A stretch of 41,117 nucleotides of DNA from a virus (taxonomy: Duplodnaviria; Heunggongvirae; Uroviricota; Caudoviricetes). Below the pieces are notes generated by a model, which saw only the letters and a list, made by a program, of their open reading frames with translations, searched no databases and had not been told where the DNA came from. The position numbers were made by a program, and so were the translations under genes. The stretch lies in the IMG/VR virus record IMGVR_UViG_2690316285_000010; one strand, given 5' to 3'. How positions within the stretch are numbered: position 1 is the stretch's first letter; the number at the start of each line of letters is the position of its first letter. Below, one piece after another: positions 1 through 41,117 of the stretch.

Positions 1-30
1 TCAAAGTGATCTACTATTCCGCGCAGCTAT

Positions 31-495
31 TTAGATTCGTCTCGCCTGCCAGAAATTTTTCTGCCAATAGACATTATCAAGTGAGGAACGCATCACTCCC
101 TTGCTGGTAGAGGCGTGGATAAATTGGTTGTTGGTATCGTAAATACCTACATGCAAACCATTTTGTCCGGAACCCGTTTTGAAAAAGACCAGGTCACCAG
201 GCAGCAACTCGTCTTTATCAATTTGCGTGCCGATAGAGGCTTGTTCTTTGGTTTCTCGGGGCAGCTGCAAATCGAAACGATCGCGCATCGTTACAACCAC
301 AAATCCCGAACAGTCCACACCGCGCCGCGTCATGCCACCATAACGATACGGCGTGCCATGCCAGCTTTGTAGCTGGTCGTTCAAACCGGCAATAACGGTA
401 ATCGAATCAGAAAGTCTGGCATTTGGCGGCGGTGCTTTATGGTGGCTACACCCGGCCAGAAACAGTGCTGTGATCAAAATAAGGCAGAAACGCAT
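31..495 (-). CDS. nlpC: NlpC/P60 family lipoprotein (peptidoglycan endopeptidase)
   Basis: 154-aa ORF with lipoprotein signal and lipobox (LFLAGC), matches my memory of E. coli NlpC; sits next to btuD as in E. coli. Confidence 0.9.
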   Translation of the reverse strand: MRFCLILITALFLAGCSHHKAPPPNARLSDSITVIAGLNDQLQSWHGTPYRYGGMTRRGVDCSGFVVVTMRDRFDLQLPRETKEQASIGTQIDKDELLPGDLVFFKTGSGQNGLHVGIYDTNNQFIHASTSKGVMRSSLDNVYWQKNFWQARRI

Positions 496-572
496 TCCGT
501 ACGGTTCCTCTGTTTTTTATTCTTGCATTAATTTAGCGTCGTAATTACCCGATTTTCAAGATACTAATGAAA

Positions 573-1322
573 TCAGATGGTCGAAATCAGCATTCTGTGA
601 CCTTCGATATCCAGACGGCGAAAATTCATCCCATAGGCCTGCGCCAGATTTGGCGGCGTGAGCACCTCTTCTCTGCGTCCACTGGCCAGCATTTTTCCAC
701 CTTTTAGCAACCACGCCCGATGCGCATGACGCAATGTGTGGTTGAGATCGTGACTGCTCATCACAATCGCCAGTCCTTGCTGACACAGAGCGCTCAGAAT
801 TTTGTCTAACGCACTTTGTTGCGCAACATCAAGACTGTTCATCGGCTCATCAAGAAGCAGCAATTGGCCTGCGGGATTGGCTTGTGGTGTGATTTGCAGC
901 ACCACCGCAGCAAGACGTACGCGTTGCCATTCACCGCCGGAAAGTTGATTGGTGCTACGTCCGAGTTTGTCATCAAGAGCCAGCGCCCCTGCGACATCAT
1001 TCAGTAGTTCGGTACGCGTTTTATCGTGCTGATGCAGTGTCAGATAGTGCCAGACCGGCATTGCAAACGGCGGCGTCTGCTGTTGTGAAAGATAGGCGCG
1101 ATGCAGCGCGAGTTTTGTTGCGGACCATGCTTCCAGTGGTTGCCCCGCGAACTGAATACTTCCCTTACCGCTGGTCATTCCGGCCATTCGTGCCAGTAAG
1201 GTACTCTTACCCGCGCCATTCGGCCCCACCAGGTGCAGGATCTCCCCAGCCCGAACCTCGCCAGAAAGTGGCCCCAGGCGGGTAGATTCCGCAACATCCT
1301 GTAACTGCATCACAATAGACAT
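573..1322 (-). CDS. btuD: vitamin B12 ABC transporter ATP-binding protein
   Basis: 249-aa ORF with Walker A (GPNGAGKST), ABC signature (LSGGEWQR) and Walker B (LLLLDEP); synteny btuC-btuE-btuD. Confidence 0.93.
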
Positions 1323-1873
1323 TATTTTGCCAACGCCAGTTTAATGCTTTCCATCACAATGGGGTCTTCCGGCGTCATATCCGGGGAAAAACGCTGGATG
1401 ACCAATCCGTCCCTGCCAACTAAAAATTTCTCAAAATTCCATAAAATATCATCAGGGTACAGCGGTGCACGACCTTTGCTGACCATACGGGCATAGAATC
1501 CGCTCTCTTCCGGCGCGACTGCGGTCGGCGCTGCGGCAATCAATTTTTGATACAGCGGATGGCGTCCTTCGCCGTTAACTTCAATCTTACTGAACATCGG
1601 GAACGTCACCCCCCATGTGGTGGTACAGTAAGTTTTAATCTCTTCATCGCTGCCCGGTTCTTGTTCCAGAAACTGGTTGCACGGGAATCCCAGCACCACA
1701 AAACCTCGATCGGCCCAGGCTTTCTGAATATTCTCCAACTGCTCATATTGCGGCGTTAAGCCACACTTTGAGGCGACATTGACAATCAACAGCACATTAC
1801 CGGCGTACTTCTCCAGCGTGGTCACTTCACCGTCGATATCTTTCACTACGGTCGTCAGAATGGAATCTTGCAT
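1322..1873 (-). CDS. btuE: glutathione peroxidase-family thiol peroxidase
   Basis: 183-aa ORF matching BtuE as I remember it; start overlaps the btuD stop region, as expected for the operon. Confidence 0.92.
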
Positions 1874-1935
1874 CGTTTCTCCTGGGTGTGGTCAGTAAAA
1901 ATCTTAGCTTTTAATCATAGACCGTCTTTTTGCGG

Positions 1936-2916
1936 CTAACGTCCTGCTTTTAACAATAACCAGATAAACACCGGCGCACCCAACGTTGCGGTGACCACGC
2001 CAATAGGCAGCTCTGCGGCAGCTAATGCCAGGCGCGCTACAATATCGGCCAGCAGCACTGCGCTCGCCCCTGCCAGCGCGCAGCCGGGAAGTAATACGCG
2101 ATGATCGGTTAAACCACACAACCGAAGAATATGTGGGATCACCAGACCAATAAAGCCGATAGCACCCGCCAGCGCCACACTGACGCCAACCATCCAGCCG
2201 GTCGCTGCCACCAGCACATTGCGCCAGAACCACAGGGGTAAACCCAGTTGCCGCGCCGAGATCTCGCCAAGTGCTAACATATTCATCGGCCTGGACTGAC
2301 AACAGATCCACAACAACACGGGGATCAATGCCAGCATCAGCCAGCTTTGCCGCCAGTCTACGCCGCCAAAACCGCCCATCATCCAGTACATCAGCTGACG
2401 TAAATCAACAGAGGTGGAAAAGTAGATAGCCCACGTCATTAGTGCGCTACAGATAATCCCTAATGCAACGCCAGCCAGCAATAACCGACTGGTCGAAAGA
2501 TGACGACGGGCGAAACGTAAGAGTATTAAAGTGATGATAAGCGCGCCAGCAATCGCACACAGCCCTAGCGCCCAGTTGGGGAGTTGCCCTTGCCCAAGCA
2601 ATACCGCGGCGATAAGCCCCACGCCTGCGCCGTTAGAGACGCCAAGTAGTCCAGGTTCTGCCAGAGGATTTTCAAACAACGCCTGCATTACAGCGCCGGA
2701 TATAGCCAGCGCCGCACCAACCAGCAATACAGCCAGCGTACGTGGCAGGCGAATTTGCCAGACGAACAGTTCGCCACGAGGAGTAAACCAGTCACCTGGC
2801 GAAATCCATTGTTCACCGGCGCAAAGGCTTAAGAGAAGCGCCAGCAGCATCAAAACTGACAGGCATAATAACCAGCGAATATTTTGTCGCTGTTGTTGGC
2901 GGGCAAGTGTCAGCAT
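1936..2916 (-). CDS. btuC: vitamin B12 ABC transporter permease
   Basis: 326-aa polytopic membrane ORF, FecCD-type permease; first gene of the btuCED operon. Confidence 0.93.
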
Positions 2917-2972
2917 GGTATCCGTTCTGCTGAAGTGTCATGGCGTTGATTTTACGGTGACTCTTCGACAGT

Positions 2973-2999
2973 GAAAAGAAAAAAGGCCGCAGAGCGGCC
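2973..2999 (-). terminator. rho-independent terminator (minus-strand orientation)
   Basis: GGCCGC-AGAG-CGGCC hairpin at 2985-2999; on the minus strand it is followed by TTTTTTCTTTTC. Lies between the stop of ORF 3109-3663 and the btuC start. Confidence 0.6.
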
Positions 3000-3108
3000 A
3001 TAAACACAAACAAAAATCAATAAGTTAGGTAATTATCAAAGACTTACAGACACACAAAAACACAGCCAACCACAACAAATAACAGAGATGTGGTCAATTT
3101 GTGGATCA

Positions 3109-3663
3109 TCAGCCAACAAATTTAGCAACAAATACAGCAACCGCCGCTGTGAAAATGGTTGTGCACACTGGCACAATAATGCCACTCCAACGCCACTTCG
3201 TATTATCATCAACCTTGTCAAACCGCCGATTCATCTCATCCATAATCTTGTCAAAGCGTTTATCCATCGCTTCGGTAAGCTCACCCTTCAGGCTGTTAAT
3301 GTCTGATTTGAGCTGCTCTTTCAGGTTAGCTGTATCAGATTTAAGCTCACCTTTCAGATTCGCAATATCGCATTCAAGATCACCTTTCAGATGTGCTATG
3401 TCTGCTTTGAGTTCACCTTTCACCTCACCAACATCGGCTTTAGTTGAGAGGTTTGTAGTGCGTTCAGCAAGCGTCGCAAGGTCGTTTCTTGTTAGCGATA
3501 AATCACCTTCGAGCCGCTCAATTCGCCTTTCAAGTTTATCTGACATTCCGCCTCCACTACTGCCGCCATCGCCACCATGATAAAGCACATCACGCTCAGA
3601 ATGCGACACACTACCTGCTGAATTACCGAAAAGATTTCTTGCTACATTACCCATTATCACCAT
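3109..3663 (-). CDS. hypothetical membrane-anchored protein with five 11-residue repeats and a C-terminal transmembrane helix
   Basis: ORF track. Translation shows Gly-rich N-terminus, ~5 tandem 11-aa repeats (KADIAHLKGDL/ECDIANLKGEL...) and a C-terminal hydrophobic helix. A better-supported start may be the ATG at 3546 (GGAGG 5 nt upstream), giving 145 aa. Confidence 0.5.
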   Translation of the reverse strand: MVIMGNVARNLFGNSAGSVSHSERDVLYHGGDGGSSGGGMSDKLERRIERLEGDLSLTRNDLATLAERTTNLSTKADVGEVKGELKADIAHLKGDLECDIANLKGELKSDTANLKEQLKSDINSLKGELTEAMDKRFDKIMDEMNRRFDKVDDNTKWRWSGIIVPVCTTIFTAAVAVFVAKFVG

Positions 3664-4147
3664 CCTGCGCTTTGTCTTTCTCCAACCACTTCAGCACCGC
3701 AGACGTACGATAAAGGCTCAGGTAACCACAATTCAGGCAATGCAGCGTGTAATAAGTTTTGCGCATATCAGGTATGCTCTTAACATCACCCAAAAAAGCA
3801 TAAGATACATAATGCTTTATGTTCTCTTTAATTAACTCACTCTGTTCCTCCAGGGGTAGATTGTTAAAATTTTCTGGTTTCTTATTTTTATCCCAGCAAA
3901 GATCCATACTTTCTGGAACAGATAATCGCGACGATCCACATGAAGGGCAGACACTGGAGACCCCCTTCTCAGACAAGAAACGGAAGAAGATTTCTGGCGT
4001 AATCTCCATCAGCCGCTCTTTATGTTTTTTGACACGACTCATCGACTTCTTATTGATTTCATCAGCTTCTTCTTTGCATTTATCTTCTATATATTTCGAT
4101 AGTAAATAGTCATATAACTCTTTTTTTGTAGGTTTTTTTATTTCCAT
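3647..4147 (-). CDS. hypothetical Lys-rich protein with two CxxCG motifs (possible zinc ribbon)
   Basis: 166-aa ORF directly downstream of int; visibly AT-rich coding sequence unlike its surroundings; CPSCG ... CLNCG motifs. No family recognised. Confidence 0.5.
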   Translation of the reverse strand: MEIKKPTKKELYDYLLSKYIEDKCKEEADEINKKSMSRVKKHKERLMEITPEIFFRFLSEKGVSSVCPSCGSSRLSVPESMDLCWDKNKKPENFNNLPLEEQSELIKENIKHYVSYAFLGDVKSIPDMRKTYYTLHCLNCGYLSLYRTSAVLKWLEKDKAQDGDNG

Positions 4148-4149
4148 AG

Positions 4150-5127
4150 TTACATTCCTCCCAAGGGATTAAACCTCACCGCATCCTGCAAGTAATCCGG
4201 CGCAAGATGGGAATAAATCATCGTTGTCTGAATCTTTGCGTGCCCCAGAATTTTCTGGAGCGTCAGAATATTGCCGCCGTTCATCATGAAATGACTGGCG
4301 AAGGTGTGGCGCAGCGCATGAACAGCCTGGCCGTCAGGAACATCAGGTGCGACCGTTTTGATGACATCGCGAACCAATGAATAATCCAGCGTCGGAAACA
4401 CCAGTTTCCCGCCCCGTTTTTTGATCTTTTCAAACAGGCTTTCAGAAATAGGAACGGTACGGTTTTTGCTGTTCTTCGTTTTTGAAAAAGTGATTCGACA
4501 ATGAAGAACACGGCGCTGCTCCAGTGCCGCTACCTCGCCCCATCGCGCCCCGGTCGACAGAAGGATTTCGACGGCCAGCCGTTCATCGGGATTTTCAGCC
4601 AGTGCATCCAGCAACTGAACACATTCAGACTTACTCAGATATCCCATTTCACGCTCGTTAACCTTCATTCCTTTAAGGCCTTGAACGGGGTTATCGTTAA
4701 GAAAATGGCCGGATGAGATGAGTGCGGTAAACATCGCGCTTAACGCCCCAATCTCTCGATTTATGGTGCTGGGCTGTATCCCCTGCTCTATCCTGGACAC
4801 ACGTAGCTCGGTGAGCATCGTTGTATTAAGTTTATGCACGCACGGGTCATCCATTGCCTCACTCAAGCGCAGCAATTTAAGGCGCGTGTTATGCCCTGAC
4901 TTCATTAGCTGGCCGTGGTATTTCCACCACAAGTCAATAAGCACTGACAGCGGACGGCGATCAATGGAGTTTCCTTTCCACTCATTGTTATGCTGTTGCG
5001 CCAGCACCCACCGCTCATATAAAACTGCATCCGATTTCGTTTTAAATTTTTTGCGAATGCGTTTGCCTTTACGCCCCTCAGGACGCATGTCAAGAAGATA
5101 CCCTCCCGGAATTGATTTTATGCTCAT
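4150..5127 (-). CDS. int: P2-type tyrosine integrase
   Basis: Strong similarity to P2/186 integrase as remembered, including the C-terminal HxxR...Y catalytic region (HALRHTFASHF ... MIYSHL). Start placed at MSIKS by alignment to P2 Int; the ORF-track start at 5277 is an upstream in-frame extension. Confidence 0.9.
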   Translation of the reverse strand: MSIKSIPGGYLLDMRPEGRKGKRIRKKFKTKSDAVLYERWVLAQQHNNEWKGNSIDRRPLSVLIDLWWKYHGQLMKSGHNTRLKLLRLSEAMDDPCVHKLNTTMLTELRVSRIEQGIQPSTINREIGALSAMFTALISSGHFLNDNPVQGLKGMKVNEREMGYLSKSECVQLLDALAENPDERLAVEILLSTGARWGEVAALEQRRVLHCRITFSKTKNSKNRTVPISESLFEKIKKRGGKLVFPTLDYSLVRDVIKTVAPDVPDGQAVHALRHTFASHFMMNGGNILTLQKILGHAKIQTTMIYSHLAPDYLQDAVRFNPLGGM

Positions 5128-5176
5128 TCGTGAAGCCCCAGCGTTACAAGACCACCATGCCCCCAGCGTTCCATGA

Positions 5177-5488
5177 TTAGCCGGGCTGTGTGCCAGTCTT
5201 GCGGGATTTTTGAGAAGACGATGTGTTTTCTGGCCCATCAGGGGAGAGAGAAGGACTGATCTGCCCAGCAGCCTCATTTGTTTCGTTACTCATCAACCAC
5301 GTAGTGTATTTTTTAAATTCCGGGTGCATTGTGATTTTCAGTAAAACCTCCGTTCCCACACCTCGAATACCAGTCTCGTATTGCTTAACCGTACCAACCG
5401 CAATACCTATTGAATCCGCGAACTTTGCCTGACTAAGCCCCTCAGATTCTCGAATTGCTTTTAGCTTCTTTGATATCTCTATTGACAT
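5177..5488 (-). CDS. P2 C-type immunity repressor (HTH)
   Basis: Small HTH protein (start at MSIEIS) upstream of and co-oriented with int, divergent from the early operon; resembles P2 C in size and layout. Confidence 0.7.
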   Translation of the reverse strand: MSIEISKKLKAIRESEGLSQAKFADSIGIAVGTVKQYETGIRGVGTEVLLKITMHPEFKKYTTWLMSNETNEAAGQISPSLSPDGPENTSSSQKSRKTGTQPG

Positions 5489-5511
5489 GGTGTGCACCTG
5501 AATACTATATT
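5482..5511 (+). promoter_or_regulatory. candidate sigma70 early promoter (Pe-like)
   Basis: TTGACA at 5482-5487, 18-bp spacer, TATATT at 5506-5511, facing the cox-like gene. Flanked by inverted GGTGTG...CCT...TA repeats at 5489-5504 and 5557-5575. Confidence 0.5.
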
Positions 5512-5583
5512 GGTTATCAGTTGAGTACCACTTGACGCTACAAAGAGCCACAAATAGCACCAGATTGAATAGGTTATCACACC

Positions 5584-5862
5584 ATGGCAAAAGTCCTTAA
5601 CACATACGAACAAGCGGATTTTGAGCGTTTGGCGGCGTTCTACCCATACCGTAATGAACATGGGCTACCGGTACTTGAAGAAAGCCTAGAGGATTATGCG
5701 AAACGCACAAATCAAAGCATTCTCGCTGTAAGAAGGCAGGCTGATAGATCGGTAATTCCCGTTACTCAAGAAGGAAGAAACACAAAACGCAAAGTAAATC
5801 TCTTCGCAATTTTCCTGAAAACCATCAGAAACGCAGAGAAATACGTGCAGATGACAAAATAA
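5584..5862 (+). CDS. putative Cox/Apl-like early regulator
   Basis: 92-aa first gene of the rightward early operon, divergent from the repressor; called by position only, sequence does not match P2 Cox as I remember it. Confidence 0.4.
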   Translation: MAKVLNTYEQADFERLAAFYPYRNEHGLPVLEESLEDYAKRTNQSILAVRRQADRSVIPVTQEGRNTKRKVNLFAIFLKTIRNAEKYVQMTK

Positions 5863-5876
5863 CGAGGTGTCATTTT

Positions 5877-6215
5877 ATGCTGAAGCAACGCCGTAATTTT
5901 TGTACCGGAACAGAACGCCACGCTAACCGTTTCACTACCAGTGCATCACGCAGCAACATCCGCTACAGCCTGAGTGATACACACGCAACGCCGGATGGCT
6001 ACCCAGTAAAACAAATCGGCGAGCACGCCTGGCTGATTGAGAAAGCTGGAATCGTGATCCACAAATGCCCACGCAATCCGTTTACCGGAAACCGCATTTT
6101 TGCACTGAGCTGTGGCGACAATCAGTTCGGGCAGGATTTCACATTATACGAAGCACTTCGCACGGTTGATCGTCTGCTTCGCGGGCAAAGTTTTATTAAA
6201 CAGGCTGATTTATAA
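5877..6215 (+). CDS. hypothetical early-region protein
   Basis: ORF track; GAGGTG upstream of ATG; co-oriented in early operon. Confidence 0.5.
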   Translation: MLKQRRNFCTGTERHANRFTTSASRSNIRYSLSDTHATPDGYPVKQIGEHAWLIEKAGIVIHKCPRNPFTGNRIFALSCGDNQFGQDFTLYEALRTVDRLLRGQSFIKQADL

Positions 6216-6225
6216 CAGGTGCTTT

Positions 6226-6513
6226 ATGACCAAAGACAATGCACAAGGTGTATTTATCCGTTTTATTGATTTTCGCGGTGAACTGTTATTACGTGCATCC
6301 GCTATTGACGGAGTGACTCCGGCGGGTAAAAACGGAGCCGACGAAGCCACTTACGTTTATCTGAACGGCACGCGACTGCTTGTGGAACTTCCGTACCAGA
6401 CCGTACGAGAAATCATCAGCGAAGATGAAAAGGCACGCCAGGTTAATGGCGATGAACCCTATATCGAAATTATTTGTATGGATTCAGAAGCTGAAATACA
6501 GAAAGCAGATTAA
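6226..6513 (+). CDS. hypothetical early-region protein
   Basis: Internal ATG at 6226 chosen so the gene does not overlap the previous ORF (ORF track lists 6112-6513). Confidence 0.45.
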   Translation: MTKDNAQGVFIRFIDFRGELLLRASAIDGVTPAGKNGADEATYVYLNGTRLLVELPYQTVREIISEDEKARQVNGDEPYIEIICMDSEAEIQKAD

Positions 6514-6524
6514 AGGGCGTTGTG

Positions 6525-6767
6525 ATGGGCAAAGAATATAAAACTCTCATTAACAAAGCACTTGAGCGTTTTTATTTTCGCTTAAGTGCATCAGGCGCTC
6601 ATGCTGAACGTGCGGCCCGTGACTCATTGACCAGAGCAATCCGAAGTCTGTATGACGTGGCTTTTTACGCTGATGATCTGGATGCACTTAACGAACTTTC
6701 CGAGCTGATCTGTGCCGCAGAATGCGGGGAACATATTGAACCGTATAAGCTGGGAAATATCGCATGA
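6525..6767 (+). CDS. hypothetical early-region protein
   Basis: ORF track (GTG 6522 / ATG 6525). Confidence 0.45.
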   Translation: MGKEYKTLINKALERFYFRLSASGAHAERAARDSLTRAIRSLYDVAFYADDLDALNELSELICAAECGEHIEPYKLGNIA

Positions 6768-6877
6768 GTATATTTATTTCATGGCTTGTTCTGATTATTT
6801 CGGTGGTCTGCGCCATTGGGATTATGCGAATTATTAATTCAGTAAAAAAGATTGAACGCTTTTTCACTGAAGAATAA
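6764..6877 (+). CDS. possible small hydrophobic protein (37 aa)
   Basis: ATG at 6764 overlapping the previous stop; translation MSIFISWLVLIISVVCAIGIMRIINSVKKIERFFTEE is one transmembrane helix. Too short for the ORF track. Confidence 0.3.
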   Translation: MSIFISWLVLIISVVCAIGIMRIINSVKKIERFFTEE

Positions 6878-6963
6878 CCGCGCAAATAAGACCCCAGGTT
6901 AAATAAGAAAATGTGAAAACAATCCGCATTCGCGGAGGTATTCGCACACGCCAAGGAGGCGTA

Positions 6964-7167
6964 ATGGCAATTAAGCATTTTCCTGTCGTTCGTTTCACCT
7001 CCAGAGGACGTGAATACGAAGTTGACGAACGCCTGATTACCACAATCGACAAACACCGTTCAGAAAAGGATGCACATCATATCTATCTCACTGACGGCAC
7101 TTACTTCTGCGCCACCAACGTGGTGCAGGTGAATCTTATCAGACAGGTACAGGAGTCACGCAGATGA
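6964..7167 (+). CDS. hypothetical early-region protein
   Basis: ATG at 6964 preceded by AGGAGG; ORF track lists the longer 6913-7167. Confidence 0.45.
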   Translation: MAIKHFPVVRFTSRGREYEVDERLITTIDKHRSEKDAHHIYLTDGTYFCATNVVQVNLIRQVQESRR

Positions 7168-7409
7168 CCATTCTGGACTACATCGCTGCCAATCCGGGTT
7201 GTAGCAGTGGAGAAATCGCCGCAGCACTGAATACACCAACCACAACCATTAATGCGGAGCTACGCCGTCTCTGGCGCAGCGGTTTAGTCACAAGAAAAGA
7301 GCGCAAAACAGGCGGTCGCTTTTCTTATCAGGTAAACCTGATGCCGTTTGGGTGTAGCAACCCACTAACCCAGATGTTCAACCAGCTACTGAGGGAAATC
7401 AGAGCATGA
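7164..7409 (+). CDS. putative winged-helix DNA-binding protein
   Basis: 81-aa ORF; central segment (SSGEIAAALNTPTTTINAELRRLWRSGLV) looks like an HTH. Start overlaps the previous stop. Confidence 0.4.
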   Translation: MTILDYIAANPGCSSGEIAAALNTPTTTINAELRRLWRSGLVTRKERKTGGRFSYQVNLMPFGCSNPLTQMFNQLLREIRA

Positions 7410-7550
7410 GCACCTCCAACTGCCGGAAACCACGTCGGGCTTCAGCAGCTCATCCGGCAGCAAAACAAACTCCATTAATTCCTGTTCCGGGCCTTTCCTG
7501 CACCTTGCGGCGGGAGGCCTTCGCACATCTGTAACAAGAGGATTGCCGCA

Positions 7551-7916
7551 ATGATTCTCGCCAACGACTTTCTTGAATACCTGCTCAACACAGAGCGTGA
7601 TCTTGCCGCTCGCGTGCGTGATCGTTATGACATGTACCTGAAATCCCTGCCTGTACCGCAGCTCGCTGACGGAAAGATTGTTATTGATGGTCGCTACATG
7701 ATTGACAGCCACGAGGGAAATTACAGGCTTTACCGCATTGAAGGTGGCACCCCGTCCGTTATTGGCATTTACCAGCGCCCATCCTCTGCAATCGTCGATG
7801 TGATTGCCGACAGCATCCGCATCACACATCGCCATGCCGACACAGAAGACACCGTGCTGGAAATTCAGCGGCTGGCTACAGTCTGCCGCGACACCCTGAA
7901 TGGCATGACGAAGTAA
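7551..7916 (+). CDS. hypothetical protein preceding replication gene A
   Basis: ORF track; position is that of the small ORFs upstream of A in P2-like phages. Confidence 0.45.
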   Translation: MILANDFLEYLLNTERDLAARVRDRYDMYLKSLPVPQLADGKIVIDGRYMIDSHEGNYRLYRIEGGTPSVIGIYQRPSSAIVDVIADSIRITHRHADTEDTVLEIQRLATVCRDTLNGMTK

Positions 7917-7922
7917 ATCACT

Positions 7923-10745
7923 ATGACGGCAGAGTACATCAGGGACTGGCAACAACCGCGCCACGCAGTGGGGCGTGAAGGAACGGGGATCCCCGCTCCT
8001 GAATCCGCGCTTTCCTCCTGGCTGGATGCCCACCGGGCAGAGAACGAGCGCCGCCAGGAAATGGCTGATGCGGCGTTCTCCGCCACGCCACTGGGCAACC
8101 TGATTAATAAAAGCCTGGACGCACAGGAAAAACAGGACAAAACCATCACACTGGCAGGAGACGCCAGAAAACAGGCACGCGGCGCGGTGGATGAAGCCAT
8201 GGCCTCGCTGCGCCTGCTGCCGTCCTATCTGCGCGATCCGCTTATTCGCCACCTCTCCTTCCTGCGCAAAAAACAGGAAGCCGATCGCCGGAAAGGCAAA
8301 AAGAGCTGGCAGGCGGAACGCTATGCACGCGGAACCCTGCGCAAAATATTCGAACGTCTGGATCGCACTGACGGACACTGGCTGACACCGGGTTATCGCT
8401 CCCTTGCCGGACGTGAACGCCTGGACGATTTGCTTTACCTGCCGCAACTCAACAAACACCAGATACAGACGCTGGCCACCATGACGGCGGCGATGTTCAG
8501 CAGCACCTTCGAAAAACTCTGCGATGGTTTTGGCGCGACTGATGGCGAGCTGACCATGGATGTAACGCTGAAGGCGTATCAGATGCTGGCCCGCATGGCG
8601 TTACACTTACACGCCATGCCTCCGCATTATGACGCACTGACAACAGACAAAGACCGGAGGCACGAACCGGACACAGAACTGCTGCCGGGCGCAATCCTTC
8701 GCCTGACCTGTGCGGAATGGTGGAAACGCAAACTGTGGCTGTTACGTTGCGAGTGGAGAGAAGAACAACTTCGCGCCGCCTGTCTGGTTTCCAGAAAAAC
8801 ATCGCCCTATCTGAGCCAGGACGCGTTAAGCGAGTTTCGCGCACAGCGCGAGAAAACACGCGATTTCCTGAAAAGTTTCATGCTGGAAAATGAAGACGGG
8901 TTCACGATTGATCTCGAGACGGTGTATTACGCGGGAGTAAGTAACCCGGTTCACCGTAAGGCAGAAATGATGGCCACCATGAAGGGGCTGGAACTTCTGG
9001 CCGAAGCCCGTGGCGACAAAGCGGTGTTTCTGACTGTCACCTGCCCGTCAAAATACCACGCCACAACGGAGAACGGTCATCCGAATCCCAAATGGAACGG
9101 GGCCACAATGCGCGACTCCAGCGATTACCTGGTTAACACGTTTTTTGCGACGGTCCGCAAAAAACTGAACCGCGACGGCCTGCGCTGGTATGGCATCCGC
9201 ACGGCGGAGCCTCACCATGACGGCACCGTGCACTGGCATATGATGGTCTTTGCTCATCCGGAAGAAATCGACACCATTGTGTCCCACACCCGCGATATTG
9301 CCATTCAGGAAGATCGTCACGAGCTGGGCGATGACATAACTCCGCGCTTTAAGGCGGAGTATGTAGACGGCTCAAAAGGCACGCCAACCAGCTACATCGC
9401 CACCTACATCGGGAAAAACCTGGACAGCCGCGCCGTGGATGGCATCGACCCGAAAACGGGCAAGCCACGCGTTGACCACGAAACCGGAAAATCAATGGCC
9501 GAGAGCGTGGAACGCGCCATCGGCTGGGCGCGCCTTCACCGGGTCCGCCAGTTCCAGTTCTTTGGCATCCCCTCCCGCCAGGTATGGCGTGAACTGCGCC
9601 GCCTTGCCAGCCAGATGGCACGCAACCCGGAAGGCCCGCAACGGCTGAAGGATGACGCAATGGATGCGGTTCTTGCCGCCGCTGATGCCGGATGTTTTGC
9701 CACCTACATAGAGAAACAGGGCGGCGTACTTGTTCCACGCAAAGACTACCTGATTCGCACCGCCTACGACCTCGCCGATGAGCTGAACGATTACGGCGAA
9801 CAGAGCGTACAGATTTACGGGATCTGGTCACCACTCATCGGGGAATCCTCCCGTGTGTGCACGCATCCGGATAACTGGAAGCTGGTAAGACGCAAACCGG
9901 AAGCGGAAGACAGCGCCCGCGAAAATGGTTTTGACCTTCAGGGCGGCCCTGCCGCCCCTTGGACTCGTGGCAATAACTGTCCCCGTGTACAGGAAACGGA
10001 CAACAACGGGACAGAACAGCCGGAAGAACGGCCAGCACCGTGGCCGCAGCTCCCTGACGGCGTTGATGTGGATGAATGGATGCGCTCACTGAAACGGCAC
10101 GAACGCCGGGCGCTGATGCGTTCGCTTCGTGACAAACAGGCAAAAAACAGCAGTGATGAAATGCAGAGCTGGACACAGAGCCGCAAACAGCAGCGGCCTT
10201 TGCCTGATAACCACGAATTACTCGCTAAAGAATGGCGGGAGTCTGCTGAATCTCTCGGCCTGCATATCGGTGAACAACAGATGCAGCACCTGTTACGGGG
10301 CGGCAGTCTGTACGTTGACGGCAGCATCATTGCACCGCAGGGATTTGAAATTGTACGCAAACCGGATACCCGCCCGGACAGCCGAATCACGCAGCTCTGG
10401 CAGCGCCTGAGCCGTAATCATGGCGTAAGCAGCACGGAGATCCGCCATAACCCGGTCGCCAGCTATCTGACACAGCTGGGGGCATCAGACCCTGAAGCCG
10501 CCGCACGCCTGGCATCCACACTTCAGCAGGACCAGAACACCATGAAAACACCCGTTACCGTGCTTTCTGACATGCTGCGCGCCATCCGCGACGCAGAGCA
10601 CGCACAGAGAATCAGTGAAACCACTGAACGCGCCCGCCGCAAAGCAGACCTGCTGCGGGGTGGCCTGACCAGTGGAAACAAAAAACAGACAGAAACGGGA
10701 CTCACGAATCCCGTAAATGAGCAAAAAACGCGCAGCGATATATGA
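7923..10745 (+). CDS. A: P2 gpA-like rolling-circle replication initiator (940 aa)
   Basis: HUH-type motif (HWHMMVFAH) and catalytic Tyr region (TPTSYIATYIGKN) typical of P2 A; about 180 residues longer than P2 A as I remember it (761 aa). Confidence 0.8.
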   Translation: MTAEYIRDWQQPRHAVGREGTGIPAPESALSSWLDAHRAENERRQEMADAAFSATPLGNLINKSLDAQEKQDKTITLAGDARKQARGAVDEAMASLRLLPSYLRDPLIRHLSFLRKKQEADRRKGKKSWQAERYARGTLRKIFERLDRTDGHWLTPGYRSLAGRERLDDLLYLPQLNKHQIQTLATMTAAMFSSTFEKLCDGFGATDGELTMDVTLKAYQMLARMALHLHAMPPHYDALTTDKDRRHEPDTELLPGAILRLTCAEWWKRKLWLLRCEWREEQLRAACLVSRKTSPYLSQDALSEFRAQREKTRDFLKSFMLENEDGFTIDLETVYYAGVSNPVHRKAEMMATMKGLELLAEARGDKAVFLTVTCPSKYHATTENGHPNPKWNGATMRDSSDYLVNTFFATVRKKLNRDGLRWYGIRTAEPHHDGTVHWHMMVFAHPEEIDTIVSHTRDIAIQEDRHELGDDITPRFKAEYVDGSKGTPTSYIATYIGKNLDSRAVDGIDPKTGKPRVDHETGKSMAESVERAIGWARLHRVRQFQFFGIPSRQVWRELRRLASQMARNPEGPQRLKDDAMDAVLAAADAGCFATYIEKQGGVLVPRKDYLIRTAYDLADELNDYGEQSVQIYGIWSPLIGESSRVCTHPDNWKLVRRKPEAEDSARENGFDLQGGPAAPWTRGNNCPRVQETDNNGTEQPEERPAPWPQLPDGVDVDEWMRSLKRHERRALMRSLRDKQAKNSSDEMQSWTQSRKQQRPLPDNHELLAKEWRESAESLGLHIGEQQMQHLLRGGSLYVDGSIIAPQGFEIVRKPDTRPDSRITQLWQRLSRNHGVSSTEIRHNPVASYLTQLGASDPEAAARLASTLQQDQNTMKTPVTVLSDMLRAIRDAEHAQRISETTERARRKADLLRGGLTSGNKKQTETGLTNPVNEQKTRSDI

Positions 10746-10790
10746 AGCGCGCACAAAACAGGCAAAAACGGGATTTCAGAATCCCGTAAA
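10693..10790. promoter_or_regulatory. two 25-bp palindromic sites upstream of parM-like gene (candidate parC/operator)
   Basis: AAACGGGActcacgaaTCCCGTAAA at 10693-10717 (inside the 3' end of A) and AAACGGGAtttcagaaTCCCGTAAA at 10766-10790, 73 bp apart; second is 32 bp upstream of the parM-like start. Confidence 0.45.
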
Positions 10791-10821
10791 CGATTAATTA
10801 ATCAACATAAGGAAAAGCGAC

Positions 10822-11781
10822 ATGAAAATTTGTATCGACGACGGCTCCACCAACATCAAGCTGGCATGGACTGAGAACGGCGAACGCCGCAACGCCATCA
10901 GCCCGAACAGCTTCAAGTCGGAATGGTCTGCGCCGTTCGGTGGCATGCAGCCCGCGAACTACATGCTTGATGGCGTGCGCTATGGTTTTGATCCGGTCAG
11001 CGATCGCTTTGTCCAGACAACCGACACGCAATACCAGTACAGCGATGTAAATGTCATTGCCATTCATCACGCGCTGGTCAAATCAGGCATCACGCCACAG
11101 GAGGTGGATGTGGTTGTCACCCTGCCACTGAGCGAGTATTTCGACACAAACGCACAGCCGGACATGGCCAACATCAACCGCAAAAAAGCGAACGTTATGC
11201 GCCCGGTGGAGTACCAGAACGGCGAAGCATTCACTATCCGTAACGTGCGGGTTATGCCTGAATCCATTCCGGCTGGCTTTAAGGCACTGGCTGACATGAG
11301 TCCGTTTGAATCCCTGCTGATTGTGGATTTGGGCGGAACCACGCTGGATGTGGCAAAGGTTCAGGGGCAACTGGCAGGTATCAGCCAGGTGTTTTGCGAT
11401 CCACACGTAGGCGTTTCTCTGATGGCCGATGCCGTACTGTCGGTGATGGCCACTAACGGTATGCGCACCAGTCACCACATCGCCAATACCATTATCGAAC
11501 ATCGCCATGATGAAGCCTGGCTGCGCCAGCACATCCACAATGACGCGCATTACGCCAGCCTGATGGCGGTTATTCGTGAAAAGGAAGAAACACTGAAACA
11601 ACGCGTGATCCGCGCGCTGGCGGGTTTTTCGGGTTACGGGCGGGTGATGGTTGTCGGTGGAGGGGCGGAGATTGTGGCACCCGCTATCCGCGAAGCCTGC
11701 GGAGTTAATGCGACTTTCATCGCGGACGGGGTGCCACAGTTTGCTCTGGTTAATGGGCTGTACGCAATGGACAAGGAGTAA
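10822..11781 (+). CDS. ParM/StbA-like actin-family partition ATPase
   Basis: N-terminus MKICIDDGSTNIKLAW and internal IVDLGGTTLDV, VMVVGGGAE motifs closely follow plasmid R1 ParM (MLVFIDDGSTNIKLQW ...) as remembered; similarity runs full length. Confidence 0.8.
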   Translation: MKICIDDGSTNIKLAWTENGERRNAISPNSFKSEWSAPFGGMQPANYMLDGVRYGFDPVSDRFVQTTDTQYQYSDVNVIAIHHALVKSGITPQEVDVVVTLPLSEYFDTNAQPDMANINRKKANVMRPVEYQNGEAFTIRNVRVMPESIPAGFKALADMSPFESLLIVDLGGTTLDVAKVQGQLAGISQVFCDPHVGVSLMADAVLSVMATNGMRTSHHIANTIIEHRHDEAWLRQHIHNDAHYASLMAVIREKEETLKQRVIRALAGFSGYGRVMVVGGGAEIVAPAIREACGVNATFIADGVPQFALVNGLYAMDKE

Positions 11782-11785
11782 ACCA

Positions 11786-12097
11786 ATGACGACACCAACC
11801 AGACGGATAAGTTTCTATCTGAAGCCTGCGGCCGTCAAGAACGAAAGCGAAGCATGCGCCTGGCTGGGCAGCCTTACACCAGAAGCCCGCAAAAGCGGCC
11901 AACGCGTGGCTTTTCTGGCCGGGCTGGCACTTCTGAAAATGAATCCAGCAGAGGCTTACCGACTGGCTGCATGGGCTGACGATGAGGCGTTATCGGTGAC
12001 ACAAACCAGGACAGAACGCCCCGTGCCACAGCCAGTACCAACCGCACAGATAACCAGTCAGATAGCAGGGAATATCCGGGCATTATTTCCTGAATGA
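11786..12097 (+). CDS. ParR-like partition adaptor/repressor
   Basis: ATG 4 nt after the parM-like stop; N-terminal region (ISFYLKPAAV ... AFLAGLALL ... IRALFP) resembles R1 ParR. ORF-track form 11651-12097 would overlap parM and is rejected. Confidence 0.6.
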   Translation: MTTPTRRISFYLKPAAVKNESEACAWLGSLTPEARKSGQRVAFLAGLALLKMNPAEAYRLAAWADDEALSVTQTRTERPVPQPVPTAQITSQIAGNIRALFPE

Positions 12098-12157
12098 CGA
12101 ATTTGACGGCTTTTAATTTTATCGGGGTGCACTGTCGCCCCGCACGAGGAAAACACG

Positions 12158-12682
12158 ATGAAAAAATACGAATACATGCTAATGAAAGAAGCACTGCGGG
12201 CTGGTCTGGCTCCCTGTCCTGTATCCGTAGAAGCTGTTGTTGGGAACACGATTTTCCGAACGCTGCGAAATCGCGTATCCGTGAAGATGGTTCACCAACC
12301 ACCCAAATCTACCAGCATGATCTATCTGCCGCTGCCCGAGGCTATCAAACTTATGCGTTCGCTGAAATTTGCGATTTGGATGCAGACACAAATCAACAAA
12401 GCGGTGCAAAACACCTTCGTTAAGAGACTAATACCGGAGCTTGCTGCCAGATGTGCAAAATGTACCAGACCCGCACTTCAATTTGATCTGTCATTGATTC
12501 AACAAGCTACGGAGGCAGAACTGTACCGCCTGTCACCTATCCGTGATGCTCACACGGAAGCATCAGAAATGTTCCGGCTCATGTTTCAATTTAATTTTGC
12601 CGTTCGACGCACACGCGTTCAGGTCAATCGCATGATGCAGGAGCAGGAAGAGTTAACACAGTACAAAGGGGGCAGCCAGTGA
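12158..12682 (+). CDS. hypothetical protein (174 aa), cargo between A and cos
   Basis: ORF track; GAGGA RBS; no motif recognised. Confidence 0.5.
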   Translation: MKKYEYMLMKEALRAGLAPCPVSVEAVVGNTIFRTLRNRVSVKMVHQPPKSTSMIYLPLPEAIKLMRSLKFAIWMQTQINKAVQNTFVKRLIPELAARCAKCTRPALQFDLSLIQQATEAELYRLSPIRDAHTEASEMFRLMFQFNFAVRRTRVQVNRMMQEQEELTQYKGGSQ

Positions 12683-12918
12683 GTAATTCAGCACGACTAC
12701 AGCTTGGTTTTTCACCGCTATCAAAAACCATCGTATTGGCAAAAATGCGTGACTTAGGAGACGGAACAAAACGCCGCGTAGGAAATGATCGCGGTCGCGA
12801 TGTAACCAACGAGGCCGCTCAACTCGTTTGGCATCTAGTCATGGCAGAAGGCGGTGAAATTAATTGGGAGCTGGATGATGGTTCTCGTATGATTTTGAGG
12901 GCCGAGAAGAGTAAATAG
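12679..12918 (+). CDS. hypothetical protein (79 aa)
   Basis: ORF track; start overlaps the previous stop, suggesting translational coupling. Confidence 0.45.
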   Translation: MSNSARLQLGFSPLSKTIVLAKMRDLGDGTKRRVGNDRGRDVTNEAAQLVWHLVMAEGGEINWELDDGSRMILRAEKSK

Positions 12919-12932
12919 CTCAAGGGGGATTA

Positions 12933-13118
12933 ATGCTAAATGATGATGAAGAAGAGCTGCTTATGCAGGAATGGTCGCTCGGTGATTATGATAATGGTGA
13001 AAATGGGTGCCCGCATTGTGGCCGTTATCGTTTATGTATCTGCCAGAATGGAAAACACAGATGTGAAAAGTGCAATTGGTCTCCGGAACTTAATGACTAC
13101 GTGCCGATCGAGTGGTAG
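12933..13118 (+). CDS. hypothetical Cys-rich small protein (61 aa)
   Basis: ORF track; CPHCG...CxC...CEKC cysteines suggest a zinc-binding fold. Does not resemble Ogr. Confidence 0.4.
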   Translation: MLNDDEEELLMQEWSLGDYDNGENGCPHCGRYRLCICQNGKHRCEKCNWSPELNDYVPIEW

Positions 13119-13139
13119 AGGTAAGTCACACTAGGTGTT

Positions 13140-13600
13140 TTTTAGTTGATTTTATAAATGCACAATAGTGCACAAATTTGCACAATTTTTTTGAACGACT
13201 TTTTGCCCTTCCGGCCCGCGTGGCGGCTGGATCCGTCAAGGATCCGTGCATGCACAAAAAAACGCGTTTTTTCTGCGCGCAGGTGACGGGGGAACAGCCC
13301 GCGTTTCAGGGGGTAAATAGCATTCCCTGAACGATGTCGCAGAGATACAACAGAATGGCTGTATTTCTCACGCTGAGCGTGAAAAAGACGTGAGGGCTTT
13401 TGATTTGATGGGGTGAAAGGTAAGGCCGTCAAAATCGCACTGAGACGGCGAGAATATGCAGTCAACGAGGTGGGATTGCGTAAGAGTCTGACTGTCGATG
13501 ATGGCAATCAGCAGGAAAGCGTCGTGAAATTATCTGACTGATACAGGAGCTGGAGAGTCGGGGCATAAATTTTTTATGCCCCGGCGAAGCAGCAGACAAG
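13140..13600. other. non-coding region at the expected position of cos and the packaging site
   Basis: 460 bp without ORFs just beyond the portal gene stop, where cos lies in P2. Contains phased TGCACAA repeats and a GCGTGGCGG stretch at about 13217-13226 that partly resembles the P2/186 cohesive end. Confidence 0.4.
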
Positions 13601-13609
13601 CGAAGCGCG

Positions 13610-14656
13610 TCAGGATGTGGGCTGGGTGTCTAACAGTGCGTAAGGGTTAAAGCGGATCACCTCTTCGCCAAGCCAGTCATTGATGTGCTTCATGGCCTCC
13701 ATGACGGGCATCAGCTCGTTAATTGCGTAAACCCGCGCGGCCTTCTCCACATCACCAAACGCACTTTTTTCGCCCGGCATCGCCCCCATCAGTTGCGGCG
13801 GAACGCGGTGCGCAGCCAGCACATCATCACGGGATGCCGCCTTAACATTCATGAACTCATCCTTTGCGGTGATCTGCTGGAACGGCAAAATTTGCACCCC
13901 CTCTTTGCCCCCGTTGGGCGCATGAATGAGCACGTTTTTAAACGCACCACCACCACGTGCCCCCTGTAGCGTTTCTTTCAGGGAGTCCATGCTTTCGCGG
14001 TTTACCTGCGCTGCACCGATGTAGATGATGCACCCGGCGTGGGATCCGTTGTCGTAGTACAGTTTTCTGAACATGTCCGCCGAATGAGAAAGGCTGGCCG
14101 AGAGTAATGCGCCAAGATATTCCGGCATGCCGTAGATTTCCTGGTTAATATCCGGATTCATCAGGTGGCACACTTTGCCAGGACGAAACTGAAACGCATC
14201 CTTGCCATCCTGCACATACCACCATGATTCAAGATCGCTTCCGCGTCGCATGTATTTCGCCAGGGCGTGCCGTAATTTAAGCGGTTCGCCGAGCATATTG
14301 CTCCGAAGCTCAAGGAATGCGTTACCGAACACAAACCAGTCCAGCGCCAGCGCCGAGAAATCCTGCCGGGAAAGCAGCGGGTGCGGAATATAGCAGCCGA
14401 GCAATACATTGCGCTTAAAGTAAAGCGCAGACTGATGCCAGGACGTTTGCCGGGCAGCTCTTGCCAGACCGTACCAGTCCACCGGGGTTTCATACCACCG
14501 CCCGTTATCAGCACAGTACATATTGTCCAGCAGGTCATGCCCGGTCAGGCGGTAAGGACCATCAAATGTGAATGCACTGAGCGACGATTCTTTCCTGAGC
14601 GCATCAGCGAGATCAATGCGTGAACTCATGCGCACTTTTTTATTTTTTCTGCTCAT
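13610..14656 (-). CDS. Q: portal protein (P2 gpQ-like)
   Basis: 348-aa ORF in the P2 Q position (leftward, next to cos, followed by P); size and sequence consistent with P2 Q. Confidence 0.85.
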   Translation of the reverse strand: MSRKNKKVRMSSRIDLADALRKESSLSAFTFDGPYRLTGHDLLDNMYCADNGRWYETPVDWYGLARAARQTSWHQSALYFKRNVLLGCYIPHPLLSRQDFSALALDWFVFGNAFLELRSNMLGEPLKLRHALAKYMRRGSDLESWWYVQDGKDAFQFRPGKVCHLMNPDINQEIYGMPEYLGALLSASLSHSADMFRKLYYDNGSHAGCIIYIGAAQVNRESMDSLKETLQGARGGGAFKNVLIHAPNGGKEGVQILPFQQITAKDEFMNVKAASRDDVLAAHRVPPQLMGAMPGEKSAFGDVEKAARVYAINELMPVMEAMKHINDWLGEEVIRFNPYALLDTQPTS

Positions 14657-16470
14657 CAGAACTCCATAACCGTGAAACGCTCGTTTTCTCCTTCGCCGCC
14701 AATCGGTTCGTTAATGACAGCAAGCATGGTTGCCCACGCAAGGTCGCCGTGGCTGATCCCCCTCGCGCGGTCCGTTTCGTAAGTGATAAAACCGCCCGGT
14801 GTTTTCACCTTACGCACGGCGTTAAAGGCCGCAACCAGCTCGCGTTCGGCGCGATCGTATTCCCACCGCCCGGCACGCATTATTTGCAGCATTTTCAGTA
14901 CCAGCGACCGTTTTGATGACAGCGTGAAGGTGTAAGGGATGGCGGCGGGAAAAAACCGTTTCACTATCTGATAGACGGCATCCCCGTGCCCGCCCGTCGC
15001 ATCAATGCCGATGTGTTCCACGTTGTAGCGATACGTGAACTCTTCAATAACTCTGGCCTGCTCTTCAAATTCCAGCCCCTGAACGCGTCGCGTCTCCACC
15101 GTTCTGAAACGACCACCAGGAACAGCCGGAGGAACCACCACGGACACAGCGCCGCTGTCGCCGTTACCACTGCTGCCGTTTGCGTCATACCCAATCCATA
15201 CCGGACGATTCCCCATCGGGCGGGGGGCAAAGGGTTTCCAGTCTTTCCAGTCGTCGTATCCGTCAACACCGCAGCCAATCAGGATATTCAGGTTAAATGC
15301 CGATTCCCCTTCGCGGACAAACTCACACATATAGAGATTGCGGAACTCGTCTTCGGTGTTTTCATCACGAATTTCATCAATATCGGTGTGTTTCCAGCCG
15401 TGATTAACCACATCTTCCAGCGTGACAATTTGCCGCCACGTCCGGTCAGGGCAGATAAGCCCGTTATGCAGCGTTTTCCAGTCCACAGAAAAACGCTGGC
15501 GTTTATGCGCGGCCTTTTTCTCGTTCCAGCGGTCGCCGTTCCAGTAGGCGTATGCCTCGTGCGTTTCGGTGGATGGCGTGGAGAAGCAGGTGCGCCGCAG
15601 TCCGCTGAGGGTTGCCATAGCGCCAGCCACCTTGCGCAGTTCAGCAAAGCGACTGACCCAGAAAAATTCATCAAAATAAAAATTGCCCGTGTAAGATTGC
15701 GCCGTCGCAGCAGAAGTGCCGAGAAAATGCATCTCTGCGCCGTTGGAGAGGATGATTTTATCGCCCCCTTTCAGCTCCACATCGACTTCAGCCGCGGCCT
15801 TCTGAATAATGCTTTTAAACTGGAACGCCTGACGACGCGACGCAGACAAAAAAATCTGGTTACGCTGGTAAGGTTGTGCCACATCGTCACGCAGCGCCAT
15901 CAGCAGTGCTTCCTGTGCAAAATACCAGGTCGCCCCAATCTGTCGGGATTTCAGGATCATCCTGTTACGTATCCCGGCTTCNNNNNNNNNNNNNNNNNNN
16001 NCCGGCTTCCCTGCAAAGCGTCAGGGAGTCAAACCAGCCCCGCTGATGCCACTCCAGCCTGCTGATGATTTTTTCCCGCAGTGCGGCAATCTGTTCCGGC
16101 GTGAAATGATTTTTGAGTTTTTTCGCCCGGCCTTTCTTTCCTGTGGCCGTCGCATCCGGCTGGCCATCATGCAGTTTTTTAAGCTGCCGGGNNNNNNNNN
16201 NNNNNNNNNNNNNNNNNGCTGCCGGGTCAGCAGGTCTATTTCCTTAAAGTCACCACCTGTTTTATTCTGTTTTTCAGTAAGCTGGATGAGGCGCGCATCG
16301 ATGGACTGCGTGACACGCTGCACGGGTGGCGTTTCATCCCACTGGTCGCGTTTTTTCCACGCATAAATCGTGTTCGGGTTTATTCCCATCAGACGTGATA
16401 TTTCTGCGGGCGGATAACCCTGCCAGTAAAGTTGCCGCGCACGCTGGCGCACAAAAGCGTCCTGAATCAT
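14656..16470 (-). CDS. P: terminase large subunit (P2 gpP-like), interrupted by two N-runs
   Basis: ORF 14656-15960 matches the nuclease half of P2 P, ORF 16021-16470 the N-terminus. N-runs 15982-16001 and 16192-16217 are flanked by duplicated 9-bp sequences; removing the duplication restores frame (RQ / RQLKKLHDGQPDATAT). Confidence 0.8.
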
Positions 16471-16624
16471 TGCTCCCCCTGAGTAATTACAGGAAGATTA
16501 CCCGCGCGCGAAACCGTTCTCCTTAACCCCCTGTTCTGGCCGTTTTCTTACAACAAAAGCCCTTTGTATCAGCCTGTTACGCTTTGCCATCATGACTGAA
16601 GAACCAGTCAGAGGGGCAAAAACT

Positions 16625-17461
16625 ATGGCTAATGAAAAAAAGACATCCCGCAAAAAGTTTCGCGTGGCTGTCTCCGGATCAACTGTTGATGGCCGTGAAA
16701 TCAGTCCGGTGCATCTGCGTGAAGCCGCCGAGAACTTCAACCCGGATGTTTACGCTGCCCGCGTGAACGTTGAGCACTATCTCTCGCCATGCCCGTCAAG
16801 CGAATTTTCCGCAATGGGCGATGTCACCGCACTGAGTACGGAAGACATTACGGAAGGTCCGCTGGCCGGACGTACTGCGCTGTATGCAGAAATCGAACCG
16901 ACCGAGCGCATGAAGCAGCTTGTCGCGGACGGCAAGAAAATCTATTCCAGTATCGAACTGCACCCGCAGTTCTCCGTTAACGGGCGCGCCTATCTGGTCG
17001 GGCTGGCGATGACCGACACCCCGGCAAGCCTGGGCACTGAGCGCCTGAAATTCACGGCACAGCAACGTCAGGCGGTGATGACGTTCAACAGTATCCAGGG
17101 TGAAGCACCGCTTATCTCCGAAGCCATCGAGTCTGAAATCATCGAAATGGCAGAACAACGCCAGGAAGAAGGCACCCAGTGGTTTAACCGCGTAATGGGG
17201 ATTATTGGTCGTGGCCGCAAAGCGGATGACGCCAGTTTCTCCCGTATTCAGGAAGCGGTGGAAAGCGTCGCAACGTCACAGGCCGACATTATCGACCGTT
17301 TTAATGCGCTGGAAACACGCCATCAGCAGGACAGCCAGAAAATCACTTTACTGACCACGGAGCTGACAGCACTGAAGGAAAAACTGCGCACGCAGGACGG
17401 CGATCCGCAGAACCGGTTCACCGCAACGGGCGCAGCCTCCGACCAGCTGGCTGACTTCTGA
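16625..17461 (+). CDS. O: capsid scaffolding protein (P2 gpO-like)
   Basis: Start at MANEKK aligns with the P2 O N-terminus; divergent from P as in P2. Confidence 0.85.
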   Translation: MANEKKTSRKKFRVAVSGSTVDGREISPVHLREAAENFNPDVYAARVNVEHYLSPCPSSEFSAMGDVTALSTEDITEGPLAGRTALYAEIEPTERMKQLVADGKKIYSSIELHPQFSVNGRAYLVGLAMTDTPASLGTERLKFTAQQRQAVMTFNSIQGEAPLISEAIESEIIEMAEQRQEEGTQWFNRVMGIIGRGRKADDASFSRIQEAVESVATSQADIIDRFNALETRHQQDSQKITLLTTELTALKEKLRTQDGDPQNRFTATGAASDQLADF

Positions 17462-17484
17462 TAAGACAAAGGAGCAAATTTTTT

Positions 17485-18537
17485 ATGAATCTGGTGATGT
17501 CAGATATTACCCGCAACAAGCTGGGTTGCTATATGGCGCAGCAGGCGTCGCTTAACAATATCCCGGTTTCTGCACTGGTATCGCGATTTACCGTGGAACC
17601 TGCGGTGCAGCAACGTTTTGAAAACGCCTCAAAGGATAGCACCGAACTTACAAAAAAAATTAACGTGATCGGCGTGACCGACCAGAAAGGCGAAAAAATC
17701 CTCCTGGACACCACAGGACCGATTGCACGCACAAATACCAGTTATGACGGAACAAAACGCCGTAACCCGAATAACGTGGTTGATCTGAAAAACCGCAAAT
17801 ACCAGTGCGAACAGGTGAACTACGACACGTTTATTTCGTATCCGCAGCTTGATGCCTGGTCGGCACACAGCGATTTTCAGTCCCGCATCAGCGCACAGAT
17901 TGCCCGACAGGTGGCACTTGACCGCATCATGATCGGTTTCAACGGCACATCTCACGCGGATGAGTCCAACTTCAGCACCAACAAGCTGCTTCAGGACGTT
18001 AACGTGGGGTGGCTGGAGCACATCAGAACCAATGCCAGCGAGCGCGTAATGAATGACGTGACGCTGACTTCCCGCAACATGGACAACACCGTGGCGCACG
18101 CGGGTAAATACGCGAACCCTGATGCACTGGTACAGGACGCGCGCTCATCTCTGCTGGATGAATGGCACAAGGAAGCTGACGACCTCGTGGTGATTATGGG
18201 GCGCAACCTGTTTAACTCGCTGCGTCTGCCAGTGCTGAACAGCATCAGCGGCCAGAATCCCAATGCGGAATTACTTGCCGGGCAGCTCATCCTGTCATCG
18301 CGCACCATTGGCGGGCTGGGTGTGTTCCTTGCACCGTTCTTCCCGGATGCAACGATGCTGATCACCTCATTCAACAACCTGTCGATTTACTGGCAGAAAG
18401 GTTCAATGCGTCGTCTGATGAAAGACGAACCGGAATACAACCGCATCGCCACCTACCAGTCCATCAATGACGCTTATGTCGTTGAAGACTATGGCAAGTG
18501 CGCGATGGTCACTGGCCTGAAGTTCGCCGACAGCTAA
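17485..18537 (+). CDS. N: major capsid protein (P2 gpN-like)
   Basis: 350-aa ORF with AAGGAG RBS; similar to P2 N over its length (e.g. FTVEP, YVVEDY). Confidence 0.88.
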   Translation: MNLVMSDITRNKLGCYMAQQASLNNIPVSALVSRFTVEPAVQQRFENASKDSTELTKKINVIGVTDQKGEKILLDTTGPIARTNTSYDGTKRRNPNNVVDLKNRKYQCEQVNYDTFISYPQLDAWSAHSDFQSRISAQIARQVALDRIMIGFNGTSHADESNFSTNKLLQDVNVGWLEHIRTNASERVMNDVTLTSRNMDNTVAHAGKYANPDALVQDARSSLLDEWHKEADDLVVIMGRNLFNSLRLPVLNSISGQNPNAELLAGQLILSSRTIGGLGVFLAPFFPDATMLITSFNNLSIYWQKGSMRRLMKDEPEYNRIATYQSINDAYVVEDYGKCAMVTGLKFADS

Positions 18538-18582
18538 TCAACTCACGGCGGGCATCATGCCCGCCTGTAACGGAGAGAAAAA

Positions 18583-19383
18583 ATGATTACTCCTGCACAG
18601 CAACACTGGCAGAACGTGATGGCACAGCGCGCAGGCCGGGCGAATGAAGGTGTGGACCACGCCGCGCGTACCGCGCATGAAGAGGTGCTGTATCGTCTGC
18701 GTCTGGCACAGGCCCGGCTTAAGGGCGTACAGGCCAGAAGCGCGAAAGCCGACATCAAAAAAGCGTTGTTGCCGGACTTTTCCGGCTGGATTGAGGGAAC
18801 GCTGGAGGCTGACGGCGGGCAACAGGACGAAGTGATTGCCACGCTGATGGTGTGGGCGATTGACTGCGGCGATCTTCCGCTTGCGCTGCGTATTGGTGCG
18901 TATGCGGTCCGTCACAACCTCATCATGCCGGATAACTTTGGCCGTACTGCTGCCACAGTGCTGACCGAAGAAATCTGCAATCCGGTACTGACGCAGGCCG
19001 GGACGGATGCCGACGCGGATTTGTCCGTCTTTATCGAACCACTGGACACACTTTGGGAAATTGTCGCCAACCAGGATATGCCGGACGAAGTGCGCGCCAA
19101 ATTATGCAAGGCGTGCGCCTTTGCCCGCCGTGGCCTGAGCGATGCGGACAGCATGGCCTCATCACTGAAGCTGCTGCGCGAAGCGATGCATCTGAACCAG
19201 AACGCAGGTGTGAAACGCGAGATTGCAACCCTTTCCCGCGCCCTGAAAAAAGCCGATTCCGCAGCCGCACCAGAAGACGCCAGCGCACAGCAGGCGCAGG
19301 ACGAAAGCAGCGAAAGTAAAAAGACAACGCGGAAGCCTGCAACACGAAAAACCACCGCGACGCAGAAGGCGAAGCGCGGTTAA
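18583..19383 (+). CDS. M: terminase small subunit (P2 gpM-like)
   Basis: MITPAQQHW vs P2 MTSPAQRHM; conserved DMPDEVRAKL motif. Confidence 0.85.
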   Translation: MITPAQQHWQNVMAQRAGRANEGVDHAARTAHEEVLYRLRLAQARLKGVQARSAKADIKKALLPDFSGWIEGTLEADGGQQDEVIATLMVWAIDCGDLPLALRIGAYAVRHNLIMPDNFGRTAATVLTEEICNPVLTQAGTDADADLSVFIEPLDTLWEIVANQDMPDEVRAKLCKACAFARRGLSDADSMASSLKLLREAMHLNQNAGVKREIATLSRALKKADSAAAPEDASAQQAQDESSESKKTTRKPATRKTTATQKAKRG

Positions 19384-19484
19384 CGACTGACCCCGTCAGC
19401 GGGCGGCGTGCGCGGTGTTCCGGTTTGGCTCCGTGACCGTTTACACCGCGCACCCACCGCCCGATTTTTTCAGGAGTGAACCCC

Positions 19485-19979
19485 ATGAGTATGGTTGCCA
19501 GAACTGAACCCGGACCCGCAGAGGACGACATCACCGACACCGAAGATGGCGATACCCGTATTTCAGCGGGTGCATTCTGGCCGGATATTGTGCTGCGCGA
19601 GCTGCGTCTGGCGGTACGACTGCCGGGCCGCGTGACCACCTCCCGCCTGCTGCATACCGCCACCGGGGCCGTGGCACACGTTACCCGCGAGCTGGAAGCA
19701 TGGCAGCAGGAACAGCAGGCGGCTGGCCATCAGACGCTGGCCGATGTTCCGGCACCTGTAATTAACGGAGAAAGCGTCAATCTCTGGCACTGGCGCAATG
19801 CTGTTTATACCGCCACACGCGCCCTGATTCTGGAGCGTTACCGCGATGCGGACACAACGGACAAGGGCGACCGCCGGGCGGACGCACTGGATATACAGAC
19901 ATCGGATTTGTGGCGCGATGTGAGCTGGGCCATCTCTGACATTCTGTGCCGCCCGCGAATCTTTGCGGAGTTGTGCTGA
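19485..19979 (+). CDS. L: head completion protein (P2 gpL-like)
   Basis: ADVPA ... GES ... ELWRD pattern as in P2 L; ATG at 19485 with AGGAG 8 nt upstream. Confidence 0.8.
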   Translation: MSMVARTEPGPAEDDITDTEDGDTRISAGAFWPDIVLRELRLAVRLPGRVTTSRLLHTATGAVAHVTRELEAWQQEQQAAGHQTLADVPAPVINGESVNLWHWRNAVYTATRALILERYRDADTTDKGDRRADALDIQTSDLWRDVSWAISDILCRPRIFAELC

Positions 19980-20176
19980 TGAAAGTGAAGACACTGGAAG
20001 GCGACACCGTGGATTCGCTCTGTTTCCGGTACTACGGCACGACGCAGGGCGTCACCGAAAAGGTGCTGGATGCCAACCCCGGACTCTGCCGACAGGTATT
20101 TCTGGAAGCCGGACAGGAGGTGGAAATGCCGGAGCCGGAGAAGAAAAAACAACGAGAGATGATACAGCTATGGTAA
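19979..20176 (+). CDS. X: tail protein X (P2 gpX-like)
   Basis: 65-aa ORF MKVKTLEGDTVDSLCFRYYG... matching P2 X; start overlaps the L stop. Confidence 0.8.
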   Translation: MKVKTLEGDTVDSLCFRYYGTTQGVTEKVLDANPGLCRQVFLEAGQEVEMPEPEKKKQREMIQLW

Positions 20177-20472
20177 CAGGTTTTTTTCAGCGGGTGAGTG
20201 ACTGGATCACCTTCTGGGCATCAGTCACAGCCACCACAATAGGCGTGATGACCATCAGTGAAAAAATCGCCCTTGCCGGGTTGTTACTCGGTTCTCTGTC
20301 TGCATTACATGCCTGGCGACATCGCCGCCTGATGGAAACCGCCATGCAGCGTCGCAATGAACTCATCGCCAGTATCCTGGCGCAGTCAGACGCACGGCCA
20401 CTTCACGACAGTGAGCGTCAGGCTCTGAACATTCTGCGGGATAACGATACACATGATAAAGCTGCCCGTTAA
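20170..20472 (+). CDS. putative holin (two transmembrane helices)
   Basis: 100-aa ORF with two hydrophobic helices and a charged C-terminus, at the holin position between X and the endolysin; start overlaps the X stop. Confidence 0.6.
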   Translation: MVTGFFQRVSDWITFWASVTATTIGVMTISEKIALAGLLLGSLSALHAWRHRRLMETAMQRRNELIASILAQSDARPLHDSERQALNILRDNDTHDKAAR

Positions 20473-21001
20473 ACGTTACGCCGTAGCCGCCATTGTGGCG
20501 CTGGGGTTCTCCATTGCCCCTCACAAACTCCGGACCAGCCCGGAAGCGCAAATCCGCATTGCCACATGGGAGGACTGTCGCGCAACGCCTTACCGGGATA
20601 TTGCCGGGGTAATGACCGTGGGGTGCGGCTCGACCGGGCATGTGGAAAATCGTCTGTACACCGAAACGGAAGTCGCCGGGCGCTGGGTTAATGATATGCA
20701 ACATGCAGAAAACTGCATAAATCAGAACTTCAGCGGCAACGCCATGCCACAGTCCGCGTTTGAGGCAATGACAGATGCCGCCTTTAATCTTGGATGCAGA
20801 AATCTTATGTGGTTCAGGGATAAGAACCGTAACTACCACCGCACCACTATCTGGAAACATGCACAGGCGCACAACTGGCCTGACATGTGCAACAGACTGA
20901 CTGACTTCGTGAACAGCGGCGGCGAACGCTCACAGGGACTGGTTAACCGTCGTACTGATTTTCGTGCATGGTGCTTACGTGACACCGGAGGCCAGTCATG
21001 A
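20453..21001 (+). CDS. SAR-type endolysin (T4-lysozyme/GH24 fold)
   Basis: N-terminal weakly hydrophobic signal-anchor (AVAAIVALGFSIA) followed by an E-x8-D-x5-T catalytic triad pattern (WEDCRATPYRDIAGVMT). Confidence 0.75.
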   Translation: MIKLPVKRYAVAAIVALGFSIAPHKLRTSPEAQIRIATWEDCRATPYRDIAGVMTVGCGSTGHVENRLYTETEVAGRWVNDMQHAENCINQNFSGNAMPQSAFEAMTDAAFNLGCRNLMWFRDKNRNYHRTTIWKHAQAHNWPDMCNRLTDFVNSGGERSQGLVNRRTDFRAWCLRDTGGQS

Positions 21002-21471
21002 AAGTGCGTTACATCCTGATGATGGCACTGACCGTCCTCACGCTGCTGACCATAACACTCTGGCAGACATTCAGACTGGGGCAGGAAGACGGACACAACC
21101 GTTATACACAGGCGCAACTGGACGATTACAGCCGGACCCTGAAAGAGGCCGGCACCATCATCAGCACCGCATCCGGTGTACTGCGTGACGTCATGACAGC
21201 GCGCCAGAACCGACAACAGGAAGGGGAAATCCGACGTGAACAGCTACGCAACGATATCACGACAGATGCATGTGCCCGCGCTGTTCCTGACGCTCGCTTT
21301 ACTGAGCGGTTGCACCAGCACGCAGAACGCGTCCGCGCCGCCGCCGTCGTTCCGTTTCATCCCGGAAGGGCTGACCGCCCCCGTACTTCCCCCGCCGTTT
21401 CCGGTGACGCCATCATGGGGAAACATCGGGATATGGAGCGACAGCCTCATGGACGCACTGGAAACCTGTAA
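20998..21471 (+). CDS. i-spanin (Rz/LysB-like)
   Basis: N-terminal transmembrane helix then charged periplasmic domain; position and overlap with the o-spanin as for P2 lysB. True 3' end uncertain. Confidence 0.6.
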   Translation: MKVRYILMMALTVLTLLTITLWQTFRLGQEDGHNRYTQAQLDDYSRTLKEAGTIISTASGVLRDVMTARQNRQQEGEIRREQLRNDITTDACARAVPDARFTERLHQHAERVRAAAVVPFHPGRADRPRTSPAVSGDAIMGKHRDMERQPHGRTGNL

Positions 21472-21556
21472 CGCCGATAAGCGGGCCATTGAATTACTGG
21501 AACAGCGCAGGCTGCAACGACTGAACAACGAGGACAACAACCATGCTGAAAACTGA
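21266..21556 (+). CDS. o-spanin (Rz1/LysC-like outer-membrane lipoprotein)
   Basis: Starts in the +1 frame inside the i-spanin and runs past its stop; signal peptide with lipobox LLSGC; Pro-rich mature part. Confidence 0.65.
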   Translation: MHVPALFLTLALLSGCTSTQNASAPPPSFRFIPEGLTAPVLPPPFPVTPSWGNIGIWSDSLMDALETCNADKRAIELLEQRRLQRLNNEDNNHAEN

Positions 21557-22010
21557 TTCCCTGCGTGAAGCCATGACCCGTTCATGCCGGTGGTGTCATG
21601 CCAACCCGGAAAAATTCACCATTTTCGTGGAGAGCGGCAACATTGAAACGACCGGAGAAACCCCATCGTTTGTTTACCGCTATCAGATAGTGATGTTTGT
21701 CATGGATTACGCCGGAGAGCTGGACGACCTCACGCTGCCGCTGCTGGCGTGGTTATCCGAAAATCAGCCACAGTTGTTGCTCAATCCGGAGCGTAATCAG
21801 GACATCAAATTTTCCGCCGTTATCAATGACGATGACAGCGCCGATCTCCTGTTTACGCTCCCCCTGCGGGAACGCGTTCGCATCACGCGCAGCAGTCAGG
21901 GCACACCGCAGGCAGAACACCTGCCGGAGCCAAAACCCCGCCTGCCCTCTTCCGAAGGCGACTGGTCGCATGTATTCCAGGATGTGACGTGGGGGGAAAG
22001 CGATGGATAA
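21543..22010 (+). CDS. R: tail completion protein (P2 gpR-like)
   Basis: 155 aa; MLKTDSLREA... vs P2 R MLKPDSLRRA...; conserved LAWL.ENQP. Confidence 0.85.
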   Translation: MLKTDSLREAMTRSCRWCHANPEKFTIFVESGNIETTGETPSFVYRYQIVMFVMDYAGELDDLTLPLLAWLSENQPQLLLNPERNQDIKFSAVINDDDSADLLFTLPLRERVRITRSSQGTPQAEHLPEPKPRLPSSEGDWSHVFQDVTWGESDG

Positions 22011-22638
22011 GGCATTCACCCGCGTGGATGAAACCTTTGAGGCTATCCGCGACAGCCTGAATCAGCAGGCCATTAATAACATCGCCAGAAAGCTGGCACA
22101 GGATTTACGCCGCGCCCAGCAGGCGCGTATCCGGTCACAGAAAGCGCCGGACGGGACCGCATGGACACCACGCAGACGCCGCGTAACCCGGATACAGGAG
22201 CGCATTCGCTTTATCTGGAATAACGAAGCACGCACGCTGAAAAACTGGCATCACGACACGGGGAAATACGGGCGAACCATCACCGGGTGGGATGAGGATA
22301 AAAACAATATCCGCACGTTTTACCGGGATGACATCGACCGTTTTCTGGAAATACGCACCCGGCGCATCAACCAGGACAGCACCAGGCGCGTCTCCATGTT
22401 CGTAAAACTGCGCACCGCCCGCTACCTGAAAGCCCGTGCAGATGCTTCCGGTGTGACGGTGGGTTACAGCGGCGTGGCCGCACGTATTGCACGCGTTCAT
22501 CAGTTCGGTGAGCGCGATCAGGTTGCGCCGGGCATTTTCACCGATTACCCGGTACGTGAGCTGCTGGGTATCAGCCAGGCAGATGAGCGCCTGATTTATA
22601 ACACGGTGCTGGGCCGGATTGCGGAGGCTGTACGATGA
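22003..22638 (+). CDS. S: tail completion / virion morphogenesis protein (gpS position)
   Basis: Called mainly by position between R and V; longer than P2 S as I remember it. Confidence 0.6.
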   Translation: MDKAFTRVDETFEAIRDSLNQQAINNIARKLAQDLRRAQQARIRSQKAPDGTAWTPRRRRVTRIQERIRFIWNNEARTLKNWHHDTGKYGRTITGWDEDKNNIRTFYRDDIDRFLEIRTRRINQDSTRRVSMFVKLRTARYLKARADASGVTVGYSGVAARIARVHQFGERDQVAPGIFTDYPVRELLGISQADERLIYNTVLGRIAEAVR

Positions 22639-23216
22639 GCGCAGAACTCATGCGACTGCTGAGCAATATCATCCGCACCGGGATCATCTCTGAAGTTGAT
22701 GAGGAATCCTGGTGCGTGCGCGTTCGCAGCGGCGAACTGGAAACAGGCTGGCTGCGCTGGAACACCACGCGCGCGGGAGACTTCAACGTGTGGTTTCCGC
22801 CATCACCAGGCGAACAGGTGGCAATTGCCTGCATCGGCGGCAACCCGGAAACCGCCATGATAATCGGCAGCCTGTGGAGTGATGCCATTCCGGCACCCGG
22901 CAAAAGCCTGAAAGAAATCGTGGTCAGCGCGCCGGACGGCGCGGTGTTCCGCTACGACGCGGACGCAGGCGCACTGAGCGCAAGCGGCATGAAAACGGCC
23001 ACTTTGCAGGCATCCATCAGCGTGACACTGAACACGCCTGTCGTGGAATGCACAGACCTTCTGAGAACAGCGACGCTTGACGTCACAAAAGGGGGAACGA
23101 TGAGCGGCAATATCACGCACAGCGGCGGCGATTTCACCTCAAACGGCATCACAGTGCATACGCATAAGCACGGTGGCGTTAAAGGTGGCAGCGATTCGAC
23201 AGGAGGCCCGCAGTGA
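22635..23216 (+). CDS. V: baseplate spike protein (P2 gpV-like)
   Basis: IRTGII..., GEQV, THKHGG... motifs as in P2 V. Confidence 0.85.
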   Translation: MSAELMRLLSNIIRTGIISEVDEESWCVRVRSGELETGWLRWNTTRAGDFNVWFPPSPGEQVAIACIGGNPETAMIIGSLWSDAIPAPGKSLKEIVVSAPDGAVFRYDADAGALSASGMKTATLQASISVTLNTPVVECTDLLRTATLDVTKGGTMSGNITHSGGDFTSNGITVHTHKHGGVKGGSDSTGGPQ

Positions 23217-23563
23217 CAACCCGCTACACAGGAATGAACCCGGACGGGACGGGAAACCTGAACGATATGGCGCACCTGAAACAGTCAGTCAGGGACATCC
23301 TGACCACCCCGCTGGCAAGCCGGGTTATGCGACGGGAATATGGCAGCCTTGTGCCTGATTTGATTGACGAACCCATGAATAACACCACGCGTCTGCAATG
23401 CATGAGTGCTACCGTGATTGCACTGACACGATGGGAACCACGCATTGCCCTGAACGCCATCGACGTTGTCTGGAAGGCAGGAGGCCACGCCGGGGTGACG
23501 CTGTCGGGCACTGTCATGCAGACCATGCAGAATGTTGAATTAACCATCACGCTGAGGGAGTAA
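23213..23563 (+). CDS. W: baseplate protein (P2 gpW-like, lysozyme-fold)
   Basis: 116 aa, GTG start with AGGAGG RBS; size and position as P2 W. Confidence 0.8.
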   Translation: MTTRYTGMNPDGTGNLNDMAHLKQSVRDILTTPLASRVMRREYGSLVPDLIDEPMNNTTRLQCMSATVIALTRWEPRIALNAIDVVWKAGGHAGVTLSGTVMQTMQNVELTITLRE

Positions 23564-23566
23564 ATC

Positions 23567-24463
23567 ATGCCTGCCGTTGACCTTTCCCAGTTACCGGAAC
23601 CCGCCATCATCGCGGAGCCTGACTTTGAGGCAATTCTGGCTGACACAAAGGCCATGATGATTGCAGCTTATCCCGCCGAACAGCGTGAAGTCGTCTCCGC
23701 CGCACTGGAACTGGAATCGGAACCCCTGAACGTTATCGCTCAAACCATGTCGTTTCGTGAAATGCTGTTACGCCAGCGGGTCAATGAGGCCGCACGCGCC
23801 TGCATGTTGAGCCACAGCGCCGGAACAGACCTGGACAACCTCGCGGGCAATATGAACACAAAGCGCCTGGTTATCACTCCGGCAACGGATACCACCGACG
23901 TGGTGATGGAGAACGACACCTCGCTGAGACTGCGGGCGCAGCGGGCGTATGACGGCCTGAGTGTTGCAGGCCCGTCAGGCGCATACGAGTATTTTGCCCG
24001 CAGCGCCAGCGGTCTGGTGCGCGATGCGCGGGCCATCAGTCCGTCTCCGGCAAATGTGACGGTTTCCATCCTGTCCACTGAGGGCGACGGCACAGCAACG
24101 GAGGCGTTGCTTAATACCGTTCGCGCCGTTCTGAATGCAGAGGATACCCGCCCGGTGGCCGACCGCCTGACCGTACAGAGTGCCAGAATCGTGACATGGC
24201 GGCTGAATGCAAAACTGTACTTTTACCCCGGTCCGGAATCCGAACCTATTCTGGCTGCGGCTGAATCGTCGTTCAGGAAGTGGCTGGCTGAGCAGGGGCT
24301 TATCGGTCAGGACGTGGCGTTGTCCGCCATTGCTGCCGCACTGCATGTGCACGGTGTGCAACGCGTGGAGATAATCGAACCCACACAGAATATGGCCATC
24401 AGCGACATACAGGCGGCGCGCTGTGAGTCATTCACCATCAGCGAAGGTGGGCGTAATGAGTAA
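23567..24463 (+). CDS. J: baseplate assembly protein (P2 gpJ-like)
   Basis: 298 aa following W; P2 J is about 302 aa. Confidence 0.85.
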   Translation: MPAVDLSQLPEPAIIAEPDFEAILADTKAMMIAAYPAEQREVVSAALELESEPLNVIAQTMSFREMLLRQRVNEAARACMLSHSAGTDLDNLAGNMNTKRLVITPATDTTDVVMENDTSLRLRAQRAYDGLSVAGPSGAYEYFARSASGLVRDARAISPSPANVTVSILSTEGDGTATEALLNTVRAVLNAEDTRPVADRLTVQSARIVTWRLNAKLYFYPGPESEPILAAAESSFRKWLAEQGLIGQDVALSAIAAALHVHGVQRVEIIEPTQNMAISDIQAARCESFTISEGGRNE

Positions 24464-24986
24464 TTCACTGTTACCACCATCAGCCAGCAATTTCATGCGT
24501 TGTGCCGAAGCCGTCGGAACACGCATTACAGACATTCCGGCAGACCTCAACACGCTGTGGTCGCCGGACACCTGCCCGGTGCATCTGCTGCCTTATCTCG
24601 CCTGGGCGTTTTCCGTTGACCGCTGGGATCGCAACTGGCCGGAAGAGACAAAGCGACAGGTGATTCGTGATGCATGGCTGATACACCGACACAAAGGAAC
24701 CATCAGCGCCCTGCGACGGGCCATTGAGCCGCTGGGATACCTCATTCGCGTGTCTGAGTGGTGGGAGTTCAACGGCGAACCCGGAACATTCAAGATTGAT
24801 GTTGGCACGCTGGACAGTGGCGTGACGGAGGAAATGTATCTGGAAATGGAGCGGTTGATTGCTGATGCCCGCCCGGTCAGCCGCCACATGACAGGGCTGA
24901 ATATCATTCAGGAGATTCAGGGAGATATTTTCGCGGCAGCAGCAACTTACGACGGTGAAGTCATTACCATTTATCCGGACGATTAA
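24456..24986 (+). CDS. I: baseplate protein (P2 gpI-like)
   Basis: 176 aa from ATG 24456, same length as P2 I; start overlaps the J stop. Confidence 0.85.
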   Translation: MSNSLLPPSASNFMRCAEAVGTRITDIPADLNTLWSPDTCPVHLLPYLAWAFSVDRWDRNWPEETKRQVIRDAWLIHRHKGTISALRRAIEPLGYLIRVSEWWEFNGEPGTFKIDVGTLDSGVTEEMYLEMERLIADARPVSRHMTGLNIIQEIQGDIFAAAATYDGEVITIYPDD

Positions 24987-24988
24987 GC

Positions 24989-26421
24989 ATGAGTACCACA
25001 ACACGAAAATTTAAAACCATTATCACCGATACGGGTGCAAAAAAATTAGCGCAGGCAACCGCGCCAGATGGGAAACCTGTCCGCCTGACACATATGGCCG
25101 TGGGTGACGGCGGCGGTACTTTACCCACGCCAGACAGTAAGCAGACCCGTCTTGTGCATGAGGTGTGGCGACATACCGTTAATCGCGTCACCCTGGACGC
25201 AACACATCAGAACCACATTATTGCGGAGCTGGTTATTCCTCCTGAAACGGGCGGATTCTGGATCCGGGAAATTGGTGTGTTTGATGAGCACGGCGATTTG
25301 ATCGCGGTAGGCAATACTGCCGAAAGTTACAAGCCAACCGTTGCCGAAGGATCCGGACGTGCACAAACATTTCGCACCATTCTGACCGTATCCAGCACTG
25401 CCACTGTGGCGCTTACCGTGGATAACACCATGGTGATGGCCACAGTGAATTACGTGGATGACAAACTGAAAGAGCATGAACAGTCACGACGTCACCCGGA
25501 CGCCTCGCTGACCGCAAAAGGCCTTGTCCAGCTCAGCAACGCCACCAACAGCACGTCTGAAACGCTGGCAGCGACACCAAAAGCCGTTAAGGCAGTAATG
25601 GATGAAACGAACAAGAAAGCCCCATTAAACAGCCCGGCACTGACCGGAACGCCAACAACACCAACTGCGCGACAGGGAACGAATAATACCCAAATCGCAA
25701 GCACGGCTTTCGTTATGGCTGCGATTGCCGCACTTGTAGACTCTTCGCCTGATGCACTGAACACACTGAACGAGCTGGCGGCGGCGCTGGGCAACGACCC
25801 GAATTTTGCGACCACCATGACTAACGCGCTTGCGGGTAAGCAACCGAAAGATGCCACNTCTCAGAGCAAAGTTGCTGCTGAATCCGCGGCAACGCGCGCC
25901 GAGACAGCAGCAAAACGGGCAGAGGATATTGCATCCGCCGTGGCGCTTGAGGATGCGAGCACGACGAAAAAGGGGATAGTACAGCTCAGCAGTGCGACCA
26001 ACAGCACTTCCGAGTCACTGGCGGCAACGCCAAAAGCGGTTAAGGCGGTAATGGGTGAAACGAACAAGAAAGCGCCCTTAAATAGTCCTGCACTGACCGG
26101 AACGCCAACAACACCAACTGCGCGACAGGGAACGAATAATACCCAAATCGCAAGCACGGCTTTCGTTATGGCTGCGATTGCCGCCCTTGTAGATTCGTCA
26201 CCTGATGCACTGAACACGCTGAACGAGCTGGCTGCGGCGCTGGGCAACGACCCGAATTTTGCGACCACCATGACTAACGCGCTTGCGGGTAAGCAACCGA
26301 AAGATGCCACTCTGACGGCGCTGGCGGGGCTTGCTACTGCGGCAGACAGGTTTCCGTATTTTACGGGGAATGATGTCGCCAGCCTGGCAACCCTGACAAA
26401 AGTCGGGCGGGATATTCTTGC
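24989..26421 (+). CDS. H: tail fibre protein, constant N-terminal part (P2 gpH-like); 3' end lost at an N-run and IS4
   Basis: N-terminus MSTTTRKFKTIITDTGAKKLA... and the QLSSATNSTSE..LAATPKAVK segments match P2 H. Reading frame ends at ...VGRDIL, then N-run 26422-26430 and the IS4 end. Confidence 0.8.
25531..26307 (+). repeat. tandem duplication of about 327 bp within the tail fibre gene
   Basis: Unit 1 about 25531-25857 and unit 2 about 25981-26307, roughly 95% identical, encoding LS.ATNSTSE.LAATPKAVKAVM.ETNKKAPLNSPALTG...AGKQPKDA twice. A single N (25858) sits at the end of unit 1. Confidence 0.7.
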
Positions 26422-26426
26422 NNNNN

Positions 26427-27852
26427 NNNNGCCAGTCAGTTAAGCAACTGACTGGCTCTTTTTCGGGGCTGTGGGGTATTTCCAGGGCCTCTCCTTTACC
26501 ACTCTCGGGAAGGCCCTTTCCCTTCTCGTCGGTAATTTCACAAGTTGTCCCATACTTGCAAGATCGCGCATCAGCTCCGGTATACGTCCCGGTGAAGCGC
26601 CCTGCAATGTCATCAGCATTCTCATCACCATTCCGCATGATTCTGAGAAACTCAGTTGATTCGGCCAGTAACCTTTCAGATGTTCCGCCATTTTAATCAT
26701 CTGATATCTCACCAGATTATAAGCCAGTAAGACACCCCACAGCTCTTGCTCCACAAGCTCCGGCTTTTTACTTCTCAGCGTCAGCCTGCTCAGTTGCATC
26801 GTCTGTTTTATCTCCCTGTATCCCAGTTCGATTTCCCAGCGATGACTGTACAGATCCGCCATTTCTCCTCCGGGGAAGCGCATGGCGTCCGTCATCGACG
26901 TCAGCAGATGGCAGACTTTTCCTTTGCGCGTCACGGTCAGCAGGCGGGCTGTCACTTCATTTCCCAGTCCCGGCCACTTTTTTCGTGCCTGCGGGCTGGT
27001 TTTCAGCTTCACCAGATGATCGCCTTTACCCAGTTTTCTGAGCTCTTCATATTGCGCTCCCTTTCTGAGAGGTATCATCCAGTGGCGGTGTTCTCCCGCC
27101 AGGCTCCAGGCATTTAACAGTCCCAGTGAGTAATAACCTTTATCCATTAACGTCAGAGTGTTATCGCCGGTTTGTTCTATAAGTTGCTCAGCAAGCTCAT
27201 TTTCGCTGTTCTTCATCGTGCCGAAGGCTGCAGCCGTCAGCAGATGGCTGGTCAGTTCCATCTGGCAGACCATTTTGACCTGCGGGTAGAGCGCCGGGTT
27301 CCCGGCATGTGTCTGGCGGGGGAAGGCTGCATCGTTCTCTGGTGTATCCGGTGTGCGCCAGAACACACCATCGATGGCCAGCAGGGTCAGGCCGCACCAG
27401 TGCGGATGCGGCGTGGCGTTATGCCAGAGCTGCGCTGTTTTCGTGAACACGCGGCGGACAGCCTCACTTCCCAGGCGCTGGCGGGCCTGAATAACGGCAC
27501 TGGGGGCAACGAAGGGGCGATTGCCCGGCAGCATGATGTCCAGGCGATTCACAATCTGGTGAAGAGGTTCTTTACGCTCAAGCGCCATGCCAACAATACA
27601 CCAGACCATCATTTCGAGGGGAAGACGGCGCTTGCGTAGCGTTACAGTACCTGATTCGGCAAGGCAACGAGAGATGAGTTCGGGGTCGAGGTAATCCCCC
27701 AGAGAAGTCAGTGGGTTACGCAGAGAATCGTAACGGGATACCAGATCAAGAGCCTGTCCAATGTGCATAAAAAAATCCGGAAACAAGTGAGCGTTTCCGG
27801 ATTCTTACACAGCCACTGGATCGGTCAACTGATCCTTAACTGATCGGCATTA
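26427..27852 (-). mobile_element. IS4 insertion sequence
   Basis: Encodes a protein matching E. coli IS4 transposase; visible terminus at 27835-27852 reads TAATGCCGATCAGTTAAG (reverse complement), the IS4 inverted repeat as I remember it. The other end runs into N-run 26422-26430, so the start coordinate is approximate. Confidence 0.85.
26440..27768 (-). CDS. insG: IS4 transposase (DDE)
   Basis: 442-aa protein from [10 protein letters not shown]... matches IS4 InsG from memory; ORF-track start at 27786 is an upstream extension. Confidence 0.9.
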
Positions 27853-27978
27853 CTACTACAAGCTGAGTGTTAACGATCGCCCGTTGTGGGAGATTGACCT
27901 GCTGAACTTCATTTACCGGAAGGACGGCAGGGACATTGTGCCCGATCGCATCCGTTCCGCGCTCGGGCTTGGCTGATA
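27853..27978 (+). pseudogene. 3' remnant of tail tube gene (P2 gpFII-like), truncated by IS4
   Basis: Open frame ...NDRPLWEIDLLNFIYRKDGRDIVPDRIRSALGLG* directly abutting the IS4 end; resembles the C-terminus of P2 FII as I remember it (...EIDTINMIEKVNGVDRLEQHRRNIGL); sits just upstream of E as FII does in P2. Confidence 0.55.
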
Positions 27979-28030
27979 AGTAATATGCAGGCGGCGCAGT
28001 GCGTCGCCTCTGACTGAAAGGAGTTTCCTG

Positions 28031-28396
28031 ATGAAAGAGACGAAAAACATCGATACCGAAAACACGGTCGTTGCTGACACTGTGAAAGAAACCAGTGAGC
28101 GTGGCGTAAAACTTACCCAACCAATTGAGCGAGGCGGCGAAAAAATCACGTATGTGGAGATCACCGGGGCTATTGAGCAGGCTGGATCTCTGCGAGATTT
28201 GTCGCTGTCTGATGTGCTGAATTTGAAAGCGGAATCCATGTTTACGCTGCTGTCACGCGTGACATCACCGCGACTGGATGAAGTGACGATCAAAAAAATG
28301 GCATCCCGTGACTTTATTCAGTTATGTGTGGTTGCCGTAAATTTTTTGAGCGGTGCGGACTCTGGCGAGAAGAACGAACAGGCGACGGAAGCCTGA
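28031..28396 (+). CDS. E: tail assembly chaperone (P2 gpE-like)
   Basis: AAGGAG RBS; 121 aa; followed by overlapping -1 frame extension. Confidence 0.8.
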   Translation: MKETKNIDTENTVVADTVKETSERGVKLTQPIERGGEKITYVEITGAIEQAGSLRDLSLSDVLNLKAESMFTLLSRVTSPRLDEVTIKKMASRDFIQLCVVAVNFLSGADSGEKNEQATEA

Positions 28397-28560
28397 TCAC
28401 GGTTGTGTGCTTTGAGCACATAGAAGACTTTGTGGCGGATATTGCCGCCATTTTTAACTGGTCGCCCGCCGAAATCTTCATGATGACGCCCGGCGAAGTG
28501 GTTAGCTGGCGTGAGCGGGCGGCACTTCGCAGCGGGAATGCAGACAATGAAGACTCTTGA
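28031..28560 (+). CDS. tail assembly chaperone E+E' (-1 programmed frameshift product)
   Basis: Slippery heptamer T_TTT_TTG at 28342-28348 in the E frame; the -1 frame is open from there to 28560, as for P2 E/E'. Confidence 0.65.
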
Positions 28561-31135
28561 TATCCGGGTCGCTTTCAGCGCCGTTGACAGGCTGACCCGG
28601 CCTGCCGAAAACGCCCGCCGCCTGATGGGGCAGTTTGGTGACTCCATCCAGCGAACGCAGGGGGCGATCAAAAATCTCGAGCGTCAGGCGCGTTCATTTG
28701 AGCGCGCCCGTGACGCTGTCAGTAAAGCGGATGCGGGCATCGTGAAAGCACGACGCCAGCTTAACGCCCTTAATCAGTTACAACGCACGGGTACAGTGCT
28801 CAGCGAAAAACAACAAAAGCTGATGCAGCAGTTAAGCACCCGGCTTGAACGCCTGAATGAATCGCGCACACGGGAAATTCAGAAAATGCGGGAACTTGGC
28901 GGAGAGCTGAAACGCCACGGCATTTCCCTGACAGGCAGCGATAACACCATCCAGCAGGCCATCAGACGCACCGGACAATACAACAACCAGCTTGAACGCG
29001 AACGGCGGGCGCTTGCGCGTGTAACGCAGGCGCGTGAGCGGTATTCACGCGCGCAGGAAACAGCGGGAAAACTGAAAACAGGTGGTGCGCTGGCAACAGG
29101 TGCGGCGGCAGCGGGCGGCTATGCTGCCGGGCGTTTTTTGCAGCCCGCTATCGGGTTCGGGAAAGAGATGTCCCGTGTTCAGGCACTGACGCGAATCGAT
29201 AAAAACAGCCCGCAGTTTAAGGCGCTGCGTGAGCAGGCGTTAAAACTTGGCTCTGAAACGCAGTTCACCGCAGGCGATGCCGCCAGTGGACAGGCATTTC
29301 TTGCAATGGCTGGTTTCACACCGCAGGCCATTCAGGCTGCGCTTCCCGGCGTGCTGAGCATGGCAACGGCTGGCGGTATGGACCTCGGCGAGACGGCGGA
29401 TATTGGTTCCAATATCCTGACGCAGTTCGGCCTCTCTGCTGACCAGATGGACCGGGTCGGTGACACACTTACCGCAGCGTTTACCCGTACCAACACTGAC
29501 CTTCGCGCACTGGGCGAAACCATGAAATATGCAGGTCCGGTGGCGGGTAAGCTGGGAATATCGCTGGAGCAGGCCGCAGCGATGGCGGGCGTGCTGGCGA
29601 AGATGGGTATCAGGGGGAGTGATGCAGGTACAGCGTTGCGTAAAAGCCTGGCCAATCTGTCATCACCGCCAAAGGCAGCGGCAGAAGCACTGAAAGAGCT
29701 GGGGGTGTCAGTTGCTGACGCCAAAGGCAAAATGCGCCCGATGGAGAATGTGCTGGCCGATCTCTATAAAGCCACCCGCAAATACGGGGAGGTTGACCGG
29801 GTATCGTTCTTTAAGGACATTGCCGGAGAAGAGGCTTTCACATCATTTATGGGCCTCGTTGATGCGGCAGGTGACGGCTTCTTAGCCAAACTGAGAAAAG
29901 AACTTGAAGGCGCGCGCGGTGAGGCAGAACGCACGGCAAAGGTTATGGCCAATAACCTTGATGGCAACCTGAAATCACTCGGCAGTGCATGGGAAGGTCT
30001 GCGTATTCGCATCAGTGATCTGGTTGACGGTCCGCTGCGTTCTGTCACGCAGTGGCTCACGCGGGTTGTCTCAAAGGTGACGGCGCTGGCGCAGGCCCAC
30101 CCGGCACTGACGCGCCAGTTACTGATAGCGGGAGGCGCACTGCTGGCGACAACAGCAACGGTTGGTTCGTTGTCTCTGGTTATTGGGGTGCTTCACGGGA
30201 AGCTGGCTACGTTGCGTCTCGGTTTTTCTCTCCTGACCGAATCAATGAATGTTGTCAGGGTTCTGCCTGCATTATGGGGAATGGTGACGGGTTCCGTTTC
30301 TTTACTTGGTGGCGCTATCGGGGCGCTGTTCAGTCCGGTTAGTCTTATCGTGGCTGCGCTTGCCGGAGCTGCCGTTCTTATCTGGAAATACTGGGATCCC
30401 ATCAGGGCATTTTTTGCCGGGGTGTTCAGCGGGATTATGGAAAGGCTGACCCCGTTGCGCGAAACCTTTGAACGGTTTGGCCCTGTTTTTGATGTCGTGC
30501 GCGATGGGATTATTCAGGTCTTTAACTGGTTTAAATCGCTGCTGTCACCGATGGAGTCCAGCAAGGAAACGCTGGATAAATGTGCCAGTGCTGGCGAGAT
30601 ATTCGGTAACGTTCTTGGCGGTGCGTTACAACTTGTTCTGACACCTGCAAAAATGCTACTGGATACGCTGGCGTGGATACTTGAAAAACTTGGCGTCCTT
30701 CCGGATGAAGCGGAAAGGGCGCGCAAGAAAATCGAAGACGCACAGCGTGCGGCCATTCTTCAGGACAAGGTTGCCTTGCTTCAGGGGGACCTGGCGAAAA
30801 TCAATCCGCCGAAGCCTGTGGAAAATGGCAATGGCACCGGAGGTGATAAACCCAAAGACAACAAACCGCTCACAGACAGCAATACCGGGACGCTACGCAG
30901 ACTCAGCAAAATTGCTGATAACACAGGTAAGCTGGTTGATGAGACGAAAAAACGCATTGGCCCCGGCGATATTGTCTTTAAGAACCTGCCCCGCGCACTT
31001 GCTGTTCGTGGGGAGTGGCAGGAGCGGAAGATTGCGCAGGTCAGTAAGCCTGCCCCCGCAATTAATATCACACCCGTGGTCCCGGCTCCGCTGCCTCCGG
31101 CGCTGGTCCCTGTTGTTGCGGCCAGCTCCCGCCCG
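28511..31135 (+). CDS. T: tail tape measure protein (P2 gpT-like), 3' end hidden in N-run
   Basis: Long alpha-helical Ala/Gly-rich protein with hydrophobic central segments; 875 codons before N-run 31136-31361. Start codon uncertain (GTG 28511 or ATG 28538/28547). Confidence 0.8.
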
Positions 31136-31363
31136 NNNNNNNNNNNNNNNNNNNNNNNNNNNNNNNNNNNNNNNNNNNNNNNNNNNNNNNNNNNNNNNNN
31201 NNNNNNNNNNNNNNNNNNNNNNNNNNNNNNNNNNNNNNNNNNNNNNNNNNNNNNNNNNNNNNNNNNNNNNNNNNNNNNNNNNNNNNNNNNNNNNNNNNNN
31301 NNNNNNNNNNNNNNNNNNNNNNNNNNNNNNNNNNNNNNNNNNNNNNNNNNNNNNNNNNNNNTC

Positions 31364-31858
31364 ATGGCCATGATGATGATCTACGGCATGTTTGTTTTTG
31401 AGCTGCGTACATTGCCGCATCAGCAGTTACAGCAAAACAAAAGCTGGCGGCATGTGAAAAATGAACGCGTTAACCGTTCGGCAAGCTGGCAGTATATCGG
31501 TGCAGGTGATGAGCGCATCGTTCTTTCTGGTGTGCTTTATCCTGAAATTACAGGTGGCGAAGTGTCGCTGTCGCTGCTGACCACGCAGGCGTATACAGGA
31601 CGACCCTGGCCTCTGATTGATGGCGTCGGGCAGATTTACGGCATGTATGTCCTGACCGAAACGAATACGACCCGCTCCGAGTTTGATCGCTACGGTAAGG
31701 CGAAAAAGATAGAATTTTCACTGACTCTTGAACGCTGTGATGAGGATTTGCGGGAGCGCCTGCAATCCTCATCGTTCAGCGATATGCTGTCCGGCTTCAA
31801 AGATAAGGTAACATCATCCCTTAACAGCGCGGCCAGTTCAGTTAAAGGGTTGTTCTGA
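31364..31858 (+). CDS. U: tail protein (P2 gpU-like)
   Basis: MAMMMIYGMFVFELRTLPHQQLQQNKSWRH... vs P2 U MMMVLGLFVFMLQTVPYQELQYQRNWRH...; begins immediately after the N-run. The ORF track fuses T, the gap and U into one 1115-aa ORF. Confidence 0.8.
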   Translation: MAMMMIYGMFVFELRTLPHQQLQQNKSWRHVKNERVNRSASWQYIGAGDERIVLSGVLYPEITGGEVSLSLLTTQAYTGRPWPLIDGVGQIYGMYVLTETNTTRSEFDRYGKAKKIEFSLTLERCDEDLRERLQSSSFSDMLSGFKDKVTSSLNSAASSVKGLF

Positions 31859-31871
31859 TTTAACACAAAAA

Positions 31872-31904
31872 CCGCTAATGGTCAGATTAGCGGTTATTTT
31901 GTTT
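31872..31904. terminator. bidirectional rho-independent terminator between U and the invertase gene
   Basis: CCGCTAAT-ggtcag-ATTAGCGG hairpin with T-tracts on both sides (TTATTTTGTTT on plus, TTTTTGTGTTA on minus). Confidence 0.6.
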
Positions 31905-32481
31905 CCTGACTCTTCTCTATTGTTCCGATTGATTCTCCTGCGGGGTGGTAACGATAAATCGTCGATATACCAATGCCGTAAATTATTGCCAGTTGTTTTC
32001 TGTCGTGCCCGTTTTTGATCAGCCTTGCTATTTGCTCATGCTGTTCTTTTGTCAGCTTCGGTCGACGTCCGCCTGTGCGCCCCCGTGCGCGTGCTGCCGC
32101 CAGTCCGGCCAGTGTACGTTCAACAATTAATTCACGTTCCATTTCAGCCAGGGCACCCATCACGTGGAAGAAAAAACGCCCCATTGGAGAAGATGTATCT
32201 ATGCTGTCGGTCAGACTGCGAAAATTAATTCCTCGCTCCCGTAGTTCCCCGACGAGAGAAATCAGATGTTTCATGCTTCGCCCGAGGCGATCCAGTTTCC
32301 AGACAACCAGCGTGTCACCTTTTTGAAGGCGCTTTAAAGCGCGTTTTAATCCCGGTCGGTCTGTCTTTGTCCCGCTTAATTTATCTTCAAATATTTGTTC
32401 ACATCCTGCACAAACAAGAGCGTTTCGTTGCAGGTCTGTATTCTGGTCATTTGTTGATACCCTTACATAGCCAATCAGCAC
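31894..32481 (-). CDS. pin: serine DNA invertase (Pin/Gin/Cin/Min family)
   Basis: [36 protein letters not shown]... is close to e14 Pin through the catalytic domain (Ser in VRVSTNDQ), C-terminal HTH diverged. Start placed at GTG 32479-32481; ORF track uses TTG at 32499. Confidence 0.88.
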   Translation of the reverse strand: MLIGYVRVSTNDQNTDLQRNALVCAGCEQIFEDKLSGTKTDRPGLKRALKRLQKGDTLVVWKLDRLGRSMKHLISLVGELRERGINFRSLTDSIDTSSPMGRFFFHVMGALAEMERELIVERTLAGLAAARARGRTGGRRPKLTKEQHEQIARLIKNGHDRKQLAIIYGIGISTIYRYHPAGESIGTIEKSQETK

Positions 32482-32535
32482 GCTGAATCTCCCGTCCAAA
32501 AGCGCAAATCATGCCATGCAGGCCGGAAACGGCCA

Positions 32536-32561
32536 TTATCTAAAACCTCGGTTTACAGGAA
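32536..32561. other. invertase crossover site (gix/pix-like), site 1
   Basis: TTATCTAAAACC-TC-GGTTTACAGGAA: two 12-bp inverted half-sites around a 2-bp core, near-identical to the Mu gix site as I remember it; 55 bp from the invertase start. Confidence 0.8.
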
Positions 32562-32670
32562 ACGGTAAACAAGGCTGGTAACGCCGTGCAAAAAAATGGC
32601 GATACGTTGTCCGGTGGACTTACTTTTGAAAACGACTCAATCCTTGCCTGGATTCGAAANNNNNNNNNNN

Positions 32671-33260
32671 TCTTCTATTGTACGACGGTGTTCGTCAAAA
32701 GCTAATTGTCGCCAGGGACTTTCGAATGAGTATTTGCTGAGCCAGCGTCGGTGTGCAGGGCCCCAATCTGCTCGCCCGACATAATGGACCCCATGAACCA
32801 GAAGAAACGATTTCAGACGTTGCCTTGCATGCCGTAAATCATCGCGGGCAGATGCCCATGCCCGGGCCAAATCCCGGAATGCCTCATCTTCAATGCCGGG
32901 TACGTAGACAGCAGAAAGATCTCCTGCACGCAGTGAACGCACAAGTCTGATGGCATCACGGCGATCGGTTTTAACCCGCTCCCCCGGTTTTTTCGGGATA
33001 AGTGAGGGGGCGCAGACCATGCAGTCAAAACCGGATTTCACCAGCCGACGATAAAGTCCATAACCACAGGGCCCCGCTTCATAAACGATACTGACCTGCG
33101 ATGACTTTGACCTGAGACGTTTACAAAGATTCTGAATATCAGTAGGTGATGTGCCAATTTTACCCATCAGTTCAACAGGTTCTGAATTGATAGCATAAGC
33201 GACAGTAATCGATTCTTTGTGAACATCTAACCCGACGTACAATGTGTTATTGTTGTTCAT
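32671..33260 (-). mobile_element. 5' part of an IS110-family (DEDD) transposase gene, cut off by N-run 32660-32670
   Basis: N-terminus MNNNNTLYVGLDVHKESITVAYA... is typical of IS110-family transposases (and related Piv-type invertases). Only about 196 codons precede the gap. Confidence 0.6.
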
Positions 33261-33386
33261 GCTGGCCTCCGTGGTGGAAATACCGGGGTGTAGCAACAGC
33301 TCACCCATGCGGCTCTGACAACGATGTTAACCCGCGTTAAATATCCCACGTTGGCCAGCATCTGTCTCACGGAAAGTCATACTGCC

Positions 33387-33656
33387 TTACATTGTGTCTG
33401 GTTCTTCCGGCCACTCAATATCAGGTGCAGTTGATGTATCAACACGGTTCAGCAACACCCGATACTTCTTCCAGGCTTCCAGCAACGAGTTTTCTTCCTC
33501 CGTTGCGATCTCCAGATCTACAGCATCCTGAAGTGGCGCAATATGCTCACTGAATTCCTGGATGTAGAACTGTGTGGTGACGGTCTTCCAGCCATTCGGC
33601 TCCTGCTGTATCGAAGCATACCAGGCTATTTCAATATCGCTATGCTGCGGCAGCAT
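33387..33656 (-). CDS. short tail-fibre-assembly-like protein (C-terminal domain only)
   Basis: 89-aa ORF ending ...[28 protein letters not shown], the conserved C-terminus of Tfa proteins; N-terminal half unlike the other Tfa copies here. Confidence 0.5.
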
Positions 33657-33712
33657 TTAACCCCTTGTAATTCATCGCCATAATTGATTTAATTCACAAA
33701 TAAAACTATAAT

Positions 33713-34381
33713 ATGGTGAAATTAATGAAAAAAAACACAGATGATGGGGCTAAAATTTACACACCACTTACCCTAAAGCTTTATGACTGGTGGGTTTTGG
33801 GAGTATCAAATCGGCTTGCATGGGGATGTCCTACAAAGGAACACCTTCTTCCACACTTTCTGGAACATTTAGGTAACAACCATCTGGATATTGGTGTTGG
33901 AACTGGGTTTTACCTTACTCACGTACCTGAGAGTAGTCTGATATCTTTAATGGATTTGAACGAAGCTAGCCTGAACGCGGCATCTACAAGGGCTGGGGAA
34001 TCAAAAATTAAACATAAAATTAGCCATGATGTTTTTGAACCTTATCCCGCGGCGTTACATGGTCAATTTGATTCCATTTCCATGTTTTACCTTCTTCACT
34101 GCCTGCCTGGAAATATATCTACAAAAAGCTGTGTAATACGCAATGCGGCGCAGGCCTTAACTGATGATGGAACTCTATACGGAGCCACAATTCTTGGCGA
34201 TGGAGTTGTGCACAATAGCTTCGGTCAAAAACTGATGCGCATTTACAATCAGAAAGGCATCTTTTCAAACACAAAAGATTCCGAAGAAGGCTTAACACAT
34301 ATACTCTCAGAGCATTTCGAGAATGTTAAAACCAAGGTTCAAGGTACTGTAGTAATGTTTTCCGCTTCAGGGAAAAAATAG
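33713..34381 (+). CDS. class I SAM-dependent methyltransferase (substrate unknown)
   Basis: 222-aa ORF with motif I LDIGVGTGF; AT-rich coding sequence; followed by a hairpin CCGCAGCACGT...ACGTGCTGCGG at 34390-34422. Confidence 0.6.
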   Translation: MVKLMKKNTDDGAKIYTPLTLKLYDWWVLGVSNRLAWGCPTKEHLLPHFLEHLGNNHLDIGVGTGFYLTHVPESSLISLMDLNEASLNAASTRAGESKIKHKISHDVFEPYPAALHGQFDSISMFYLLHCLPGNISTKSCVIRNAAQALTDDGTLYGATILGDGVVHNSFGQKLMRIYNQKGIFSNTKDSEEGLTHILSEHFENVKTKVQGTVVMFSASGKK

Positions 34382-34579
34382 CATCCAACCGCAGCACGTT
34401 CTTGCTTAAGACGTGCTGCGGCATAATCCCAATGATTACTCCCTGACAGGGTTCGTAGGCCACTCAATATCAGGTGCAGTTGATGTATCAACACGGTTCA
34501 GCAACACCCGATACTTTTTCTAGGCTTCCACCACCAGCACGACAAGATGCCGCATACAGTGACCCAGTCAGTCCAGTTT

Positions 34580-34780
34580 TCAGACAACCAGTGCGTCACC
34601 TTTTTGAAGGCGCTTTAAAGCACGTTTTAATCCAGGTCGGCCTGTCCTTGTTCCGCTTAATTTATCTTCAAATATTTGTTCATATCCTGCACAAACAAGA
34701 GCGTTTCGTTGCAGGTCTGTATTCTGGTCATTTGTTGATACCCTTACATAGCCAATCAGCACGCTGAATCTCCCGTCCAA
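34580..34780 (-). pseudogene. diverged 5' fragment of a second invertase gene (about 66 codons)
   Basis: Translates to [19 protein letters not shown]...LQKGDALVV*; differs from the intact pin at several nucleotides (C->Y, K->R, D->G, T->A), so it is not an assembly duplicate. Confidence 0.6.
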
Positions 34781-34816
34781 AAGCGCAAATCATGCCATGC
34801 AGGCCAGAAACCGCCA

Positions 34817-34832
34817 TTATCTAAAACCTCGG
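34817..34832. other. crossover site 2 (left half visible; rest in N-run)
   Basis: TTATCTAAAACCTCGG then N-run 34833-34923; sequence after the gap resumes CGGTTTACGAGAAC..., a variant right half. Confidence 0.5.
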
Positions 34833-34923
34833 NNNNNNNNNNNNNNNNNNNNNNNNNNNNNNNNNNNNNNNNNNNNNNNNNNNNNNNNNNNNNNNNNNNN
34901 NNNNNNNNNNNNNNNNNNNNNNN

Positions 34924-35897
34924 CGGTTTACGAGAACTCGGCACAAGCGGGGAGAAAATACCGTTACTCAGTACAGCGAATACCTGGACTAATCGACAAA
35001 CATTCAGCGGTGGCCTTTCTGGTGAACTATCCGGCAATGCTTCTACAGCTNNNNNNNNNNNNNNNNNNNNNNNNNNNNNNNNNNNNNNNNNNNNNNNNNN
35101 NNNNNNNNNNNNNNNNNNNNNNNNNNNNNNNNNNNNNNNNNNNNNNNNNNNNNNNNNNNNNNNNNNNNNNNNNNNNNNNNNNNNGTGCGTTTGCCTTAGG
35201 GAAAACAGGAAGCACCGTTGCGAATGATAAAGCAGTTGGATGGAACTGGAGTAGCGGAGCCTATAACGCAACTATTAGTGGTGCATCAACGTTAATTATT
35301 CATTTTTATAATTAATCCGAAACTGAGCTGCAGGACAACTTCCTTCTCCCATATAAAAATGGCGGTATTTTTTATCGTTCAGCCCGTGATGGTTATGGTT
35401 TTGAAGCCGACTGGTCCGAATTTTACACCACCAGAAAACCTTCAGCAGGAGATGTTGGTGCACTGCCGTTATCTGGTGGTCAACTGAATGGTGCACTGGG
35501 TATCGGAACATCCAGTGCTCTTGGCGGTAATTCGATTGTATTGGGTGATAATGACACGGGCTTTAAACAAAAAGGCGATGGTAATCTGGATGTTTATGCT
35601 AATAACGTCCATGTTATGCGCTTTGTCTCCGGAAGCATTCAAAGTAATAAAACCATAAATATTACGGGACGTGTTAATCCCTCGGATTACGGTAACTTTG
35701 ATTCCCGCTATGTGAGAGATGTCAGACTTGGCACACGAGTTGTTTAGACCATGAAGAAAGGCGTGATGTATGAAAAATCAGGCCATGTAATCACGGGGCT
35801 TGGTATTATCGGTGAAGTCGATGGTGATGATCCGGCAGTATTCAGACCAATACAAAAGTTAATTAACGGAACATGGTATAACGTATCGCAGGTATAA
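34924..35897 (+). pseudogene. tail fibre variable C-terminal domain (P2 H-like type), disrupted
   Basis: Encodes ...TWTNRQTFSGGLSGELSGNASTA, (gap 35051-35184), ...[21 protein letters not shown]..., ...[18 protein letters not shown]...[18 protein letters not shown]. Interrupted by a 41-bp inversion (35311-35351) and an in-frame TAG at 35745. Confidence 0.6.
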
Positions 35898-35899
35898 TC

Positions 35900-36131
35900 A
35901 TGCAGCATTTAAAAAACATTGTCGCAGGTAATCCAAAAACCGTTGAACAATACCAGCTAACAAAGAATTTTGATGTTATCTGGTTATGGTCCGAAGATGG
36001 AAAAAATTGGCATGAGGAATTAAAAAACTTTCAGGAGGATACAATAAAACTGGCTTACACAGTTGAGGGAATAATTATTGCTATAGACAAGGATGTATCA
36101 GCAATTAATCCAGAAGGTTTAAGTGTCGTTG
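35900..36131 (+). CDS. tail fibre assembly protein, N-terminal part (P2 gpG-like), cut off by N-run
   Basis: [37 protein letters not shown]... matches the Tfa/P2 G N-terminus; ends at N-run 36132-36142. Confidence 0.65.
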
Positions 36132-36142
36132 NNNNNNNNNNN

Positions 36143-36450
36143 CCGGTCGGTCTGTCTTTGTCCCGCTTAATTTATCTTCAAATATTTGTTCACATCCTGC
36201 ACAAACAAGAGCGTTTCGTTGCAGGTCTGTATTCTGGTCATTTGTTGATACCCTTACATAGCCAATCAGCACGCTGAATCTCCCGTCCAAAAGCGCAAAT
36301 CATGCCATGCAGGCCGGAAACGGCCATTATCTAAAACCTCGGTTTACAGGAAACGGTAAACAAGGCTGGTAACGCCGTGCAAAAAAATGGCGATACGTTG
36401 TCCGGTGGACTTACTTTTGAAAACGACTCAATCCTTGCCTGGATTCGAAA
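36143..36450. repeat. exact 308-bp copy of 32352-32659 (invertase 5' end plus crossover site 3 at 36327-36352)
   Basis: Base-for-base identical to 32352-32659 by eye; each copy has an N-run on one side. Confidence 0.8.
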
Positions 36451-37363
36451 TACTGACTGGGCAAAGATTGGGTTTAAAAATAATTCGGATGCAGACACCG
36501 ATTCCTACATGTGGTTTGAAACAGGCAACAACGGCAATGAATATTTCAAATGGAGACACCGCATCATTGGCACCCGGCCTAAAGACCTGATGAATCTTAA
36601 ATGGAATGCTTTGTCTGTTCTTGTTGAAGCCCTTTTCAGCAGTGAAGTGAAAATATCGACAGTCAATGCACTGAGGATATTTAATTCATCTTTTGGTGCC
36701 ATTTTTCGTCGTTCTGAAGAATGCCTGCATATCATCCCTACACGAGAGAATGAAGGGGAAAATGGTAATATAGGGCCACTACGCCCCTTTACGCTTAATC
36801 TCAGAACTGGCCGGATAAGCATGGGGCATGGTCTTGATGTTACAGGGGATATATTTGCAAACCGTTTTGCAATTAACAGTAGTACCGGCATGTGGATTCA
36901 TATGCGTGACCAGAATGTTATTTTGGGACGTAATGCGGTATCCACTGATGGTGCTCAGGCTTTGCTCCGTCAGGACCATGCCGACCGCAAATTTATGATT
37001 GGCGGTCTGGGAAATAAGCAATTTGGCATCTACATGATTAATAACTCAAGGACAGCCAATGGCACCGATGGTCAGGCGTACATGGATAATAACGGGAACT
37101 GGCTTTGCGGCTCGCAAGTTATTCCCGGCAACTATGGCAATTTTGATTCCAGATATGTGAAAGATGTTCGACTTGGTTCACAGCAATATTATGGAGTGAA
37201 CAACTGGCAAACATGGAATTTTCAGTGCCCGTCAGGCTATGTACTGACGGGGATTAACGTACAGGATACCGGAAAAAACTCTGCCGATAATATTGCAGGC
37301 GTTCATTACAGGCCAGTGCAAAAGTATATAAATGGCACTTGGTATAATGTGGCGAGTATTTAA
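36377..37363 (+). CDS. tail fibre variable C-terminal domain, cassette A
   Basis: Frame is open from within the crossover site ([19 protein letters not shown]...) to ...[17 protein letters not shown], the conserved tail-fibre tip end; would be expressed only when fused to the constant part. Confidence 0.7.
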
Positions 37364-37364
37364 T

Positions 37365-37892
37365 ATGATGCACTTAAAGAACATAAAAGCAGGTAATGCT
37401 AAAACAGTGGAGCAGTATGAGTTAACAAAGAAGCACGGAGTCATCTGGCTTTACTCTGAGGACGGAAAAAACTGGTATGAGGAAGTGAAGAACTTTCAGC
37501 CAGACACAATAAAGATTGTTTACGATGCAAATAATATTATTGTCGCCATCACCAAAGATGCCTCCACGCTTAACCCTGAAGGTTATAGCGTCGTTGAGGT
37601 TCCTGATATTACAGCTAATCGTCGTGCTGATGATTCCGGTAAGTGGATGTTTAAGGACGGAGCTGTGGTTAAACGGATTTATACGGCTGACGAACAGCAA
37701 CAACAGGCCGAATCACAAAAGGCCGCATTGCTTTCCGAAGCTGAATCAGTCATCCAGCCGCTGGAACGCGCTGTCAGGCTGAATATGGCAACAGACGAGG
37801 AACGCACACGACTGGAAGCATGGGAACGCTACAGTGTTCTGGTCAGCCGTGTGGATACGGCAAAGCCAGAATGGCCACAAAAGCCTGAGTAA
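37365..37892 (+). CDS. tail fibre assembly protein, cassette A
   Basis: [11 protein letters not shown]... to ...[26 protein letters not shown]; start 2 nt after the variable-domain stop. Confidence 0.8.
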
Positions 37893-37912
37893 AAATTAAG
37901 GCCCGATANNNN

Positions 37913-37938
37913 NNNNNNNNNACCTCGGTTTACAGGAA
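37913..37938. other. crossover site 4 (left 9 bp inside N-run 37909-37921)
   Basis: Visible part ACCTCGGTTTACAGGAA identical to sites 1/3, followed by the same [15 protein letters not shown] junction frame. Confidence 0.6.
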
Positions 37939-37983
37939 ACGGTAAACAAGGCTGGTAACGCCGTTCAGCGTTCCGGCGATAAA

Positions 37984-38879
37984 ATGACCGGAGAACTGAA
38001 AATTGGCACGGTGAATGCGCTGCGAATTTTCAATGATACCTTCGGTCTAATTTTCCGTCGTTCAGAAGATTTTCTTCATTTCATTCCGACGGCTGAAGGA
38101 CAAGGCGAAAACGGTAATATCGGCCCATTAAGGCCATTCGCTATAAATCTGAGAACAGGTGCTATATCTGTCAGCCACGGGGCCAAAATTAAAGGAGGTC
38201 TAGCTATTGGAGCTACTGATAACGCACTGGGTGAAAACTCCATTGTTCTGGGAGATAACGACACCGGATTTAGGCAAGATGGAGATGGTATTATTAGCTT
38301 CTATTCAAATGGTTCGCGCATCGGACATATTGATGAGTTAGGATTACATCTTTATAAAGATNNNNNNNNNNNNNNNNNNNNNNNNNNNNNNNNNNNNNNN
38401 NNNNNNNNNNNNNNNNNNNNNNNNNNNNNNNNNNNNNNNNNNNNNNNNNNNNNNNNNNNNNNNNNNNNNNNNNNNNNNNNNNNNNNNNNNNNNNNNNNNN
38501 NNNNNNNNNNNNNNNNNNNNNNNNNNNNNNNNNNNNNNNNNNNNNNNNNNNNNNNNNNNNNNNNNNNNNNNNNNNNNNNNNNNTGGTGCGCAAGTTGCGT
38601 CTAGTGGCGATATTTATGGTTCAGTGTGGGAAAACAACTGGTTAAGCACATGGCTGCATAATCATGTCGTTCGGGATATTCGTCTTGGCAGCATTGAATA
38701 TAAAAACGTATNNNNNNNNNNNNNNNNNNNNNNNNNGCGACTACGGCTTTGGCGATGCGTCAGGTTATGTTTTAACAGCCGCAATTAACAGCAATGCGGA
38801 TGATATTGTCGACACTGTTGCCAGAAGGCCAATTCAGAAATTGATTGGGGGAATATGGTACAACGTGGGGAGTGTTTAA
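37984..38879 (+). CDS. tail fibre variable C-terminal domain, cassette B (two internal N-runs)
   Basis: ...[22 protein letters not shown]... to ...[18 protein letters not shown]; N-runs 38362-38583 and 38712-38736 fall inside. Confidence 0.65.
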
Positions 38880-38880
38880 G

Positions 38881-39408
38881 ATGATGCACCTGAAAAATAT
38901 TAAGGCCGGGAATCCGAAAACACCGGAACAATACCAGCTAACTAAAAAAGCGGGCGTGGTATGGCTCTTTTGCGAAGATGGCAAAAACTGGTATGAGGAA
39001 CAAAAGAATTTTCAGCCAGACACCATAAAAATTGCTTACGATGAGAACAACATCATCGTTGCTGTCAGTAAAGACGTTTCAACTATTAATCCTGAAGGGC
39101 TAAGCATAGTTGAAGTTCCTGATATTACGGCAAATCGTCACGCAGACAATAACGGAAAATGGATGTTTCTGGATGGTAAAGTAGTAAAGAGGGAATATAC
39201 AGAACAGGAACTGCAACAACAGGCCGAATCACAAAAGGCCGCATTGCTTTCCGAAGCTGAATCAGTCATCCAGCCGCTGGAACGCGCTGTCAGGCTGAAT
39301 ATGGCAACAGACGAGGAACGCACACGACTGGAAGCATGGGAACGCTACAGTGTTCTGGTCAGCCGTGTGGATACGGCAAATCCTGAATGGCCACAAAAGC
39401 CTGAATAA
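38881..39408 (+). CDS. tail fibre assembly protein, cassette B
   Basis: [30 protein letters not shown]... full-length Tfa, same C-terminal half as cassette A. Confidence 0.8.
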
Positions 39409-39440
39409 AAATTAAGGCCCGATAGCGGGCCTTCTCTCAT
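39409..39440. terminator. bidirectional terminator between convergent Tfa genes
   Basis: GGCCCG-atag-CGGGCC hairpin at 39419-39434 with T-rich flanks on both strands; the same hairpin half precedes N-run 37909. Confidence 0.55.
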
Positions 39441-40146
39441 TCTGGTTGTTCGGGAAACGTTACTGGCAGGCTGGAGGTGTCTGTGGATTCAACCTTCTGC
39501 GCATAGAGCATCCACTCGGTTAATTTTTGTTTATTCTCGTCGGAAATAATGCCCAGCCGTAGCTGTGAGTCCCATAGCTGGGTTTTATCCCTGACGAGCT
39601 GTAGCAGGCTTTGCTTTTCATTTTCCGCTTGTTGCCTCTGCTCTTCCCCGGTATAAGTTCGCTTTATCACTACGCCATCTTTGAACATCCATTTACCTGA
39701 AATATCAGCCCGGCGATTTGCTGTAATATCAGGCAACTCAACGACACTNNNNNNNNNNNNNNNNNNNNNNNNNNNNNNNNNNNNNNNNNNNNNNNNNNNN
39801 NNNNNNNNNNNTTGCTCTTCCTCGGTATAAGTTCGCTTTATCACCGCACCATCTTTGAACATCCAGTTGCCCGAAATATCAGCCCGGCGATTTGCTGTAA
39901 TATCAGGAACCTCAACGACGCTTGCGCCTTCCGGATTAATTGCTGAAACATCCTTTTCAATACAAATAATAACGCCGTTGTGGTCATAGACCATTTTCAA
40001 CGTATCAGGCTGAAAGTTCTTTTGTTCCTCATACCAGTTTTTCCCATCCTCTGTATAAAGCTATTTGATGTTAAATTGTTTCGTTAGCTGGTATTGCTCT
40101 TTTGTTTCAGGATTACCAGCAGAAATGTTTTTTAAGTGCATCATCG
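39437..40146 (-). pseudogene. tail fibre assembly protein, cassette C (in-frame TAG and N-run)
   Basis: Minus-strand reading [36 protein letters not shown]...: TAG where the other copies have TGG (plus 40061-40063). N-run 39749-39811 is flanked by about 90% identical 100-bp sequences. Confidence 0.6.
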
Positions 40147-41117
40147 TTAAATACTCCCCGCGTTATACCACGTCCCATTAATGCAATACTGAATTGGCCT
40201 TGCCTGAGTTGTATCAATTAGTTCATCTCTGTTTGAGTTAACGGAACCGGTAACAACATAACCTGACCTGTCAGACCATCCGGGACCATTCCATGTCTGA
40301 ACAGATAACAGACCACCAAGGCGAATACCTGTAATAAACCTTGAGTTACATTCTGCCTGCGTATATGCACCAACATCTCCCGCAGAGGGTTTGCGGGTTG
40401 TGGTGTAAAACTCTGACCAGTCAGCTTCAAAGCCATAACCATCACGCGCTGAACGATAAAAAATACCGCCGTTCCTGTAATTCACGCGGAACTGTACAGC
40501 AGGGCAGCTCCCCGTATTCATATTGAAGTGGAGGATTAATGTCGATGCGCCACCAATGTTTGCGTTATAGACCCCGCTATTCCAGTTCCAGCCAACAGCT
40601 TTATCATTTCCGACAGTGCTTCCTGTTTGCCCTAAAGCAAATGCAGGTTGTTGATTTTTCGTGTTGTAGTCTCGTCGCCAGCCAGGAGCGTAAGCATCAC
40701 CATGATTAATATAAGTGAATTGAGCGTTAGTAATTCCGCCACCGCTGGACGTGCTCGGCGTGGTAACGCGTATGGTCATTGCGCCGCGAGTGCCAATAAC
40801 TTCCACCACAGCACCTGCAAGACAAATATTTCCGCAACCTGTATCTGTAATGACCTTATTATTTGCATAAGCCCATGAGCCTTTGCACATCCAGTAAGGA
40901 TGGTTAAATGCTCCCTGACTCTCCAGCCACGAAATAAATTGCGCGGTTGTCCAGACCTGACTATCGCCACCAATATTCAGCCATGAGCTATATGCGCGGC
41001 AGGCACCAATATTTTTGGTGAAGGTATCTTTCCCCGGAATATCTGCGCCGTTCTGGTTTTTCTGTAATGCGCCAGAAGCCTGATTTACCGTTTCCTGTAA
41101 ACCGAGGTATTCGATAA
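40147..41117 (-). CDS. tail fibre variable C-terminal domain, cassette C (5' end at window edge)
   Basis: Minus-strand frame open from crossover site 5 ([18 protein letters not shown]...) to ...[17 protein letters not shown]; ORF track lists 40147-40890 from an internal Met. Confidence 0.7.
41092..41117. other. crossover site 5, inverted relative to sites 1/3/4
   Basis: Plus strand TTCCTGTAAACCGAGGTATTCGATAA = reverse complement of TTATCGAATACC-TC-GGTTTACAGGAA. Confidence 0.75.

Follow-up and report, generated by a model that had tools for sequence, protein, structure and literature searches.

What does a two-gene cargo, lodged between the integrase gene and the attachment site of a P2-like prophage of E. 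coli, do for the cell that carries it? The question is raised by a stretch of viral DNA 41,117 nucleotides long (the window), in which two minus-strand open reading frames lie between int and the prophage boundary, where an earlier note had placed them from the letters alone. Gene A (3647-4147, minus strand) is AT-rich and encodes a 166-aa, Lys-rich Cys4 zinc-ribbon protein of an unclassified family; gene B (3109-3654, minus strand) encodes a 181-aa tail-anchored coiled-coil stalk protein that is DUF1640/CCDC90-like. We see about an even chance that A-B is a lysogen-expressed phage-exclusion or abortive-infection module in which A would be a swappable head on the B stalk. This reading draws on the operon layout, the conserved pairing of the two genes, their occurrence at exclusion-gene positions and an apparent arms-race signature.

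Gene order and expression signals

The genes of the locus follow one another on a single strand in the order C-like repressor, int, A, B. The C/CI-like HTH repressor gene (5178-5489, minus strand; RefSeq annotation) lies upstream of int (4150-5127, minus strand), which encodes a P2-type tyrosine integrase (Pfam Int_N, 2e-28; Phage_integrase, 1.5e-19; likewise in RefSeq). The RefSeq annotation was taken from a locus 99.9% identical to the window. The int stop codon (4150-4152, minus strand) reads as 2 nt from the start of A, and the Shine-Dalgarno sequence of A, GGGAGGA (4156-4162, minus strand), falls within the 3′ end of int, 8 nt ahead of the A ATG. A and B in turn share an 8-nt overlap of the start/stop type that is kept across genera: the ATGnGTAA/GTGAATAA overlap is maintained in E. 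coli, Salmonella and Providencia, and the N-terminal peptide of B and its Gly-rich motif are likewise kept in all three. Because the overlap, the peptide and the Gly-rich motif are conserved, B most likely starts in the ATGGGTAA start/stop overlap with A, at position 3654, giving the predicted 181 aa. Two other candidate starts are less likely, namely the internal Met used by RefSeq (3546; 145 aa, CDS 3109-3546) and the first ATG of the open reading frame (3663). In RefSeq these loci are annotated wrongly or incompletely, with B short by 36 residues; the A gene of the type-2 allele (see below) is also unannotated in several complete genomes.

Between the C-like repressor gene and B we found no strong minus-strand terminator (two weak candidates only), and a consensus scan from the repressor gene to B detected no internal promoter for A-B. 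An Rfam scan of 2800-5800 returned sub-threshold matches only. With transcription read from gene order, the C-like repressor gene would be the first gene of a C-int-A-B lysogenic operon.

The att core and the prophage boundary

The earlier note had the pair end at a terminator of its own. Downstream lies instead the 25-nt attL core GGCCGCTCTGCGGCCTTTTTTCTTT (2975-2999, minus strand), a shared element that is the intrinsic terminator of host ihfA (GGCCGCTCTGCGGCC followed by TTTTTTCTTT). Its hairpin (2999-2985, six G-C pairs, then a T6 run) is the strongest minus-strand terminator-like site in 2850-5800, where three weaker candidates are listed, and the first strong one 3′ of B. The identical 25 nt are found after ihfA in prophage-free K-12 and at attR in strain RM8426. 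It was from this strain that attR was read; it was not found in the window, which stops in the tail-fibre region and contains 852 N. Prophage-free genomes align to the window no further than 2999, which marks the host/prophage junction. The segment from the B stop codon to the att core (3000-3108, minus strand) is phage DNA and presumably an attP arm: it is missing from prophage-free genomes, is common to the related DEC9B prophage with different cargo (match to 3109), and no gene or Rfam family was found in it. At its other att flank this prophage encodes a Hok/Gef toxin.

Protein A

The base composition of A sets it apart from its flanks, as had been noticed before: GC content falls from 52% in the prophage and 49% in int to 38.5% in A, and just 0.3% of the 500-bp windows of the prophage are as AT-rich. 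The protein is 13.9% Lys and has two CxxCG knuckles that can be read directly from the sequence, C67-P-S-C-G71 (3935-3949, minus strand) and C137-L-N-C-G141 (3725-3739, minus strand). None of the four cysteines (C67, C70, C137 and C140) varies among 55 relatives with identities down to 20%, nor does G141. AlphaFold models the protein with confidence (pLDDT 94.9) and places beta strands close to the knuckles or after them (79-83, 110-118, 131-137 and 143-147). A has general Cys4 zinc-ribbon features, with two conserved CxxC knuckles flanking modelled beta strands, and is predicted to bind metal. Its maximum Kyte-Doolittle 19-mer mean is 0.67, and we infer that it is a soluble "head" or specificity subunit.

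The family to which A belongs is rare and unclassified, with 90 clusters among 1.84 billion proteins. Named zinc-ribbon families gave at best Zn_ribbon_13 (DUF2082), at 17.3 bits below the cut-off of 23, and no single Pfam family was matched by more than 6 of 55 members of the A family. Foldseek searches of PDB and BFVD returned no fold relative at E <1e-3, and comparison with PDB by sequence and profile gave E values of 0.25 or worse. The weak echoes of fold or sequence that did appear were of zinc ribbons in ribosomal proteins, RNase P and RNA polymerase subunits, all at E >0.4.

Protein B

B is a headless DUF1640/CCDC90-like stalk. It begins with a variable N-terminal peptide that is predicted to be disordered and is swapped together with A (residues 1-25; 3580-3654, minus strand), followed by the Gly-rich linker HGGDGGSSGGG (residues 26-36; 3547-3579, minus strand), which is also the breakpoint of recombination between alleles. 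The beta-layer or "neck" motif LSTKAD (residues 69-74; 3433-3450, minus strand) opens a hendecad stalk (residues 72-148; 3211-3441, minus strand), and the sole transmembrane helix, the tail anchor (residues 159-177; 3124-3180, minus strand), leaves 4 residues after it. About five tandem 11-residue repeats and one transmembrane helix had been described previously; the stalk indeed has five clear repeats of the form K-x-D-I-A-x-L-K-G-E-L (residues 72-126), with two degenerate ones next, and on the DNA TRF reports a 33-nt period (3318-3422, 3.2 copies, score 105). The natural alleles of B measure 148, 159, 170, 181 and 192 aa, which are steps of whole 11-aa repeats. The tail-anchor segment IIVPVCTTIFTAAVAVFVA has a Kyte-Doolittle 19-mer mean of 2.43, and a C-terminal hydrophobic segment occurs in every aligned partner. 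Most of these partners, whether from E. coli, Salmonella, Providencia or the lambdoid prophage, also have a GG(D/N)GG-type motif, which is missing from the L047 partner. In the AlphaFold model residues 1-33 have pLDDT <50, and helices at 37-67, 72-146 and 150-180 are interrupted by a break at 68-71.

The assignment to DUF1640/CCDC90 draws on several kinds of match. An alignment of 22 B-type and DUF1640 sequences has no invariant columns other than K72 and D74. The published beta-layer motif of DUF1640 is [aliphatic]-A-T-K-[polar]-[DE] (PMC4786415); LSTKAD of B comes close to it, departing at two positions (S and A), and FATKSD of the Salmonella partner matches it exactly. Profile matches in PDB, although weak (E 0.002-0.06), are to beta-layer trimeric coiled coils (7o92, 6h9l and GCN4 beta-layer fusions). 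RefSeq labels B "DUF1640 domain-containing" or "CCDC90 family", and a precomputed table lists PF07798 for the 97% identical P0110. The likeness to hendecad-repeat proteins suggested in the earlier note is borne out by the beta-layer motif, but the Pfam score is not on its side: B itself reaches 24.1-24.5 bits (E ~3e-5) against PF07798 (CCDC90-like), under the gathering threshold of 33.5 bits. Among the 22 aligned B-type and DUF1640 sequences, 9 match this model at E <1e-3 (best 2.5e-11). Well-known host or phage families, for which the earlier note had allowed, did not turn up: in Pfam, NCBIfam and PADLOC no family was above threshold for either protein, and the only PHROG assignments are PHROG 4293 for A (8.1e-23) and PHROG 9415 for B (6.5e-15), both annotated "unknown function".

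Distribution and genomic contexts

The pair is cargo that most E. coli do without: it is carried by 23 of 5426 complete genomes and missing from 99% of them. The B stalk of the window is present in 39 of the 5426, and prophages of the family defined by this int, at 95% identity or above, in 299. That the region might be host DNA is ruled out, given these 23 carriers and prophage-free genomes that match just to 2999. In GTDB, close relatives of A were found in 2 of 185,579 species representatives, with patterns that reach close relatives only, and deposited phages and plasmids gave no nucleotide or tblastn match to A or to the lambdoid-type A.

Where A occurs, B tends to follow. At all loci examined in E. 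coli, Salmonella and Providencia, whose A proteins are 43-64% identical to that of the window, a B-type gene lies directly 3′ of A, and one also lies directly 3′ of two much more distant relatives of A (~20-27% identity). Every one of these partners combines an N-peptide with a coiled coil and a transmembrane helix at the C terminus, and the Gly-rich motif is absent only in the most distant. In P2-like prophages the pair occupies the int-att slot or, in Providencia, lies beside ogr. In a lambdoid/Rac-like prophage A-B comes directly after an S24-type cI repressor, which is the rexAB position, and in a Morganellaceae P2-like prophage a relative of A shares an int-proximal block of cargo with csy1-4. 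A divergent csy-adjacent clade has A followed by a small 2-TM protein and no B-type stalk; a search beside the csy clusters that neighbour distant A homologues found no CRISPR arrays. In P2-like prophages the int-att slot has been described as a minor defence hotspot, with 3% of P2 systems (PMC13586616). A search of the literature on DUF1640/CCDC90 and phage defence, or on tail-anchored exclusion proteins, found nothing on this pair.

These neighbourhoods could also suggest an accessory role in the phage life cycle, such as modulation of integration or excision at att, anchoring of the genome at the membrane, or lysis timing. The pair adjoins int and attP, its Providencia counterpart is beside the late-gene activator gene ogr, and A is, like Ogr, a Cys4 protein. 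We nevertheless hold such a role to be very unlikely, since sister prophages keep all core genes with an unrelated gene in the slot, so that the pair is dispensable, and since the lambdoid prophage in which the pair follows cI has a different integration and lysis apparatus. The Ogr_Delta Pfam model, moreover, does not match A at E up to 1, and tblastn found A in no deposited phage genome.

Allele exchange in the int-att slot

Within this prophage family the slot is filled either by an A-B pair, of which there are three diverged alleles, or by an unrelated gene of 131 aa. In EL361, for example, the repressor and early proteins are the same and int is 99.8% identical, but the unrelated 131-aa gene is in the slot; about four fifths of near-identical prophages are without the pair and have an unrelated gene instead. 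The comparison with near-identical prophages thus confirms replaceable cargo. Pairwise identity among the A proteins of the three alleles is only ~24-28%. Type-1 and type-2 alleles have stalks that are 96-99% identical, against 26% for the N-peptide and 28% for A, and DNA homology ends at query positions 459-468 (window 3567-3576), in the Gly linker of B. Between prophages in which int and B have dS of 0.05-0.09, A has a dS of ~1.3 (dN/dS ~0.24), a difference that fits the recent acquisition proposed in the earlier note. Judged from the sequences, the allele diversity and the divergence pattern of A look like the signature of an arms race.

The exchange of the N-peptide together with A hints that residues 1-25 of B could be the docking site for A. 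In a mirror-tree comparison of 9 pairs, the divergence of A correlated with that of the N-peptide at Spearman 0.32 (p = 0.06), no better than with that of the stalk; since this correlation is weak, it is the mosaic breakpoints that argue for contact between the two.

Two further explanations can be weighed against the same data. One is that the pair is a toxin-antitoxin or addiction system, in which a small membrane toxin, B, is neutralised at its N-peptide by A, the product of the translationally coupled gene just upstream, and the pair stabilises the prophage. An overlapping two-gene layout with one cytoplasmic and one membrane protein would suit this, as would the weak holin/XhlA-type matches of B (PHROG 689 at 0.004, PHROG 1193 at 0.023), a Pfam XhlA match in 1 of 22 B-type/DUF1640 members, and the Hok/Gef gene at the other att flank, which shows that membrane toxins do reside in this prophage. 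However, absence from some four fifths of near-identical prophages implies that the pair is unneeded for maintenance, a conserved 110-residue stalk with a beta-layer and variable repeat number is hard to fit with a simple toxin, and no known toxin-antitoxin family was matched in Pfam, NCBIfam or PADLOC; we consider this explanation quite unlikely. Many toxin-antitoxin pairs act as abortive-infection systems, and to that extent it overlaps with exclusion.

The other is lysogenic conversion acting on host physiology, in which a tail-anchored scaffold would hold at the inner membrane a zinc-ribbon protein that binds nucleic acid or ribosomes. ElaB and YqjD, stationary-phase tail-anchored proteins, are a possible parallel, and a scaffolding role has been proposed for mitochondrial MCUR1/CCDC90B; B has its neck, stalk and anchor features in common with DUF1640/CCDC90. 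The echoes of ribosomal, RNase P and RNA polymerase zinc ribbons in A (again, all at E >0.4) point the same way, and putative expression in the lysogen would suit a conversion gene. Against this, the extreme allelic divergence of A and the cassette swapping point to a fast-changing target rather than a conserved host machine, Pfam shows no match to DUF883 (ElaB) or to a ribosome-binding family, and the stalk and close relatives of A are as rare as described above (39 of 5426 E. coli genomes and 2 of 185,579 species representatives). Conversion of host physiology is accordingly an unlikely explanation.

A proposed head on a stalk

How might phage exclusion by A-B work? In P2, int is read from the lysogenic promoter, and A-B would be read through from such a promoter in the same way, with translational coupling yielding roughly equal amounts of the two proteins. 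B would insert in the inner membrane through its C-terminal helix and, by way of its TKxD beta-layer and hendecad coiled coil, trimerise as other DUF1640 stalks do; ~110 helical residues would reach ~16 nm into the cytoplasm. The disordered N-peptide on its Gly-rich tether would hold zinc-ribbon A, the specificity head, which may recognise some component of an incoming phage near the membrane. Infection could then be stopped at genome entry or establishment, or the infected cell could die of a membrane lesion formed by the B anchors. The reach of the head would be set by how many 11-residue repeats the stalk has. This arrangement is suggested by the shared stalk with differing A and N-peptide, the breakpoint in the linker, disordered residues 1-33, the helix break at TKxD, the invariant K72 and D74, the published DUF1640 beta-layer motif and the exact 11-aa repeat steps.

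Several points speak against exclusion. With ~4 residues beyond the membrane, B cannot make direct contact with periplasmic phage parts. One transmembrane helix alone is poorly suited to forming a pore, the fold of A offers no functional clue, PADLOC v2 has no match, and the csy-adjacent clade pairs A with a 2-TM partner. A more specific version, possible but rather doubtful, is that A-B represents a new class of anti-phage sensor, in which a trimeric tail-anchored DUF1640-type stalk bears an interchangeable zinc-ribbon head that intercepts phage components. The head would sit just under the inner membrane, with the length of the stalk tuned in 11-residue (~1.6 nm) steps.

If the pair does exclude phages, it would add a system made of proteins that have no match among catalogued defence families, with an unusual architecture (a membrane stalk of adjustable length bearing a swappable zinc-ribbon head), and it would be a concrete, easily cloned ~1 kb example for the int-att slot, so far a minor statistical hotspot. 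It would also open bacterial DUF1640/CCDC90 proteins to experiment for the first time; debate over their mitochondrial relatives, MCUR1 and CCDC90B, continues. Should the sensor version hold, it would be the first function for a bacterial DUF1640/CCDC90 protein and a hint at the role of the ancestors of MCUR1/CCDC90B. Nature provides an allele series, in which A comes in three types, one stalk carries either of two N-peptide types and stalk length ranges over 148-192 aa, and for this reason the hypotheses on specificity and "reach" are directly testable by swaps.

Comparison with known systems

No catalogued defence model in PADLOC-DB v2.0, which covers systems described up to 2023, was matched beyond coiled-coil noise (at most 21 bits). 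The best matches, to LmuB, LeoBC and ZorA (18-21 bits), were confined to the coiled coil; A had one weak match (14 bits, E 0.005), and the other alleles nothing significant. The ZorA matches (E 1e-4 to 3e-3, 14-19 bits) are read as compositional because their scores are low and they cover coiled-coil regions only. In concept the ZorA tail of Zorya does resemble B, as a membrane-anchored coiled coil that extends into the cytoplasm and whose length matters, but this is an analogy only: A-B has no MotA/ExbB-type channel domain and no ZorB, ZorC or ZorD partners. The Bdr proteins of Borrelia are prophage- or plasmid-borne inner-membrane proteins with variable-copy tandem 11-residue repeats and a C-terminal hydrophobic anchor. 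They may be a parallel to B in repeats and anchor; they are not known to have a zinc-ribbon partner or a defined function.

DUF1640/CCDC90 proteins (PF07798; mitochondrial MCUR1 and CCDC90B and their prokaryotic relatives) have a head-neck-stalk-anchor architecture in which a folded N-terminal head precedes the neck. B is like them in the TKxD beta-layer that opens a coiled-coil stalk and in the single C-terminal transmembrane anchor. Unlike them, it has no folded head, just a predicted disordered peptide on a Gly linker, with A encoded separately upstream, and it is prophage-borne and allelically swapped. We know of no bacterial member with a known function.

RexA and RexB of lambda form a prophage exclusion system that is co-transcribed with the cI repressor, and RexB is a four-helix membrane protein. 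No homology of A or B to either was detected in Pfam, NCBIfam, PHROG and PADLOC scans or by fold search; B differs from RexB in having one C-terminal helix and a long trimer-type stalk, and A, a 166-aa zinc-ribbon protein, is unlike RexA. The resemblance is one of organisation. Both pairs comprise one soluble and one membrane protein, as non-essential cargo in a prophage immunity operon. The RexAB position downstream of the repressor on the same strand is matched by the series C-like HTH, int, A and B, which would be co-transcribed, and the RexAB place directly after cI is itself occupied by a distant A-B pair, after an S24-type cI.

Genomic setting of the A-B module

Host genes of the E. coli chromosome (nlpC, btuD, btuE and btuC, minus strand) occupy the window from its start up to 2916, and a P2/186-like prophage runs from 3000 onward. 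In prophage-free genomes the match to the window stops at 2999, a position equivalent in K-12 to 18 nt past the ihfA stop codon. Because that match ends at the 25-nt element GGCCGCTCTGCGGCCTTTTTTCTTT (2975-2999, minus strand), and because a second copy recurs beside ihfA at the opposite prophage end in the O26 strain RM8426, this element is the att core; the core doubles as the intrinsic terminator of ihfA. The RM8426 locus, which matches the window at 99.9% identity in a 2.4-kb comparison (2900-5300), is annotated with integrase, HTH repressor, early genes, replication endonuclease, ParM, portal, terminase, capsid, lysis and tail genes. attR is absent from the window, which ends in tail-fibre cassettes and includes 852 N. 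In the tail-fibre region (32350-40900), the fibre tip and assembly cassettes are present in several diverged copies (repeat families D1, D3 and D4), alongside runs of N, an IS110-like transposase ORF (32637-33308, minus strand) and a methyltransferase-like ORF (33713-34381).

The earlier note had read 3109-4147, between int and the prophage boundary, as a two-gene cargo, and this was essentially right: the finding is real, both ORFs lie where they were placed, and A-B is an uncharacterised, conserved two-gene module. Gene A (3647-4147, minus strand, 166 aa) is indeed AT-rich: its GC content of 38.5% compares with 49% in int and 52% across the prophage, and just 0.3% of prophage 500-bp windows reach so low a value. 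It is also Lys-rich (13.9%) and carries two CxxCG motifs. The pair was also said to end at its own terminator: a strong terminator does follow B, but it is the att core and not a private element. Gene A starts 2 nt from the int stop, with a Shine-Dalgarno sequence (GGGAGGA) within int. The int ORF (4150-5277) is 50 codons longer upstream than the annotated start allows (375 vs 325 aa), and in this longer form it overlaps the repressor gene region at its 3′ end. In P2, int is transcribed together with C. A C-int-A-B transcript would probably be produced in the lysogen, because of this precedent and because the minus strand of the window has no promoter-like site and no strong terminator from the repressor gene to the att core.

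Other intervals of the RM8426 prophage bear cargo as well. Its opposite att flank, outside the window (locus L051, 10822-13159), has a gene for a 500-aa PIN-domain protein between a shortened gpD-like gene and ogr, and a Hok/Gef toxin gene between ogr and attR. The gpA-to-portal interval (gpA-Q hotspot), the classical P2 old/tin defence hotspot, is filled by ParM, a partition/stability protein and two hypothetical genes (locus L001, 27923-30788).

Family, fold and pairing

The A family is small. Clustering at 90% identity gives 18 clusters among 5.8 billion proteins, and clustering at 50% gives 90 among 1.84 billion; in 185,579 genomes of GTDB species representatives, patterns sensitive only to close relatives picked out 2 loci. 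Across 55 members with identity down to 20%, the four Cys, G141 and W154 never vary, and dN/dS between alleles is about 0.2; A is therefore a real protein under purifying selection. An AlphaFold model built with the family alignment is confident (pLDDT 94.9, pTM 0.79); in it a long helix at the N-terminus (8-46) is followed by a short one, a beta sheet bearing both knuckles and a C-terminal helix. Foldseek of this model against PDB and BFVD gave no match with E below 1e-3, profile searches against Pfam and PDB sequences turned up nothing beyond isolated zinc-ribbon matches of a generic kind, and the sole family match is PHROG 4293 (unknown function). Salmonella enterica strain s1 has a chromosomal A gene (locus L049, 4001-4498) 98% identical to E. 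coli A, against 58% for the usual Salmonella allele, which suggests recent transfer between genera.

A B-type gene lies directly 3′ of A in all E. coli, Salmonella and Providencia loci examined (A proteins 43-64% identical to that of the window), in an IS-disrupted copy with the same arrangement, and in the loci of two far more distant A relatives (about 20-27% identity). These partners, 100 to 192 aa long, share an N-peptide, an LExR(V/I)xxLE helix, a coiled coil and a C-terminal TM helix, and all except the most distant have a Gly-rich motif. In one divergent clade, the gene after A, separated from it by about 190 nt, encodes instead a 55-60-aa protein containing two hydrophobic helices. Downstream of distant A homologues of 141-149 aa from Morganella and metagenome contigs (L033-L037 and L055) come a membrane protein of 55-60 aa with two helices, a DUF305 protein and csy1-csy4, with no cas1, cas2-3 or CRISPR array within these loci.

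The module is not tied to one position. It occupies the int-attL slot in E. coli and Salmonella; one relative is at another att site, adjoining yhbY and ftsJ; and in Providencia it adjoins ogr, the gene that flanks att opposite int in P2-type genomes. The order in a lambdoid/Rac-like prophage is S24-type cI repressor, A-B, kilR, where A-B stands in the place of rexAB and sieB. A Morganellaceae P2-like prophage carries a divergent A in an int-proximal cargo block with csy1-4; in L055 the csy block comes after an HTH repressor and a P2-type integrase. According to a recent survey, the int-att interval of P2-like prophages is a minor defence hotspot (3% of systems), and in P4 satellite hotspots most untested unknown genes gave phage protection (PMC13586616).

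Structure of gene B

The RefSeq model of B opens at an internal Met and is 145 aa long, which loses 36 residues (window 3547-3654). In relatives from E. coli, Salmonella and Providencia the start codon overlaps the A stop codon, as ATGnGTAA or GTGAATAA, and a conserved Gly-rich motif, HGGDGGxGG, closes the additional N-terminal stretch; this overlap and conserved N-terminus place B at 3109-3654 (minus strand, 181 aa). The 11-residue repeats noted earlier number five clear and two degenerate copies (the 33-nt DNA period is also found by TRF), and the single C-terminal hydrophobic helix spans residues 159-177. Natural alleles of 148, 159, 170, 181 and 192 aa differ by whole hendecads.

AlphaFold predicts that B is disordered over 1-33, with helices at 37-67 and 72-146, a break at 68-71 and a C-terminal helix. 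The break falls at L-S-T-K-A-D. For DUF1640 membrane proteins, the Lupas laboratory described a beta-layer at the stalk start with the motif [aliphatic]-A-T-K-[polar]-[DE] (PMC4786415). When 22 B-type and DUF1640 sequences are aligned, K72 and D74 are the sole columns without variation. Pfam CCDC90-like scores 24 bits against B, under the 33.5 cut-off, and is matched at E below 1e-3 by 9 of these 22 relatives; the B profile gives weak PDB matches to trimeric beta-layer coiled coils. On these grounds the most fitting description of B is a neck, stalk and anchor of DUF1640 type that lacks a folded head, and its membership of DUF1640 is marginal at best.

Allele exchange in the int-attL slot

The integrase gene is present at ≥95% identity in 299 of 5426 complete E. 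coli genomes. Slot content was predicted from the start point of the match to the int 3′ end, with seven cases verified. Type 1, the window's own A and B, is found in 23 genomes; the remaining counts are rough, being scaled from an even 40-row sample of integrase matches: about 15 genomes for type 2 (137-aa A, often unannotated, with B), about 20 for type 3 (120-aa A, 146-aa B), and about four fifths of the prophage family for an unrelated 131-aa gene. Type-2 A, a clear Cys4 family member, is missing from the RefSeq annotation in strains 06-00048, 2D and DEC5B (loci L039 1241-1654, L040 and L043 2091-2504). The 131-aa protein (WP_000416308 or WP_000416304), the commonest slot occupant (for example in O104:H4 C227-11; copies at L038 4307-4702, L041 2082-2477 and L052 1182-1577), has no match in Pfam or PADLOC, so that this cargo gene too is uncharacterised. 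Strain EL361 shares its repressor and early proteins with the window prophage, and its int is 99.8% identical, but its slot is filled by the 131-aa gene.

Type-2 B has a different N-peptide and a stalk 96-99% identical to that of type 1, and DNA homology between the two ends at window 3567-3576, within the Gly-linker codons. Between the window and a second long-type allele, dS is about 1.3 for A, against 0.05 for int and 0.09 for B. Judging from this breakpoint and contrast, the swapped cassette is A plus the first ~25 codons of B. Since A and the B N-peptide are exchanged together, A is proposed to bind that peptide. A correlation between A and N-peptide divergence (9 pairs) was weak (rho 0.32, p = 0.06) and was excluded as support.

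Possible function and comparison with known systems

No PADLOC v2 model matched A or B, and no paper on the pair was found in the literature. The neighbouring cargo includes Hok/Gef and a PIN protein (other att flank), ParM (gpA-Q hotspot) and, in one relative, csy genes. Position within immunity operons, dispensability, fast replacement of alleles within a single lineage and this cargo neighbourhood are typical of prophage exclusion or abortive-infection genes, a reading with about an even chance of being correct. Of the alternatives, a conversion factor acting on host physiology and a toxin-antitoxin pair are each unlikely, and an accessory role in the phage life cycle is slightly more so. 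From the binding of A onward, we infer the steps of an exclusion or abortive-infection mechanism: a trimeric, tail-anchored B stalk would hold the zinc-ribbon protein A, as specificity head, beneath the membrane. Membership of A-B in the Rex family is not demonstrable. In mode of working, the nearest known system would be the Rex-type prophage exclusion pair; structurally, A-B shares its stalk type with DUF1640.

Follow-up and report, generated by a model that had tools for sequence, protein, structure and literature searches.

An R1-type ParM/ParR module in the backbone of P88-like, P2-family phages and its candidate two-palindrome centromere

The cassette that follows replication gene A in the phage DNA analysed here (IMG/VR record IMGVR_UViG_2690316285_000010; "the window" denotes this whole stretch of 41,117 nucleotides) is an R1-type type II (ParM/ParR) module and forms a fixed part of the backbone in the P88-like (Xuanwuvirus) phages of the P2 family. 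We lean, if only slightly, towards the view that this module segregates or positions transient extrachromosomal circles of the phage genome through ParR and ParM. The cassette itself is already known. It is annotated as ParM plus a partition protein in GenBank and RefSeq, its proteins have their own PHROG families, and P88 has been flagged as possibly existing in an episomal as well as an integrated state [Pfeifer et al. 2021, PMC7969092]; the suggestion in an earlier note that the arrangement was undescribed is therefore withdrawn. A literature search found no functional study of the module in P88-like phages. The features discussed below are as follows:

7923-10745, plus strand: gene A, rolling-circle replication endonuclease (940 aa), immediately 5' of the cassette
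9943-9982, plus strand: likely replication origin inside gene A, homologue of the P2 ori nick-site region
10679-10720, no strand assigned: repeat unit 1, A-rich tract plus inverted repeat, candidate centromere/operator
10752-10793, no strand assigned: repeat unit 2, A-rich tract plus inverted repeat, candidate centromere/operator, in the 76-bp gap between gene A and parM
10809-10813, plus strand: Shine-Dalgarno-like AAGGA, read from the sequence, 8 nt 5' of the parM ATG
10822-11781, plus strand: parM (stbA), actin-fold segregation ATPase (319 aa), stop codon at 11779-11781
11786-12097, plus strand: parR (stbB), ribbon-helix-helix-type adaptor (103 aa)

The ParM and ParR proteins

The 319-aa protein, which had been read from the sequence as an actin-like ParM/StbA, falls inside that family in profile searches and is of the R1 type. 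Residues 1-157 match Pfam StbA_N (2.7e-82), residues 159-316 match the Pfam ParM C-terminal domain (1.3e-68), and R1 ParM structures in the PDB (e.g. 1mwk) match the full length of the protein (residues 2-316, 8.5e-93). Pairwise alignment with the ParM of plasmid R100 gives 47% identity over the full length, and the motifs DDGSTNIK, MPESIPAG, DLGGTTLD, and GGGAE are identical or conservatively replaced between the two. We take these to be the phosphate-1, catalytic-region, phosphate-2, and adenosine motifs, respectively. The AAGGA columns upstream of parM are invariant across 74 distinct related sequences.

The second gene starts 4 nt after the parM stop codon, a gap that recurs in 90 of 92 loci, and its assignment as ParR-like is borne out by matches to Pfam Plasmid_stab_B (2e-23) and, with the family profile, to pB171 ParR (PDB 2JD3, 3.4e-13). 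ParR is full-length in 88 of the 92 loci. Its N-terminus is conserved (diversity 0.05), its linker is hypervariable (0.53), and it ends in a conserved NIxxLFPE tail. In an alignment that took in the ParR proteins of R100, pEL60, and D6, this C-terminal K/G-N-I-x-x-L-F-P-E aligns with KKNAMKLIN at the C-terminus of R100 ParR and with KNVQHLFP of pEL60 ParR. A tblastn search for ParR homologues on plasmids returned none besides the P88-like elements themselves.

Could the cassette be a decaying relic of a past recombination between a plasmid and a phage, functionless today? Its centromere-like region is minimal compared with R1 parC, as a relic might be. However, parM is intact in all 92 loci examined, and its diversity at codon positions 1, 2, and 3 is 0.0085, 0.0046, and 0.067, so that third positions are about ten times as diverse as first and second positions. 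Synonymous variation greatly exceeds non-synonymous variation, parM is under strong purifying selection, and the putative interaction motifs of ParR are conserved. This pattern of selection on parM and parR effectively refutes the relic reading, to which we assign almost no probability.

Two inverted repeats upstream of parM

Two copies of the motif ACGGGAyT-N4-AATCCCGT lie upstream of parM, 73 bp apart from start to start, within 42-nt direct repeat units that are 81% identical to each other. Each copy is an inverted repeat of 20 bp with 8-bp arms and a 4-nt spacer: site 1 (10695-10714) reads ACGGGACT-CACG-AATCCCGT and has one arm mismatch, and site 2 (10768-10787) reads ACGGGATT-TCAG-AATCCCGT and is perfect. 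Gene A ends at 10745, past unit 1, and its last 17 codons cross that unit. The sites had earlier been described as two 25-bp palindromes; their number, their 73-bp separation, and the position of the first inside the 3' end of gene A all stand, but the length does not, since the flanking AAA runs are direct rather than inverted.

With up to 3 mismatches allowed, the motif occurs twice in the 41-kb window, only at these two sites; the number expected by chance is 0.16, and a count of 2 came up in 1 of 100 shuffles. Both repeats are present at fixed positions in all 90 related loci that have enough upstream sequence, with site 2 at -52 from the parM ATG and a spacing of 73 bp in 87 of the 90. 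The GGGA and ATCC cores are nearly invariant across relatives and the spacer varies; overall arm diversity is 0.05-0.07, which is not below the synonymous-site diversity of 0.067, such that only the core positions are nearly invariant. A related Hafnia locus keeps both repeats although its gene A stops inside the site 1 spacer, and thus conservation of site 1 does not reflect coding constraint. Half-sites within one unit lie one helical turn apart, and the two units lie seven turns apart. No co-variation was seen between ParR allele classes and site alleles, so there is no signal of co-evolution between ParR and the sites. This result and the overall arm diversity count against the mechanism proposed below.

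The palindromes could instead be RNA or transcriptional elements, with ParR binding elsewhere or not at all. They might serve on the minus strand as intrinsic terminators, protecting gene A against antisense or late-operon read-through, or as hairpins in the plus-strand mRNA. On the minus strand each site folds into an 8-bp stem with a 4-nt loop and a T-rich run after it, and both were called terminator-like; the folding energies of the palindromes are -9 to -10.7 kcal/mol, the plus-strand C/A mismatch of site 1 becomes a G-U pair on the minus strand, and a minus-strand scan from the portal gene end to the cargo genes found no terminator-like site. However, the window has no minus-strand genes between parR and cos, and a terminator 3 kb past the portal gene end, lying 5' and not 3' of parMR, would be oddly placed. 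The common variants of site 2 (GCGGGATT...AATCCTGT) pair as G-U on the plus strand but are C/A mismatched on the minus strand; because this strand preference is opposite to that of site 1, the sites do not point consistently to one RNA strand. The outer C-G pair is lost, with no compensation, from both sites of the Hafnia locus. Finally, the strict 73-bp phasing of two copies is a better fit to protein binding. A role for the palindromes as RNA elements is therefore considered unlikely.

Place and prevalence in P88-like phages

In P88 itself (NC_026014; Xuanwuvirus, Peduoviridae), gp16-gp18 have the same order of A, parM, and parR, with 95-98% nucleotide identity to the window, both palindromes included. 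A 1551-nt query matches P88 with 98.0% identity over 96% of its length, and the ParM proteins are 99.7% identical. The same cassette is found in phiSM, P884B11, 520873, and PhiR44_2, and these copies differ from that of the window only allelically. The flanking order also follows P88: integrase, repressor, early operon, A, parM, parR, cargo, portal, terminase. At the corresponding position P2 carries orf91, tin, and old, which agrees with the earlier view that the module is not part of canonical P2. A survey for parMR at this locus showed that A-parM-parR is common to P88-like phages and occurs in 1308 of 5426 complete E. coli genomes (24%), O157:H7 and ST131 strains among them. Where an E. 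coli genome has a gene A of this type, the cassette is present too in about 94% of cases (1246 vs 1320 genomes).

Similarity to relatives ends just 3' of the parR stop codon, and the genes downstream of parR, the cargo locus, vary between relatives. Since the variable locus begins only after the parR stop, the cassette belongs to the conserved P88-like backbone and is not, as had been proposed, cargo of the variable A-to-cos locus. This bears on another explanation, in which the module has an accessory function expressed in the lysogen: exclusion of or incompatibility with plasmids or phages that share its centromere, or an effect on the host chromosome. The module does adjoin the P2-family cargo hotspot (tin and old in P2), and one paper counts the phiSM homologue among 'fitness' cargo genes. 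However, the module is invariant where the adjacent genes vary, PADLOC defence models match neither of its proteins nor the neighbouring genes, ParR is by tblastn without plasmid homologues beyond P88-like elements, and a consensus scan of 10400-12150 detected no promoter of parMR's own. Moreover, the palindrome pair occurs 93 times in 2.9 million viral contigs, each time directly upstream of parM; because it is absent elsewhere in these contigs, there is no evident target for incompatibility. An accessory function of this kind is very unlikely.

A further alternative is that, owing to the module, P88-like phages can be kept stably as low-copy plasmids instead of integrating, the main idea of the earlier note and one also suggested for P88 [Pfeifer et al. 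2021, PMC7969092]. The PLSDB record pZ1323PEC0009-2 is a circular, complete P88-like genome of 34,461 bp. Other phages offer precedents: the Burkholderia phage KS14 is P2-like and lysogenises as a plasmid, and phage D6, a P1-like plasmid prophage, has a ParM that is 48% identical to that of the window. However, KS14 uses a ParA (type I) system together with a plasmid RepB-type initiator. In the P88-like window, the only initiator adjoining the module is the P2-type rolling-circle endonuclease A, with the ori homologue in its gene, and no plasmid-type, copy-controlled initiator was seen next to the module. The A protein drives replication of the rolling-circle, lytic type and not copy-controlled theta replication. 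The window element is integrated beside host ABC-transporter genes and has an integrase, as do all P88-like records examined. Complete E. coli genomes contain 1456 copies of the cassette, and 1454 of these lie on the chromosome, a distribution that speaks against routine plasmid lysogeny; a lone phage-sized circle in an assembly can stem from spontaneous induction. Judged by extrachromosomal upkeep in lysogens, the element is not a phage-plasmid, with an integrated copy in the window and one circular record. Stable plasmid lysogeny looks rare, and it is quite improbable that the module exists for this purpose.

Gene A, expression, and a proposed mechanism

The product of gene A matches Pfam Phage_GPA (6.6e-131), is 30% identical to P2 A over 747 aa, and has homologues that are named replication endonuclease in the annotations of P88 and E. 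coli genomes. The P2 record places the nick site inside gene A, and P2 GCGGCATCGCCGCGCCTCGGAGTCCTGTCAATAACTGTGG aligns with GGCGGCCCTGCCGCCCCTTGGACTCGTGGCAATAACTGTCC of the window at the corresponding position of the A protein alignment. On this alignment, the likely origin sits in gene A and not at the palindromes. Only 76 bp separate gene A from parM, and the consensus scan found no sigma-70-like promoter in 10400-12150. Weak or unusual promoters may escape such a scan, so parMR may yet be expressed in the lysogen. The parM and parR genes are probably co-transcribed with the early replication operon.

The favoured mechanism, segregation or positioning of transient circles, would then proceed as follows. 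As the tail of the early replication operon (cox...A-parM-parR), parM and parR would be expressed after infection or induction but not in the repressed lysogen. ParR dimers would bind both repeat units just 5' of parM, and the circular phage genome would be linked to ParM filaments through the conserved C-terminal tail of ParR. These filaments could move or separate circles before integration, after excision, or during rolling-circle replication, and the outcome would be less loss of the phage at cell division or the organisation of replication and packaging. Of these steps, we infer ParR binding, co-transcription with gene A, filament formation, and the stage of the life cycle. Against the mechanism, P2, which lacks the module, still infects, integrates, and grows lytically.

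Two integrated elements are known to use an actin-like partition system only while excised. The closest functional analogy is srpMRC of the SXT/R391 integrative and conjugative elements (ICEs), a type II locus in a normally integrated element; its expression is confined to activated elements, and it stabilises their transient excised form, which replicates by rolling circle [Carraro et al. 2015, PMC4489591]. However, SrpM and SrpR are only distant relatives of R1 ParMR, SXT/R391 elements are conjugative and not phages, and the function of srpMRC has been demonstrated experimentally [PMC4489591], whereas that of the P88-like module is inferred. The second is the AlpA/AlpC/alpS system of CGP3, an integrated prophage of Corynebacterium glutamicum that encodes an actin-like protein together with an adaptor that binds DNA sites upstream of its own operon. 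The genes are induced early, and the system is needed for efficient replication of phage DNA [Donovan et al. 2015, PMC4446434]. AlpC is of a different actin-like lineage, its host is Gram-positive, and CGP3 is not P2-like.

Tentatively, and with some doubt, a P2-family phage present in a quarter of E. coli strains can be pictured as using an R1-type actin-like spindle with a minimal two-palindrome centromere to position or segregate its genome while this replicates by rolling circle in a transient extrachromosomal phase. If so, this very common module would count as the first functional ParMRC of an integrating, tailed coliphage, and the spindle would raise the efficiency of lysogenisation or replication or permit a facultative episomal carrier state. 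It would also reveal a new and very compact centromere architecture for the R1 ParR family, in which ParR works with two palindromic sites and not with a ten-iteron array. Finally, it would provide a tractable E. coli case of an integrated virus that uses a plasmid-type cytoskeleton only while extrachromosomal, parallel to the SXT/R391 ICEs and to Corynebacterium CGP3.

Comparison with R1-family ParMR systems

The window shares with R1/R100 parMRC (stbAB) the order cis site, parM, parR, although R1 and R100 are low-copy plasmids and the window element is an integrating phage. The ParR proteins of R100 and the window share a pattern of an N-terminal strand and helix and a C-terminal K-N-x-x-x-L tail, but the window protein is 14 aa shorter and the two are only about 22% identical. 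The parC of R1-type systems consists of iterated ParR sites in an array that lies 5' of parM and overlaps the par promoter. In R100, the cis region is about 150 bp long and A/C-rich, with many short direct repeats around a TTGACA promoter element; the window instead has two 20-bp inverted repeats in or next to the 76-bp gap and no recognisable promoter. More generally, the upstream regions of R100, pEL60, and D6 each span roughly 150-270 bp and contain multiple short direct repeats, in contrast to the two palindromes of the window. The cis region is thus unlike characterised R1-type parC regions, a counterpoint to the proposed mechanism. In Escherichia phage D6 (StbA/StbB), the ParM gene is likewise followed by a ParR homologue, but D6 is a plasmid prophage with an iteron-rich upstream region of about 270 bp; its record notes similarity to P88 StbA.

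Identity and arrangement of the partition genes

The 319-aa product of the ORF at 10822-11781, which an earlier note had read as an actin-like ParM/StbA protein, spans the two Pfam domains of ParM in full (StbA_N, 2.7e-82; C-terminal domain, 1.3e-68), matches PHROG 691 ("partition protein"), and aligns with R1 ParM crystal structures over residues 2-316 (8.5e-93). It is 47% identical to the ParM of plasmid R100, and in that alignment the DDGSTNIK, MPESIPAG, DLGGTTLD, and GGGAE motifs are all retained. The 103-aa product of the second gene, previously called ParR-like, matches Pfam Plasmid_stab_B (2e-23) and PHROG 2515. A phmmer search of the PDB with this protein matched no solved structure; a family profile was needed, and the profile of ParR and its relatives matches pB171 ParR/StbB (PDB 2JD3, 3.4e-13). 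The N-terminal strand (RRISFYLKP, compared with RRTIAFKLNP in R100) and the helix that follows are common to the R100, pEL60, and D6 ParR proteins, and the C-terminal K/G-N-I-x-x-L-F-P-E aligns with the C-terminal KKNAMKLIN of R100 ParR. In the R1 system, the C-terminal tail of ParR is the part that docks onto ParM. Given the domain and structure matches, the retained motifs, and the shared head and tail of ParR, the ParM/ParR assignment is sound; profile searches, run on both proteins, place the 319-aa protein inside the ParM family and not outside it.

The features of the region are as follows:

4150-5277, minus strand: integrase
5177-5590, minus strand: HTH repressor
7923-10745, plus strand: gene A (replication endonuclease), 940 aa, ending 76 bp before the parM ORF
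10695-10714: site 1, inverted repeat ACGGGACT-CACG-AATCCCGT, inside the first copy of a 42-nt direct repeat
10768-10787: site 2, inverted repeat ACGGGATT-TCAG-AATCCCGT, inside the second copy
10822-11781, plus strand: parM, 319-aa ORF, stop codon at 11779-11781
11786-12097, plus strand: parR, 103-aa ORF, ATG at 11786

The gap of 4 nt between the parM stop and the parR ATG is as the earlier note gave it. The integrase and HTH repressor come after host ABC-transporter genes, and the window copy is an integrated prophage. Gene A, at 940 aa, is longer than its 761-aa counterpart in P2, to which it is 30% identical, and carries a long, poorly conserved C-terminal extension. Constraint on its 3' part is relaxed (diversity of 0.044, 0.048, and 0.098 at the three codon positions), and its final codons read through the first repeat unit.

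The module in P88-like phages

A 1551-nt query (10600-12150) that runs from the 3' end of gene A through parM and parR shares 98.0% identity with phage P88 (NC_026014, Xuanwuvirus, Peduoviridae) and 95-99% with 13 further phage records, including Citrobacter phage phiSM. The P88 record already annotates gp16 as a replication endonuclease, gp17 as "plasmid segregation protein ParM", and gp18 as "partition protein"; the same RefSeq annotation accompanies the block in 1308 of 5426 complete E. coli genomes. In addition, P88 was recovered in a phage-plasmid screen (Pfeifer et al. 2021, PMC7969092), the possible episomal meaning of the arrangement is in print, and the phage D6 record remarks on similarity to "phage P88 StbA". 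Thus, the arrangement, of which the earlier note knew no description, is a known, annotated hallmark of P88-like phages. Literature searches found no paper testing the function of the module, and whole-word searches found none linking ParM with P2-like phages; a 2026 survey of P2-like viruses mentions neither partition nor plasmids.

As proposed, the module is not part of canonical P2, in which gene A is followed by orf91, tin, and old. It had also been suggested to be cargo of the variable A-to-cos locus. However, similarity to the relatives stops within a few bases of the parR stop (query positions 1494-1499) and the genes past this point vary from record to record; therefore, the variable locus begins after parR, and on these comparisons the module belongs to the constant backbone of P88-like phages. 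The P88-like type of gene A is present (coverage of at least 80%) in 1320 E. coli genomes, and the cassette in 1246. A search for related loci returned only copies that are 98-100% identical, R1-type ParM in the phage database is confined to Xuanwuvirus and D6, and tblastn of ParR against plasmids matched only P88-like elements. One copy of this enterobacterial phage module, with 98% protein identity, lies on a contig labelled as the Gram-positive genus Vagococcus (NZ_JBQPOM010000071.1, Vagococcus sp. WN89Y); this assembly is likely to be contaminated or mislabelled.

Selection on parM and alleles of parR

ParM is intact, at 319 or 317 aa, in 92/92 related loci. Among 74 distinct parM sequences, nucleotide diversity at codon positions 1 and 2 is 0.0085 and 0.0046 versus 0.067 at position 3; thus, parM is under strong purifying selection. 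ParR starts 4 nt after the parM stop in 90 of the 92 loci and is full-length in 88. Its first 16 residues are almost invariant (diversity of 0.05) and its C-terminal N-I-x-x-x-F-P positions are invariant among alleles, while residues 65-90 are hypervariable (0.53). Such a pattern would be expected if a free linker connects a head that binds DNA to a tail that binds ParM. The possibility that the module is a decaying relic is excluded by the intact ParM, the purifying selection, and the conserved ends of ParR.

There are at least two deep classes of parR allele, VKNE... and VKSE... (seen in the window at 11786-12097 and in related loci L002 and L005-L094), which share the first ~18 and last ~8 residues; the linker is hypervariable. 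For many E. coli genomes, the DNA match to the window is lost at ~11840, inside the gene, which suggests recombination within parR. Co-variation of ParR and site alleles, considered as evidence of binding, was not seen: the N-terminal strand and the sites are common to both classes.

Repeats upstream of parM

The 42-nt direct repeat (10679-10720 and 10752-10793) is 81% identical between copies, which lie 73 bp apart, start to start. The earlier note described two 25-bp palindromes; the pairing and the 73-bp spacing hold, but the symmetry extends only to 8-bp arms around a 4-nt spacer, since the AAA flanks are direct and not inverted. At up to 3 mismatches, the motif occurs in the window at these two positions only (0.16 expected). 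Both repeats are found in all 90 loci with sufficient upstream sequence, at -125 and -52 from the parM ATG, and 87 of these loci keep the 73-bp spacing. Variation is highest in the columns of the 4-nt spacers and almost absent from the GGGA and ATCC cores; because the outer arm positions also vary, the arms are on average no less diverse than synonymous sites. A search of 2.9 million viral contigs for the pair found 93 loci, all with a parM start no more than 120 nt downstream. As these loci are all homologous, the result speaks for exclusivity of the pair rather than independent recurrence.

In a diverged Hafnia metagenome-assembled genome (ParM 94% and ParR 74% identical), the gene A stop codon falls in the spacer of site 1, yet both sites are retained as GGGATT-N4-AATCCC, 73 bp apart. 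From this comparison, site 1 is conserved as a DNA element and not as coding sequence. Half-sites are centred 10 bp from each other, and seven helical turns separate site 1 from site 2, a geometry that would fit a ribbon-helix-helix dimer of dimers. A role as replication origin was rejected: the nick-site region, an annotated feature of P2, has its homologue at ~9943-9982 inside gene A, 700 bp upstream.

A real rival to a centromere is a role of the palindromes as RNA elements. Read on the minus strand, each is called terminator-like, a hairpin with a T run after it, and the hairpin energies are near -10 kcal/mol. However, their variants give no consistent strand signal, the Hafnia sites have lost one base pair without compensation, and the placement is odd for a terminator. 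A comparison of G-U with C-A variants as a measure of hairpin strand preference was uninformative because those at site 1 and site 2 point to opposite strands. The RNA and centromere roles are not mutually exclusive.

Expression and possible function

A consensus scan of 10400-12150 found no σ70-type promoter, and inspection by eye for a parMR promoter found only poor hexamers. In the A/C-rich parC region of R100, ~150 bp long, a TTGACA element is surrounded by numerous short direct repeats; the upstream regions of pEL60 and D6 are AT-rich, ~240-270 bp, with several direct repeats of 10-16 bp. Unlike these, the cis region of the window has just two palindromic units and no detected promoter. 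Of moderate interest are the role that so widespread a module may have and its candidate centromere, which is unusually compact.

In the simplest reading, parMR would lie last in the early operon from which gene A is expressed. The P2 annotation has this operon driven by Pe and repressed in lysogens by the C repressor. If so, the parMR products would be made after infection or induction and not in the quiescent lysogen. On present analysis, the best-supported reading is that a working ParMR pair would handle the circular phage genome during its extrachromosomal stage. Two experimentally studied precedents are integrated elements that use partition logic while extrachromosomal: srpMRC of SXT/R391 ICEs, which is switched on only when the element is activated, stabilises its excised rolling-circle form (PMC4489591), and AlpAC of prophage CGP3 is induced early, has an adaptor with binding sites upstream of the operon that encodes it, and is required for the phage to replicate efficiently (PMC4446434).

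Stable plasmid lysogeny by P88-like phages, by comparison, seems rare. PLSDB holds one phage-sized circle, pZ1323PEC0009-2 (34,461 bp), a complete genome that encodes an integrase, but this could equally come from spontaneous induction; of 1456 E. coli copies of the block, 1454 are chromosomal and two are on records called plasmids. The 34.5-kb circular "plasmid" NZ_CP148288.1 (loci L003 and L097) is a whole P88-like phage genome that also encodes a Hok/Gef family toxin and, next to ogr, a Com-regulated DNA methyltransferase. Having both parMR and a hok-like gene, it unites homologues of both plasmid R1 stability loci.

Neighbouring genes and other features

The genes after parR (12158-13118) encode a 174-aa protein without a family match, a DUF7446 protein, and a 61-aa zinc-ribbon protein. 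P88 and strains EA2 and 1162T7 have other genes in their place, and the true variable cargo locus is this stretch, which lies between parR and cos/portal. A role in defence was set aside for the module and the genes around it, as PADLOC gave no match. ORF calls in the region of the terminase large-subunit gene are broken by 20 consecutive N at 15982-16001, bases that are masked or unresolved. An Rfam scan of the window found no hok/sok and nothing at the parMR cassette; its sole family is IS009 (RF02111) at 33430-33633 on the minus strand, whose 129 bits exceed the gathering score. The plus-strand cargo genes end at a palindromic hairpin at 13168-13183, GTGCACAAATTTGCAC, which is followed by a T run and is likely to be a terminator just before the cos/portal region.

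Follow-up and report, generated by a model that had tools for sequence, protein, structure and literature searches.

The three small genes between the partition genes and cos of this prophage are, as judged from sequence comparison, separate mobile cassettes and not a co-inherited module. The window (the whole stretch of DNA analysed, 41,117 nucleotides) holds a P2-family, P88-like (Xuanwuvirus) prophage that carries ParMR, and the three genes lie within 12158-13118 on the plus strand, in a slot running from 12096 to 13159 between parMR and cos. It is somewhat probable, in our judgement, that the cargo of this slot consists of independently shuffled early accessory cassettes, transcribed with A and parMR and serving the phage, and not of a three-component defence system. 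The locus as it stands is ordinary uncharacterised cargo of a well-described hotspot.

The features of the region are listed in Table 1. The preliminary description had placed ORFs of 174, 79 and 61 aa, the last of them Cys-rich, at 12158-13118 between the partition genes and cos, tightly packed with overlapping start and stop. These points stand: the coordinates were confirmed, six cysteines are present in ORF3, parMR lies upstream and cos and the portal gene downstream. ORF1-ORF3 take up 951 of the 961 nucleotides from 12158 to 13118 on a single strand, with spacings of 60 nt between parR and ORF1, −4 nt between ORF1 and ORF2 (the GTGA overlap) and 14 nt between ORF2 and ORF3.

Table 1. Features in and around the slot between parMR and cos (positions in the window).
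Feature	Position	Strand	Remarks
gpA	7923-10745		upstream of parM; PF05840
parM	10822-11781	+	PF06406/PF21523
parR/stbB	11786-12097	+	PF10784; parMR is the conserved left flank of the slot
ORF1 leader	12094-12157	+	ATGA start overlaps the parR stop
ORF1	12158-12682	+	174 aa, ATG start, pI 10.0; GAGGA 8 nt upstream
Linker AAAGGGGGCAGCCAGTGAG	12665-12683	+	ORF1 tail, ORF2 SD and GTGA overlap
ORF2	12679-12918	+	79 aa, GTG start, pI 9.4; overlaps the ORF1 stop as GTGA
ORF3	12933-13118	+	61 aa, six Cys, pI 4.4; AAGGGGGA upstream
TGCACAA triple repeat	13159-13192	+	right edge of the slot
Putative cos core GGTGACGGGGGAACAGCCC	13281-13299	unassigned	block invariant across lineages
Portal gene (gpQ)	13610-14656	-	conserved right flank; annotated as portal in homologous loci

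The slot belongs to the gpA-gpQ hotspot by its position, with the replication gene A on one side, the portal gene Q on the other and cos adjacent, and the same layout recurs in the homologous loci examined. This cos-proximal slot is a known diversity hotspot of P2-like phages with anti-phage cargo (PMC9122126, Rousset et al. 2022), also treated in a 2026 preprint by Moura de Sousa et al.; its earlier identification as the position of P2 tin and old, a common site of anti-phage cargo, agrees with that work. In the same study, parMR is present in the hotspot of about one quarter of P2-like phages, and an ORF1 homologue, WP_000759755, appears as 'hypothetical' in Table S5 (PMC9122126). Both edges of the slot, 12096 and 13159, are shared by about 1,570 E. 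coli genomes that differ in what lies between these edges; the match to these genomes and to P88-like phages ends at 12095-12097, and none of the roughly 1,570 flank-sharing genomes has the full content. The flanks are thus conserved and the contents variable. The usual contents are Ead/Ea22-like genes, zf-C4_ClpX, SSB, DUF4760 and toxin-antitoxin (TA) pairs. Among P2 proteins without known function, 15-32% are predicted to be antiviral, and six of eight P4 loci without known function were protective.

ORF1-ORF3 are genuine genes, beyond chance ORFs, because all three are under purifying selection (dN/dS against homologues) and belong to protein families. SD sites precede all of them, and scanning the region detected neither Rfam families nor tRNA genes. 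The prophage contains IS4- and IS110-family insertions, and the hotspot is rich in remnants, such as a 38-aa stub of ORF1 in one locus (L040). Both would fit decaying passengers, functionless today, which recombination has left in a disrupted prophage. This is very unlikely given the intact reading frames with good SD sites, the selection across divergent homologues and the invariant Cys ligands of ORF3.

The history of the locus is recorded at its junctions. The linker between ORF1 and ORF2 contains the codons for the end of ORF1 (...KGGSQ*), the SD of ORF2 and the GTGA in which stop and start overlap. A crossover maps to 12658-12683, the part to its left being EA2-like and the part to its right FDAARGOS_943-like; in FDAARGOS_943, ORF2-ORF3 are preceded by zf-ClpX and a 75-aa gene. 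The ORF1/ORF2 linker also stands between unrelated genes elsewhere, in lambdoid as well as P2-like prophages, and in 120 IMG/VR loci it connects at least 5 upstream families with at least 11 downstream families. Each of the three genes is far commoner without the other two. ORF2-ORF3 follow ORF1 in 4 of the 31 loci that bear the ORF1 leader (3 of 26 IMG/VR contigs and one Shigella sonnei draft), the next gene being Ead/Ea22-like in most loci.

Tight packing of overlapping or near-abutting genes, the hotspot location and the identical trio in the Shigella sonnei draft and three IMG/VR contigs would be expected if all three genes formed one uncharacterised exclusion or defence module, much as the preliminary description had suggested in proposing a single exclusion or counter-defence module. 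The prophages with the trio are, however, 99.98-100% identical, so that these recurrences do not amount to independent conservation, and the trio is present in none of 5,426 complete E. coli genomes. The recombination joint falls exactly between ORF1 and ORF2, the genes keep separate partners, and ORF2 also occurs in virulent phages. The search for known defence systems advised at that stage, run with PADLOC, was negative for ORF1-ORF3, which do not resemble 3HP either. Genes with separate histories and separate insertion hardly resemble a single anti-phage system of three parts; we disfavour the single module and regard it as extremely unlikely.

The earlier statement that none of the genes matches a recognised family holds for ORF1 and fails for the other two, ORF2 being a member of DUF7446 and PHROG 1578 and ORF3 of PHROG 24897. 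For ORF1, scans of Pfam, PHROG, NCBIfam and PADLOC gave no match, including scans of all family members at E ≤ 10, and no PDB sequence matched. Its relatives form 8 clusters in a search of 5.8 billion proteins, and an exhaustive profile HMM search of 1.84 billion representatives gave 3 cluster representatives. In all 32 loci examined it is confined to the gpA-gpQ slot of P2-like phages, and among these loci it appears to be an orphan of this slot. An N-terminal helix and small sheet, followed by four long helices, are predicted; the AF2 model has a pLDDT of 50, which is low confidence. The dN/dS against homologues is 0.22-0.33. In some loci a TA pair stands in place of ORF1.

The leader of the ORF1 cassette, about 65 nt long, carries TTTGACGGCTTTTAATTTTATCGGGG and the hairpin GGGGTG-CACTGT-CGCCCC. 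It is 82-99% identical across loci in which the ORF1 coding sequence is 55-80% identical and the upstream gene is a different one. An exact 26-mer from the leader occurs in 26 IMG/VR contigs, each time ahead of ORF1 or an ORF1 remnant, and a scan of genome contigs contained none. The fold of the leader is not more stable than that of shuffled sequences, and a consensus scan, which cannot exclude a promoter, gave no sigma-70 match. A promoter, a LexA box, a sigma-54 site and a stable RNA were each considered for the leader, and the searches gave no support for any of them.

Such strong conservation of the leader suggests gene-specific regulation, which lies outside the early-accessory model. 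ORF1 alone could be a new superinfection-exclusion or abortive-infection determinant, controlled through its leader, with ORF2 and ORF3 as unrelated passengers. Its restriction to a defence-enriched hotspot, where a TA pair may replace it, its orphan status with somewhat relaxed constraint, and a leader far more conserved than the coding sequence all point in this direction. Relaxed constraint is common among conflict genes. On the other side, ORF1 is negative in PADLOC, shows no features of a nuclease, an ATPase, a transmembrane protein or a toxin, lacks a recognisable sigma-70 promoter in its leader and is co-oriented with, and packed close to, the early operon, so that we consider this role for ORF1 unlikely. 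A more specific version, in which ORF1 and its leader are a hitherto unrecognised determinant of exclusion or abortive infection, a single gene under tight regulation that is restricted to the ParMR-type P2-like hotspot, and the leader is a new cis-regulatory switch that holds the gene silent until infection, is less likely still; the switch might act, for example, by translational coupling via the overlapping upstream ORF. A defence role, mainly for ORF1, is possible.

ORF2 belongs to Pfam DUF7446 (PF24233; E 1e-16, 61 bits against a cutoff of 24.1), the match spanning its residues 7-77 and profile positions 2-67 of 70. No PDB sequence match was found. Its relatives form 372 clusters in Enterobacterales, and its dN/dS against homologues is 0.08-0.12. 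DUF7446 genes are common in the recT-xis accessory region of lambdoid prophages, one ORF2 homologue lying within the recT-ead/Ea22-xis region of such a prophage. The family is also present in virulent Nonanavirus phages, such as Bas82, which argues for a phage-serving and against a host-protecting role. DUF7446 proteins of 131-138 aa were considered as fusions and turned out to be upstream-extended gene calls.

ORF3 (PHROG 24897, E 2.6e-46; relatives in 36 clusters) combines an acidic N-terminus with a C4 zinc ribbon (CPHCG...CIC...CEKC). In its family C29, C35, C44 and C47 are invariant, C26 (at least 90% of 29 sequences) and C37 nearly so, and the two CxxC knuckles conserved in the family identify it as a zinc ribbon. 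Alignment to L37Ae and TFIIB ribbons in a PDB sequence search was weak and sub-threshold (E 0.14-0.5), Pfam Zn_ribbon_IS1595 scored 17.1 bits, below its cutoff of 25.4, so that ORF3 is not a member of that family, and zf-dskA_traR (PF01258) gave no match at E ≤ 1, which sets it apart from the DksA/TraR family. The acidic N-terminus with C4 finger nevertheless recalls DksA/TraR-type C4 RNA polymerase binders such as lambda Orf73, which we take to be an analogy only. The dN/dS is about 0.10 against the single close homologue; the other homologues share 62-77% amino acid identity, with dS saturated. In P2-like prophages of Salmonella the ORF3 cassette occurs by itself ahead of cos, at the same position, with 95% nucleotide identity and diverged flanks, and other homologues are found in the early operons of unrelated phages, in many differing contexts.

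Two other assignments of ORF3 were discarded. A role as a cos or packaging factor might have been suspected, as no gene separates ORF3 from cos in two P2-like lineages and a small terminase gene follows it in a further locus (L007); this was rejected because other homologues lie in early operons, after integrase or beside exonuclease. On reading the sequence, an HNH nuclease was rejected, the core being too short and lacking His-Asn-His spacing.

ORF2 and/or ORF3 may be counter-defence proteins, made early to bind and block a component of host immunity or restriction. Both are small, without enzymatic domains, strongly conserved (dN/dS about 0.1) and widely spread among unrelated phages, both temperate and virulent, in whose early regions they lie, and ORF3 is acidic. 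Known anti-defence genes are, however, scarce in P2-like phages (28 of 1,511), and Bas82 has a DUF7446 gene yet is markedly sensitive to restriction-modification and Old. We rate a counter-defence role as rather improbable.

Beyond ORF3, the right edge of the slot at 13159-13192 has three TGCACAA repeats with 10-nt spacing, which form a short hairpin followed by T7. The block is conserved in all four lineages aligned, with a terminator-like match at 13168-13183, and phage 186 has a similar TGCA-rich triplet close to cos. It could be a terminator of the rightward transcript, part of the cos recognition region, or both. Further right, the putative cos core shares 13 of 19 positions with what we take to be the P2 cohesive end, by hand comparison.

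In the early-accessory model, ORF1 would be an orphan of the P2-like slot, ORF2 would come from the lambdoid recT/exo-xis pool and ORF3 would be a promiscuous zinc-ribbon protein. In this model homologous recombination, acting where short junctions are conserved, produced their present combination, and the widely shared ORF1/ORF2 linker also supplies a ribosome-binding site and the overlap. The genes would lie at the end of the rightward transcription unit of A and parMR; their translation would be coupled, and the transcript would stop at the conserved hairpin-T7 just before cos. Co-transcription is suggested because they share the strand of A and parMR, the gaps are short and no promoter-like or plus-strand terminator-like site was found from parR to ORF2 in a consensus scan, which cannot exclude a promoter. 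The products may be small binding proteins without enzymatic activity, produced early in the lytic cycle and acting for the phage, with roles in host takeover, in tuning lysis and lysogeny or in neutralising host functions. According to published abstracts, the lambdoid exo-xis genes are transcribed before all others and influence the choice between lysis and lysogeny.

Several observations count against the early-accessory model. The slot is enriched in anti-phage systems, and uncharacterised genes there often prove defensive. Co-orientation is no proof of co-transcription: tum and orf97 of phage 186 are co-oriented and have their own promoter. parMR probably has an autoregulated promoter of its own, which could express the cargo in lysogens. 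No ORF is homologous to lambda exo-xis proteins, and the two structure models made are both of low confidence.

A phenotype for any of the three genes, if found, would give the first function for DUF7446, for PHROG 24897 or for the ORF1 orphan, DUF7446 alone being spread over hundreds of lineages of enterobacterial phages and prophages. Small lambdoid-type early cassettes also enter the P2-like 'defence hotspot' through a shared junction, which offers a concrete mechanism for the shuffling of cargo between P2-like and lambdoid phages. It also advises caution: not every uncharacterised gene of the slot is a defence candidate.

Compared with known systems, no known defence system was recognised, PADLOC-DB v2 giving no match at E ≤ 1 for ORF1-ORF3, ParM or ParR, and the three ORFs have no NCBIfam match, no fold match and no enzymatic Pfam domain. 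Other hotspot cargo has the same place beside cos, conserved flanks, fast exchange of contents and ParMR-bearing variants, but here the genes are of the lambdoid 'ea' type, of 60-174 aa, and not nucleases, ATPases or retrons, without a known defence domain or matching PADLOC model. P2 old and tin, exclusion genes of lysogenic conversion, occupy the same slot; they encode 586 and 253 aa, run against the early operon and have a mapped transcript start of their own near cos, whereas ORF1-ORF3 are co-oriented with the early operon and closely packed. A consensus scan, which cannot exclude a promoter, found no promoter-like site for ORF1-ORF3. Tin has no BLASTP match to ORF1-ORF3 at E ≤ 1, and Old is set apart by its ATPase/nuclease domain, absent from all three (Pfam), and by the negative PADLOC result. 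P2 orf91 (DUF3850/ASCH) is closer in layout, being small, co-oriented and abutting A at the tail of the early operon, but it is not homologous. Rst_3HP, three hypothetical proteins from the P2 hotspot that protect against P1 (pFR109; 333, 359 and 227 aa), gave no BLASTP match at E ≤ 1, and ORF1-ORF3 do not belong to it.

The SOS operon of phage 186 (p95-tum-orf97) resembles the present locus in having co-oriented small genes between A and cos and a terminator just before cos. Plasmid-borne expression of its orf97 prevents infection by 186, and tum and orf97 have a LexA-controlled promoter of their own in the A-cos slot. Here the ORF1 leader contains no LexA box (CTG-N10-CAG), no promoter match was found upstream of ORF1, and hhalign gave a probability below 1% for each of Tum and Orf97 against the ORFs, so that they are not members of that operon. 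ORF1 was also considered as a Tum-like antirepressor, an Orf97-like protein, a relative of Tin, Orf91 or 3HP and a lambda exo-xis protein, and showed no similarity to any of these. The lambdoid exo-xis or 'ea' genes (ea22, ea8.5, orf60a, orf61, orf63, orf73) offer a further comparison. Ea22, Ea8.5, Orf60a, Orf61 and Orf63 are not recognisably homologous to the three ORFs (BLASTP E > 1, hhalign at most 1.4%), and the exo-xis region of the loci examined contained no homologue of ORF1 or ORF3. ORF2 homologues, by contrast, are located exactly there, an Ead/Ea22-like gene is the usual neighbour of ORF1, and the same inter-cassette linker is used, so that ORF2 by location and the ORF1/ORF2 linker by sequence agree with this region. 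The 'ea' genes and ORF1-ORF3 are, moreover, all small and non-essential-looking, and ORF1-ORF3 are predicted to be early as well.

Three small genes, ORF1 to ORF3, lie between the partition genes and cos, and their positions, sizes, overlapping packing and the cysteine-rich nature of the last product agree exactly with the preliminary description. They are real genes. In pairwise comparisons with homologous loci, ORF1 has a dN/dS of 0.22-0.33, with amino acid identities as low as 46%, and ORF2 one of 0.08-0.12. The value for ORF3 is about 0.10 with its single close homologue; with the remaining homologues synonymous sites are saturated while amino acid identity is still 62-77%. It is very improbable that the three are non-functional remnants.

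The suggestion that none of the products belongs to a recognised family stands for ORF1 but not for the other two. Family searches of Pfam, PHROG, NCBIfam and PADLOC gave no match for ORF1; its homologues form eight clusters among 5.8 billion proteins, and only three representatives came out of 1.84 billion searched exhaustively by profile. ORF2 belongs, over its full length, to Pfam DUF7446 and also to PHROG 1578, both of unassigned function, and ORF3 belongs to PHROG 24897, likewise without assigned function. Across the 36 clusters of the ORF3 family, W14, L16-G17, Y19 and four ligands (C29, C35, C44 and C47) do not vary, and C26 and C37 hardly do. The cysteine pattern is that of a classical zinc ribbon, in agreement with weak, sub-threshold matches to the L37Ae and TFIIB ribbons.

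The window carries a P2-family prophage, a P88-like Xuanwuvirus by DNA similarity; its 97% identity to P88 is confined to the flanks of the slot. A Shigella sonnei draft contig with the same three ORFs matches positions 6158-18745 at 99.98% identity. Transposase genes lie within the tail-gene region (IS4 family) and past the tail genes (IS110 family); the prophage is probably disrupted by IS elements, fitting a Shigella-like host. There are also 13 runs of masked or unresolved bases (15982-16001, 16192-16217, 31136-31361, 34833-35184, 38362-38583 and others), some of them intragenic: they split the terminase gene, and one 1,115-aa ORF is an apparent fusion of tape measure with gpU.

Features of the prophage around the three ORFs and of its insertion elements
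Feature	Position	Strand	Remarks
Integrase gene	4150-5277	-	
HTH repressor gene	5177-5590	-	
gpA gene	7923-10745		last gene of rightward early operon; PF05840
ParM gene	10822-11781		
ParR/StbB gene	11786-12097		
ORF1 leader	12094-12157		about 60-65 nt
ORF1	12158-12682	+	174 aa; pI 10.0; Shine-Dalgarno present
ORF1/ORF2 joint	12665-12683		AAAGGGGGCAGCCAGTGAG
ORF2	12679-12918	+	79 aa; pI 9.4; GTG start within GTGA overlap; Shine-Dalgarno present
ORF3	12933-13118	+	61 aa; pI 4.4; six Cys; Shine-Dalgarno present
cos region			490 nt, non-coding, after the three ORFs
TGCACAA repeats	13159-13192		three copies, 10-nt spacing, then T7
Invariant block	13281-13299		GGTGACGGGGGAACAGCCC
Palindrome	13559-13583		CGGGGCATAAA-TTT-TTTATGCCCCG; perfect, 11 bp
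Portal gene	13610-14656	-	followed by terminase gene and late genes
IS4-family transposase gene	26440-27786	-	
IS110-family transposase gene, Rfam IS009 RNA adjoining	32637-33308; 33430-33633	-; -	

Similarity to other P88-like prophages ends at the ParR stop codon (12095-12097) and returns at about 13159, just left of the TGCACAA repeats and T7 run. The flanks are common to about 1,570 of 5,426 complete E. coli genomes, none of which carries this cargo. The slot is otherwise occupied mainly by small genes (Ead/Ea22-like, ClpX-type C4 zinc-finger, SSB, DUF4760 and assorted hypotheticals), along with YafO- or Doc-type toxin-antitoxin pairs. The preliminary description had rightly placed the genes in the A-to-cos cargo slot of P2-like phages, which is the published gpA-gpQ hotspot (Rousset et al., PMC9122126), where about a quarter of P2-like phages have a partition system. 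A 2026 preprint confirms the hotspot and, by machine learning, estimates 15-32% of unknown P2 proteins to be antiviral-looking. The kind of locus is already known; its genes are new and uncharacterised.

The interpretation of these genes as one exclusion or counter-defence module was not borne out: they are three cassettes with three histories, and a single three-gene module is extremely improbable. ORF1 and its leader of about 60 nt share 98% identity with their counterpart in E. coli EA2, in which the next gene is Ead/Ea22-like. To the right of 12658 the best agreement, 99.7-100%, is with E. coli FDAARGOS_943, in which a zf-C4_ClpX gene and a 75-aa gene precede ORF2-ORF3; this places a crossover within 12658-12683. 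Among 26 IMG/VR contigs with the ORF1 leader, three, 100% identical, have the present trio, the majority of the rest have ORF1 with an Ea22-like gene, and four keep a 38-aa ORF1 stub beside an antisense Doc-like toxin-antitoxin pair. In P88-like phages of this latter type (L040, 2565-3412; also L041, L044 and L048), antisense genes of 135 and 118 aa, which look like a Doc-type pair, stand in for most of ORF1, with the leader and the stub retained.

The joint between ORF1 and ORF2 follows a canonical linker, AAAGGAGGCAA(C/A)CAGTGAG, which encodes the ...KGGNQ* tail of the upstream gene, provides a Shine-Dalgarno sequence and contains the GTG start of the downstream gene. It connects ORF1, the 75-aa gene or DUF2737 to DUF7446 or Ead/Ea22, in P2-like and lambdoid prophages alike, and among the 120 IMG/VR loci listed it brings together unrelated families, at least five upstream and at least 11 downstream, in at least 16 combinations (loci with the linker include L001, L002, L003, L010, L012 and L052-L130). 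This content, and the many families joined, suggest that the linker both couples translation and gives microhomology for cassette exchange, which would explain the arrival of lambdoid-type accessory genes in a P2-like hotspot.

Salmonella P2-like prophages without ParMR and with another gpA carry an ORF3 cassette that is 95% identical at the nucleotide level; in them too it comes last before cos, and the surrounding DNA has diverged. Remoter homologues occur at the heads of early operons, after an integrase, near an exonuclease and before a small terminase gene. ORF2 homologues are widespread across phage types: between recT and ead/Ea22, upstream of xis/int, in a lambdoid prophage; on phage-plasmids; and, as DUF7446 genes amid runs of small early genes, in virulent Nonanavirus phages including Bas82 (L022, 3007-3252) and Klebsiella SopranoGao. 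Because both occur in early regions of many phages, virulent ones included, a role serving the phage during infection is favoured for their products; that either or both act in counter-defence is doubtful.

All ORF1 homologues located, even the remotest at 46% identity, sit in the gpA-portal slot of P2-like phages. The leader is 82-99% identical across loci in which ORF1 coding DNA is 55-80% identical (dS 0.65-1.9) and upstream genes differ. It opens with an ATGA over the upstream stop codon, which could start a coupled upstream ORF, and contains an (A/T)TGACG direct repeat and a 5-6 bp GC hairpin that has decayed in the remotest locus. It folds no better than shuffled sequence, and searches for an Rfam family, a second copy, a LexA box or a sigma-70 match were negative. 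The leader resembles an ORF1-specific cis-regulatory element. Both this leader and the confinement to the hotspot speak for ORF1 as a single-gene defence or exclusion determinant, a possibility we consider unlikely, if somewhat less so than counter-defence by its neighbours. Overall, we lean modestly towards a mosaic of independent, phage-serving accessory genes.

The three ORFs lie on the strand of A and parMR with gaps of 60, -4 and 14 nt. Consensus scans found no promoter upstream of ORF1; the first plus-strand terminator site, a weak one, is within ORF2, followed by the conserved hairpin-T7 at 13168-13192. Strand, gaps and promoter scan suggest that ORF1-3 would be expressed with A and parMR. 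P2 old and tin, in contrast, run antisense from a mapped start of their own; P2 orf91 is co-oriented and abuts A. In phage 186, tum/orf97 are co-oriented too, but a separate LexA-controlled promoter drives them and a terminator immediately ahead of cos ends them. Since P2 and 186 point opposite ways, orientation alone is not decisive.

P2-like prophages of both E. coli and Salmonella keep the TGCACAA repeats, which resemble TGCA-rich triplets near cos of phage 186 and in cos-proximal DNA of P4 and P2; they are probably part of cos recognition and/or a terminator of the rightward transcript. The invariant block is likely the cos cleavage site; compared by hand, it agrees with the 19-nt P2 cohesive end at 13 of 19 positions. 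The palindrome, immediately past the stop codon of the portal gene, could terminate the leftward Q-P transcript.

The products of ORF1-3 have no enzymatic, membrane or toxin-like features; structure prediction gave no usable models, and fold searches returned noise. None of them resembles Tin, Orf91, 3HP, Tum, Orf97 or the lambda exo-xis proteins; with Old the comparison is by domain content, and none contains an ATPase or nuclease domain. The characterised lambdoid exo-xis genes are expressed early and modulate the lysis-lysogeny decision; they are the nearest functional analogy for ORF1-3, an analogy without homology.

Follow-up and report, generated by a model that had tools for sequence, protein, structure and literature searches.

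An IS4 insertion in the tail-tube gene of a P88-like prophage that a draft scaffold probably misrepresents as a deletion

Introduction

What happened to a prophage in which a full-length IS4 element appears to stand between the tail-fibre gene H and the very last codons of the tail-tube gene FII? This is the arrangement in the stretch of DNA analysed here (the window, 41,117 bp), which is the whole of scaffold CXDI01000026.1 of assembly GCA_001250495.1; a retrieved locus, L028, corresponds to the reverse complement of window positions 4656-25960. A 9-N gap (26422-26430) is the sole link between H and IS4. In phage P2 the tail gene cluster runs H-G-Z/fun-FI-FII-E-E'-T-U-D, and an earlier, sequence-only reading of the window, which took that order as its template, left two explanations standing: a prophage made defective by an IS4-associated deletion, or the loss during scaffolding of a contig that had lain between two IS4 copies. 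We have examined the element and its two flanks, the other contigs of the same assembly and the gene order of related prophages, and we arrive at a simpler account.

Results

The element occupies 26427-27852 on the minus strand and is a full-length, 1426-bp IS4. Its first four nucleotides (TAAT, 26427-26430) are covered by the last four positions of the 9-N gap, as the sequence-only reading correctly saw when it proposed that the N-run hides the right end. The readable part (26431-27852) is 99.4-99.9% identical to IS4 copies found in thousands of complete E. coli genomes, and differs from a reference copy of 1426 bp by three substitutions over 1422 bases. The left inverted repeat, TAATGCCGATCAGTTAAGG, is complete (27834-27852, minus strand), and the right one, GCCAGTCAGTTAAGC, can be read from its fifth base at 26431; its four masked bases read TAAT on a second contig of the assembly, CXDI01000107.1. 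An intact transposase ORF lies at 26440-27786 on the minus strand; it carries one substitution relative to a reference protein and matches the Pfam domains Nterm_IS4 (PF13006, E 3e-33) and DDE_Tnp_1 (PF01609, E 8e-32). In its length and identity, its terminal inverted repeats starting with TAATGCC, its DDE transposase with an IS4 N-terminal domain and its target duplication, the copy is a member of E. coli IS4 (IS4 family, IS4 subgroup; transposase InsG), from which it differs in nothing substantial. The right end also contains a terminator-like hairpin with an 11-bp stem and a T-run (26431-26466, plus strand), which faces transcription that would arrive from FI and the 5' part of FII, and the plus strand of the element showed no promoter-like site pointing outward.

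At its left end IS4 abuts FII with no intervening N. The DNA from 27853 onward is 100% identical to the reference prophage locus L010, and the frame that begins there reads YYKLSVNDRPLWEIDLLNFIYRKDGRDIVPDRIRSALGLG and then a stop codon; in reference prophages (L011 among them) residues 131-170 of the 170-aa FII have exactly this sequence. This bears out the earlier statement that the IS4 end at 27852 joins, without a gap, the last 40 codons of FII just upstream of E. The remnant, 40 codons and the stop, extends from 27853 to 27976 on the plus strand, and the junction 27852/27853 reads GGCATTA/CTACTACAAGCTGAGTG. The intact 170-aa reference protein carries the Phage_tube domain (PF04985). Between the upstream stop codon in IS4 and the remnant there is no start codon (ATG, GTG or TTG), and the first start that does occur gives only ~30 aa.

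A simple insertion at this point predicts a complementary product, in which the 5' part of FII ends in YYKL and is then closed by the TAA of the IS4 end, for a total of 134 aa. Exactly this sequence is present in a public protein collection, and it is encoded on CXDI01000107.1, a contig of the same assembly as the window. The contig holds uvrY, uvrC, pgsA, three tRNAs, hok, ogr, a 500-aa PIN-domain gene, D, the sheath gene FI and FII codons 1-134. Its FI product (394 aa) matches sheath domains, and the 134-aa FII product matches positions 1-132 of 165 in PF04985. From the PIN-domain gene to the 5' part of FII (contig positions 5638-10402) it is 100% identical to L010, as is the window from the 3' part of FII to U.

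The contig terminates in CTACTACAAGCTG/TAATGCCAGTCAG, which is to say in the 5' part of FII, the target duplication and the right end of IS4 (in longer form, its final bases are AACACCTACTACAAGCTG/TAATGCCAGTCAGTTAAGCAACTGACTGGC), and its last 26 nt are exactly window positions 26431-26456. The 13-bp sequence CTACTACAAGCTG is found once in intact FII; here its left copy is at the contig end and its right copy at 27853-27865 of the window (plus strand). IS4 duplicates 11-13 bp of its target, and the four other IS4 copies that we examined are flanked by duplications of 12-13 bp. Thus FI, the 5' part of the tube gene and a further IS4 junction, which the earlier reading had suggested looking for elsewhere in the assembly, are all on this one contig, and the junction is the reciprocal one of the same element.

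Since FI and the 5' part of FII are present on CXDI01000107.1, together with a reciprocal junction at which the duplication is intact, the event has the form of a simple insertion and not of a deletion. We consider it very probable, from the two junctions and the gene order described below, that a single IS4 entered FII, that nothing was deleted, and that the adjacency of H and IS4 is a mis-join of the scaffold at repeats.

The opposite view, that ~4 kb comprising the 3' end of H, G, Z/fun, FI and most of FII was removed from a P2-ordered prophage in association with IS4, is favoured by nothing but how the scaffold looks from 26421 to 27853. An IS-mediated adjacent deletion should leave one flank absent from the genome and should destroy the target duplication on one side; here, however, the assembly that contains the window also contains FI, the 5' part of FII and the reciprocal junction, and the duplication is intact. 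The gene order, moreover, is not that of P2, and the 3' end of H and its assembly genes lie inside the window. We therefore give a deletion practically no chance. What was right in the sequence-only reading's first alternative is that the prophage is probably defective, through the splitting of FII and not through a deletion; what was right in its second is that scaffolding is at fault, but one IS4 suffices, and neither two copies nor a missing contig need be invoked. Its estimate of about 4 kb absent, with the sheath gene and most of the tube gene gone, is overturned by FI and FII codons 1-134 on CXDI01000107.1.

We also considered that the genome might hold another P88-like prophage, identical but with FII uninterrupted, which we deem unlikely: both junction contigs cross the insertion point without branching.

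The gene order of the relatives explains why P2 is a misleading guide. The closest phage relatives of the window are P88-like Peduoviridae (91-98% DNA identity), with matching blocks that cover most of 5.9-32.6 kb, and by its sequence the prophage is P88-like. In P88, baseplate and H are followed by tail-fibre assembly, by an inverted pair of alternative assembly and fibre genes and by the invertase; after these, U-T-E'-E-FII-FI occupy the opposite strand, with D next. In P88 and in eight reference loci related to the window at 100%, FI-FII-E-E'-T-U is antiparallel to H. The module order of Escherichia phage P88 (Xuanwuvirus, Peduoviridae) matches that of the window once 26431-41117 is flipped. 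P2 has homologous H, FI, FII, E, T, U and D genes and a G-like assembly gene, but in the P88-like lineage FI to U lie opposite to H, with an invertase and an invertible fibre segment between them, and a P2-type arrangement, in which FI-FII-E-T-U are co-oriented and directly downstream of H-G, is not what we find. The order H, G, Z/fun, FI, FII, E assumed in the earlier reading does not apply here. The same is true of the Z/fun cargo slot that it counted as lost: in P2 this slot follows G, whereas in the P88-like lineage there is none at that position and the cargo position, occupied by the PIN-domain gene, is between ogr and D.

The reference prophages, which are 100% identical, reside between btuC and ihfA in complete E. 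coli and Shigella genomes (e.g., CP026836.1); their FII is uninterrupted, in contrast to the IS4-split gene here. Proteins exactly matching the gpA and gpE of the window occur in 917 and 855 blocks of the collection, respectively, complete chromosomes among them; in every one of these the FI-U operon runs against H. On CXDI01000107.1 the prophage is flanked by uvrY-uvrC-pgsA-tRNA, as opposed to ihfA-pheT in the reference genomes, so that some rearrangement or chimerism must be present at the right end of the prophage. A recombinant-looking patch was also seen at hok, in the right arm of the prophage on the same contig.

Downstream of the FII remnant, the plus strand of the window carries E (28031-28396, with an exact gpE match), the E' frameshift region between E and T, the tape measure gene T (from about 28547, with its 3' end under the N-run at 31136-31361) and U (31370-31858, with a GpU Pfam hit). 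This operon (28031-31858) is colinear with and 100% identical to L010 9823-13105 and 13329-14626. It is followed on the minus strand by a serine DNA invertase of the Gin/Pin/Cin type (31894-32481; Resolvase and HTH_7 domains), which matches the P88 invertase and has a gix-like crossover site beside it (32536-32561, plus strand). Other gix-like copies are at ~36327-36352, 37913-37938 (partly N), 34819-34832 (cut by N) and 41092-41117. The serine invertase and 26-bp inverted gix-like sites of the Mu G segment, the P1 C segment and the e14 P region are present here too, and, as in Gin/Pin/Cin systems, the fibre has two alternative C-termini, and a separate Caudo_TAP assembly gene goes with each of them. 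Judged by genes and sites alone, the invertase, the inverted 26-bp sites and the alternative fibre C-termini are those of such an invertible system. Its relevance here is solely as the repeat that broke the assembly.

That break can be followed in H itself. The constant 5' part of the gene (24989-25857, plus strand) matches reference H (L010 18291-17735) at 100% as far as 25857. A single N at 25858 then joins it to a 563-bp contig (25859-26421, plus strand) that is paralogous and belongs to a lambdoid side-tail-fibre gene, stf, being 98.8% identical to stf of the lambdoid prophage in E. coli NCTC86. Relative to reference H this contig has 26 differences (25 mismatches in one alignment), all within 25981-26233, and its part from 26234 to 26421 is identical to the prophage H; within the window it shows as a 90%-identical pseudo-duplication of 25516-25815. 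The constant part of H stops at the edge of the N-run (26421), as the sequence-only reading had it, 20 bp before the invertase crossover site, and its final letters are GGGATATTCTTGC. Just past 26421 a SNP separates H from stf, after which both run into the gix repeat, and the assembly graph must therefore break within this 20-bp interval.

The variable 3' part of H is at the other end of the window, on the minus strand (40147-41117), where the scaffold ends inside a gix-like site. The outer half of the site at 41117, TTATCGAATACC, is the half that lies on the side of constant H, and the window end at 41117 and the N-run edge at 26421 are 20 bp apart in the reference. Joining 24989-25857 to 26311-26421, then to the 20 bases supplied by the reference and to 40147-41117 in reverse complement, yields a 656-aa ORF that does not differ from reference H at any residue. 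Next to the variable part lies the tail-fibre assembly gene equivalent to G (39437-40000, minus strand; Caudo_TAP by Pfam), which is colinear with L010. An arm of the invertible segment (36143-37908, plus strand), 99.9% identical to L010 14319-16084, includes a repeated invertase 5' end and a gix-like site, and within it are the alternative variable part of H (36377-37363) and the assembly gene of the alternative fibre (37332-37892), both on the plus strand. As rebuilt from these pieces, H is complete in this genome, with its 3' end and assembly genes at 39437-41117. The parts once listed as missing, the tail-fibre 3' end and tail assembly, are thus in the window, at 39437-41117 and 36323-37908.

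The same conclusion is reached from the path of the whole window along the reference. In the forward direction, 27853-32659 corresponds to L010 9823-14626 (in two pieces around the 226-N run at 31136-31361), 36143-37908 to L010 14319-16084, and 39813-41117 to L010 16299-17603; in the reverse direction, 26421-25982 corresponds to L010 17624-18063 and 25861-23226 to L010 17732-20366. Read from 27853 to 41117 and then from 26421 back to 23226, the window is monotonic on L010 9823-20366, and only 20 bp are absent at the turn. The block 26431-41117 has most likely been mis-joined, with its IS4 end attached to H where, by comparison with the reference, its gix end belongs.

Mis-joins of this kind would not be out of character for the scaffold, in which there are 13 N-runs, with the single N at 25858 inside H. 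Foreign contigs are interleaved at 32660-36142 (an IS110-family transposase fragment, a methyltransferase, a second invertase 5' fragment and lambdoid stf/tfa pieces), the stretch 33409-34832 matches the lambdoid locus of NCTC86 at 98.6%, and the invertase 5' end is present in three copies. N-runs and the scaffold end coincide with gix-like sites. The flanking sequences of two N-runs, 15982-16001 and 16192-16217, overlap each other by 8-9 bp when placed on the reference, and a terminase gene is falsely broken there, so that the N-run lengths are unreliable; their variability would be typical of paired-end scaffolding followed by gap filling. An adjacency of H or stf to IS4 was seen in 0 of 5426 complete E. 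coli genomes, a collection without Shigella. Against a mis-join stands the fact that the H-IS4 junction itself lies under N and that a paired-end scaffolder normally requires some read-pair support for a link such as that from fibre to IS4; the uvrY-uvrC-pgsA-tRNA flank of CXDI01000107.1 counts on the same side.

Two other histories would make that link real. In the first, a second IS4 inserted into H 20 bp before the crossover site, and the 14.7-kb block was then turned round, either by recombination between the two oppositely oriented IS4 copies or through an intramolecular event of the replicative type, giving the order H-IS4-FII3'-E-T-U-invertase-...-gix-20 bp-IS4-FII5'-FI. The scaffold topology and the junction on CXDI01000107.1 are formally compatible with such an inversion, and the scaffolder did link these ends. 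It needs, however, an extra IS4 exactly in the 20-bp interval where the graph must break anyway, the upstream arm there (GTCGGGCGGGAT) is without the A-run present at five IS4 targets, the adjacency is the one that the 5426 complete E. coli genomes lack, and the junction is wholly under N in a scaffold with several other demonstrable repeat errors. We consider this history very unlikely.

In the second, IS4 sits beside the paralogous lambdoid stf, the scaffolder passed through a collapsed IS4 into the 3' part of FII, and the H of the P88-like prophage is intact. The contig that touches the N-run is indeed derived from stf, and an IS4 there would account for read-pair support of the fibre-to-IS4 link. 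Direct evidence of an IS4 in stf is nevertheless lacking, the complete E. coli genomes searched contain no such junction, the site fits IS4 targets poorly, and this insertion too must hit the very 20-bp interval in which the graph breaks in any case. We hold it to be very unlikely. A mis-join, by comparison with these histories, is the simplest account of the scaffold.

The FII target itself is of a familiar type. Its arms read cattaaaaacac, then the 13 bp, then agtgttaac, and it resembles the IS4 sites at raiA/bamD, mug, focB and btuB in having an A-run, a 12-13-bp duplication and then G(T)GTT; the comparison comprises the five sites read here. Elsewhere, in other genomes, the match to the window runs 13 bases past the end of IS4; we considered a shared flank as the cause and rejected it, since these bases reflect a partial resemblance among target duplications.

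In public assemblies, 48 blocks contain precisely the truncated FII of 134 aa, and their chromosomal or prophage contexts number at least four (pgsA, fabB/flk, raiA/bamD and ihfA); at the two FII junctions that could be read (L018 and L019) the orientations of IS4 are opposite. A search of 5426 complete E. coli genomes (a collection without Shigella), made with the whole region and with synthetic junctions in both orientations, returned no IS4 in a tube gene of the P2 family. On balance, the contexts and orientations lead us to lean, with little to spare, toward the view that codon 134/135 of FII is a recurrent natural IS4 target, at which different P2-like prophages of E. coli and Shigella may have been independently disarmed.

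Discussion

These observations can be accommodated by one event. A single IS4 would have inserted by cut-and-paste transposition into codon 134/135 of FII in a P88-like prophage, duplicating the 13 bp CTACTACAAGCTG. The right end of the element would continue into CXDI01000107.1, and the genome would carry GGGATATTCTTGCGAAATCGACCGTTGCCGCCGTTATCGAATACC. On the fibre side, what follows 26421, at a distance of 20 bp, is most likely the reverse complement of 41117, so that H would read GGGATATTCTTGC-GAAATCGACCGTTGCCGCCG-TTATCGAATACCTCGG. The scaffolder, in this scheme, would have joined two repeat edges, one in a fibre region that is common to the P88-like and lambdoid prophages and the other in the multi-copy IS4.

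The predicted consequence of the insertion is that FII is left in two pieces, a truncated product of 134 aa and a 40-codon remnant that would be untranslatable. The hairpin in the right end of IS4, which faces the late transcript, would probably also leave E, E', T and U poorly expressed. Because FII is split, the prophage is probably unable to build tails, and hence defective.

A draft scaffold joined across gaps, read against the wrong template (P2 and not P88), can thus give the appearance of a 4-kb prophage deletion, and scoring prophage completeness or IS-mediated deletion from such scaffolds would mislead. The deletion question is settled by the reciprocal IS junction on another contig of the assembly. 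The biology that remains is a routine knockout of a tail-tube gene by IS4, an event of an already known kind.

The tail-tube gene as an IS4 target

Among public assemblies, 48 blocks encode the exact 134-aa product of the truncated tail-tube gene FII. Its genomic neighbourhoods are of at least four kinds (pgsA, fabB/flk, raiA/bamD and ihfA/pheT), and it is also found in prophages that share only 97% identity with the one in the window. In a series of contigs (L018 to L027), the sequence stops at nt 402-404 of FII, at the contig end; the junction is the IS4 right end in CXDI01000107.1 (L018), which belongs to the same assembly as the window, and the IS4 left end, in the opposite orientation, in L019. 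Together, the many contexts and the presence of both orientations at the same nucleotides suggest that FII is a recurrent target of IS4, represented in the window by the right copy of the target duplication at 27853-27865.

When FII was compared with four other IS4 insertion sites (L003, L034, L035 and L036, comprising copies at raiA/bamD, mug, focB and btuB), all five were found to share flanking arms: upstream, an A-run that ends 2-4 nt ahead of the 12-13-bp duplication, and downstream, G(T)GTT/CCGTTT past it. It is because of these shared arms that BLAST alignments extended 13-29 nt past the IS4 ends.

Cargo and partition genes

The moron or cargo position of this P88-like lineage is the interval between ogr and D and not a Z/fun slot after G, whose loss the sequence-only reading had envisaged. 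The interval holds a 500-aa PIN_4-domain gene in CXDI01000107.1 (5822-7324) and in the reference locus L010 (5255-6757), and in a relative (L022) a 1039-aa gene with no Pfam match. We also note ParM/StbA-like and Plasmid_stab_B-like partition genes downstream of gpA (window 10822-12097), the same place as in P88.

Assembly artefacts in the window

An apparent tandem duplication within the tail-fibre gene H (25516-26310; 90% identical, with a single N at 25858) was rejected as a real repeat: the scaffolder had placed a contig of P88-like H and a paralogous one of lambdoid stf end to end. The two N-runs in the large terminase gene (15982-16001 and 16192-16217), whose flanks have an 8-9-bp overlap when aligned with the reference, are spurious gaps; they break the 583-aa terminase into ORFs of 434 and 149 aa.

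Contigs of another locus are interleaved at 32660-36142 and, putatively for part, at 37909-39812. Features here include a fragment of an IS110-family transposase (32637-33308), a methyltransferase of class I (33713-34381) and a second invertase 5' fragment (34572-34832; 95.7%), and the interleaved stf/tfa pieces share 96-99% identity with a lambdoid prophage that lies near ompW/yciE in E. coli NCTC86.

Variation among related prophages

In several complete genomes (L011, L012, L014 to L017; about 14578-18694), the invertible tail-fibre segment holds one or two IS3-family elements, with ORFs of 100 and 272 aa or one fused ORF of 385 aa. In other strains, too, IS elements thus often appear to disrupt tail-fibre switching of the same prophage.

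The prophage right arm adjoins ihfA-pheT in every reference genome, whereas in CXDI01000107.1 (1-5637) it runs into uvrY-uvrC-pgsA-tRNA Gly/Cys/Leu. The 130 bp adjoining hok on this contig share about 90% identity with the reference and look like the end of another P2-like prophage, one located at the pgsA site (L020). This arm could reflect recombination between two prophages, or a chimeric contig; recombination, if true, would imply that roughly 200 kb of the chromosome has been rearranged.

What the first reader, a model, noticed from the sequence alone, without database searches (positions are those of the whole stretch)
31858..32481. Invertase gene lies convergent to U where P2 has D and ogr
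The sequence from U through the shared terminator into pin is contiguous with no N-run, so this adjacency is real in the assembled molecule. In P2 the late gene D and the late activator ogr follow U; neither is seen anywhere in the window. This implies either a phage lineage with a different tail-module layout or a rearrangement that moved the inversion module here.
Basis: partly seen in the sequence, partly recalled or inferred. Interest (0 to 1): 0.45.

Follow-up and report, generated by a model that had tools for sequence, protein, structure and literature searches.

The report
Ordinary P88-type prophage tail-gene layout
The invertase gene sitting tail-to-tail with tail gene U is the normal, already catalogued gene order of P88-like relatives of phage P2, and D and ogr are missing from the window because they lie beyond the sheath gene and this draft assembly breaks at an IS4 inserted in the tube gene.

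Summary
gpU (31364-31858, +) and a Gin/Pin-type serine invertase (31894-32481, -) are convergent, 35 nt apart, with a two-way terminator hairpin (31870-31895) between them. No D, ogr or FI homologue is in the window.

It is not unusual. The same junction occurs in 619 of 5,426 complete E. coli genomes and in the inducible phage P88 (genus Xuanwuvirus). There the order is H-G | G'-H' | inv(+) | U-T-E-FII-FI(-) | D(+)-ogr(+). The FI-to-U block is inverted relative to P2 and Fels-2, so D and ogr follow FI, not U. Forty of 55 species-representative loci with a related gpU show this split.

The window is 99.9-100% identical to the Shigella sonnei prophage next to fecD, which has D and ogr beyond FI in complete genomes. 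In the window, FII is cut by an IS4 (junction 27852/27853).

The N-runs are scaffold gaps, not masks. Right of about 25.8 kb the scaffold interleaves contigs from two different tail-fibre loci, so long-range order there is unreliable. The finding itself sits on a 1,298-nt contig.

Verdict: already known, low interest.

The parts
26427..27852 (-). IS4 copy (transposase ORF 26440-27786). Its left terminus is partly hidden by the 9-N gap at 26422-26430. Its right terminus abuts FII codon ~128.
   Evidence: 98-99% nucleotide identity to annotated IS4 elements. The terminal sequence ...cggcatta ends at 27852. The junction was not found in 5,426 E. coli genomes or in three public collections.
27854..27976 (+). 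3' remnant of the tail tube gene FII: last 40 codons plus stop.
   Evidence: Pfam Phage_tube, profile positions 129-165 of 165, E=3.5e-7. 90.7% identical to the P88 FII C-terminus.
28031..28396 (+). gpE-like tail assembly chaperone. The E' / GpE-family part follows at about 28405-28560.
   Evidence: tblastn with P2 E gives E=2e-9. Position matches 'phage tail protein E' and 'GpE family' in E. coli strain 605.
28547..31135 (+). Tape measure gene T. Its last ~220 nt fall in the scaffold gap at 31136-31361.
   Evidence: Pfam PhageMin_Tail E=1.2e-57. 100% identical to S. sonnei 53G over 27853-31135.
31364..31858 (+). gpU, an essential P2-family tail protein and the last gene of the late FI-to-U operon in this lineage.
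   Evidence: Pfam Phage_P2_GpU E=7.7e-39. 98.8% identical to P88 U.
31870..31895 (.). Two-way intrinsic-terminator-like hairpin shared by U and pin. It overlaps the pin stop codon by 2 nt.
   Evidence: Hairpins of unrelated sequence occupy the same position in other genera.
31894..32481 (-). pin, a Gin/Pin/Cin/Hin-family serine DNA invertase of 195 aa with Ser9.
   Evidence: Resolvase plus HTH_7 domains. 86% identical to Mu Gin and 74% to the Fels-2 invertase. The identical protein is indexed in 2,066 blocks of the public assembly collection.
32536..32563 (+). Invertase-proximal crossover site, TTATCTAAAACCTCGGTTTACAGGAAAC, joined to the start of one tail-fibre C-terminal cassette (32564-32659).
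   Evidence: 0 matches expected by chance. One base different from Mu gix in the alignment.
36143..36450 (+). Exact second copy of 32352-32659 (pin codons 43 to 1, crossover site, cassette start) at the start of the next tail-fibre contig. Most likely the same locus assembled twice.
   Evidence: 100% identity over at least 300 nt (family D1). In S. sonnei draft L010 the two pieces form one continuous sequence.
41090..41117 (-). H-proximal crossover site, TTATCGAATACCTCGGTTTACAGGAAAC, in inverted orientation at the very end of the window.
   Evidence: Identical to the H-side site of P88 and of S. sonnei genomes.

Best explanation
The window holds a Shigella sonnei-type prophage of the P88 kind (Peduoviridae, genus Xuanwuvirus).

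In this lineage the late tail operon FI-FII-E-E'-T-U is inverted relative to P2 and Fels-2. It sits between the tail-fibre inversion module and D: V W J I H G | G' H' | inv(+) | U T E FII FI(-) | D(+) ogr(+). U is therefore natively convergent with the invertase gene, and the two share a two-way terminator that stops each transcript from reading antisense into the other.

Pin flips the tail-fibre C-terminus and chaperone cassettes between inverted 26-28-bp crossover sites, which switches host range. This function is inferred from 86% identity to Mu Gin, near-identical sites, and both orientations being seen in near-identical genomes.

D and ogr are absent from the window for a separate reason. 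They lie beyond FI, and in this strain an IS4 is inserted in FII. The draft assembly breaks there and is then mis-scaffolded through repeats. The IS4/FII junction is shown directly; the simple-insertion reading and the location of FI-D-ogr on another contig are inferred.
For: - The junction at 31362-32659 is present at >=80% coverage in 619 of 5,426 complete E. coli genomes. It is also in phages P88, 503458, 520873, P884B11 and Citrobacter Shae_phiSM.
- The P88 annotation plus an unannotated ogr ORF give the layout above.
- All 10 contexts shown for the identical Pin protein, and PGAP-annotated E. coli strain 605, show the invertase convergent with U and D divergent from FI. Nine of those ten, and strain 605, also carry ogr after D.
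- 40 of 55 species-representative loci with a related gpU have D and ogr divergent from FI, and 9 have a convergent invertase right after U.
- Fels-2 and P2 show the contrasting co-linear order.
- P88 is an inducible, plaque-forming phage (PMC5285337).
- The window is 99.9-100% identical to S. sonnei prophage loci whose complete genomes carry FII, FI, D and ogr.
- The N-runs are scaffold gaps, because contig ends overlap in complete genomes.
- Contigs c6-c8, c10-c12 and 25859-26421 are contiguous in a different, lambdoid locus in L007.
Against: - The source assembly could not be found, so FII 5'-FI-D-ogr on another contig is inferred rather than seen.
- The scaffold places H next to the other end of the IS4. 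This is equally compatible with a real inversion between two inverted IS4 copies.
- No P2-type Ogr site (TGT-N12-ACA) was found in the P88 FI/D intergenic region, so regulation of the split operon is not explained here.
Confidence: 0.87

Rival explanations
1. A real IS4-mediated inversion in this strain. Two inverted IS4 copies, one in H just before the crossover site and one in FII, recombined. This flipped the whole FII'-E-T-U-pin-cassette block so that it now runs in the same direction as H, as the scaffold draws it.
For: - IS4 is flanked on one side by H (P88 ~23805) and on the other by FII (P88 31602).
- The visible flanks share no target-site duplication.
- The H contig (ends at P88 ~23805) and the last contig (ends at P88 23826) both stop within about 20 nt of one point in H, as expected if an IS sits there.
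Against: - The H|IS4 join lies across a 9-N scaffold gap, and other gaps in this scaffold are demonstrably unreliable.
- The 563 nt before that gap match a different locus better: 98.8% to L007 against 94% to the prophage's own H.
- Both isomers would give identical junction sequences, so short-read contigs cannot tell them apart.
- Even if true, the U/pin adjacency and the position of D and ogr beyond FI are unchanged.
Confidence: 0.1
2. A strain-specific rearrangement or deletion moved the inversion module next to U and removed D and ogr.
For: D, ogr and FI are absent from the window. The region is rich in IS elements (IS4, and an IS110-family fragment at 32671-33408).
Against: The same U/terminator/pin junction at 96-100% identity is in hundreds of genomes and in functional phages that carry intact D and ogr elsewhere. 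The adjacency therefore predates this strain.
Confidence: 0.02
3. The U/pin adjacency is an assembly chimera.
For: The contig is only 1,298 nt long. It sits in a badly scaffolded, repeat-rich region and shares a 308-nt exact overlap with another contig.
Against: The identical arrangement is in closed genomes: S. sonnei 53G, CP032523 and E. coli strain 605.
Confidence: 0.01

Closest known systems
Escherichia phage P88 (NC_026014; Peduoviridae, Xuanwuvirus) and the near-identical Shigella sonnei / E. coli prophages
   Same: Colinear at 91-98% nucleotide identity over window 5913-26421 and 27853-32576. Same invertase|U convergent junction and terminator, same crossover sites, same tail-fibre cassettes.
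   Different: - The window has a different integrase/repressor module, about 43% and 35% identical to P88.
- It has an IS4 in FII.
- It lacks FI, D and ogr within the window.
- The block is drawn in the opposite orientation by the scaffold.
Salmonella phage Fels-2 (NC_010463; Felsduovirus)
   Same: A P2-family phage with an H-G | G'-H' invertible tail-fibre segment and a Gin/Pin-type invertase that is 74% identical.
   Different: In Fels-2 the invertase is followed by FI-FII-E-T-U-D-ogr, all co-directional. The invertase abuts FI, and D follows U.
Phage P2 (NC_001895)
   Same: Homologous E, T, U (47% identity), H, G, integrase and C proteins.
   Different: P2 has no invertase. FI-FII-E-E'-T-U-D form one operon followed by ogr. 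Here U ends its operon and D is not downstream.
Phage Mu G-segment / Gin system, and the E. coli e14 Pin system
   Same: The invertase is 86% identical to Gin. The crossover site differs from Mu gix by one base. The 5' gene region is almost identical at the DNA level. The logic is the same: alternative tail-fibre C-termini plus chaperones.
   Different: The phage backbone differs: P2-family here, against the transposable phage Mu and the lambdoid e14. The gene downstream of the invertase is gpU rather than com/mom.

Membership tests
P88-like phages (Peduoviridae, genus Xuanwuvirus) | High nucleotide identity and colinearity with P88 across the genome | tested here: met
   Window 5913-26421 and 27853-32576 align to P88 at 91-98% identity. 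The integrase/repressor end and the FI-D-ogr end are not represented.
P88-like phages (Peduoviridae, genus Xuanwuvirus) | Invertase gene convergent with gpU at the end of an inverted FI-to-U operon | tested here: met
   The junction is 97.9% identical to P88.
P88-like phages (Peduoviridae, genus Xuanwuvirus) | D and ogr divergent from FI | not testable with these tools
   FI, D and ogr are not in the window, and the source assembly could not be located. The feature is present in 99.9%-identical S. sonnei prophages (loci L021 and L024).
Canonical P2 F-operon layout (Peduovirus) | gpD immediately downstream of gpU on the same strand, followed by ogr | tested here: not met
   Downstream of U are a terminator and an oppositely oriented invertase gene. 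There is no D or ogr signal in the window.
Gin/Pin/Cin/Hin serine DNA invertases | N-terminal resolvase catalytic domain with the active-site serine (Ser9 in Gin) and a C-terminal HTH | tested here: met
   Pfam Resolvase E=1.5e-50 and HTH_7 E=1.8e-13. The sequence MLIGYVRVS9 is identical to Gin.
Gin/Pin/Cin/Hin serine DNA invertases | Inverted ~26-bp crossover sites flanking the invertible segment, one next to the invertase gene | tested here: met
   Sites at 32536-32563 (+) and 41090-41117 (-), with 0 expected by chance. Their spacing in the window is unreliable because of the scaffolding.
Gin/Pin/Cin/Hin serine DNA invertases | Fis-dependent recombinational enhancer in the 5' part of the invertase gene | tested here: inconclusive
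   The first ~150 nt of the coding region differ from Mu gin at only two positions in the alignment. No Fis-site analysis or functional test was done. That the enhancer lies there in Mu is from general knowledge.
Gin/Pin/Cin/Hin serine DNA invertases | The segment is actually found in both orientations | tested here: met
   Near-identical S. sonnei genomes carry either cassette fused to H. L003, L024 and L007 show one state; L021 and the window show the other.
IS4 | About 1.4-kb element with IS4 termini and an IS4-family transposase | tested here: met
   98-99% identity to annotated IS4. A 448-aa ORF at 26440-27786. Right terminus at 27852. The left terminus is partly hidden by a gap.

The most novel reading that the evidence does not exclude
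The scaffold order is genuine. In this strain the Pin invertase (or IS4 recombination) has joined the P88-like prophage's tail-fibre module to that of a separate lambdoid prophage remnant carrying identical crossover sites. This would be a phage-invertase-driven inter-prophage, possibly chromosome-scale, rearrangement that also stranded FI-D-ogr elsewhere.
Probability: 0.05. Interest if true: 0.35.

Novelty: already known. Interest (0 to 1): 0.08.

Why it matters
It matters little biologically. The layout is that of a named phage genus and of hundreds of sequenced prophages.

The practical value is for annotation:
- P2 is a poor template for gene order in P88-type and many other Enterobacterales P2-family prophages. 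In these, D and ogr should be sought beyond FI, not after U.
- N-runs in this kind of window are scaffold gaps, so order and orientation across them should not be read as biology.

The prophage in this strain is probably defective, because its tail tube gene is interrupted by IS4.

Tried and rejected
- I searched the strain-specific IS4|FII junction (40-mer) in genome contigs, viral contigs and metagenome contigs. All gave 0 hits. A 401-nt query across the junction found no E. coli genome covering it.
- I tried to find the source assembly by exact-protein look-ups: a 247-aa fibre cassette, the methyltransferase, Pin, a 174-aa cargo protein and the 30-aa FII remnant. They returned related genomes but not the source, and the remnant is not on record.
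- I considered that the N-runs were same-length masks. This is rejected: flanking contig ends overlap by 3-10 nt in complete genomes, and gap sizes disagree with the true distances (91 N for -3 nt, 134 N for 82 nt).
- I considered P88 gp53 as an Ogr homologue. This is rejected (only a weak DUF4177 match). The real ogr is an unannotated ORF after D.
- I looked for the P2 Ogr-binding dyad TGT-N12-ACA in the P88 FI/D intergenic region. None was found.
- The 1,115-aa ORF at 28511-31858 is an artefact of reading T and U together across the N gap.

Full report
**1. What is at the coordinates.**
- The interval 31858-32481 runs from the last base of the stop codon of a + strand gene to the GTG start of a - strand gene.
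- The + strand gene (31364-31858) is a P2 gpU homologue. It matches Pfam Phage_P2_GpU at E=7.7e-39, and is 47% identical to P2 U and 98.8% to P88 U.
- The - strand gene (31894-32481) is a serine DNA invertase. It matches Resolvase at E=1.5e-50 plus HTH_7. It is 86% identical to Mu Gin, including the Ser9 motif, and 74% identical to the Fels-2 invertase.
- The two stop codons are 35 nt apart. Between them a 10-bp-stem hairpin (31870-31895) is followed by T-runs on both strands. The free energy is about -16 kcal/mol, with z = -4.1 and -5.2 against shuffles.
- There is no N between 31362 and 32659.
- tblastn with P2 and P88 D, Ogr and FI proteins finds nothing credible in the window. Of FII, only the last 43 residues match at 27845-27973, and the last 40 codons lie outside IS4.

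**2. The adjacency is the native layout of a known lineage.**
- The 1,298-nt stretch containing U, the terminator, pin and the crossover site is found at >=80% coverage in 619 of 5,426 complete E. coli genomes.
- It is also in catalogued phages: P88, 503458, 520873, P884B11 (genus Xuanwuvirus) and Citrobacter Shae_phiSM, at 96-98% identity.
- The P88 record gives this order: V W J I H G (+), G' H' (-), invertase (+), U T E' E FII FI (all -), D (+).
- An 86-aa Ogr/Delta-like ORF directly follows D at L001 34476-34736. The record does not annotate it.
- All ten contexts shown for the identical Pin protein show the invertase convergent with U and D divergent from FI. Nine of them also carry an Ogr_Delta gene after D. 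PGAP-annotated E. coli strain 605 shows the full arrangement.
- P88 is an inducible phage that forms plaques (PMC5285337), and the Citrobacter relative is active (PMC6456863). The layout is therefore functional.
- Invertase-driven tail-fibre switching in P2-like prophages of E. coli, including a three-site system, has been demonstrated by sequencing (PMC4272514).

**3. Comparison of layouts.**
- P2 has one F operon, FI-FII-E-E'-T-U-D, followed by ogr, and no invertase.
- Fels-2 has the invertible tail-fibre segment and an invertase, followed co-directionally by FI-FII-E-T-U-D-ogr.
- The P88 type equals the Fels-2 type with the FI-to-U block inverted. The invertase abuts U instead of FI, and D is split from the operon and diverges from FI.
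- I surveyed 55 species-representative genome loci that encode a relative of this gpU (analysed).
  - 40 have ogr(-) D(-) | FI(+)...U(+). They include Salmonella, Enterobacter, Kosakonia, Serratia, Pantoea, Klebsiella, Citrobacter, Edwardsiella, Providencia, Morganella, Photorhabdus, Xenorhabdus and Symbiopectobacterium.
  - Only 7 have U followed by D. These are distant loci with U at most 46% identical: Idiomarina, Acinetobacter, Chitinimonas and Halomonas.
  - 8 could not be scored.
- Nine of the loci have a serine invertase convergent within about 60-270 nt of U. Most of these, and the window, carry a GC-rich hairpin of unrelated sequence in that gap.
- The split layout is therefore old and widespread in Enterobacterales. 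U|invertase appears wherever such an element carries an inversion module.

**4. How it works.** This is inferred from homology, with the stated support.
- Pin recombines inverted crossover sites. The pin-proximal site is 32536-32563 (TTATCTAAAACCTCGGTTTACAGGAAAC). The H-proximal site is 41090-41117 on the minus strand (TTATCGAATACC...). Zero matches are expected by chance.
- The site differs from Mu gix by one base. The 5' part of the gene is almost identical to gin at the DNA level. In Mu that region carries the Fis-dependent enhancer; this is general knowledge and was not tested here.
- Inversion exchanges the C-terminal part of tail-fibre protein H and its assembly chaperone.
- Near-identical S. 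sonnei genomes carry either cassette fused to H, so inversion does occur.
- The two-way terminator ends the late FI-to-U transcript and the pin transcript. This prevents either from reading antisense into the other.

**5. Why D and ogr are missing from the window.**
- The window is 99.9-100% identical to the S. sonnei prophage integrated next to fecD. The matching loci are L030 (CP026836), L031 and L021 (CP032523), and L003 (S. sonnei 53G).
- In the complete genomes FII, FI and D follow on. Ogr and hok are seen in L021 and L024, where a PIN_4-domain cargo gene lies between D and ogr.
- In the window, FII is cut at codon ~128 by the terminus of an IS4 (junction 27852/27853, inside an N-free contig).
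- That junction is absent from 5,426 E. coli genomes and from three public collections. It is strain-specific.
- Everything upstream of the cut (FII 5', FI, D, ogr) would lie beyond a multicopy IS, where short-read assemblies break.

**6. The N-runs are scaffold gaps, and the scaffold is unreliable right of about 25.8 kb.**
- Against complete genomes, the sequences either side of the N-runs overlap or are separated by a different distance.
  - Window 15981|16002 corresponds to L031 13824|13817.
  - Window 16191|16218 corresponds to L031 14006|13998.
  - Window 34832|34924 corresponds to L029 7424|7422, yet the gap holds 91 N.
  - Window 35050|35185 is 82 nt apart in L029 and L007, yet the gap holds 134 N.
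- The finding's contig (31362-32659) shares its last 308 nt exactly with the first 308 nt of contig 36143-37908. In S. sonnei draft L010 the two form one continuous sequence.
- The contigs placed between them are 32671-36131. They hold an IS110-family transposase fragment, tfa', the DLP12-type ybcY methyltransferase, a decayed pin fragment, and a fibre cassette with its chaperone.
- Most of that stretch belongs to a lambdoid prophage remnant. The remnant lies near trp-yciEFG-ompW in E. coli AST205.
- In L007 this material is contiguous with the reverse complements of 37922-39748 and of 25859-26421.
- In complete S. sonnei genomes the order is H-5', site, cassettes (contigs 36323-37908 and 39813-41117), site, pin, U, T, E, FII, FI, D. 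That is the canonical P88 layout.
- The scaffold therefore interleaves two tail-fibre loci.

**7. What remains open.**
- I cannot decide whether the FII'-E-T-U-pin block is truly inverted relative to H in this strain through two inverted IS4 copies.
- The H|IS4 join is hidden in a 9-N gap, and both isomers would have identical junction sequences.
- The visible flanks of the IS4 share no target-site duplication. This fits either a misjoin or a rearrangement.
- Neither outcome changes the conclusion about the U/pin adjacency.

**8. Verdict.**
- The second interpretation (the inversion module moved here) is not supported.
- The absence of D and ogr comes from that layout plus an IS4 insertion and draft scaffolding.
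- Novelty: already known. Interest: low.

Noticed in passing
window N-runs at 15982-16001, 16192-16217, 25858, 26422-26430, 31136-31361, 32660-32670, 34833-34923, 35051-35184, 36132-36142, 37909-37921, 38362-38583, 38712-38736, 39749-39811: The N-runs are scaffold gaps of inaccurate length, not same-length masks. In complete genomes the flanking contig ends overlap by 3-10 nt or lie at different distances. Order and orientation across them cannot be trusted.
   Followed up: yes
window 25859-26421, 32671-36131, 37922-39748: These contigs belong to a second, lambdoid tail-fibre locus and are interleaved with the P88-like prophage's own tail-fibre contigs. That locus holds a decayed pin fragment, the ybcY-type methyltransferase at 33713-34381, and its own crossover site at ~37913-37940. 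In S. sonnei draft FUCQ01000048 (L007) most of this material is contiguous in a different order.
   Followed up: partly
window 26427-27976: An IS4 interrupts tail tube gene FII, leaving 40 codons next to the IS4 end, so the prophage is probably tail-defective. The junction appears strain-specific. No target-site duplication is visible on the other flank.
   Followed up: partly
window 32671-33408: The N-terminal half of an IS110-family (DEDD) transposase gene, with the ORF ending at 33308 on the minus strand. It is cut at a scaffold gap. Its other end abuts the lambdoid tfa' remnant at 33408/33409.
   Followed up: no
window 32352-32659 and 36143-36450: An exact 308-nt duplicate covering pin codons 43 to 1, the crossover site and 96 nt of the fibre cassette. 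A comparable odd duplicate occurs in another S. sonnei draft contig (L010 1364-2242). Mixed inversion states in sequenced cultures may confuse assemblers here repeatedly.
   Followed up: partly
L001 (phage P88 NC_026014) 34476-34736: An 86-aa Ogr/Delta-type zinc-finger ORF directly after D is not annotated in the RefSeq record. The gp53 'hypothetical protein' is not Ogr-like.
   Followed up: yes
L001 33176-33332: The divergent FI/D intergenic region of P88 has no P2-type Ogr dyad (TGT-N12-ACA), and the whole P88 genome has only 2 such matches (8.5 expected by chance). The late-promoter architecture of the split operon is unexamined.
   Followed up: partly
L021 17692-19194 and L024 17692-19194 (S. 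sonnei complete genomes): A 500-aa PIN_4-domain cargo gene sits between D and ogr in the S. sonnei version of the prophage. It is absent from P88 and from most of the E. coli copies examined.
   Followed up: no
window 28511-31858: The mechanical 1,115-aa ORF is an artefact that fuses tape measure T and U in frame across the 226-N gap. The true distance in S. sonnei 53G is 223 nt.
   Followed up: yes
window 1-5600: The prophage left end lies next to a FecCD-family gene (1936-2916, -). The integrase (about 4150-5127, -) and repressor are only about 35-45% identical to those of P2 and P88, so this is a different immunity and integration module on an otherwise P88-like backbone.
   Followed up: partly
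L042 (NZ_JBQPOM010000071.1, labelled Vagococcus sp.): A contig in a Vagococcus (Firmicutes) assembly carries a prophage tail region 97-99% identical in U, FI, D and Ogr proteins to this enterobacterial prophage. It is probably contamination of that assembly.
   Followed up: no

Follow-up and report, generated by a model that had tools for sequence, protein, structure and literature searches.

A 308-bp repeat in a prophage scaffold as a very probable unmerged overlap between neighbouring contigs

The identical 308-bp segment (R) that occurs twice in the analysed window, a stretch of 41,117 nucleotides, is almost certainly an overlap between neighbouring contigs that was left unmerged in the scaffold, and thus an assembly error, not biology. 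Contigs A and B (Table 1) would be true neighbours within a P2-family prophage, overlapping by exactly 308 bp, and the scaffolder would have failed to merge them and placed three contigs from a lambdoid prophage remnant (32671-36131) between the two. Most likely, the real genome reads through pin, the crossover site and cassette A with R present once, and the intervening block sits elsewhere, its right side running into the reverse complement of 38737-39748.

Table 1. Features of the window that bear on the repeat and on the contigs around it
Feature	Coordinates	Strand	Content or evidence
Foreign contig, 563 bp	25859-26421	+	Lambdoid stf constant part, adjoining its crossover site on the upstream side; wrongly placed behind the P2 H gene
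Contig A	31362-32659	+	3' part of a gpU-like tail gene, pin, crossover site and first 98 bp of cassette A; last 308 bp are R
pin invertase	31894-32481	minus	Resolvase and HTH_7 domains
R, copy 1	32352-32659		5' 130 bp of the pin CDS, spacer, 26-bp crossover site 32536-32561, start of cassette A
N-run, probable false join	32660-32670		Contig A to mid-ISSso6; 0 of 5,426 genomes; right flank mid-transposase of a multi-copy IS
Y1, foreign contig, lambdoid prophage remnant	32671-34832	+	98.6% to NCTC86/EC958; 99.9% to IMG/VR contig L008
ISSso6 (Y1), cut by contig end	32671 to about 33400	transposase minus	IS110-family transposase N-terminal domain
Tfa fragment (Y1)	33387-33656	minus	Caudo_TAP fragment
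Class I SAM methyltransferase (Y1)	33713-34381	plus	Pfam
Truncated pin relic (Y1)	about 34572-34816	minus	Truncated invertase
Relic crossover site, left 16 nt (Y1)	34817-34832
Y2, foreign contig, 127 bp	34924-35050	+	Relic crossover site (remainder) and beginning of the variable part of lambdoid stf
Y3, foreign contig	35185-36131	+	Lambdoid stf variable C-terminal part, first 77 tfa codons (35900-36131)
N-run, probable false join	36132-36142		Mid-tfa to mid-pin; no colinear match in 5,426 genomes
R, copy 2	36143-36450		Prefix of contig B; crossover site 36327-36352
Contig B	36143-37908	+	R, then cassette A: variable tail-fibre C-terminus (to 37363), tfaA (37365-37892)
Y4, Y5, Y6, foreign contigs	37922-38361, 38584-38711, 38737-39748 (span 37922-39748)	+	Other cassette of the lambdoid remnant's invertible segment
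Contig C, P2-like prophage	39812-41117	+	Part of tfaB (minus), variable cassette B (40147-40890, minus), inverted site 41092-41117

The repeat and the junctions around it

The window is the whole of WGS record CXDI01000026.1 (GCA_001250495.1), a draft-genome scaffold in which 13 N-runs delimit 14 contigs; no mention of CXDI01 or of the assembly accession was found in the literature. The lengths of the N-runs are variable and noisy, one run being a single N. At the 20-, 26- and 91-N runs the flanks truly overlap, by 8, 9 and 3 bp respectively, in references that are 99.9-100% identical there, the 25-N run corresponds to a real gap of 3 bases, and other runs exceed the true gap by 3-52 bases. 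The idea that the N-runs are one-to-one masks of real sequence was rejected on account of these overlaps and overestimated gaps. Mismatches to relatives concentrate at the contig ends.

The two copies of R match at 308 of 308 positions, the identity cannot be extended by even one base on either side, and the inner end of each copy directly abuts a run of 11 N, which bears out what had been noticed from the letters alone. The chance expectation of an exact 308-bp repeat in 41 kb is essentially zero. R is the exact suffix of contig A and the exact prefix of contig B, and it represents the sole long end-overlap among the contigs of the window. When the longer, mechanically called pin ORF (31894-32499, minus) is considered, R takes in 148 bp of it. 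A paralogy boundary was tried as the cause of the contig breaks and was rejected at both ends of R, for the left end sits within the homology between pin and the pin relic and the right end lies 72 bp past the last stretch common to another cassette.

Evidence on the order of contigs A and B, and on the junctions, comes from the genomes of other strains, which leaves a slight formal probability of a rearrangement peculiar to this strain. When A and B are merged so that R is read once, at least 49 complete E. coli genomes match the product, unbroken and over 100% of its length, at about 96% identity. Identity to A and B is 99.9-100% in the nearest relatives, L020 and L023, such that contig A is 100% identical to L023 over 31362-32546 and contig B differs from L020 by two mismatches over 36334-37908, and a further relative, L026, is continuous through the crossover site at 99.8%. 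All ten long loci in which the 195-aa Pin is identical share the order H, tfa, tfa(-), Hvar(-), pin, U, T, and the methyltransferase/IS110 block is found in none of these ten.

The junctions as scaffolded fare differently. The passage from R into the IS is absent from all 5,426 complete genomes searched, and that from the block into R has no colinear match in the same set; an apparent match in strain 510016 (H96, 98% coverage) consists of two pieces that are not colinear. Moreover, the 11-base gap between R and the block cannot be right, because the left end of the block truncates the multi-copy ISSso6 midway through its transposase. The sequence-only reading had proposed that one locus was placed twice with alternative neighbours, so that the block might not lie between pin and cassette A. 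The single locus, its alternative neighbours and the displacement of the block all hold, the merged form being contiguous in relatives, both scaffold junctions being absent and Y3 joining the reverse complement of Y6; no contig, however, was placed twice, since it is two adjacent contigs that overlap by 308 bp and stayed unmerged owing to the foreign contigs set between them.

The lambdoid block and other misplaced contigs

The block at 32671-36131 is 97-98.6% identical to a prophage remnant found beside trpA/ompW in NCTC86, EC958 and many other strains. The genes read in it beforehand were recovered, namely the IS110-family transposase N-terminal domain, the Caudo_TAP fragment, the class I methyltransferase and the truncated invertase relic. 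The "IS110 fragment" was correctly placed in its family, but it is the multi-copy ISSso6 cut by the end of a contig and is not necessarily a fragment in the genome. The attribution of 35185-36131 to a "P2-like cassette" did not survive, as colinearity with L008 and the comparison with NCTC86/EC958 place this stretch in the invertible segment of the lambdoid remnant and not in the P2-like prophage.

L008, an IMG/VR contig that contains no N's, carries Y1, Y2 and Y3 in that order, followed by the reverse complement of 38737-39748 and then that of 38584-38711. Y1 and Y2 have 3 bp in common where they meet, and the 91-N run ahead of Y2 is spurious for this reason. Y3 and the reverse complement of Y6 share a 10-bp end overlap, and when joined they give an intact in-frame Tfa of 177 aa; read onward into R, Y3 yields junk in all three frames. 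As judged from these alignments, the true right-hand neighbour of Y3 is thereby shown to be the reverse complement of 38737-39748.

Y4 begins at the centre of a crossover site, and the orientation of Y4-Y5-Y6 in the record is opposite to that of Y3. These contigs are colinear in ZY22049, and in EC958 the homologue of the stf-constant contig is followed, 29 bp further on, by the homologue of Y4. The stf-constant contig itself (25859-26421) is 98.8% identical to the stf gene of NCTC86 and 95.9% identical to EC958. On this sequence evidence it and the contigs at 37922-39748 are assigned to the same lambdoid remnant as the block. Contig 38737-39748 and contig 39812-41117 share a paralogous overlap of 110 bp at 91% and are not in series.

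The methyltransferase protein occurs in 13,959 blocks, and its position is invariably terminal within a lambdoid prophage. Among the 10 places shown of these 13,959, none has a P2-type pin/site/cassette junction; nine are without an invertase nearby and the remaining one, L035, has a Rac-type pinR about 1.1 kb downstream.

The Pin switch and the origin of the false joins

The ORF at 31894-32499 (minus) matches PF00239 (E = 1.5e-50) and PF02796 (E = 1.8e-13) in a Pfam search, and tfaA contains a Caudo_TAP domain. The 26-bp crossover sites, at 32536-32561 (again at 36327-36352) and, inverted, at 41092-41117(-), lie around opposed cassettes of fibre C-terminus and tfa, and the record stops exactly at the outer end of the inverted site. 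Contig C is 99.4% identical to L020 and L023, with seven of its eight mismatches falling within its first 60 bp. Identity to the window is 99.4% or more in both of these relatives, and the segment is known from them in both orientations, as cassette A adjoins pin in L020 and the constant part of H in L023. By its gene and site content, the underlying P2-family locus is classed as a Gin/Cin/Pin-type switch with two sites and two cassettes. The strain is IS-rich, with an IS4 in the tube gene and ISSso6 as well.

Serine DNA invertases are known to switch tail fibres in the G segment of Mu (Gin), the C segment of P1 (Cin) and the P segment of e14 (Pin), and in the Gin and Hin systems a Fis-dependent recombinational enhancer lies within the 5' part of the invertase gene. 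The present locus resembles the Gin, Cin and Pin switches in having a Resolvase plus HTH_7 invertase that adjoins a segment with inverted 26-bp sites and two opposed sets of variable fibre C-terminus and tfa, but differs from them in that its host prophage is of the P2 family (P88/Xuanwuvirus-like), where it is flanked by the H gene and an oppositely oriented block of tail genes. Multiple-inversion systems are represented by Min of plasmid p15B and by the shufflons. The scaffold as written mimics such a system, with three direct sites and one inverted, and with pin succeeded by an IS, a methyltransferase, a second pin fragment and at least three fibre cassettes, in the manner of a shufflon with cargo; the real P2 locus, in contrast, has the two sites and the pair of cassettes seen in every relative, and the extras are foreign. 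A real three-cassette multiple-inversion region was rejected, as it is contigs of the lambdoid remnant that carry the third site (37922) and the additional cassettes. The shufflon-with-cargo architecture is, on the comparisons above, judged not to exist. Annotation, prophage boundaries or claims of a "novel invertible cassette" taken from 25.8-41.1 kb of the record would be wrong. Once the foreign contigs are removed, two ordinary known loci are left, a two-cassette Pin-type switch of a P2-family prophage, which is unremarkable, and a decayed lambdoid tail-fibre switch.

Over short stretches, the pin relic, relic site and stf/tfa cassettes of the lambdoid remnant show 90-100% identity with the P2 locus. 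Over 261 bp, pin and the pin relic are 95% identical, with an uninterrupted exact match of 122 bp; the cassette starts of the two tail-fibre loci have 43 nt in common. The false joins are likely to have arisen from ambiguous read pairs across these paralogous repeats, inversion heterogeneity may have worsened the ambiguous pairing, and a greedy gap filler would then have extended the contig ends into the false gaps from both sides. A region that was "heterogeneous or repetitive" had been offered as the cause. The repetitive half of this stands, in that paralogy between the two tail-fibre loci appears to suffice for the false joins; inversion heterogeneity in the culture is possible but is not needed.

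SSPACE and GapFiller are greedy and capable of false joins (PMC5320598). The errors of such greedy tools in high-throughput bacterial pipelines (PMC5320598) resemble the present ones in the noisy N lengths, in overlapping ends split by N's, in the chaining of repeat-rich contigs (IS elements, paralogous tail-fibre cassettes) and in the clustering of mismatches at contig ends. The braiding of two loci with one 308-bp overlap left unmerged is, in contrast, a specific outcome and not a described error class. From the gap pattern, an SSPACE/GapFiller origin of the errors is inferred for this record.

Two other explanations would give the joins of the scaffold a biological basis. The lambdoid block could truly be part of the P2-like prophage, with a direct copy of R on each side, through a segmental duplication that arose, for example, by illegitimate or IS-mediated recombination. 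A real 308-bp repeat would likewise give contig breaks at its boundaries, so that the ending of R at N-runs is by itself non-discriminating, and the IS load of the strain (IS4 in the tube gene, ISSso6 in the block) is also in keeping with this idea. However, neither junction occurs in the 5,426 complete genomes or in the ten loci with the identical Pin, and both novel junctions are N-runs devoid of continuous sequence. The left one needs the rest of ISSso6, not 11 bases, and the right end of the block, which breaks off within tfa, is better paired with the reverse complement of 38737-39748, a stretch elsewhere in the record that supplies the remainder of tfa and makes Tfa intact again. Moreover, we know of no mechanism for a direct duplication of 308 bp with one end in mid-pin and the other 98 bp into a fibre cassette. 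Such a duplication is therefore considered extremely improbable.

It is also very unlikely that the cross-links record genuine Pin-mediated recombination between the P2-like sites and the lambdoid relic sites in part of the culture. R would then be single-copy in each molecule, and true hybrid junctions in a subpopulation (pin flank with lambdoid cassette; pin relic with cassette A) would have misled the scaffolder. The sites are indeed near-identical (P2 TTATCTAAAACCTCGGTTTACAGGAA, relic TTATCTAAAACCTCGGTTTACGAGAA), several contig boundaries fall at the midpoint of a site (34832, 37922) or at a site's end (41117), and L020 and L023, which are near-identical relatives, differ in the orientation of the P2 segment. 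Experiments have moreover demonstrated that the invertase of one cryptic prophage can invert a segment of a second one, PinQ of Qin acting in trans on the e14 P segment (PMC12529663). The present case is alike in pairing an intact invertase in one prophage with a fibre segment bearing near-identical sites in a remnant that has a truncated pin; it differs in that trans inversion is here no more than suggested by the occurrence of the Y3-type cassette on different sides of the segment between genomes. Against cross-recombination, none of the window's contigs contains a hybrid junction, the ambiguous placement of read pairs is explained by paralogy alone, and recombination at widely separated loci, which should seldom occur, would entail the inversion or deletion of large parts of the chromosome. 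If it did occur, a single invertase could mediate the exchange of cassettes between prophages or a large chromosomal inversion.

The 308-bp overlap between two contigs

The window is identical to record CXDI01000026.1 (41,117 bp; NCBI assembly GCA_001250495.1) and is therefore one complete draft-genome scaffold, which 13 N-runs divide into 14 contigs. It represents an E. coli/Shigella-type chromosome segment (nlpC-btuDEC) with a P2-family, P88-like prophage. The sequence-only reading had observed that 32352-32659 recurs at 36143-36450, each copy beside an N-run, and had proposed that one locus was placed twice with alternative neighbours. The copies are indeed identical at 308 of 308 positions, an identity that on direct comparison extends not one base further at either end, with 11 N immediately after copy 1 (32660-32670) and 11 N immediately before copy 2 (36132-36142). 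When all contig ends were tested against each other, the duplicate was found to be an exact suffix/prefix overlap of contig A (31362-32659) and contig B (36143-37908). Its components are listed in the table; the pin product is an invertase with Resolvase and HTH_7 domains.

Components of the repeat, the lambdoid crossover site, and N-runs for which the true distance was taken from comparison with references
Feature	Position	Detail
Repeat: start of pin (minus strand)	CDS 31894-32481	first 130 bp; 148 bp with the longer mechanical ORF 31894-32499, which starts upstream
Repeat: spacer		between pin start and crossover site
Repeat: crossover site TTATCTAAAACCTCGGTTTACAGGAA	32536-32561 and 36327-36352	26 bp
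Repeat: variable tail-fibre cassette		first 98 bp
Lambdoid remnant: crossover site TTATCTAAAACCTCGGTTTACGAGAA	34817-34832 + 34924-34933	near-perfect (comparison loci L001, L004, L008)
N-run	start 15982	20 N written; flanks overlap by 8 bp
N-run	start 16192	26 N written; flanks overlap by 9 bp
N-run	start 31136	226 N written; 223 bases
N-run	start 34833	91 N written; flanks overlap by 3 bp
N-run	start 35051	134 N written; 82 bases
N-run	start 38362	222 N written; 191 bases
N-run	start 38712	25 N written; 3 bases

Merged in silico with the repeat kept once, contigs A and B find an end-to-end, single-piece match in 49 or more complete E. coli genomes. The exact 195-aa Pin is present in over 2,000 collection blocks, and all ten long loci returned for it share the order H, tfa, tfa(-), Hvar(-), pin, U(-), T(-), the pin-to-cassette interval being otherwise empty save for an IS3-family insertion in two. 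The pair with the insertion, L020 (CP032523.1) and L023 (UGZB01000001.1), comprises the closest relatives: contig A differs from them at 0-1 of 1,185 positions, contig B differs from L020 at 2 of 1,575, and the merged sequence equals the L020 junction minus the IS exactly. A further locus, L026, has the IS-free junction at 99.8%. The underlying P2-family locus is an ordinary two-cassette Pin-type fibre switch.

The IS3-family element sits exactly inside the pin-proximal crossover site (L020 8673-9935, L023 8671-9935; window 32543-32546), where its flanks overlap by 4 bp, and judged by this position it should freeze the switch in both relatives, each in the orientation opposite to the other's; unlike theirs, the site in the window is intact. 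A second IS3-family copy lies in a tfa gene of L020.

Origin of the intervening block

Between the two copies lies the block 32671-36131. Its left 730 bp are ISSso6, an IS110-like element found in up to 17 places per genome and cut here in mid-transposase by the contig end, and an 11-base distance to the repeat is therefore impossible. A query spanning this junction found both sides covered in none of 5,426 genomes. The query across the other junction returned one apparent match, in strain 510016, which was rejected as support: its two pieces are in the wrong order, so it reflects a paralogous cassette.

In NCTC86 and EC958, a lambdoid prophage remnant next to trpA/ompW matches 33409-34832 at 98.6% identity; its order is tfa fragment, class I methyltransferase, small ORF, tfa fragment, truncated recombinase and fibre cassette. 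L008, an N-free IMG/VR contig, contains the ISSso6/tfa junction of the block and is colinear with 32921-34832 (99.9%), 34924-35050 (100%) and 35185-36131 (97.5%), beyond which it passes directly into rc(38737-39748) at 98.4% and then rc(38584-38711) at 100%. In the window itself 35185-36131 has a 10-bp end overlap with rc(38737-39748), and joining the two yields an in-frame 177-aa Tfa with its canonical C-terminus restored; reading from 36131 into the repeat gives no sensible product in any of three frames. In EC958, 29 bp separate the homologue of 25859-26421, a misplaced 563-bp contig holding the constant part of stf, from that of 37922-38270, with which contig 37922-38361 begins (349 bp). 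Taken together, all the foreign contigs make up one lambdoid locus, in the order 25859-26421, site, 37922-38361, 38584-38711, 38737-39748, rc(35185-36131), rc(34924-35050), rc(32671-34832). This locus is a decayed fibre switch elsewhere in the genome. The suspicion that the block does not truly lie between pin and the following cassette is borne out, as both junctions lack support elsewhere and the block has better neighbours.

Beside the lambdoid crossover site lies a pin relic reduced to about the first 60 codons. That the 35185-36131 cassette adjoins this relic in L008 but stf in NCTC86 means that the segment has flipped; the invertase of another prophage may have acted in trans, by analogy with PinQ, which has been shown to act on the e14 segment (PMC12529663). 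The exact 222-aa class I SAM methyltransferase (33713-34381) is present in 13,959 collection blocks and, in the places shown, always at a lambdoid prophage end adjoining tfa fragments; it resembles a conserved moron.

Competing explanations and a possible mechanism

A real duplication in the genome is extremely improbable: the left junction falls within an IS, the tfa gene is rescued by the other partner of the block end, and either junction is totally absent elsewhere. Scarcely more probable is a subpopulation of genuine Pin-mediated recombinants between the two loci. Prophage invertases are known to act in trans (PMC12529663), which would fit such a subpopulation, but none of the contigs contains a hybrid junction. 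The repeat being the exact A/B overlap, and the merged form being contiguous in relatives, support one locus appearing twice; the duplicate is not a real genomic feature. What lies beneath it is ordinary biology: the P2-family prophage has a Pin-type switch with two cassettes, and another part of the genome holds a lambdoid switch that has decayed.

Between pin and the pin relic, the two loci are homologous over 261 bp (95%, with one exact stretch of 122 bp); their crossover sites are nearly identical, and their cassettes have 43 nt in common at the start. Read pairs over such common stretches would be placed ambiguously, a greedy scaffolder could thread contigs of both loci into a single path, and a gap filler could then lengthen A and B into the false gaps, so that each came to carry a copy of the other's end. 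SSPACE and GapFiller, which are greedy and prone to false joins (PMC5320598), could by analogy be candidate tools behind this record. Inversion heterogeneity in the culture may have contributed, because L020 and L023 carry the invertible segment in opposite orientations, but is not required.

Reliability of the scaffold

The scaffold is unreliable in general. That the N-runs mask real sequence was rejected, since written and true distances disagree in all seven cases; their lengths look like noisy read-pair estimates. Mismatches cluster at contig ends, and contigs 38737-39748 and 39812-41117 do not stand in series; they have a paralogous overlap of 110 bp (91%). Judged against every relative (L003, L006, L009, L018-L027), 26431-41117 is inverted relative to 1-25857. 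The right 15 kb has probably been flipped and joined via the 563-bp stf paralogue and IS4.

In contrast to every related prophage, the window has its tail block, which comprises tube', E, T, U, pin and the invertible segment, reversed with respect to V-W-J-I-H. The final position of the record, 41117, falls precisely at the crossover site whose expected neighbour is the constant part of H, near 25.9 kb. A full IS4 copy (26431-27865; 99.5% to IS4 in many genomes) lies, inside a contig, directly against the major tail tube gene, at a point corresponding to L020 14626; the gene is intact in L020 and L023, and a real junction here would mean a defective prophage. Within the terminase large-subunit gene, the 190-bp contig 16002-16191, with N-runs on both sides, overlaps its neighbours by 8 and 9 bp, and L011 and L014 match all three at 100%. 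This contig may represent a short sequence that also occurs in a second P2-like element of the genome, or reflect a local coverage problem.

The record starts (1-30) just outside nlpC, where the close relatives L012, L014 and L015 have an IS630-type (DDE_3) transposase gene; with the end at a crossover site, both record ends are thus repeat boundaries, which together with ISSso6 suggests a Shigella sonnei-like, IS-rich host.

Follow-up and report, generated by a model that had tools for sequence, protein, structure and literature searches.

Insertion sequences of the IS1111 group of the IS110 family combine long subterminal repeats with a short left and a long right end (PMC11187229; PMC11208160); their terminal extensions are given as 7 (or 6) bp on the left and 3 bp on the right, and their transposases as 330–350 amino acids (PMC11187229). 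In the seekRNAs of this family, the segment complementary to the target's top strand lies on the 5' side of the one that matches its bottom strand, with an overlap between them where the element inserts (PMC11187229). Experimentally, RNA binding and a requirement for the RNA have been demonstrated only for ISEc11, ISPa11, ISKpn4, ISPst6, ISEc21 and IS621 (PMC11187229, PMC11208160). ISSso6, the element with which we are concerned here, is listed in ISfinder and is known from S. sonnei Ss046, from the chromosomes of EIEC and from pINV; the supplementary table of Durrant 2024 enters it as 'ISSso6 - RE - IS1111', that is, with a bridge RNA predicted in the right end (PMC11208160). The element is already catalogued, its group and the location of its RNA are already tabulated, and our main finding is to that extent already known; as a discovery it carries little weight, being a catalogued element caught at a contig break.

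ISEc11, ISPa11 and ISKpn4, for which a seekRNA has been shown (Siddiquee et al. 2024, PMC11187229), share several features with ISSso6: subterminal repeats, a left end that is short compared with the extended non-coding stretch 3' of the gene, the lack of a target duplication, the order of the guides (that for the top strand 5' of that for the bottom strand, overlapping at the insertion point), and a -35 element in the right end, from which a promoter would form on the circle. The proteins are nevertheless only distantly related, since BLASTP aligns no more than the C-terminal 131 residues of the ISSso6 transposase (375 amino acids) with that of ISEc11 (339 amino acids), at 25% identity; the terminal extensions are 7+3 in these three elements versus 5+3 in ISSso6, and the target is GTGAAAATACTG for ISEc11 versus GTAAG/CGCTAACG for ISSso6 (here and below, a slash between flanks marks the insertion point or junction). 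IS621 (Durrant et al. 2024; Hiraizumi et al. 2024; PDB 8wt6) shares with ISSso6 a recombinase composed of a DEDD domain and a Transposase_20 domain, as well as an RNA internal loop whose two sides read both target strands around a 2-nt core, which in ISSso6 is AG on the transposase strand and CT on the other. The RNA of IS621, however, lies in the left end upstream of the gene, whereas that of ISSso6 lies in the right end, and the subterminal repeats measure 2–3 bp in IS621 against 14 bp in ISSso6 (PMC11208160). The Piv invertase of Moraxella belongs to the same DEDD catalytic domain family, but it is single-copy, is tied to a fixed chromosomal segment and has no IS ends, in contrast to ISSso6, which is multi-copy and has both defined ends and empty sites.

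Identity of the fragment

The window, by which we mean the whole stretch of 41,117 nucleotides that was analysed, carries the first 715 bases of ISSso6 at positions 32671 to 33385 on the minus strand, comprising the left end, the leader and the N-terminus of the transposase, as delimited by sequence identity, an alignment of five copies and empty sites; assigning the ambiguous 2-nt core AG to the element would move the left boundary to 33387. The transposase frame, recognized as an open reading frame and by profile matches, starts with an ATG at 33260 (MNNNNTLYVGLDVHK...) and runs for 196 codons down to 32673 (minus strand), extending by another 2 bases to 32671, where it meets a run of 11 Ns (32660 to 32670, no strand). 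This run marks a contig break inside the insertion sequence, at about position 720 of its 1527 bases. Roughly the 5' 47% of the element is thus assembled, and about 800 bases are absent from the window, among them the entire 3' non-coding region (269 nt), where the guide RNA is predicted to lie; the part of the gene for the C-terminal Transposase_20 domain, including the SG motif (residues 260–270), likewise falls in the assembly gap. A search of the window found neither the right end of the insertion sequence nor the expected right flank. The window fragment therefore agrees with the ISSso6 reference in left end, repeat, leader and N-terminus, but stops short of the C-terminal domain, the region of the 3' RNA and the right end.

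An earlier note on this DNA, made from the letters alone, had described about 196 codons of the N-terminus of a DEDD-type IS110 protein ending at an N-run, and its coordinates were right to within one or two bases. Codons 1–196 (32673 to 33260, minus strand) contain the RuvC-like DEDD domain and the start of a coiled coil, and the motifs GLDVHK, VYEAG and KTDRRDA place the putative catalytic residues D12, E61, D99 and D102, whose roles are assigned from the family. Residues 9–153 of the 196-residue fragment match the Pfam domain DEDD_Tnp_IS110 (PF01548, E=9e-12). On the NCBIfam model NF033542, 'IS110 family RNA-guided transposase', the fragment scores 112.6 bits and falls below the cut-off of 140 because half of the protein is missing, the full protein reaching 272.3 bits.

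The name of the element follows from a megablast search with positions 32671–33400 against a database of 5426 complete E. coli genomes, which returned 104 places in 50 genomes, many of them 100% identical and annotated as 'IS110-like element ISSso6 family transposase', both on chromosomes and on the pINV virulence plasmids of enteroinvasive strains. Positions 32671–33391 are 99–100% identical to the ISSso6 copies in these 50 of the 5426 genomes, and an identity of 100% over 720 nt is far above chance. We can therefore assign the fragment with high confidence to the left part of a single copy of ISSso6, which belongs to the IS1111 group of the IS110 family. The fragment comprises the 5' 715–720 bases, ended by an assembly gap, and is an ordinary mobile element that stands outside the phage inversion switch. 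The first of two readings offered in the earlier note, an ordinary IS110-family insertion sequence, is borne out by the identity, the ends and the empty sites, and its expectation that the element is repeated elsewhere holds for ISSso6 as a kind, which occupies up to 16 places per E. coli genome.

Complete copies of ISSso6 measure 1520–1527 bp. In an intact copy (L002), initially delimited at 1527 bp, 130 nt precede a gene for a protein of 375 amino acids and 269 nt of non-coding sequence follow it on the 3' side; the full protein carries PF01548 together with Transposase_20 (PF02371, E=8e-24), and its G--P----SG motif reads GITPSEYSSG at residues 260–269. The protein cluster 'IS110-like element ISSso6 family transposase' has been seen on 697 contigs, which come from E. 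coli and from Shigella (S. sonnei, S. boydii, S. flexneri and S. dysenteriae); at the protein level, relatives with 73–95% identity turned up in Salmonella, Serratia, Mycetohabitans, Paraburkholderia, Caballeronia and Cupriavidus. A search of the GTDB representative genomes for the exact junction between the tail-fibre-assembly gene (tfa) and the insertion sequence gave 0 matches; a search for the right end gave two truncated copies only, one in S. flexneri and one in E. coli.

Ends, target site and insertion point

Five copies with unrelated flanks have termini that are exactly alike in the alignment. The terminal repeats that the earlier note had proposed to look for exist as 14-bp subterminal inverted repeats: the left copy, TATGACTTTCCGTG, is defined by the alignment of copies and lies at 33381–33368 (33368 to 33381, minus strand), and its partner, CACGGAAAGTCATA, is found at the right end of the element, outside the window. 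The repeat is conserved in the Serratia, Salmonella, Mycetohabitans and Paraburkholderia relatives. Beyond it comes the left terminal extension GCAG (33382 to 33385, minus strand), followed by the target half-site GTAAG (33386 to 33390, minus strand), as identified from empty sites; its final dinucleotide, AG, forms the core.

The target of the window's own copy is uninterrupted in E. coli TW10690 (L006), where it reads ...CACAATGTAAG/CGAAAAAG, or, in a longer reading, ...CCAGACACAATGTAAG/CGAAAAAGAAAAATCGC. At two other loci, the primase site and the hokC–nhaA intergenic site, the flanks joined as ...GTAAG+CG... match uninterrupted genomes over 305/305 nt in one piece. On the strength of these three empty sites, the insertion is exact between GTAAG and CG and duplicates no target sequence, and the 2-nt ambiguity (AG) at the boundary is the shared core. 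GTAAG to the left and YG to the right recur at each of the 6 independent ISSso6 sites, so that insertion is sequence-specific and keeps one orientation. The boundary in the window falls between 33386, the last base of the target, and 33385, the first of the inserted DNA. GTAAG overlaps the TAA stop codon (33389–33387) of a tail-fibre-assembly remnant, placing the insertion sequence one base past the stop and leaving the remnant open reading frame unaltered. The remnant (33387 to 33656, minus strand) encodes 89 amino acids, represents only the C-terminal part of the protein (Pfam Caudo_TAP positions 75–130 of 131), and its product is named Shigella tail fiber assembly protein, in line with the Shigella or E. 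coli names that the flanking proteins bear. At 33430–33633 (minus strand) there is a match to Rfam RF02111, 'IS009', with 129.2 bits against a gathering score of 117; this match lies wholly inside the coding sequence of the remnant and, despite its name, is no insertion sequence.

Looking up the exact 89-residue remnant led to complete genomes (L037, L038, L040 and L042) with a full ISSso6 next to it, in the order tfa', 375-residue ISSso6 gene, IS1, dinI and the btsS/btsR two-component genes. In these genomes the element at this site is whole, at 1527 bp. The window is 99.94% identical to one of them (L037) over 32671–34421; past 34421 it follows the arrangement of E. coli NCTC86, where L037 has an ipaH-type gene. 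The L037 element is 1527 bp long and its right junction reads GTCATATCAG/CGAAAAAGAAAAACCGC, as predicted from the empty site; at the window locus, the expected right junction is ...GTCATATCAG/CGAAAAAGAAAAA(C/T)CGCAGAC. The same locus is also found without the insertion sequence (L034–L036).

Leader and group membership

The 5' leader occupies 33261 to 33381 on the minus strand and measures 125 nt when counted from the element boundary at 33385. The earlier note had given about 126 bp from the start codon to the neighbouring open reading frame, a distance which is correct, and had judged this short for a full IS leader. The left end in the window is complete, because ISSso6 is of the IS1111 type, with a short left end and the RNA in the right end; the worry about length applies to the IS110-group layout, with the RNA upstream of the gene. 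With a left end of 125–130 nt and a right end of 269 nt, ISSso6 shows the short-left and long-right arrangement of the IS1111 group, and its 14-bp subterminal repeats fall within the IS1111 range of about 7–17 bp. The terminal extensions, as drawn from the empty sites, can be 5+3, 4+4 or 6+2, and never 7+3 or 6+3, which is a small departure that concerns how the ends are drawn rather than the architecture. The transposase, at 375 amino acids, is longer than the 330–350 of the group.

The leader is conserved in the relatives, and a predicted helix, GCUGGCC with GGCCAGC, covers the ribosome-binding site. Among the aligned leaders, the helices are almost invariant (covariation term +0.98) and there is no guide-like variable loop, and on these two grounds a bridge RNA in the 5' leader was ruled out. 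A search of Rfam with the window at gathering thresholds and with the full ISSso6 locus at E<=1 returned no bridge-RNA family, the only two matches being to 'IS009', which covers the tfa remnant, and to sok, which lies outside the element in the flanking DNA of L002; a covariance-model search of the leader for the known RNA, which had been put forward as a check, accordingly gave no Rfam match. Upstream of the transposase gene, the minus strand of the integrated copy shows no sigma-70-like site.

A separate observation concerns the leader at 33342–33329 (minus strand), TTAACGCGGGTTAA, of which the invariant segment AACGCGGGTTA is complementary to TAACCC(A/G)CG(TT) in the 3' RNA, at element positions ~1292–1304 of full copies, located at the base of the helix closing the guide loop. 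The single variable base in this pairing shows no co-variation, and the complementarity could reflect either a regulatory long-range pairing or coincidence.

A structured RNA with two predicted guides in the 3' region

The 3' region, which the window lacks, was studied in full copies from other genomes. In ISSso6 it folds better than all 200 of its shuffled versions (z=-4.15). The consensus structure of 9 elements has 47 pairs, is 97.6% paired and includes 8 pairs that have changed on both sides, values reached by 0/500 shuffles; in slid controls the number of such doubly changed pairs is 0–1. A long closing helix encloses one internal loop, bounded by helices that each show compensatory changes, and the two sides of this loop are the sole strongly variable segments.

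These variable segments correspond to the DNA on either side of the insertion point. In ISSso6, the 5' side of the loop is GTTAGCGCTTG; taken with the adjacent C, its reverse complement, AAGCGCTAACG, is an exact match to the core plus the right flank of the hokC–nhaA target. The 3' side of the loop contains CGTAAG, the left half-site; written as DNA, the two loop segments are CGTTAGCGCTT and CGTAAG. For the ISSso6 clade, the guides can thus be read as CGUUAGCGCUU for the top strand and CGUAAG for the bottom strand, with A(G/A) as the core. The order of these guides agrees with that of the IS1111 seekRNAs described by Siddiquee et al. 2024.

The loop segments follow the flanks in 8 distinct elements. 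In Paraburkholderia hospita, for instance, where the flanks are CCTGGTAG/(A)CCTGG, the complement of the top-strand guide is TAACCTGGT and the bottom-strand guide is TGGTAG; in Cupriavidus, flanks AGCAAG/CGCGG go with AAACGCGGG and GAGCAAG, respectively; in Mycetohabitans, flanks ..ATAAG/CATC go with a top-strand guide complement AAGCATC; and in Caballeronia, the flank AGGTTAG goes with a bottom-strand guide AGGTTAG. Over non-core positions, the match between guide and site averages 8.1/12 for cognate and 4.65/12 for non-cognate combinations (Mann-Whitney p=4e-9, a value that overstates the evidence, given the dependence among sites and the near-identity of several guides). The site occupied in the window, ATGTAAG/CGAAAAA, matches partly, at 4/5 non-core positions for the left guide and at 4/7 for the right guide.

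As candidates for a guide to the donor, the 3' RNA contains ATATCAG, which equals the right end, and TACTGC, the complement of GCAGTA in the left end; co-variation lends them no support, since neither changes across elements in which the left-end base is G, A or T, and no donor-binding loop could be assigned with confidence.

Two further observations were made on the relatives. In five of them (L019, L022, L023, L027 and L031), the core is AA in the top-strand guide and AG in the bottom-strand guide, and correspondingly the right junction has AA and the left AG: each junction keeps the core of the guide that reads it, as if the target and donor cores had differed and the mismatch had segregated. 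The two truncated copies (L008, S. flexneri CP182556, 425–736, and L009, E. coli CP178302) are relics consisting of element positions 1216–1527 only, apart from positions 72–197, which are additionally kept in the second. Their right flank, CGTCAACGG, agrees more closely with the Serratia relative's guide (AAGCGTCAACG) than with the guide of ISSso6.

Proposed mechanism

What we observe directly is the identity of the element, its ends, its exact insertion point together with the empty sites, a structured RNA in the 3' region and guides that vary along with their targets. For the circle, the activity of the junction promoter and the complex of RNA and protein, we lean on the published relatives. 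By analogy with these, ISSso6 would excise as a circle on which the joined ends build a promoter, a property of the family (PMC11187229); the junction would bring together an invariant TTGACA of the right end, 17 nt and CAGTAT (33384–33379) of the left end. This promoter would drive both the recombinase gene and the 3' RNA, which, when folded, would present two guides in its one internal loop. The guide CGUUAGCGCUU is predicted to pair with the top strand of the target (AAG/CGCTAACG), and CGUAAG with the bottom strand of the left half-site, whereupon the complex of recombinase and RNA would integrate the circle at the GTAAG/CG point, leaving the target unduplicated. The copy seen here landed at its partly matching site, one base past the stop of the tfa remnant, in a decayed lambdoid prophage. 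A short-read assembler would then have broken the contig inside the repeated element, leaving a gene that stops at an N-run.

As a by-product, the analysis yields an explicit reading from guide to target for the ISSso6 clade, along with a natural set of on-target and off-target sites, and the two could be used in testing an IS1111-type bridge recombinase from Enterobacteriaceae.

Genomic setting and alternative explanations

Positions 1 to ~32659 and 36143 onward represent a P2-like prophage with GPA, portal and terminase genes, colinear with an intact P2-like prophage (L007). Different DNA makes up 33386–34832, where the tfa remnant is accompanied by a SAM methyltransferase gene, another scrap of tfa and the first 66 codons of a pin-type invertase; 426 complete E. 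coli genomes share this arrangement, which adjoins trp-yciGFE-ompW and forms the edge of a lambdoid prophage. From 34924 to 36131, the sequence runs on into the invertible tail-fibre segment of the lambdoid prophage. The resulting 3.4-kb lambdoid block, 32671–36131, is bracketed by two copies of a 308-bp stretch, 32352–32659 and 36143–36450, which are 100% identical, contain the 5' end of the P2-type invertase, the crossover site and the start of the tail-fibre segment, and each adjoin an 11-N run (32660–32670 and 36132–36142). Removing 32660–36450 restores colinearity with the intact prophage L007.

Judged from this sequence arrangement, the link between the insertion sequence and the P2 inversion module is very probably a scaffolding artefact, in which the block would have been assembled separately and put into the P2-like prophage by the scaffolder through shared pin/gin and tail-fibre sequence. 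To call the fragment 'beside the inversion module', as the earlier note did in its title, is accordingly misleading, given that the junction passes through an N-run. That note had also stated that its view would fail if the rest of the gene mapped to an unrelated locus without connection to this prophage, and in complete genomes the rest does essentially lie at such a locus, in the order tfa'-ISSso6-IS1-dinI-btsSR, apart from the P2-like prophage.

We considered whether the fragment could instead be a truly truncated ISSso6 pseudogene with a break that really abuts the P2-type invertible tail-fibre segment, so that codon 196 would run directly into GGATTCGAAA... of that segment, produced, for example, by recombination between the homologous pin/gin regions of two prophages or by an IS-mediated deletion. 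The N-run has 11 bases against the ~800 bases of the insertion sequence that are missing, and assemblers usually break at the edge of a repeat, here 720 bases away; moreover, truncation has precedents, both in N-terminal partial ISSso6 proteins of 214 and 227 amino acids recorded in drafts of S. dysenteriae, S. flexneri and S. boydii, and in the truncated pieces of the element in S. flexneri and one E. coli. The lengths of N-runs are, however, no measure of missing DNA in this record, in which a 91-N run (34833–34923) corresponds to ~0 bases in E. coli NCTC86. Furthermore, the block lies between identical 308-bp copies, each by an 11-N run, its deletion restores P2-like colinearity, which is the pattern of a misplaced scaffold piece, and genomes with the identical left junction carry a complete element, so that we regard a genuine truncation as unlikely. 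A stronger version, in which the junction at the N-run is real and the truncated ISSso6, fused to the P2-type tail-fibre segment, records a rearrangement of inversion modules between prophages, strikes us as very improbable; such a rearrangement, if real, may have been made by an IS110-type recombinase at a GTAAG-like pseudo-site, or by Gin and Pin acting on each other's sites.

The second reading of the earlier note, a Piv-type DEDD invertase belonging to or helping the tail-fibre inversion module, has practically no chance of being right: although the protein is of the same DEDD/RuvC fold family (Pfam DEDD_Tnp_IS110) and an invertible tail-fibre region lies close to it in the scaffold, the fragment is 100% identical to ISSso6, a multi-copy element that occupies many unrelated chromosomal and plasmid loci with precise ends and subterminal repeats, its empty sites show insertion, many genomes have the same tfa'-methyltransferase locus without the insertion sequence, Piv belongs to the short (315–330 amino acids) IS492/IS621 branch (PMC11187229) whereas the ISSso6 protein has 375 residues and matches IS621 weakly (E=2e-5) and in the C-terminal domain only, and the inversion modules have serine invertases of their own. 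Of these, the intact serine recombinase of the inversion module lies at 31894–32499 (minus strand; Pfam Resolvase, E=1.5e-50), a remnant of 66 amino acids at 34580–34780 (minus strand; 95–97% identical to other copies), and a 5' fragment, part of the duplicated 308-bp stretch, at 36105–36290 (minus strand).

For annotation, we recommend that the fragment, read as an ISSso6 copy cut short by the assembly, be labelled ISSso6 (partial, contig break) and left unlinked to the inversion switch, and the 3.4-kb block is best handled as a misplaced piece of another prophage remnant.

Some minor features of the surroundings may be recorded. The invertase remnant at 34580–34780 belongs to the lambdoid remnant, and E. 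coli NCTC86 likewise has a C-terminally truncated recombinase there. The segment 34924–36131 is opposite in orientation to 7336–8494 of the NCTC86 locus (L044), consistent with a past inversion; the adjacent pin gene is now just a 66-codon stump. Within the P2-like prophage, the baseplate and tail-fibre genes W-J-I-H (23283–26443, plus strand) are reversed relative to the sheath-to-U block when compared with L007, and the end of the window, 39813–41117, is a second match to the tail-fibre gene of L007, this time oriented as in L007; the reversal could be a large inversion between crossover sites or a further scaffolding problem. The L007 sheath gene, which precedes the tube gene, has no match in the window. 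A 448-residue transposase of the IS4 family (26440–27786, minus strand; Pfam Nterm_IS4 and DDE_Tnp_1) separates the tail-fibre gene H from the tube and tape-measure genes of the tail, and the P2-like prophage is riddled with insertion sequences, as expected for genomes of the Shigella/EIEC type.
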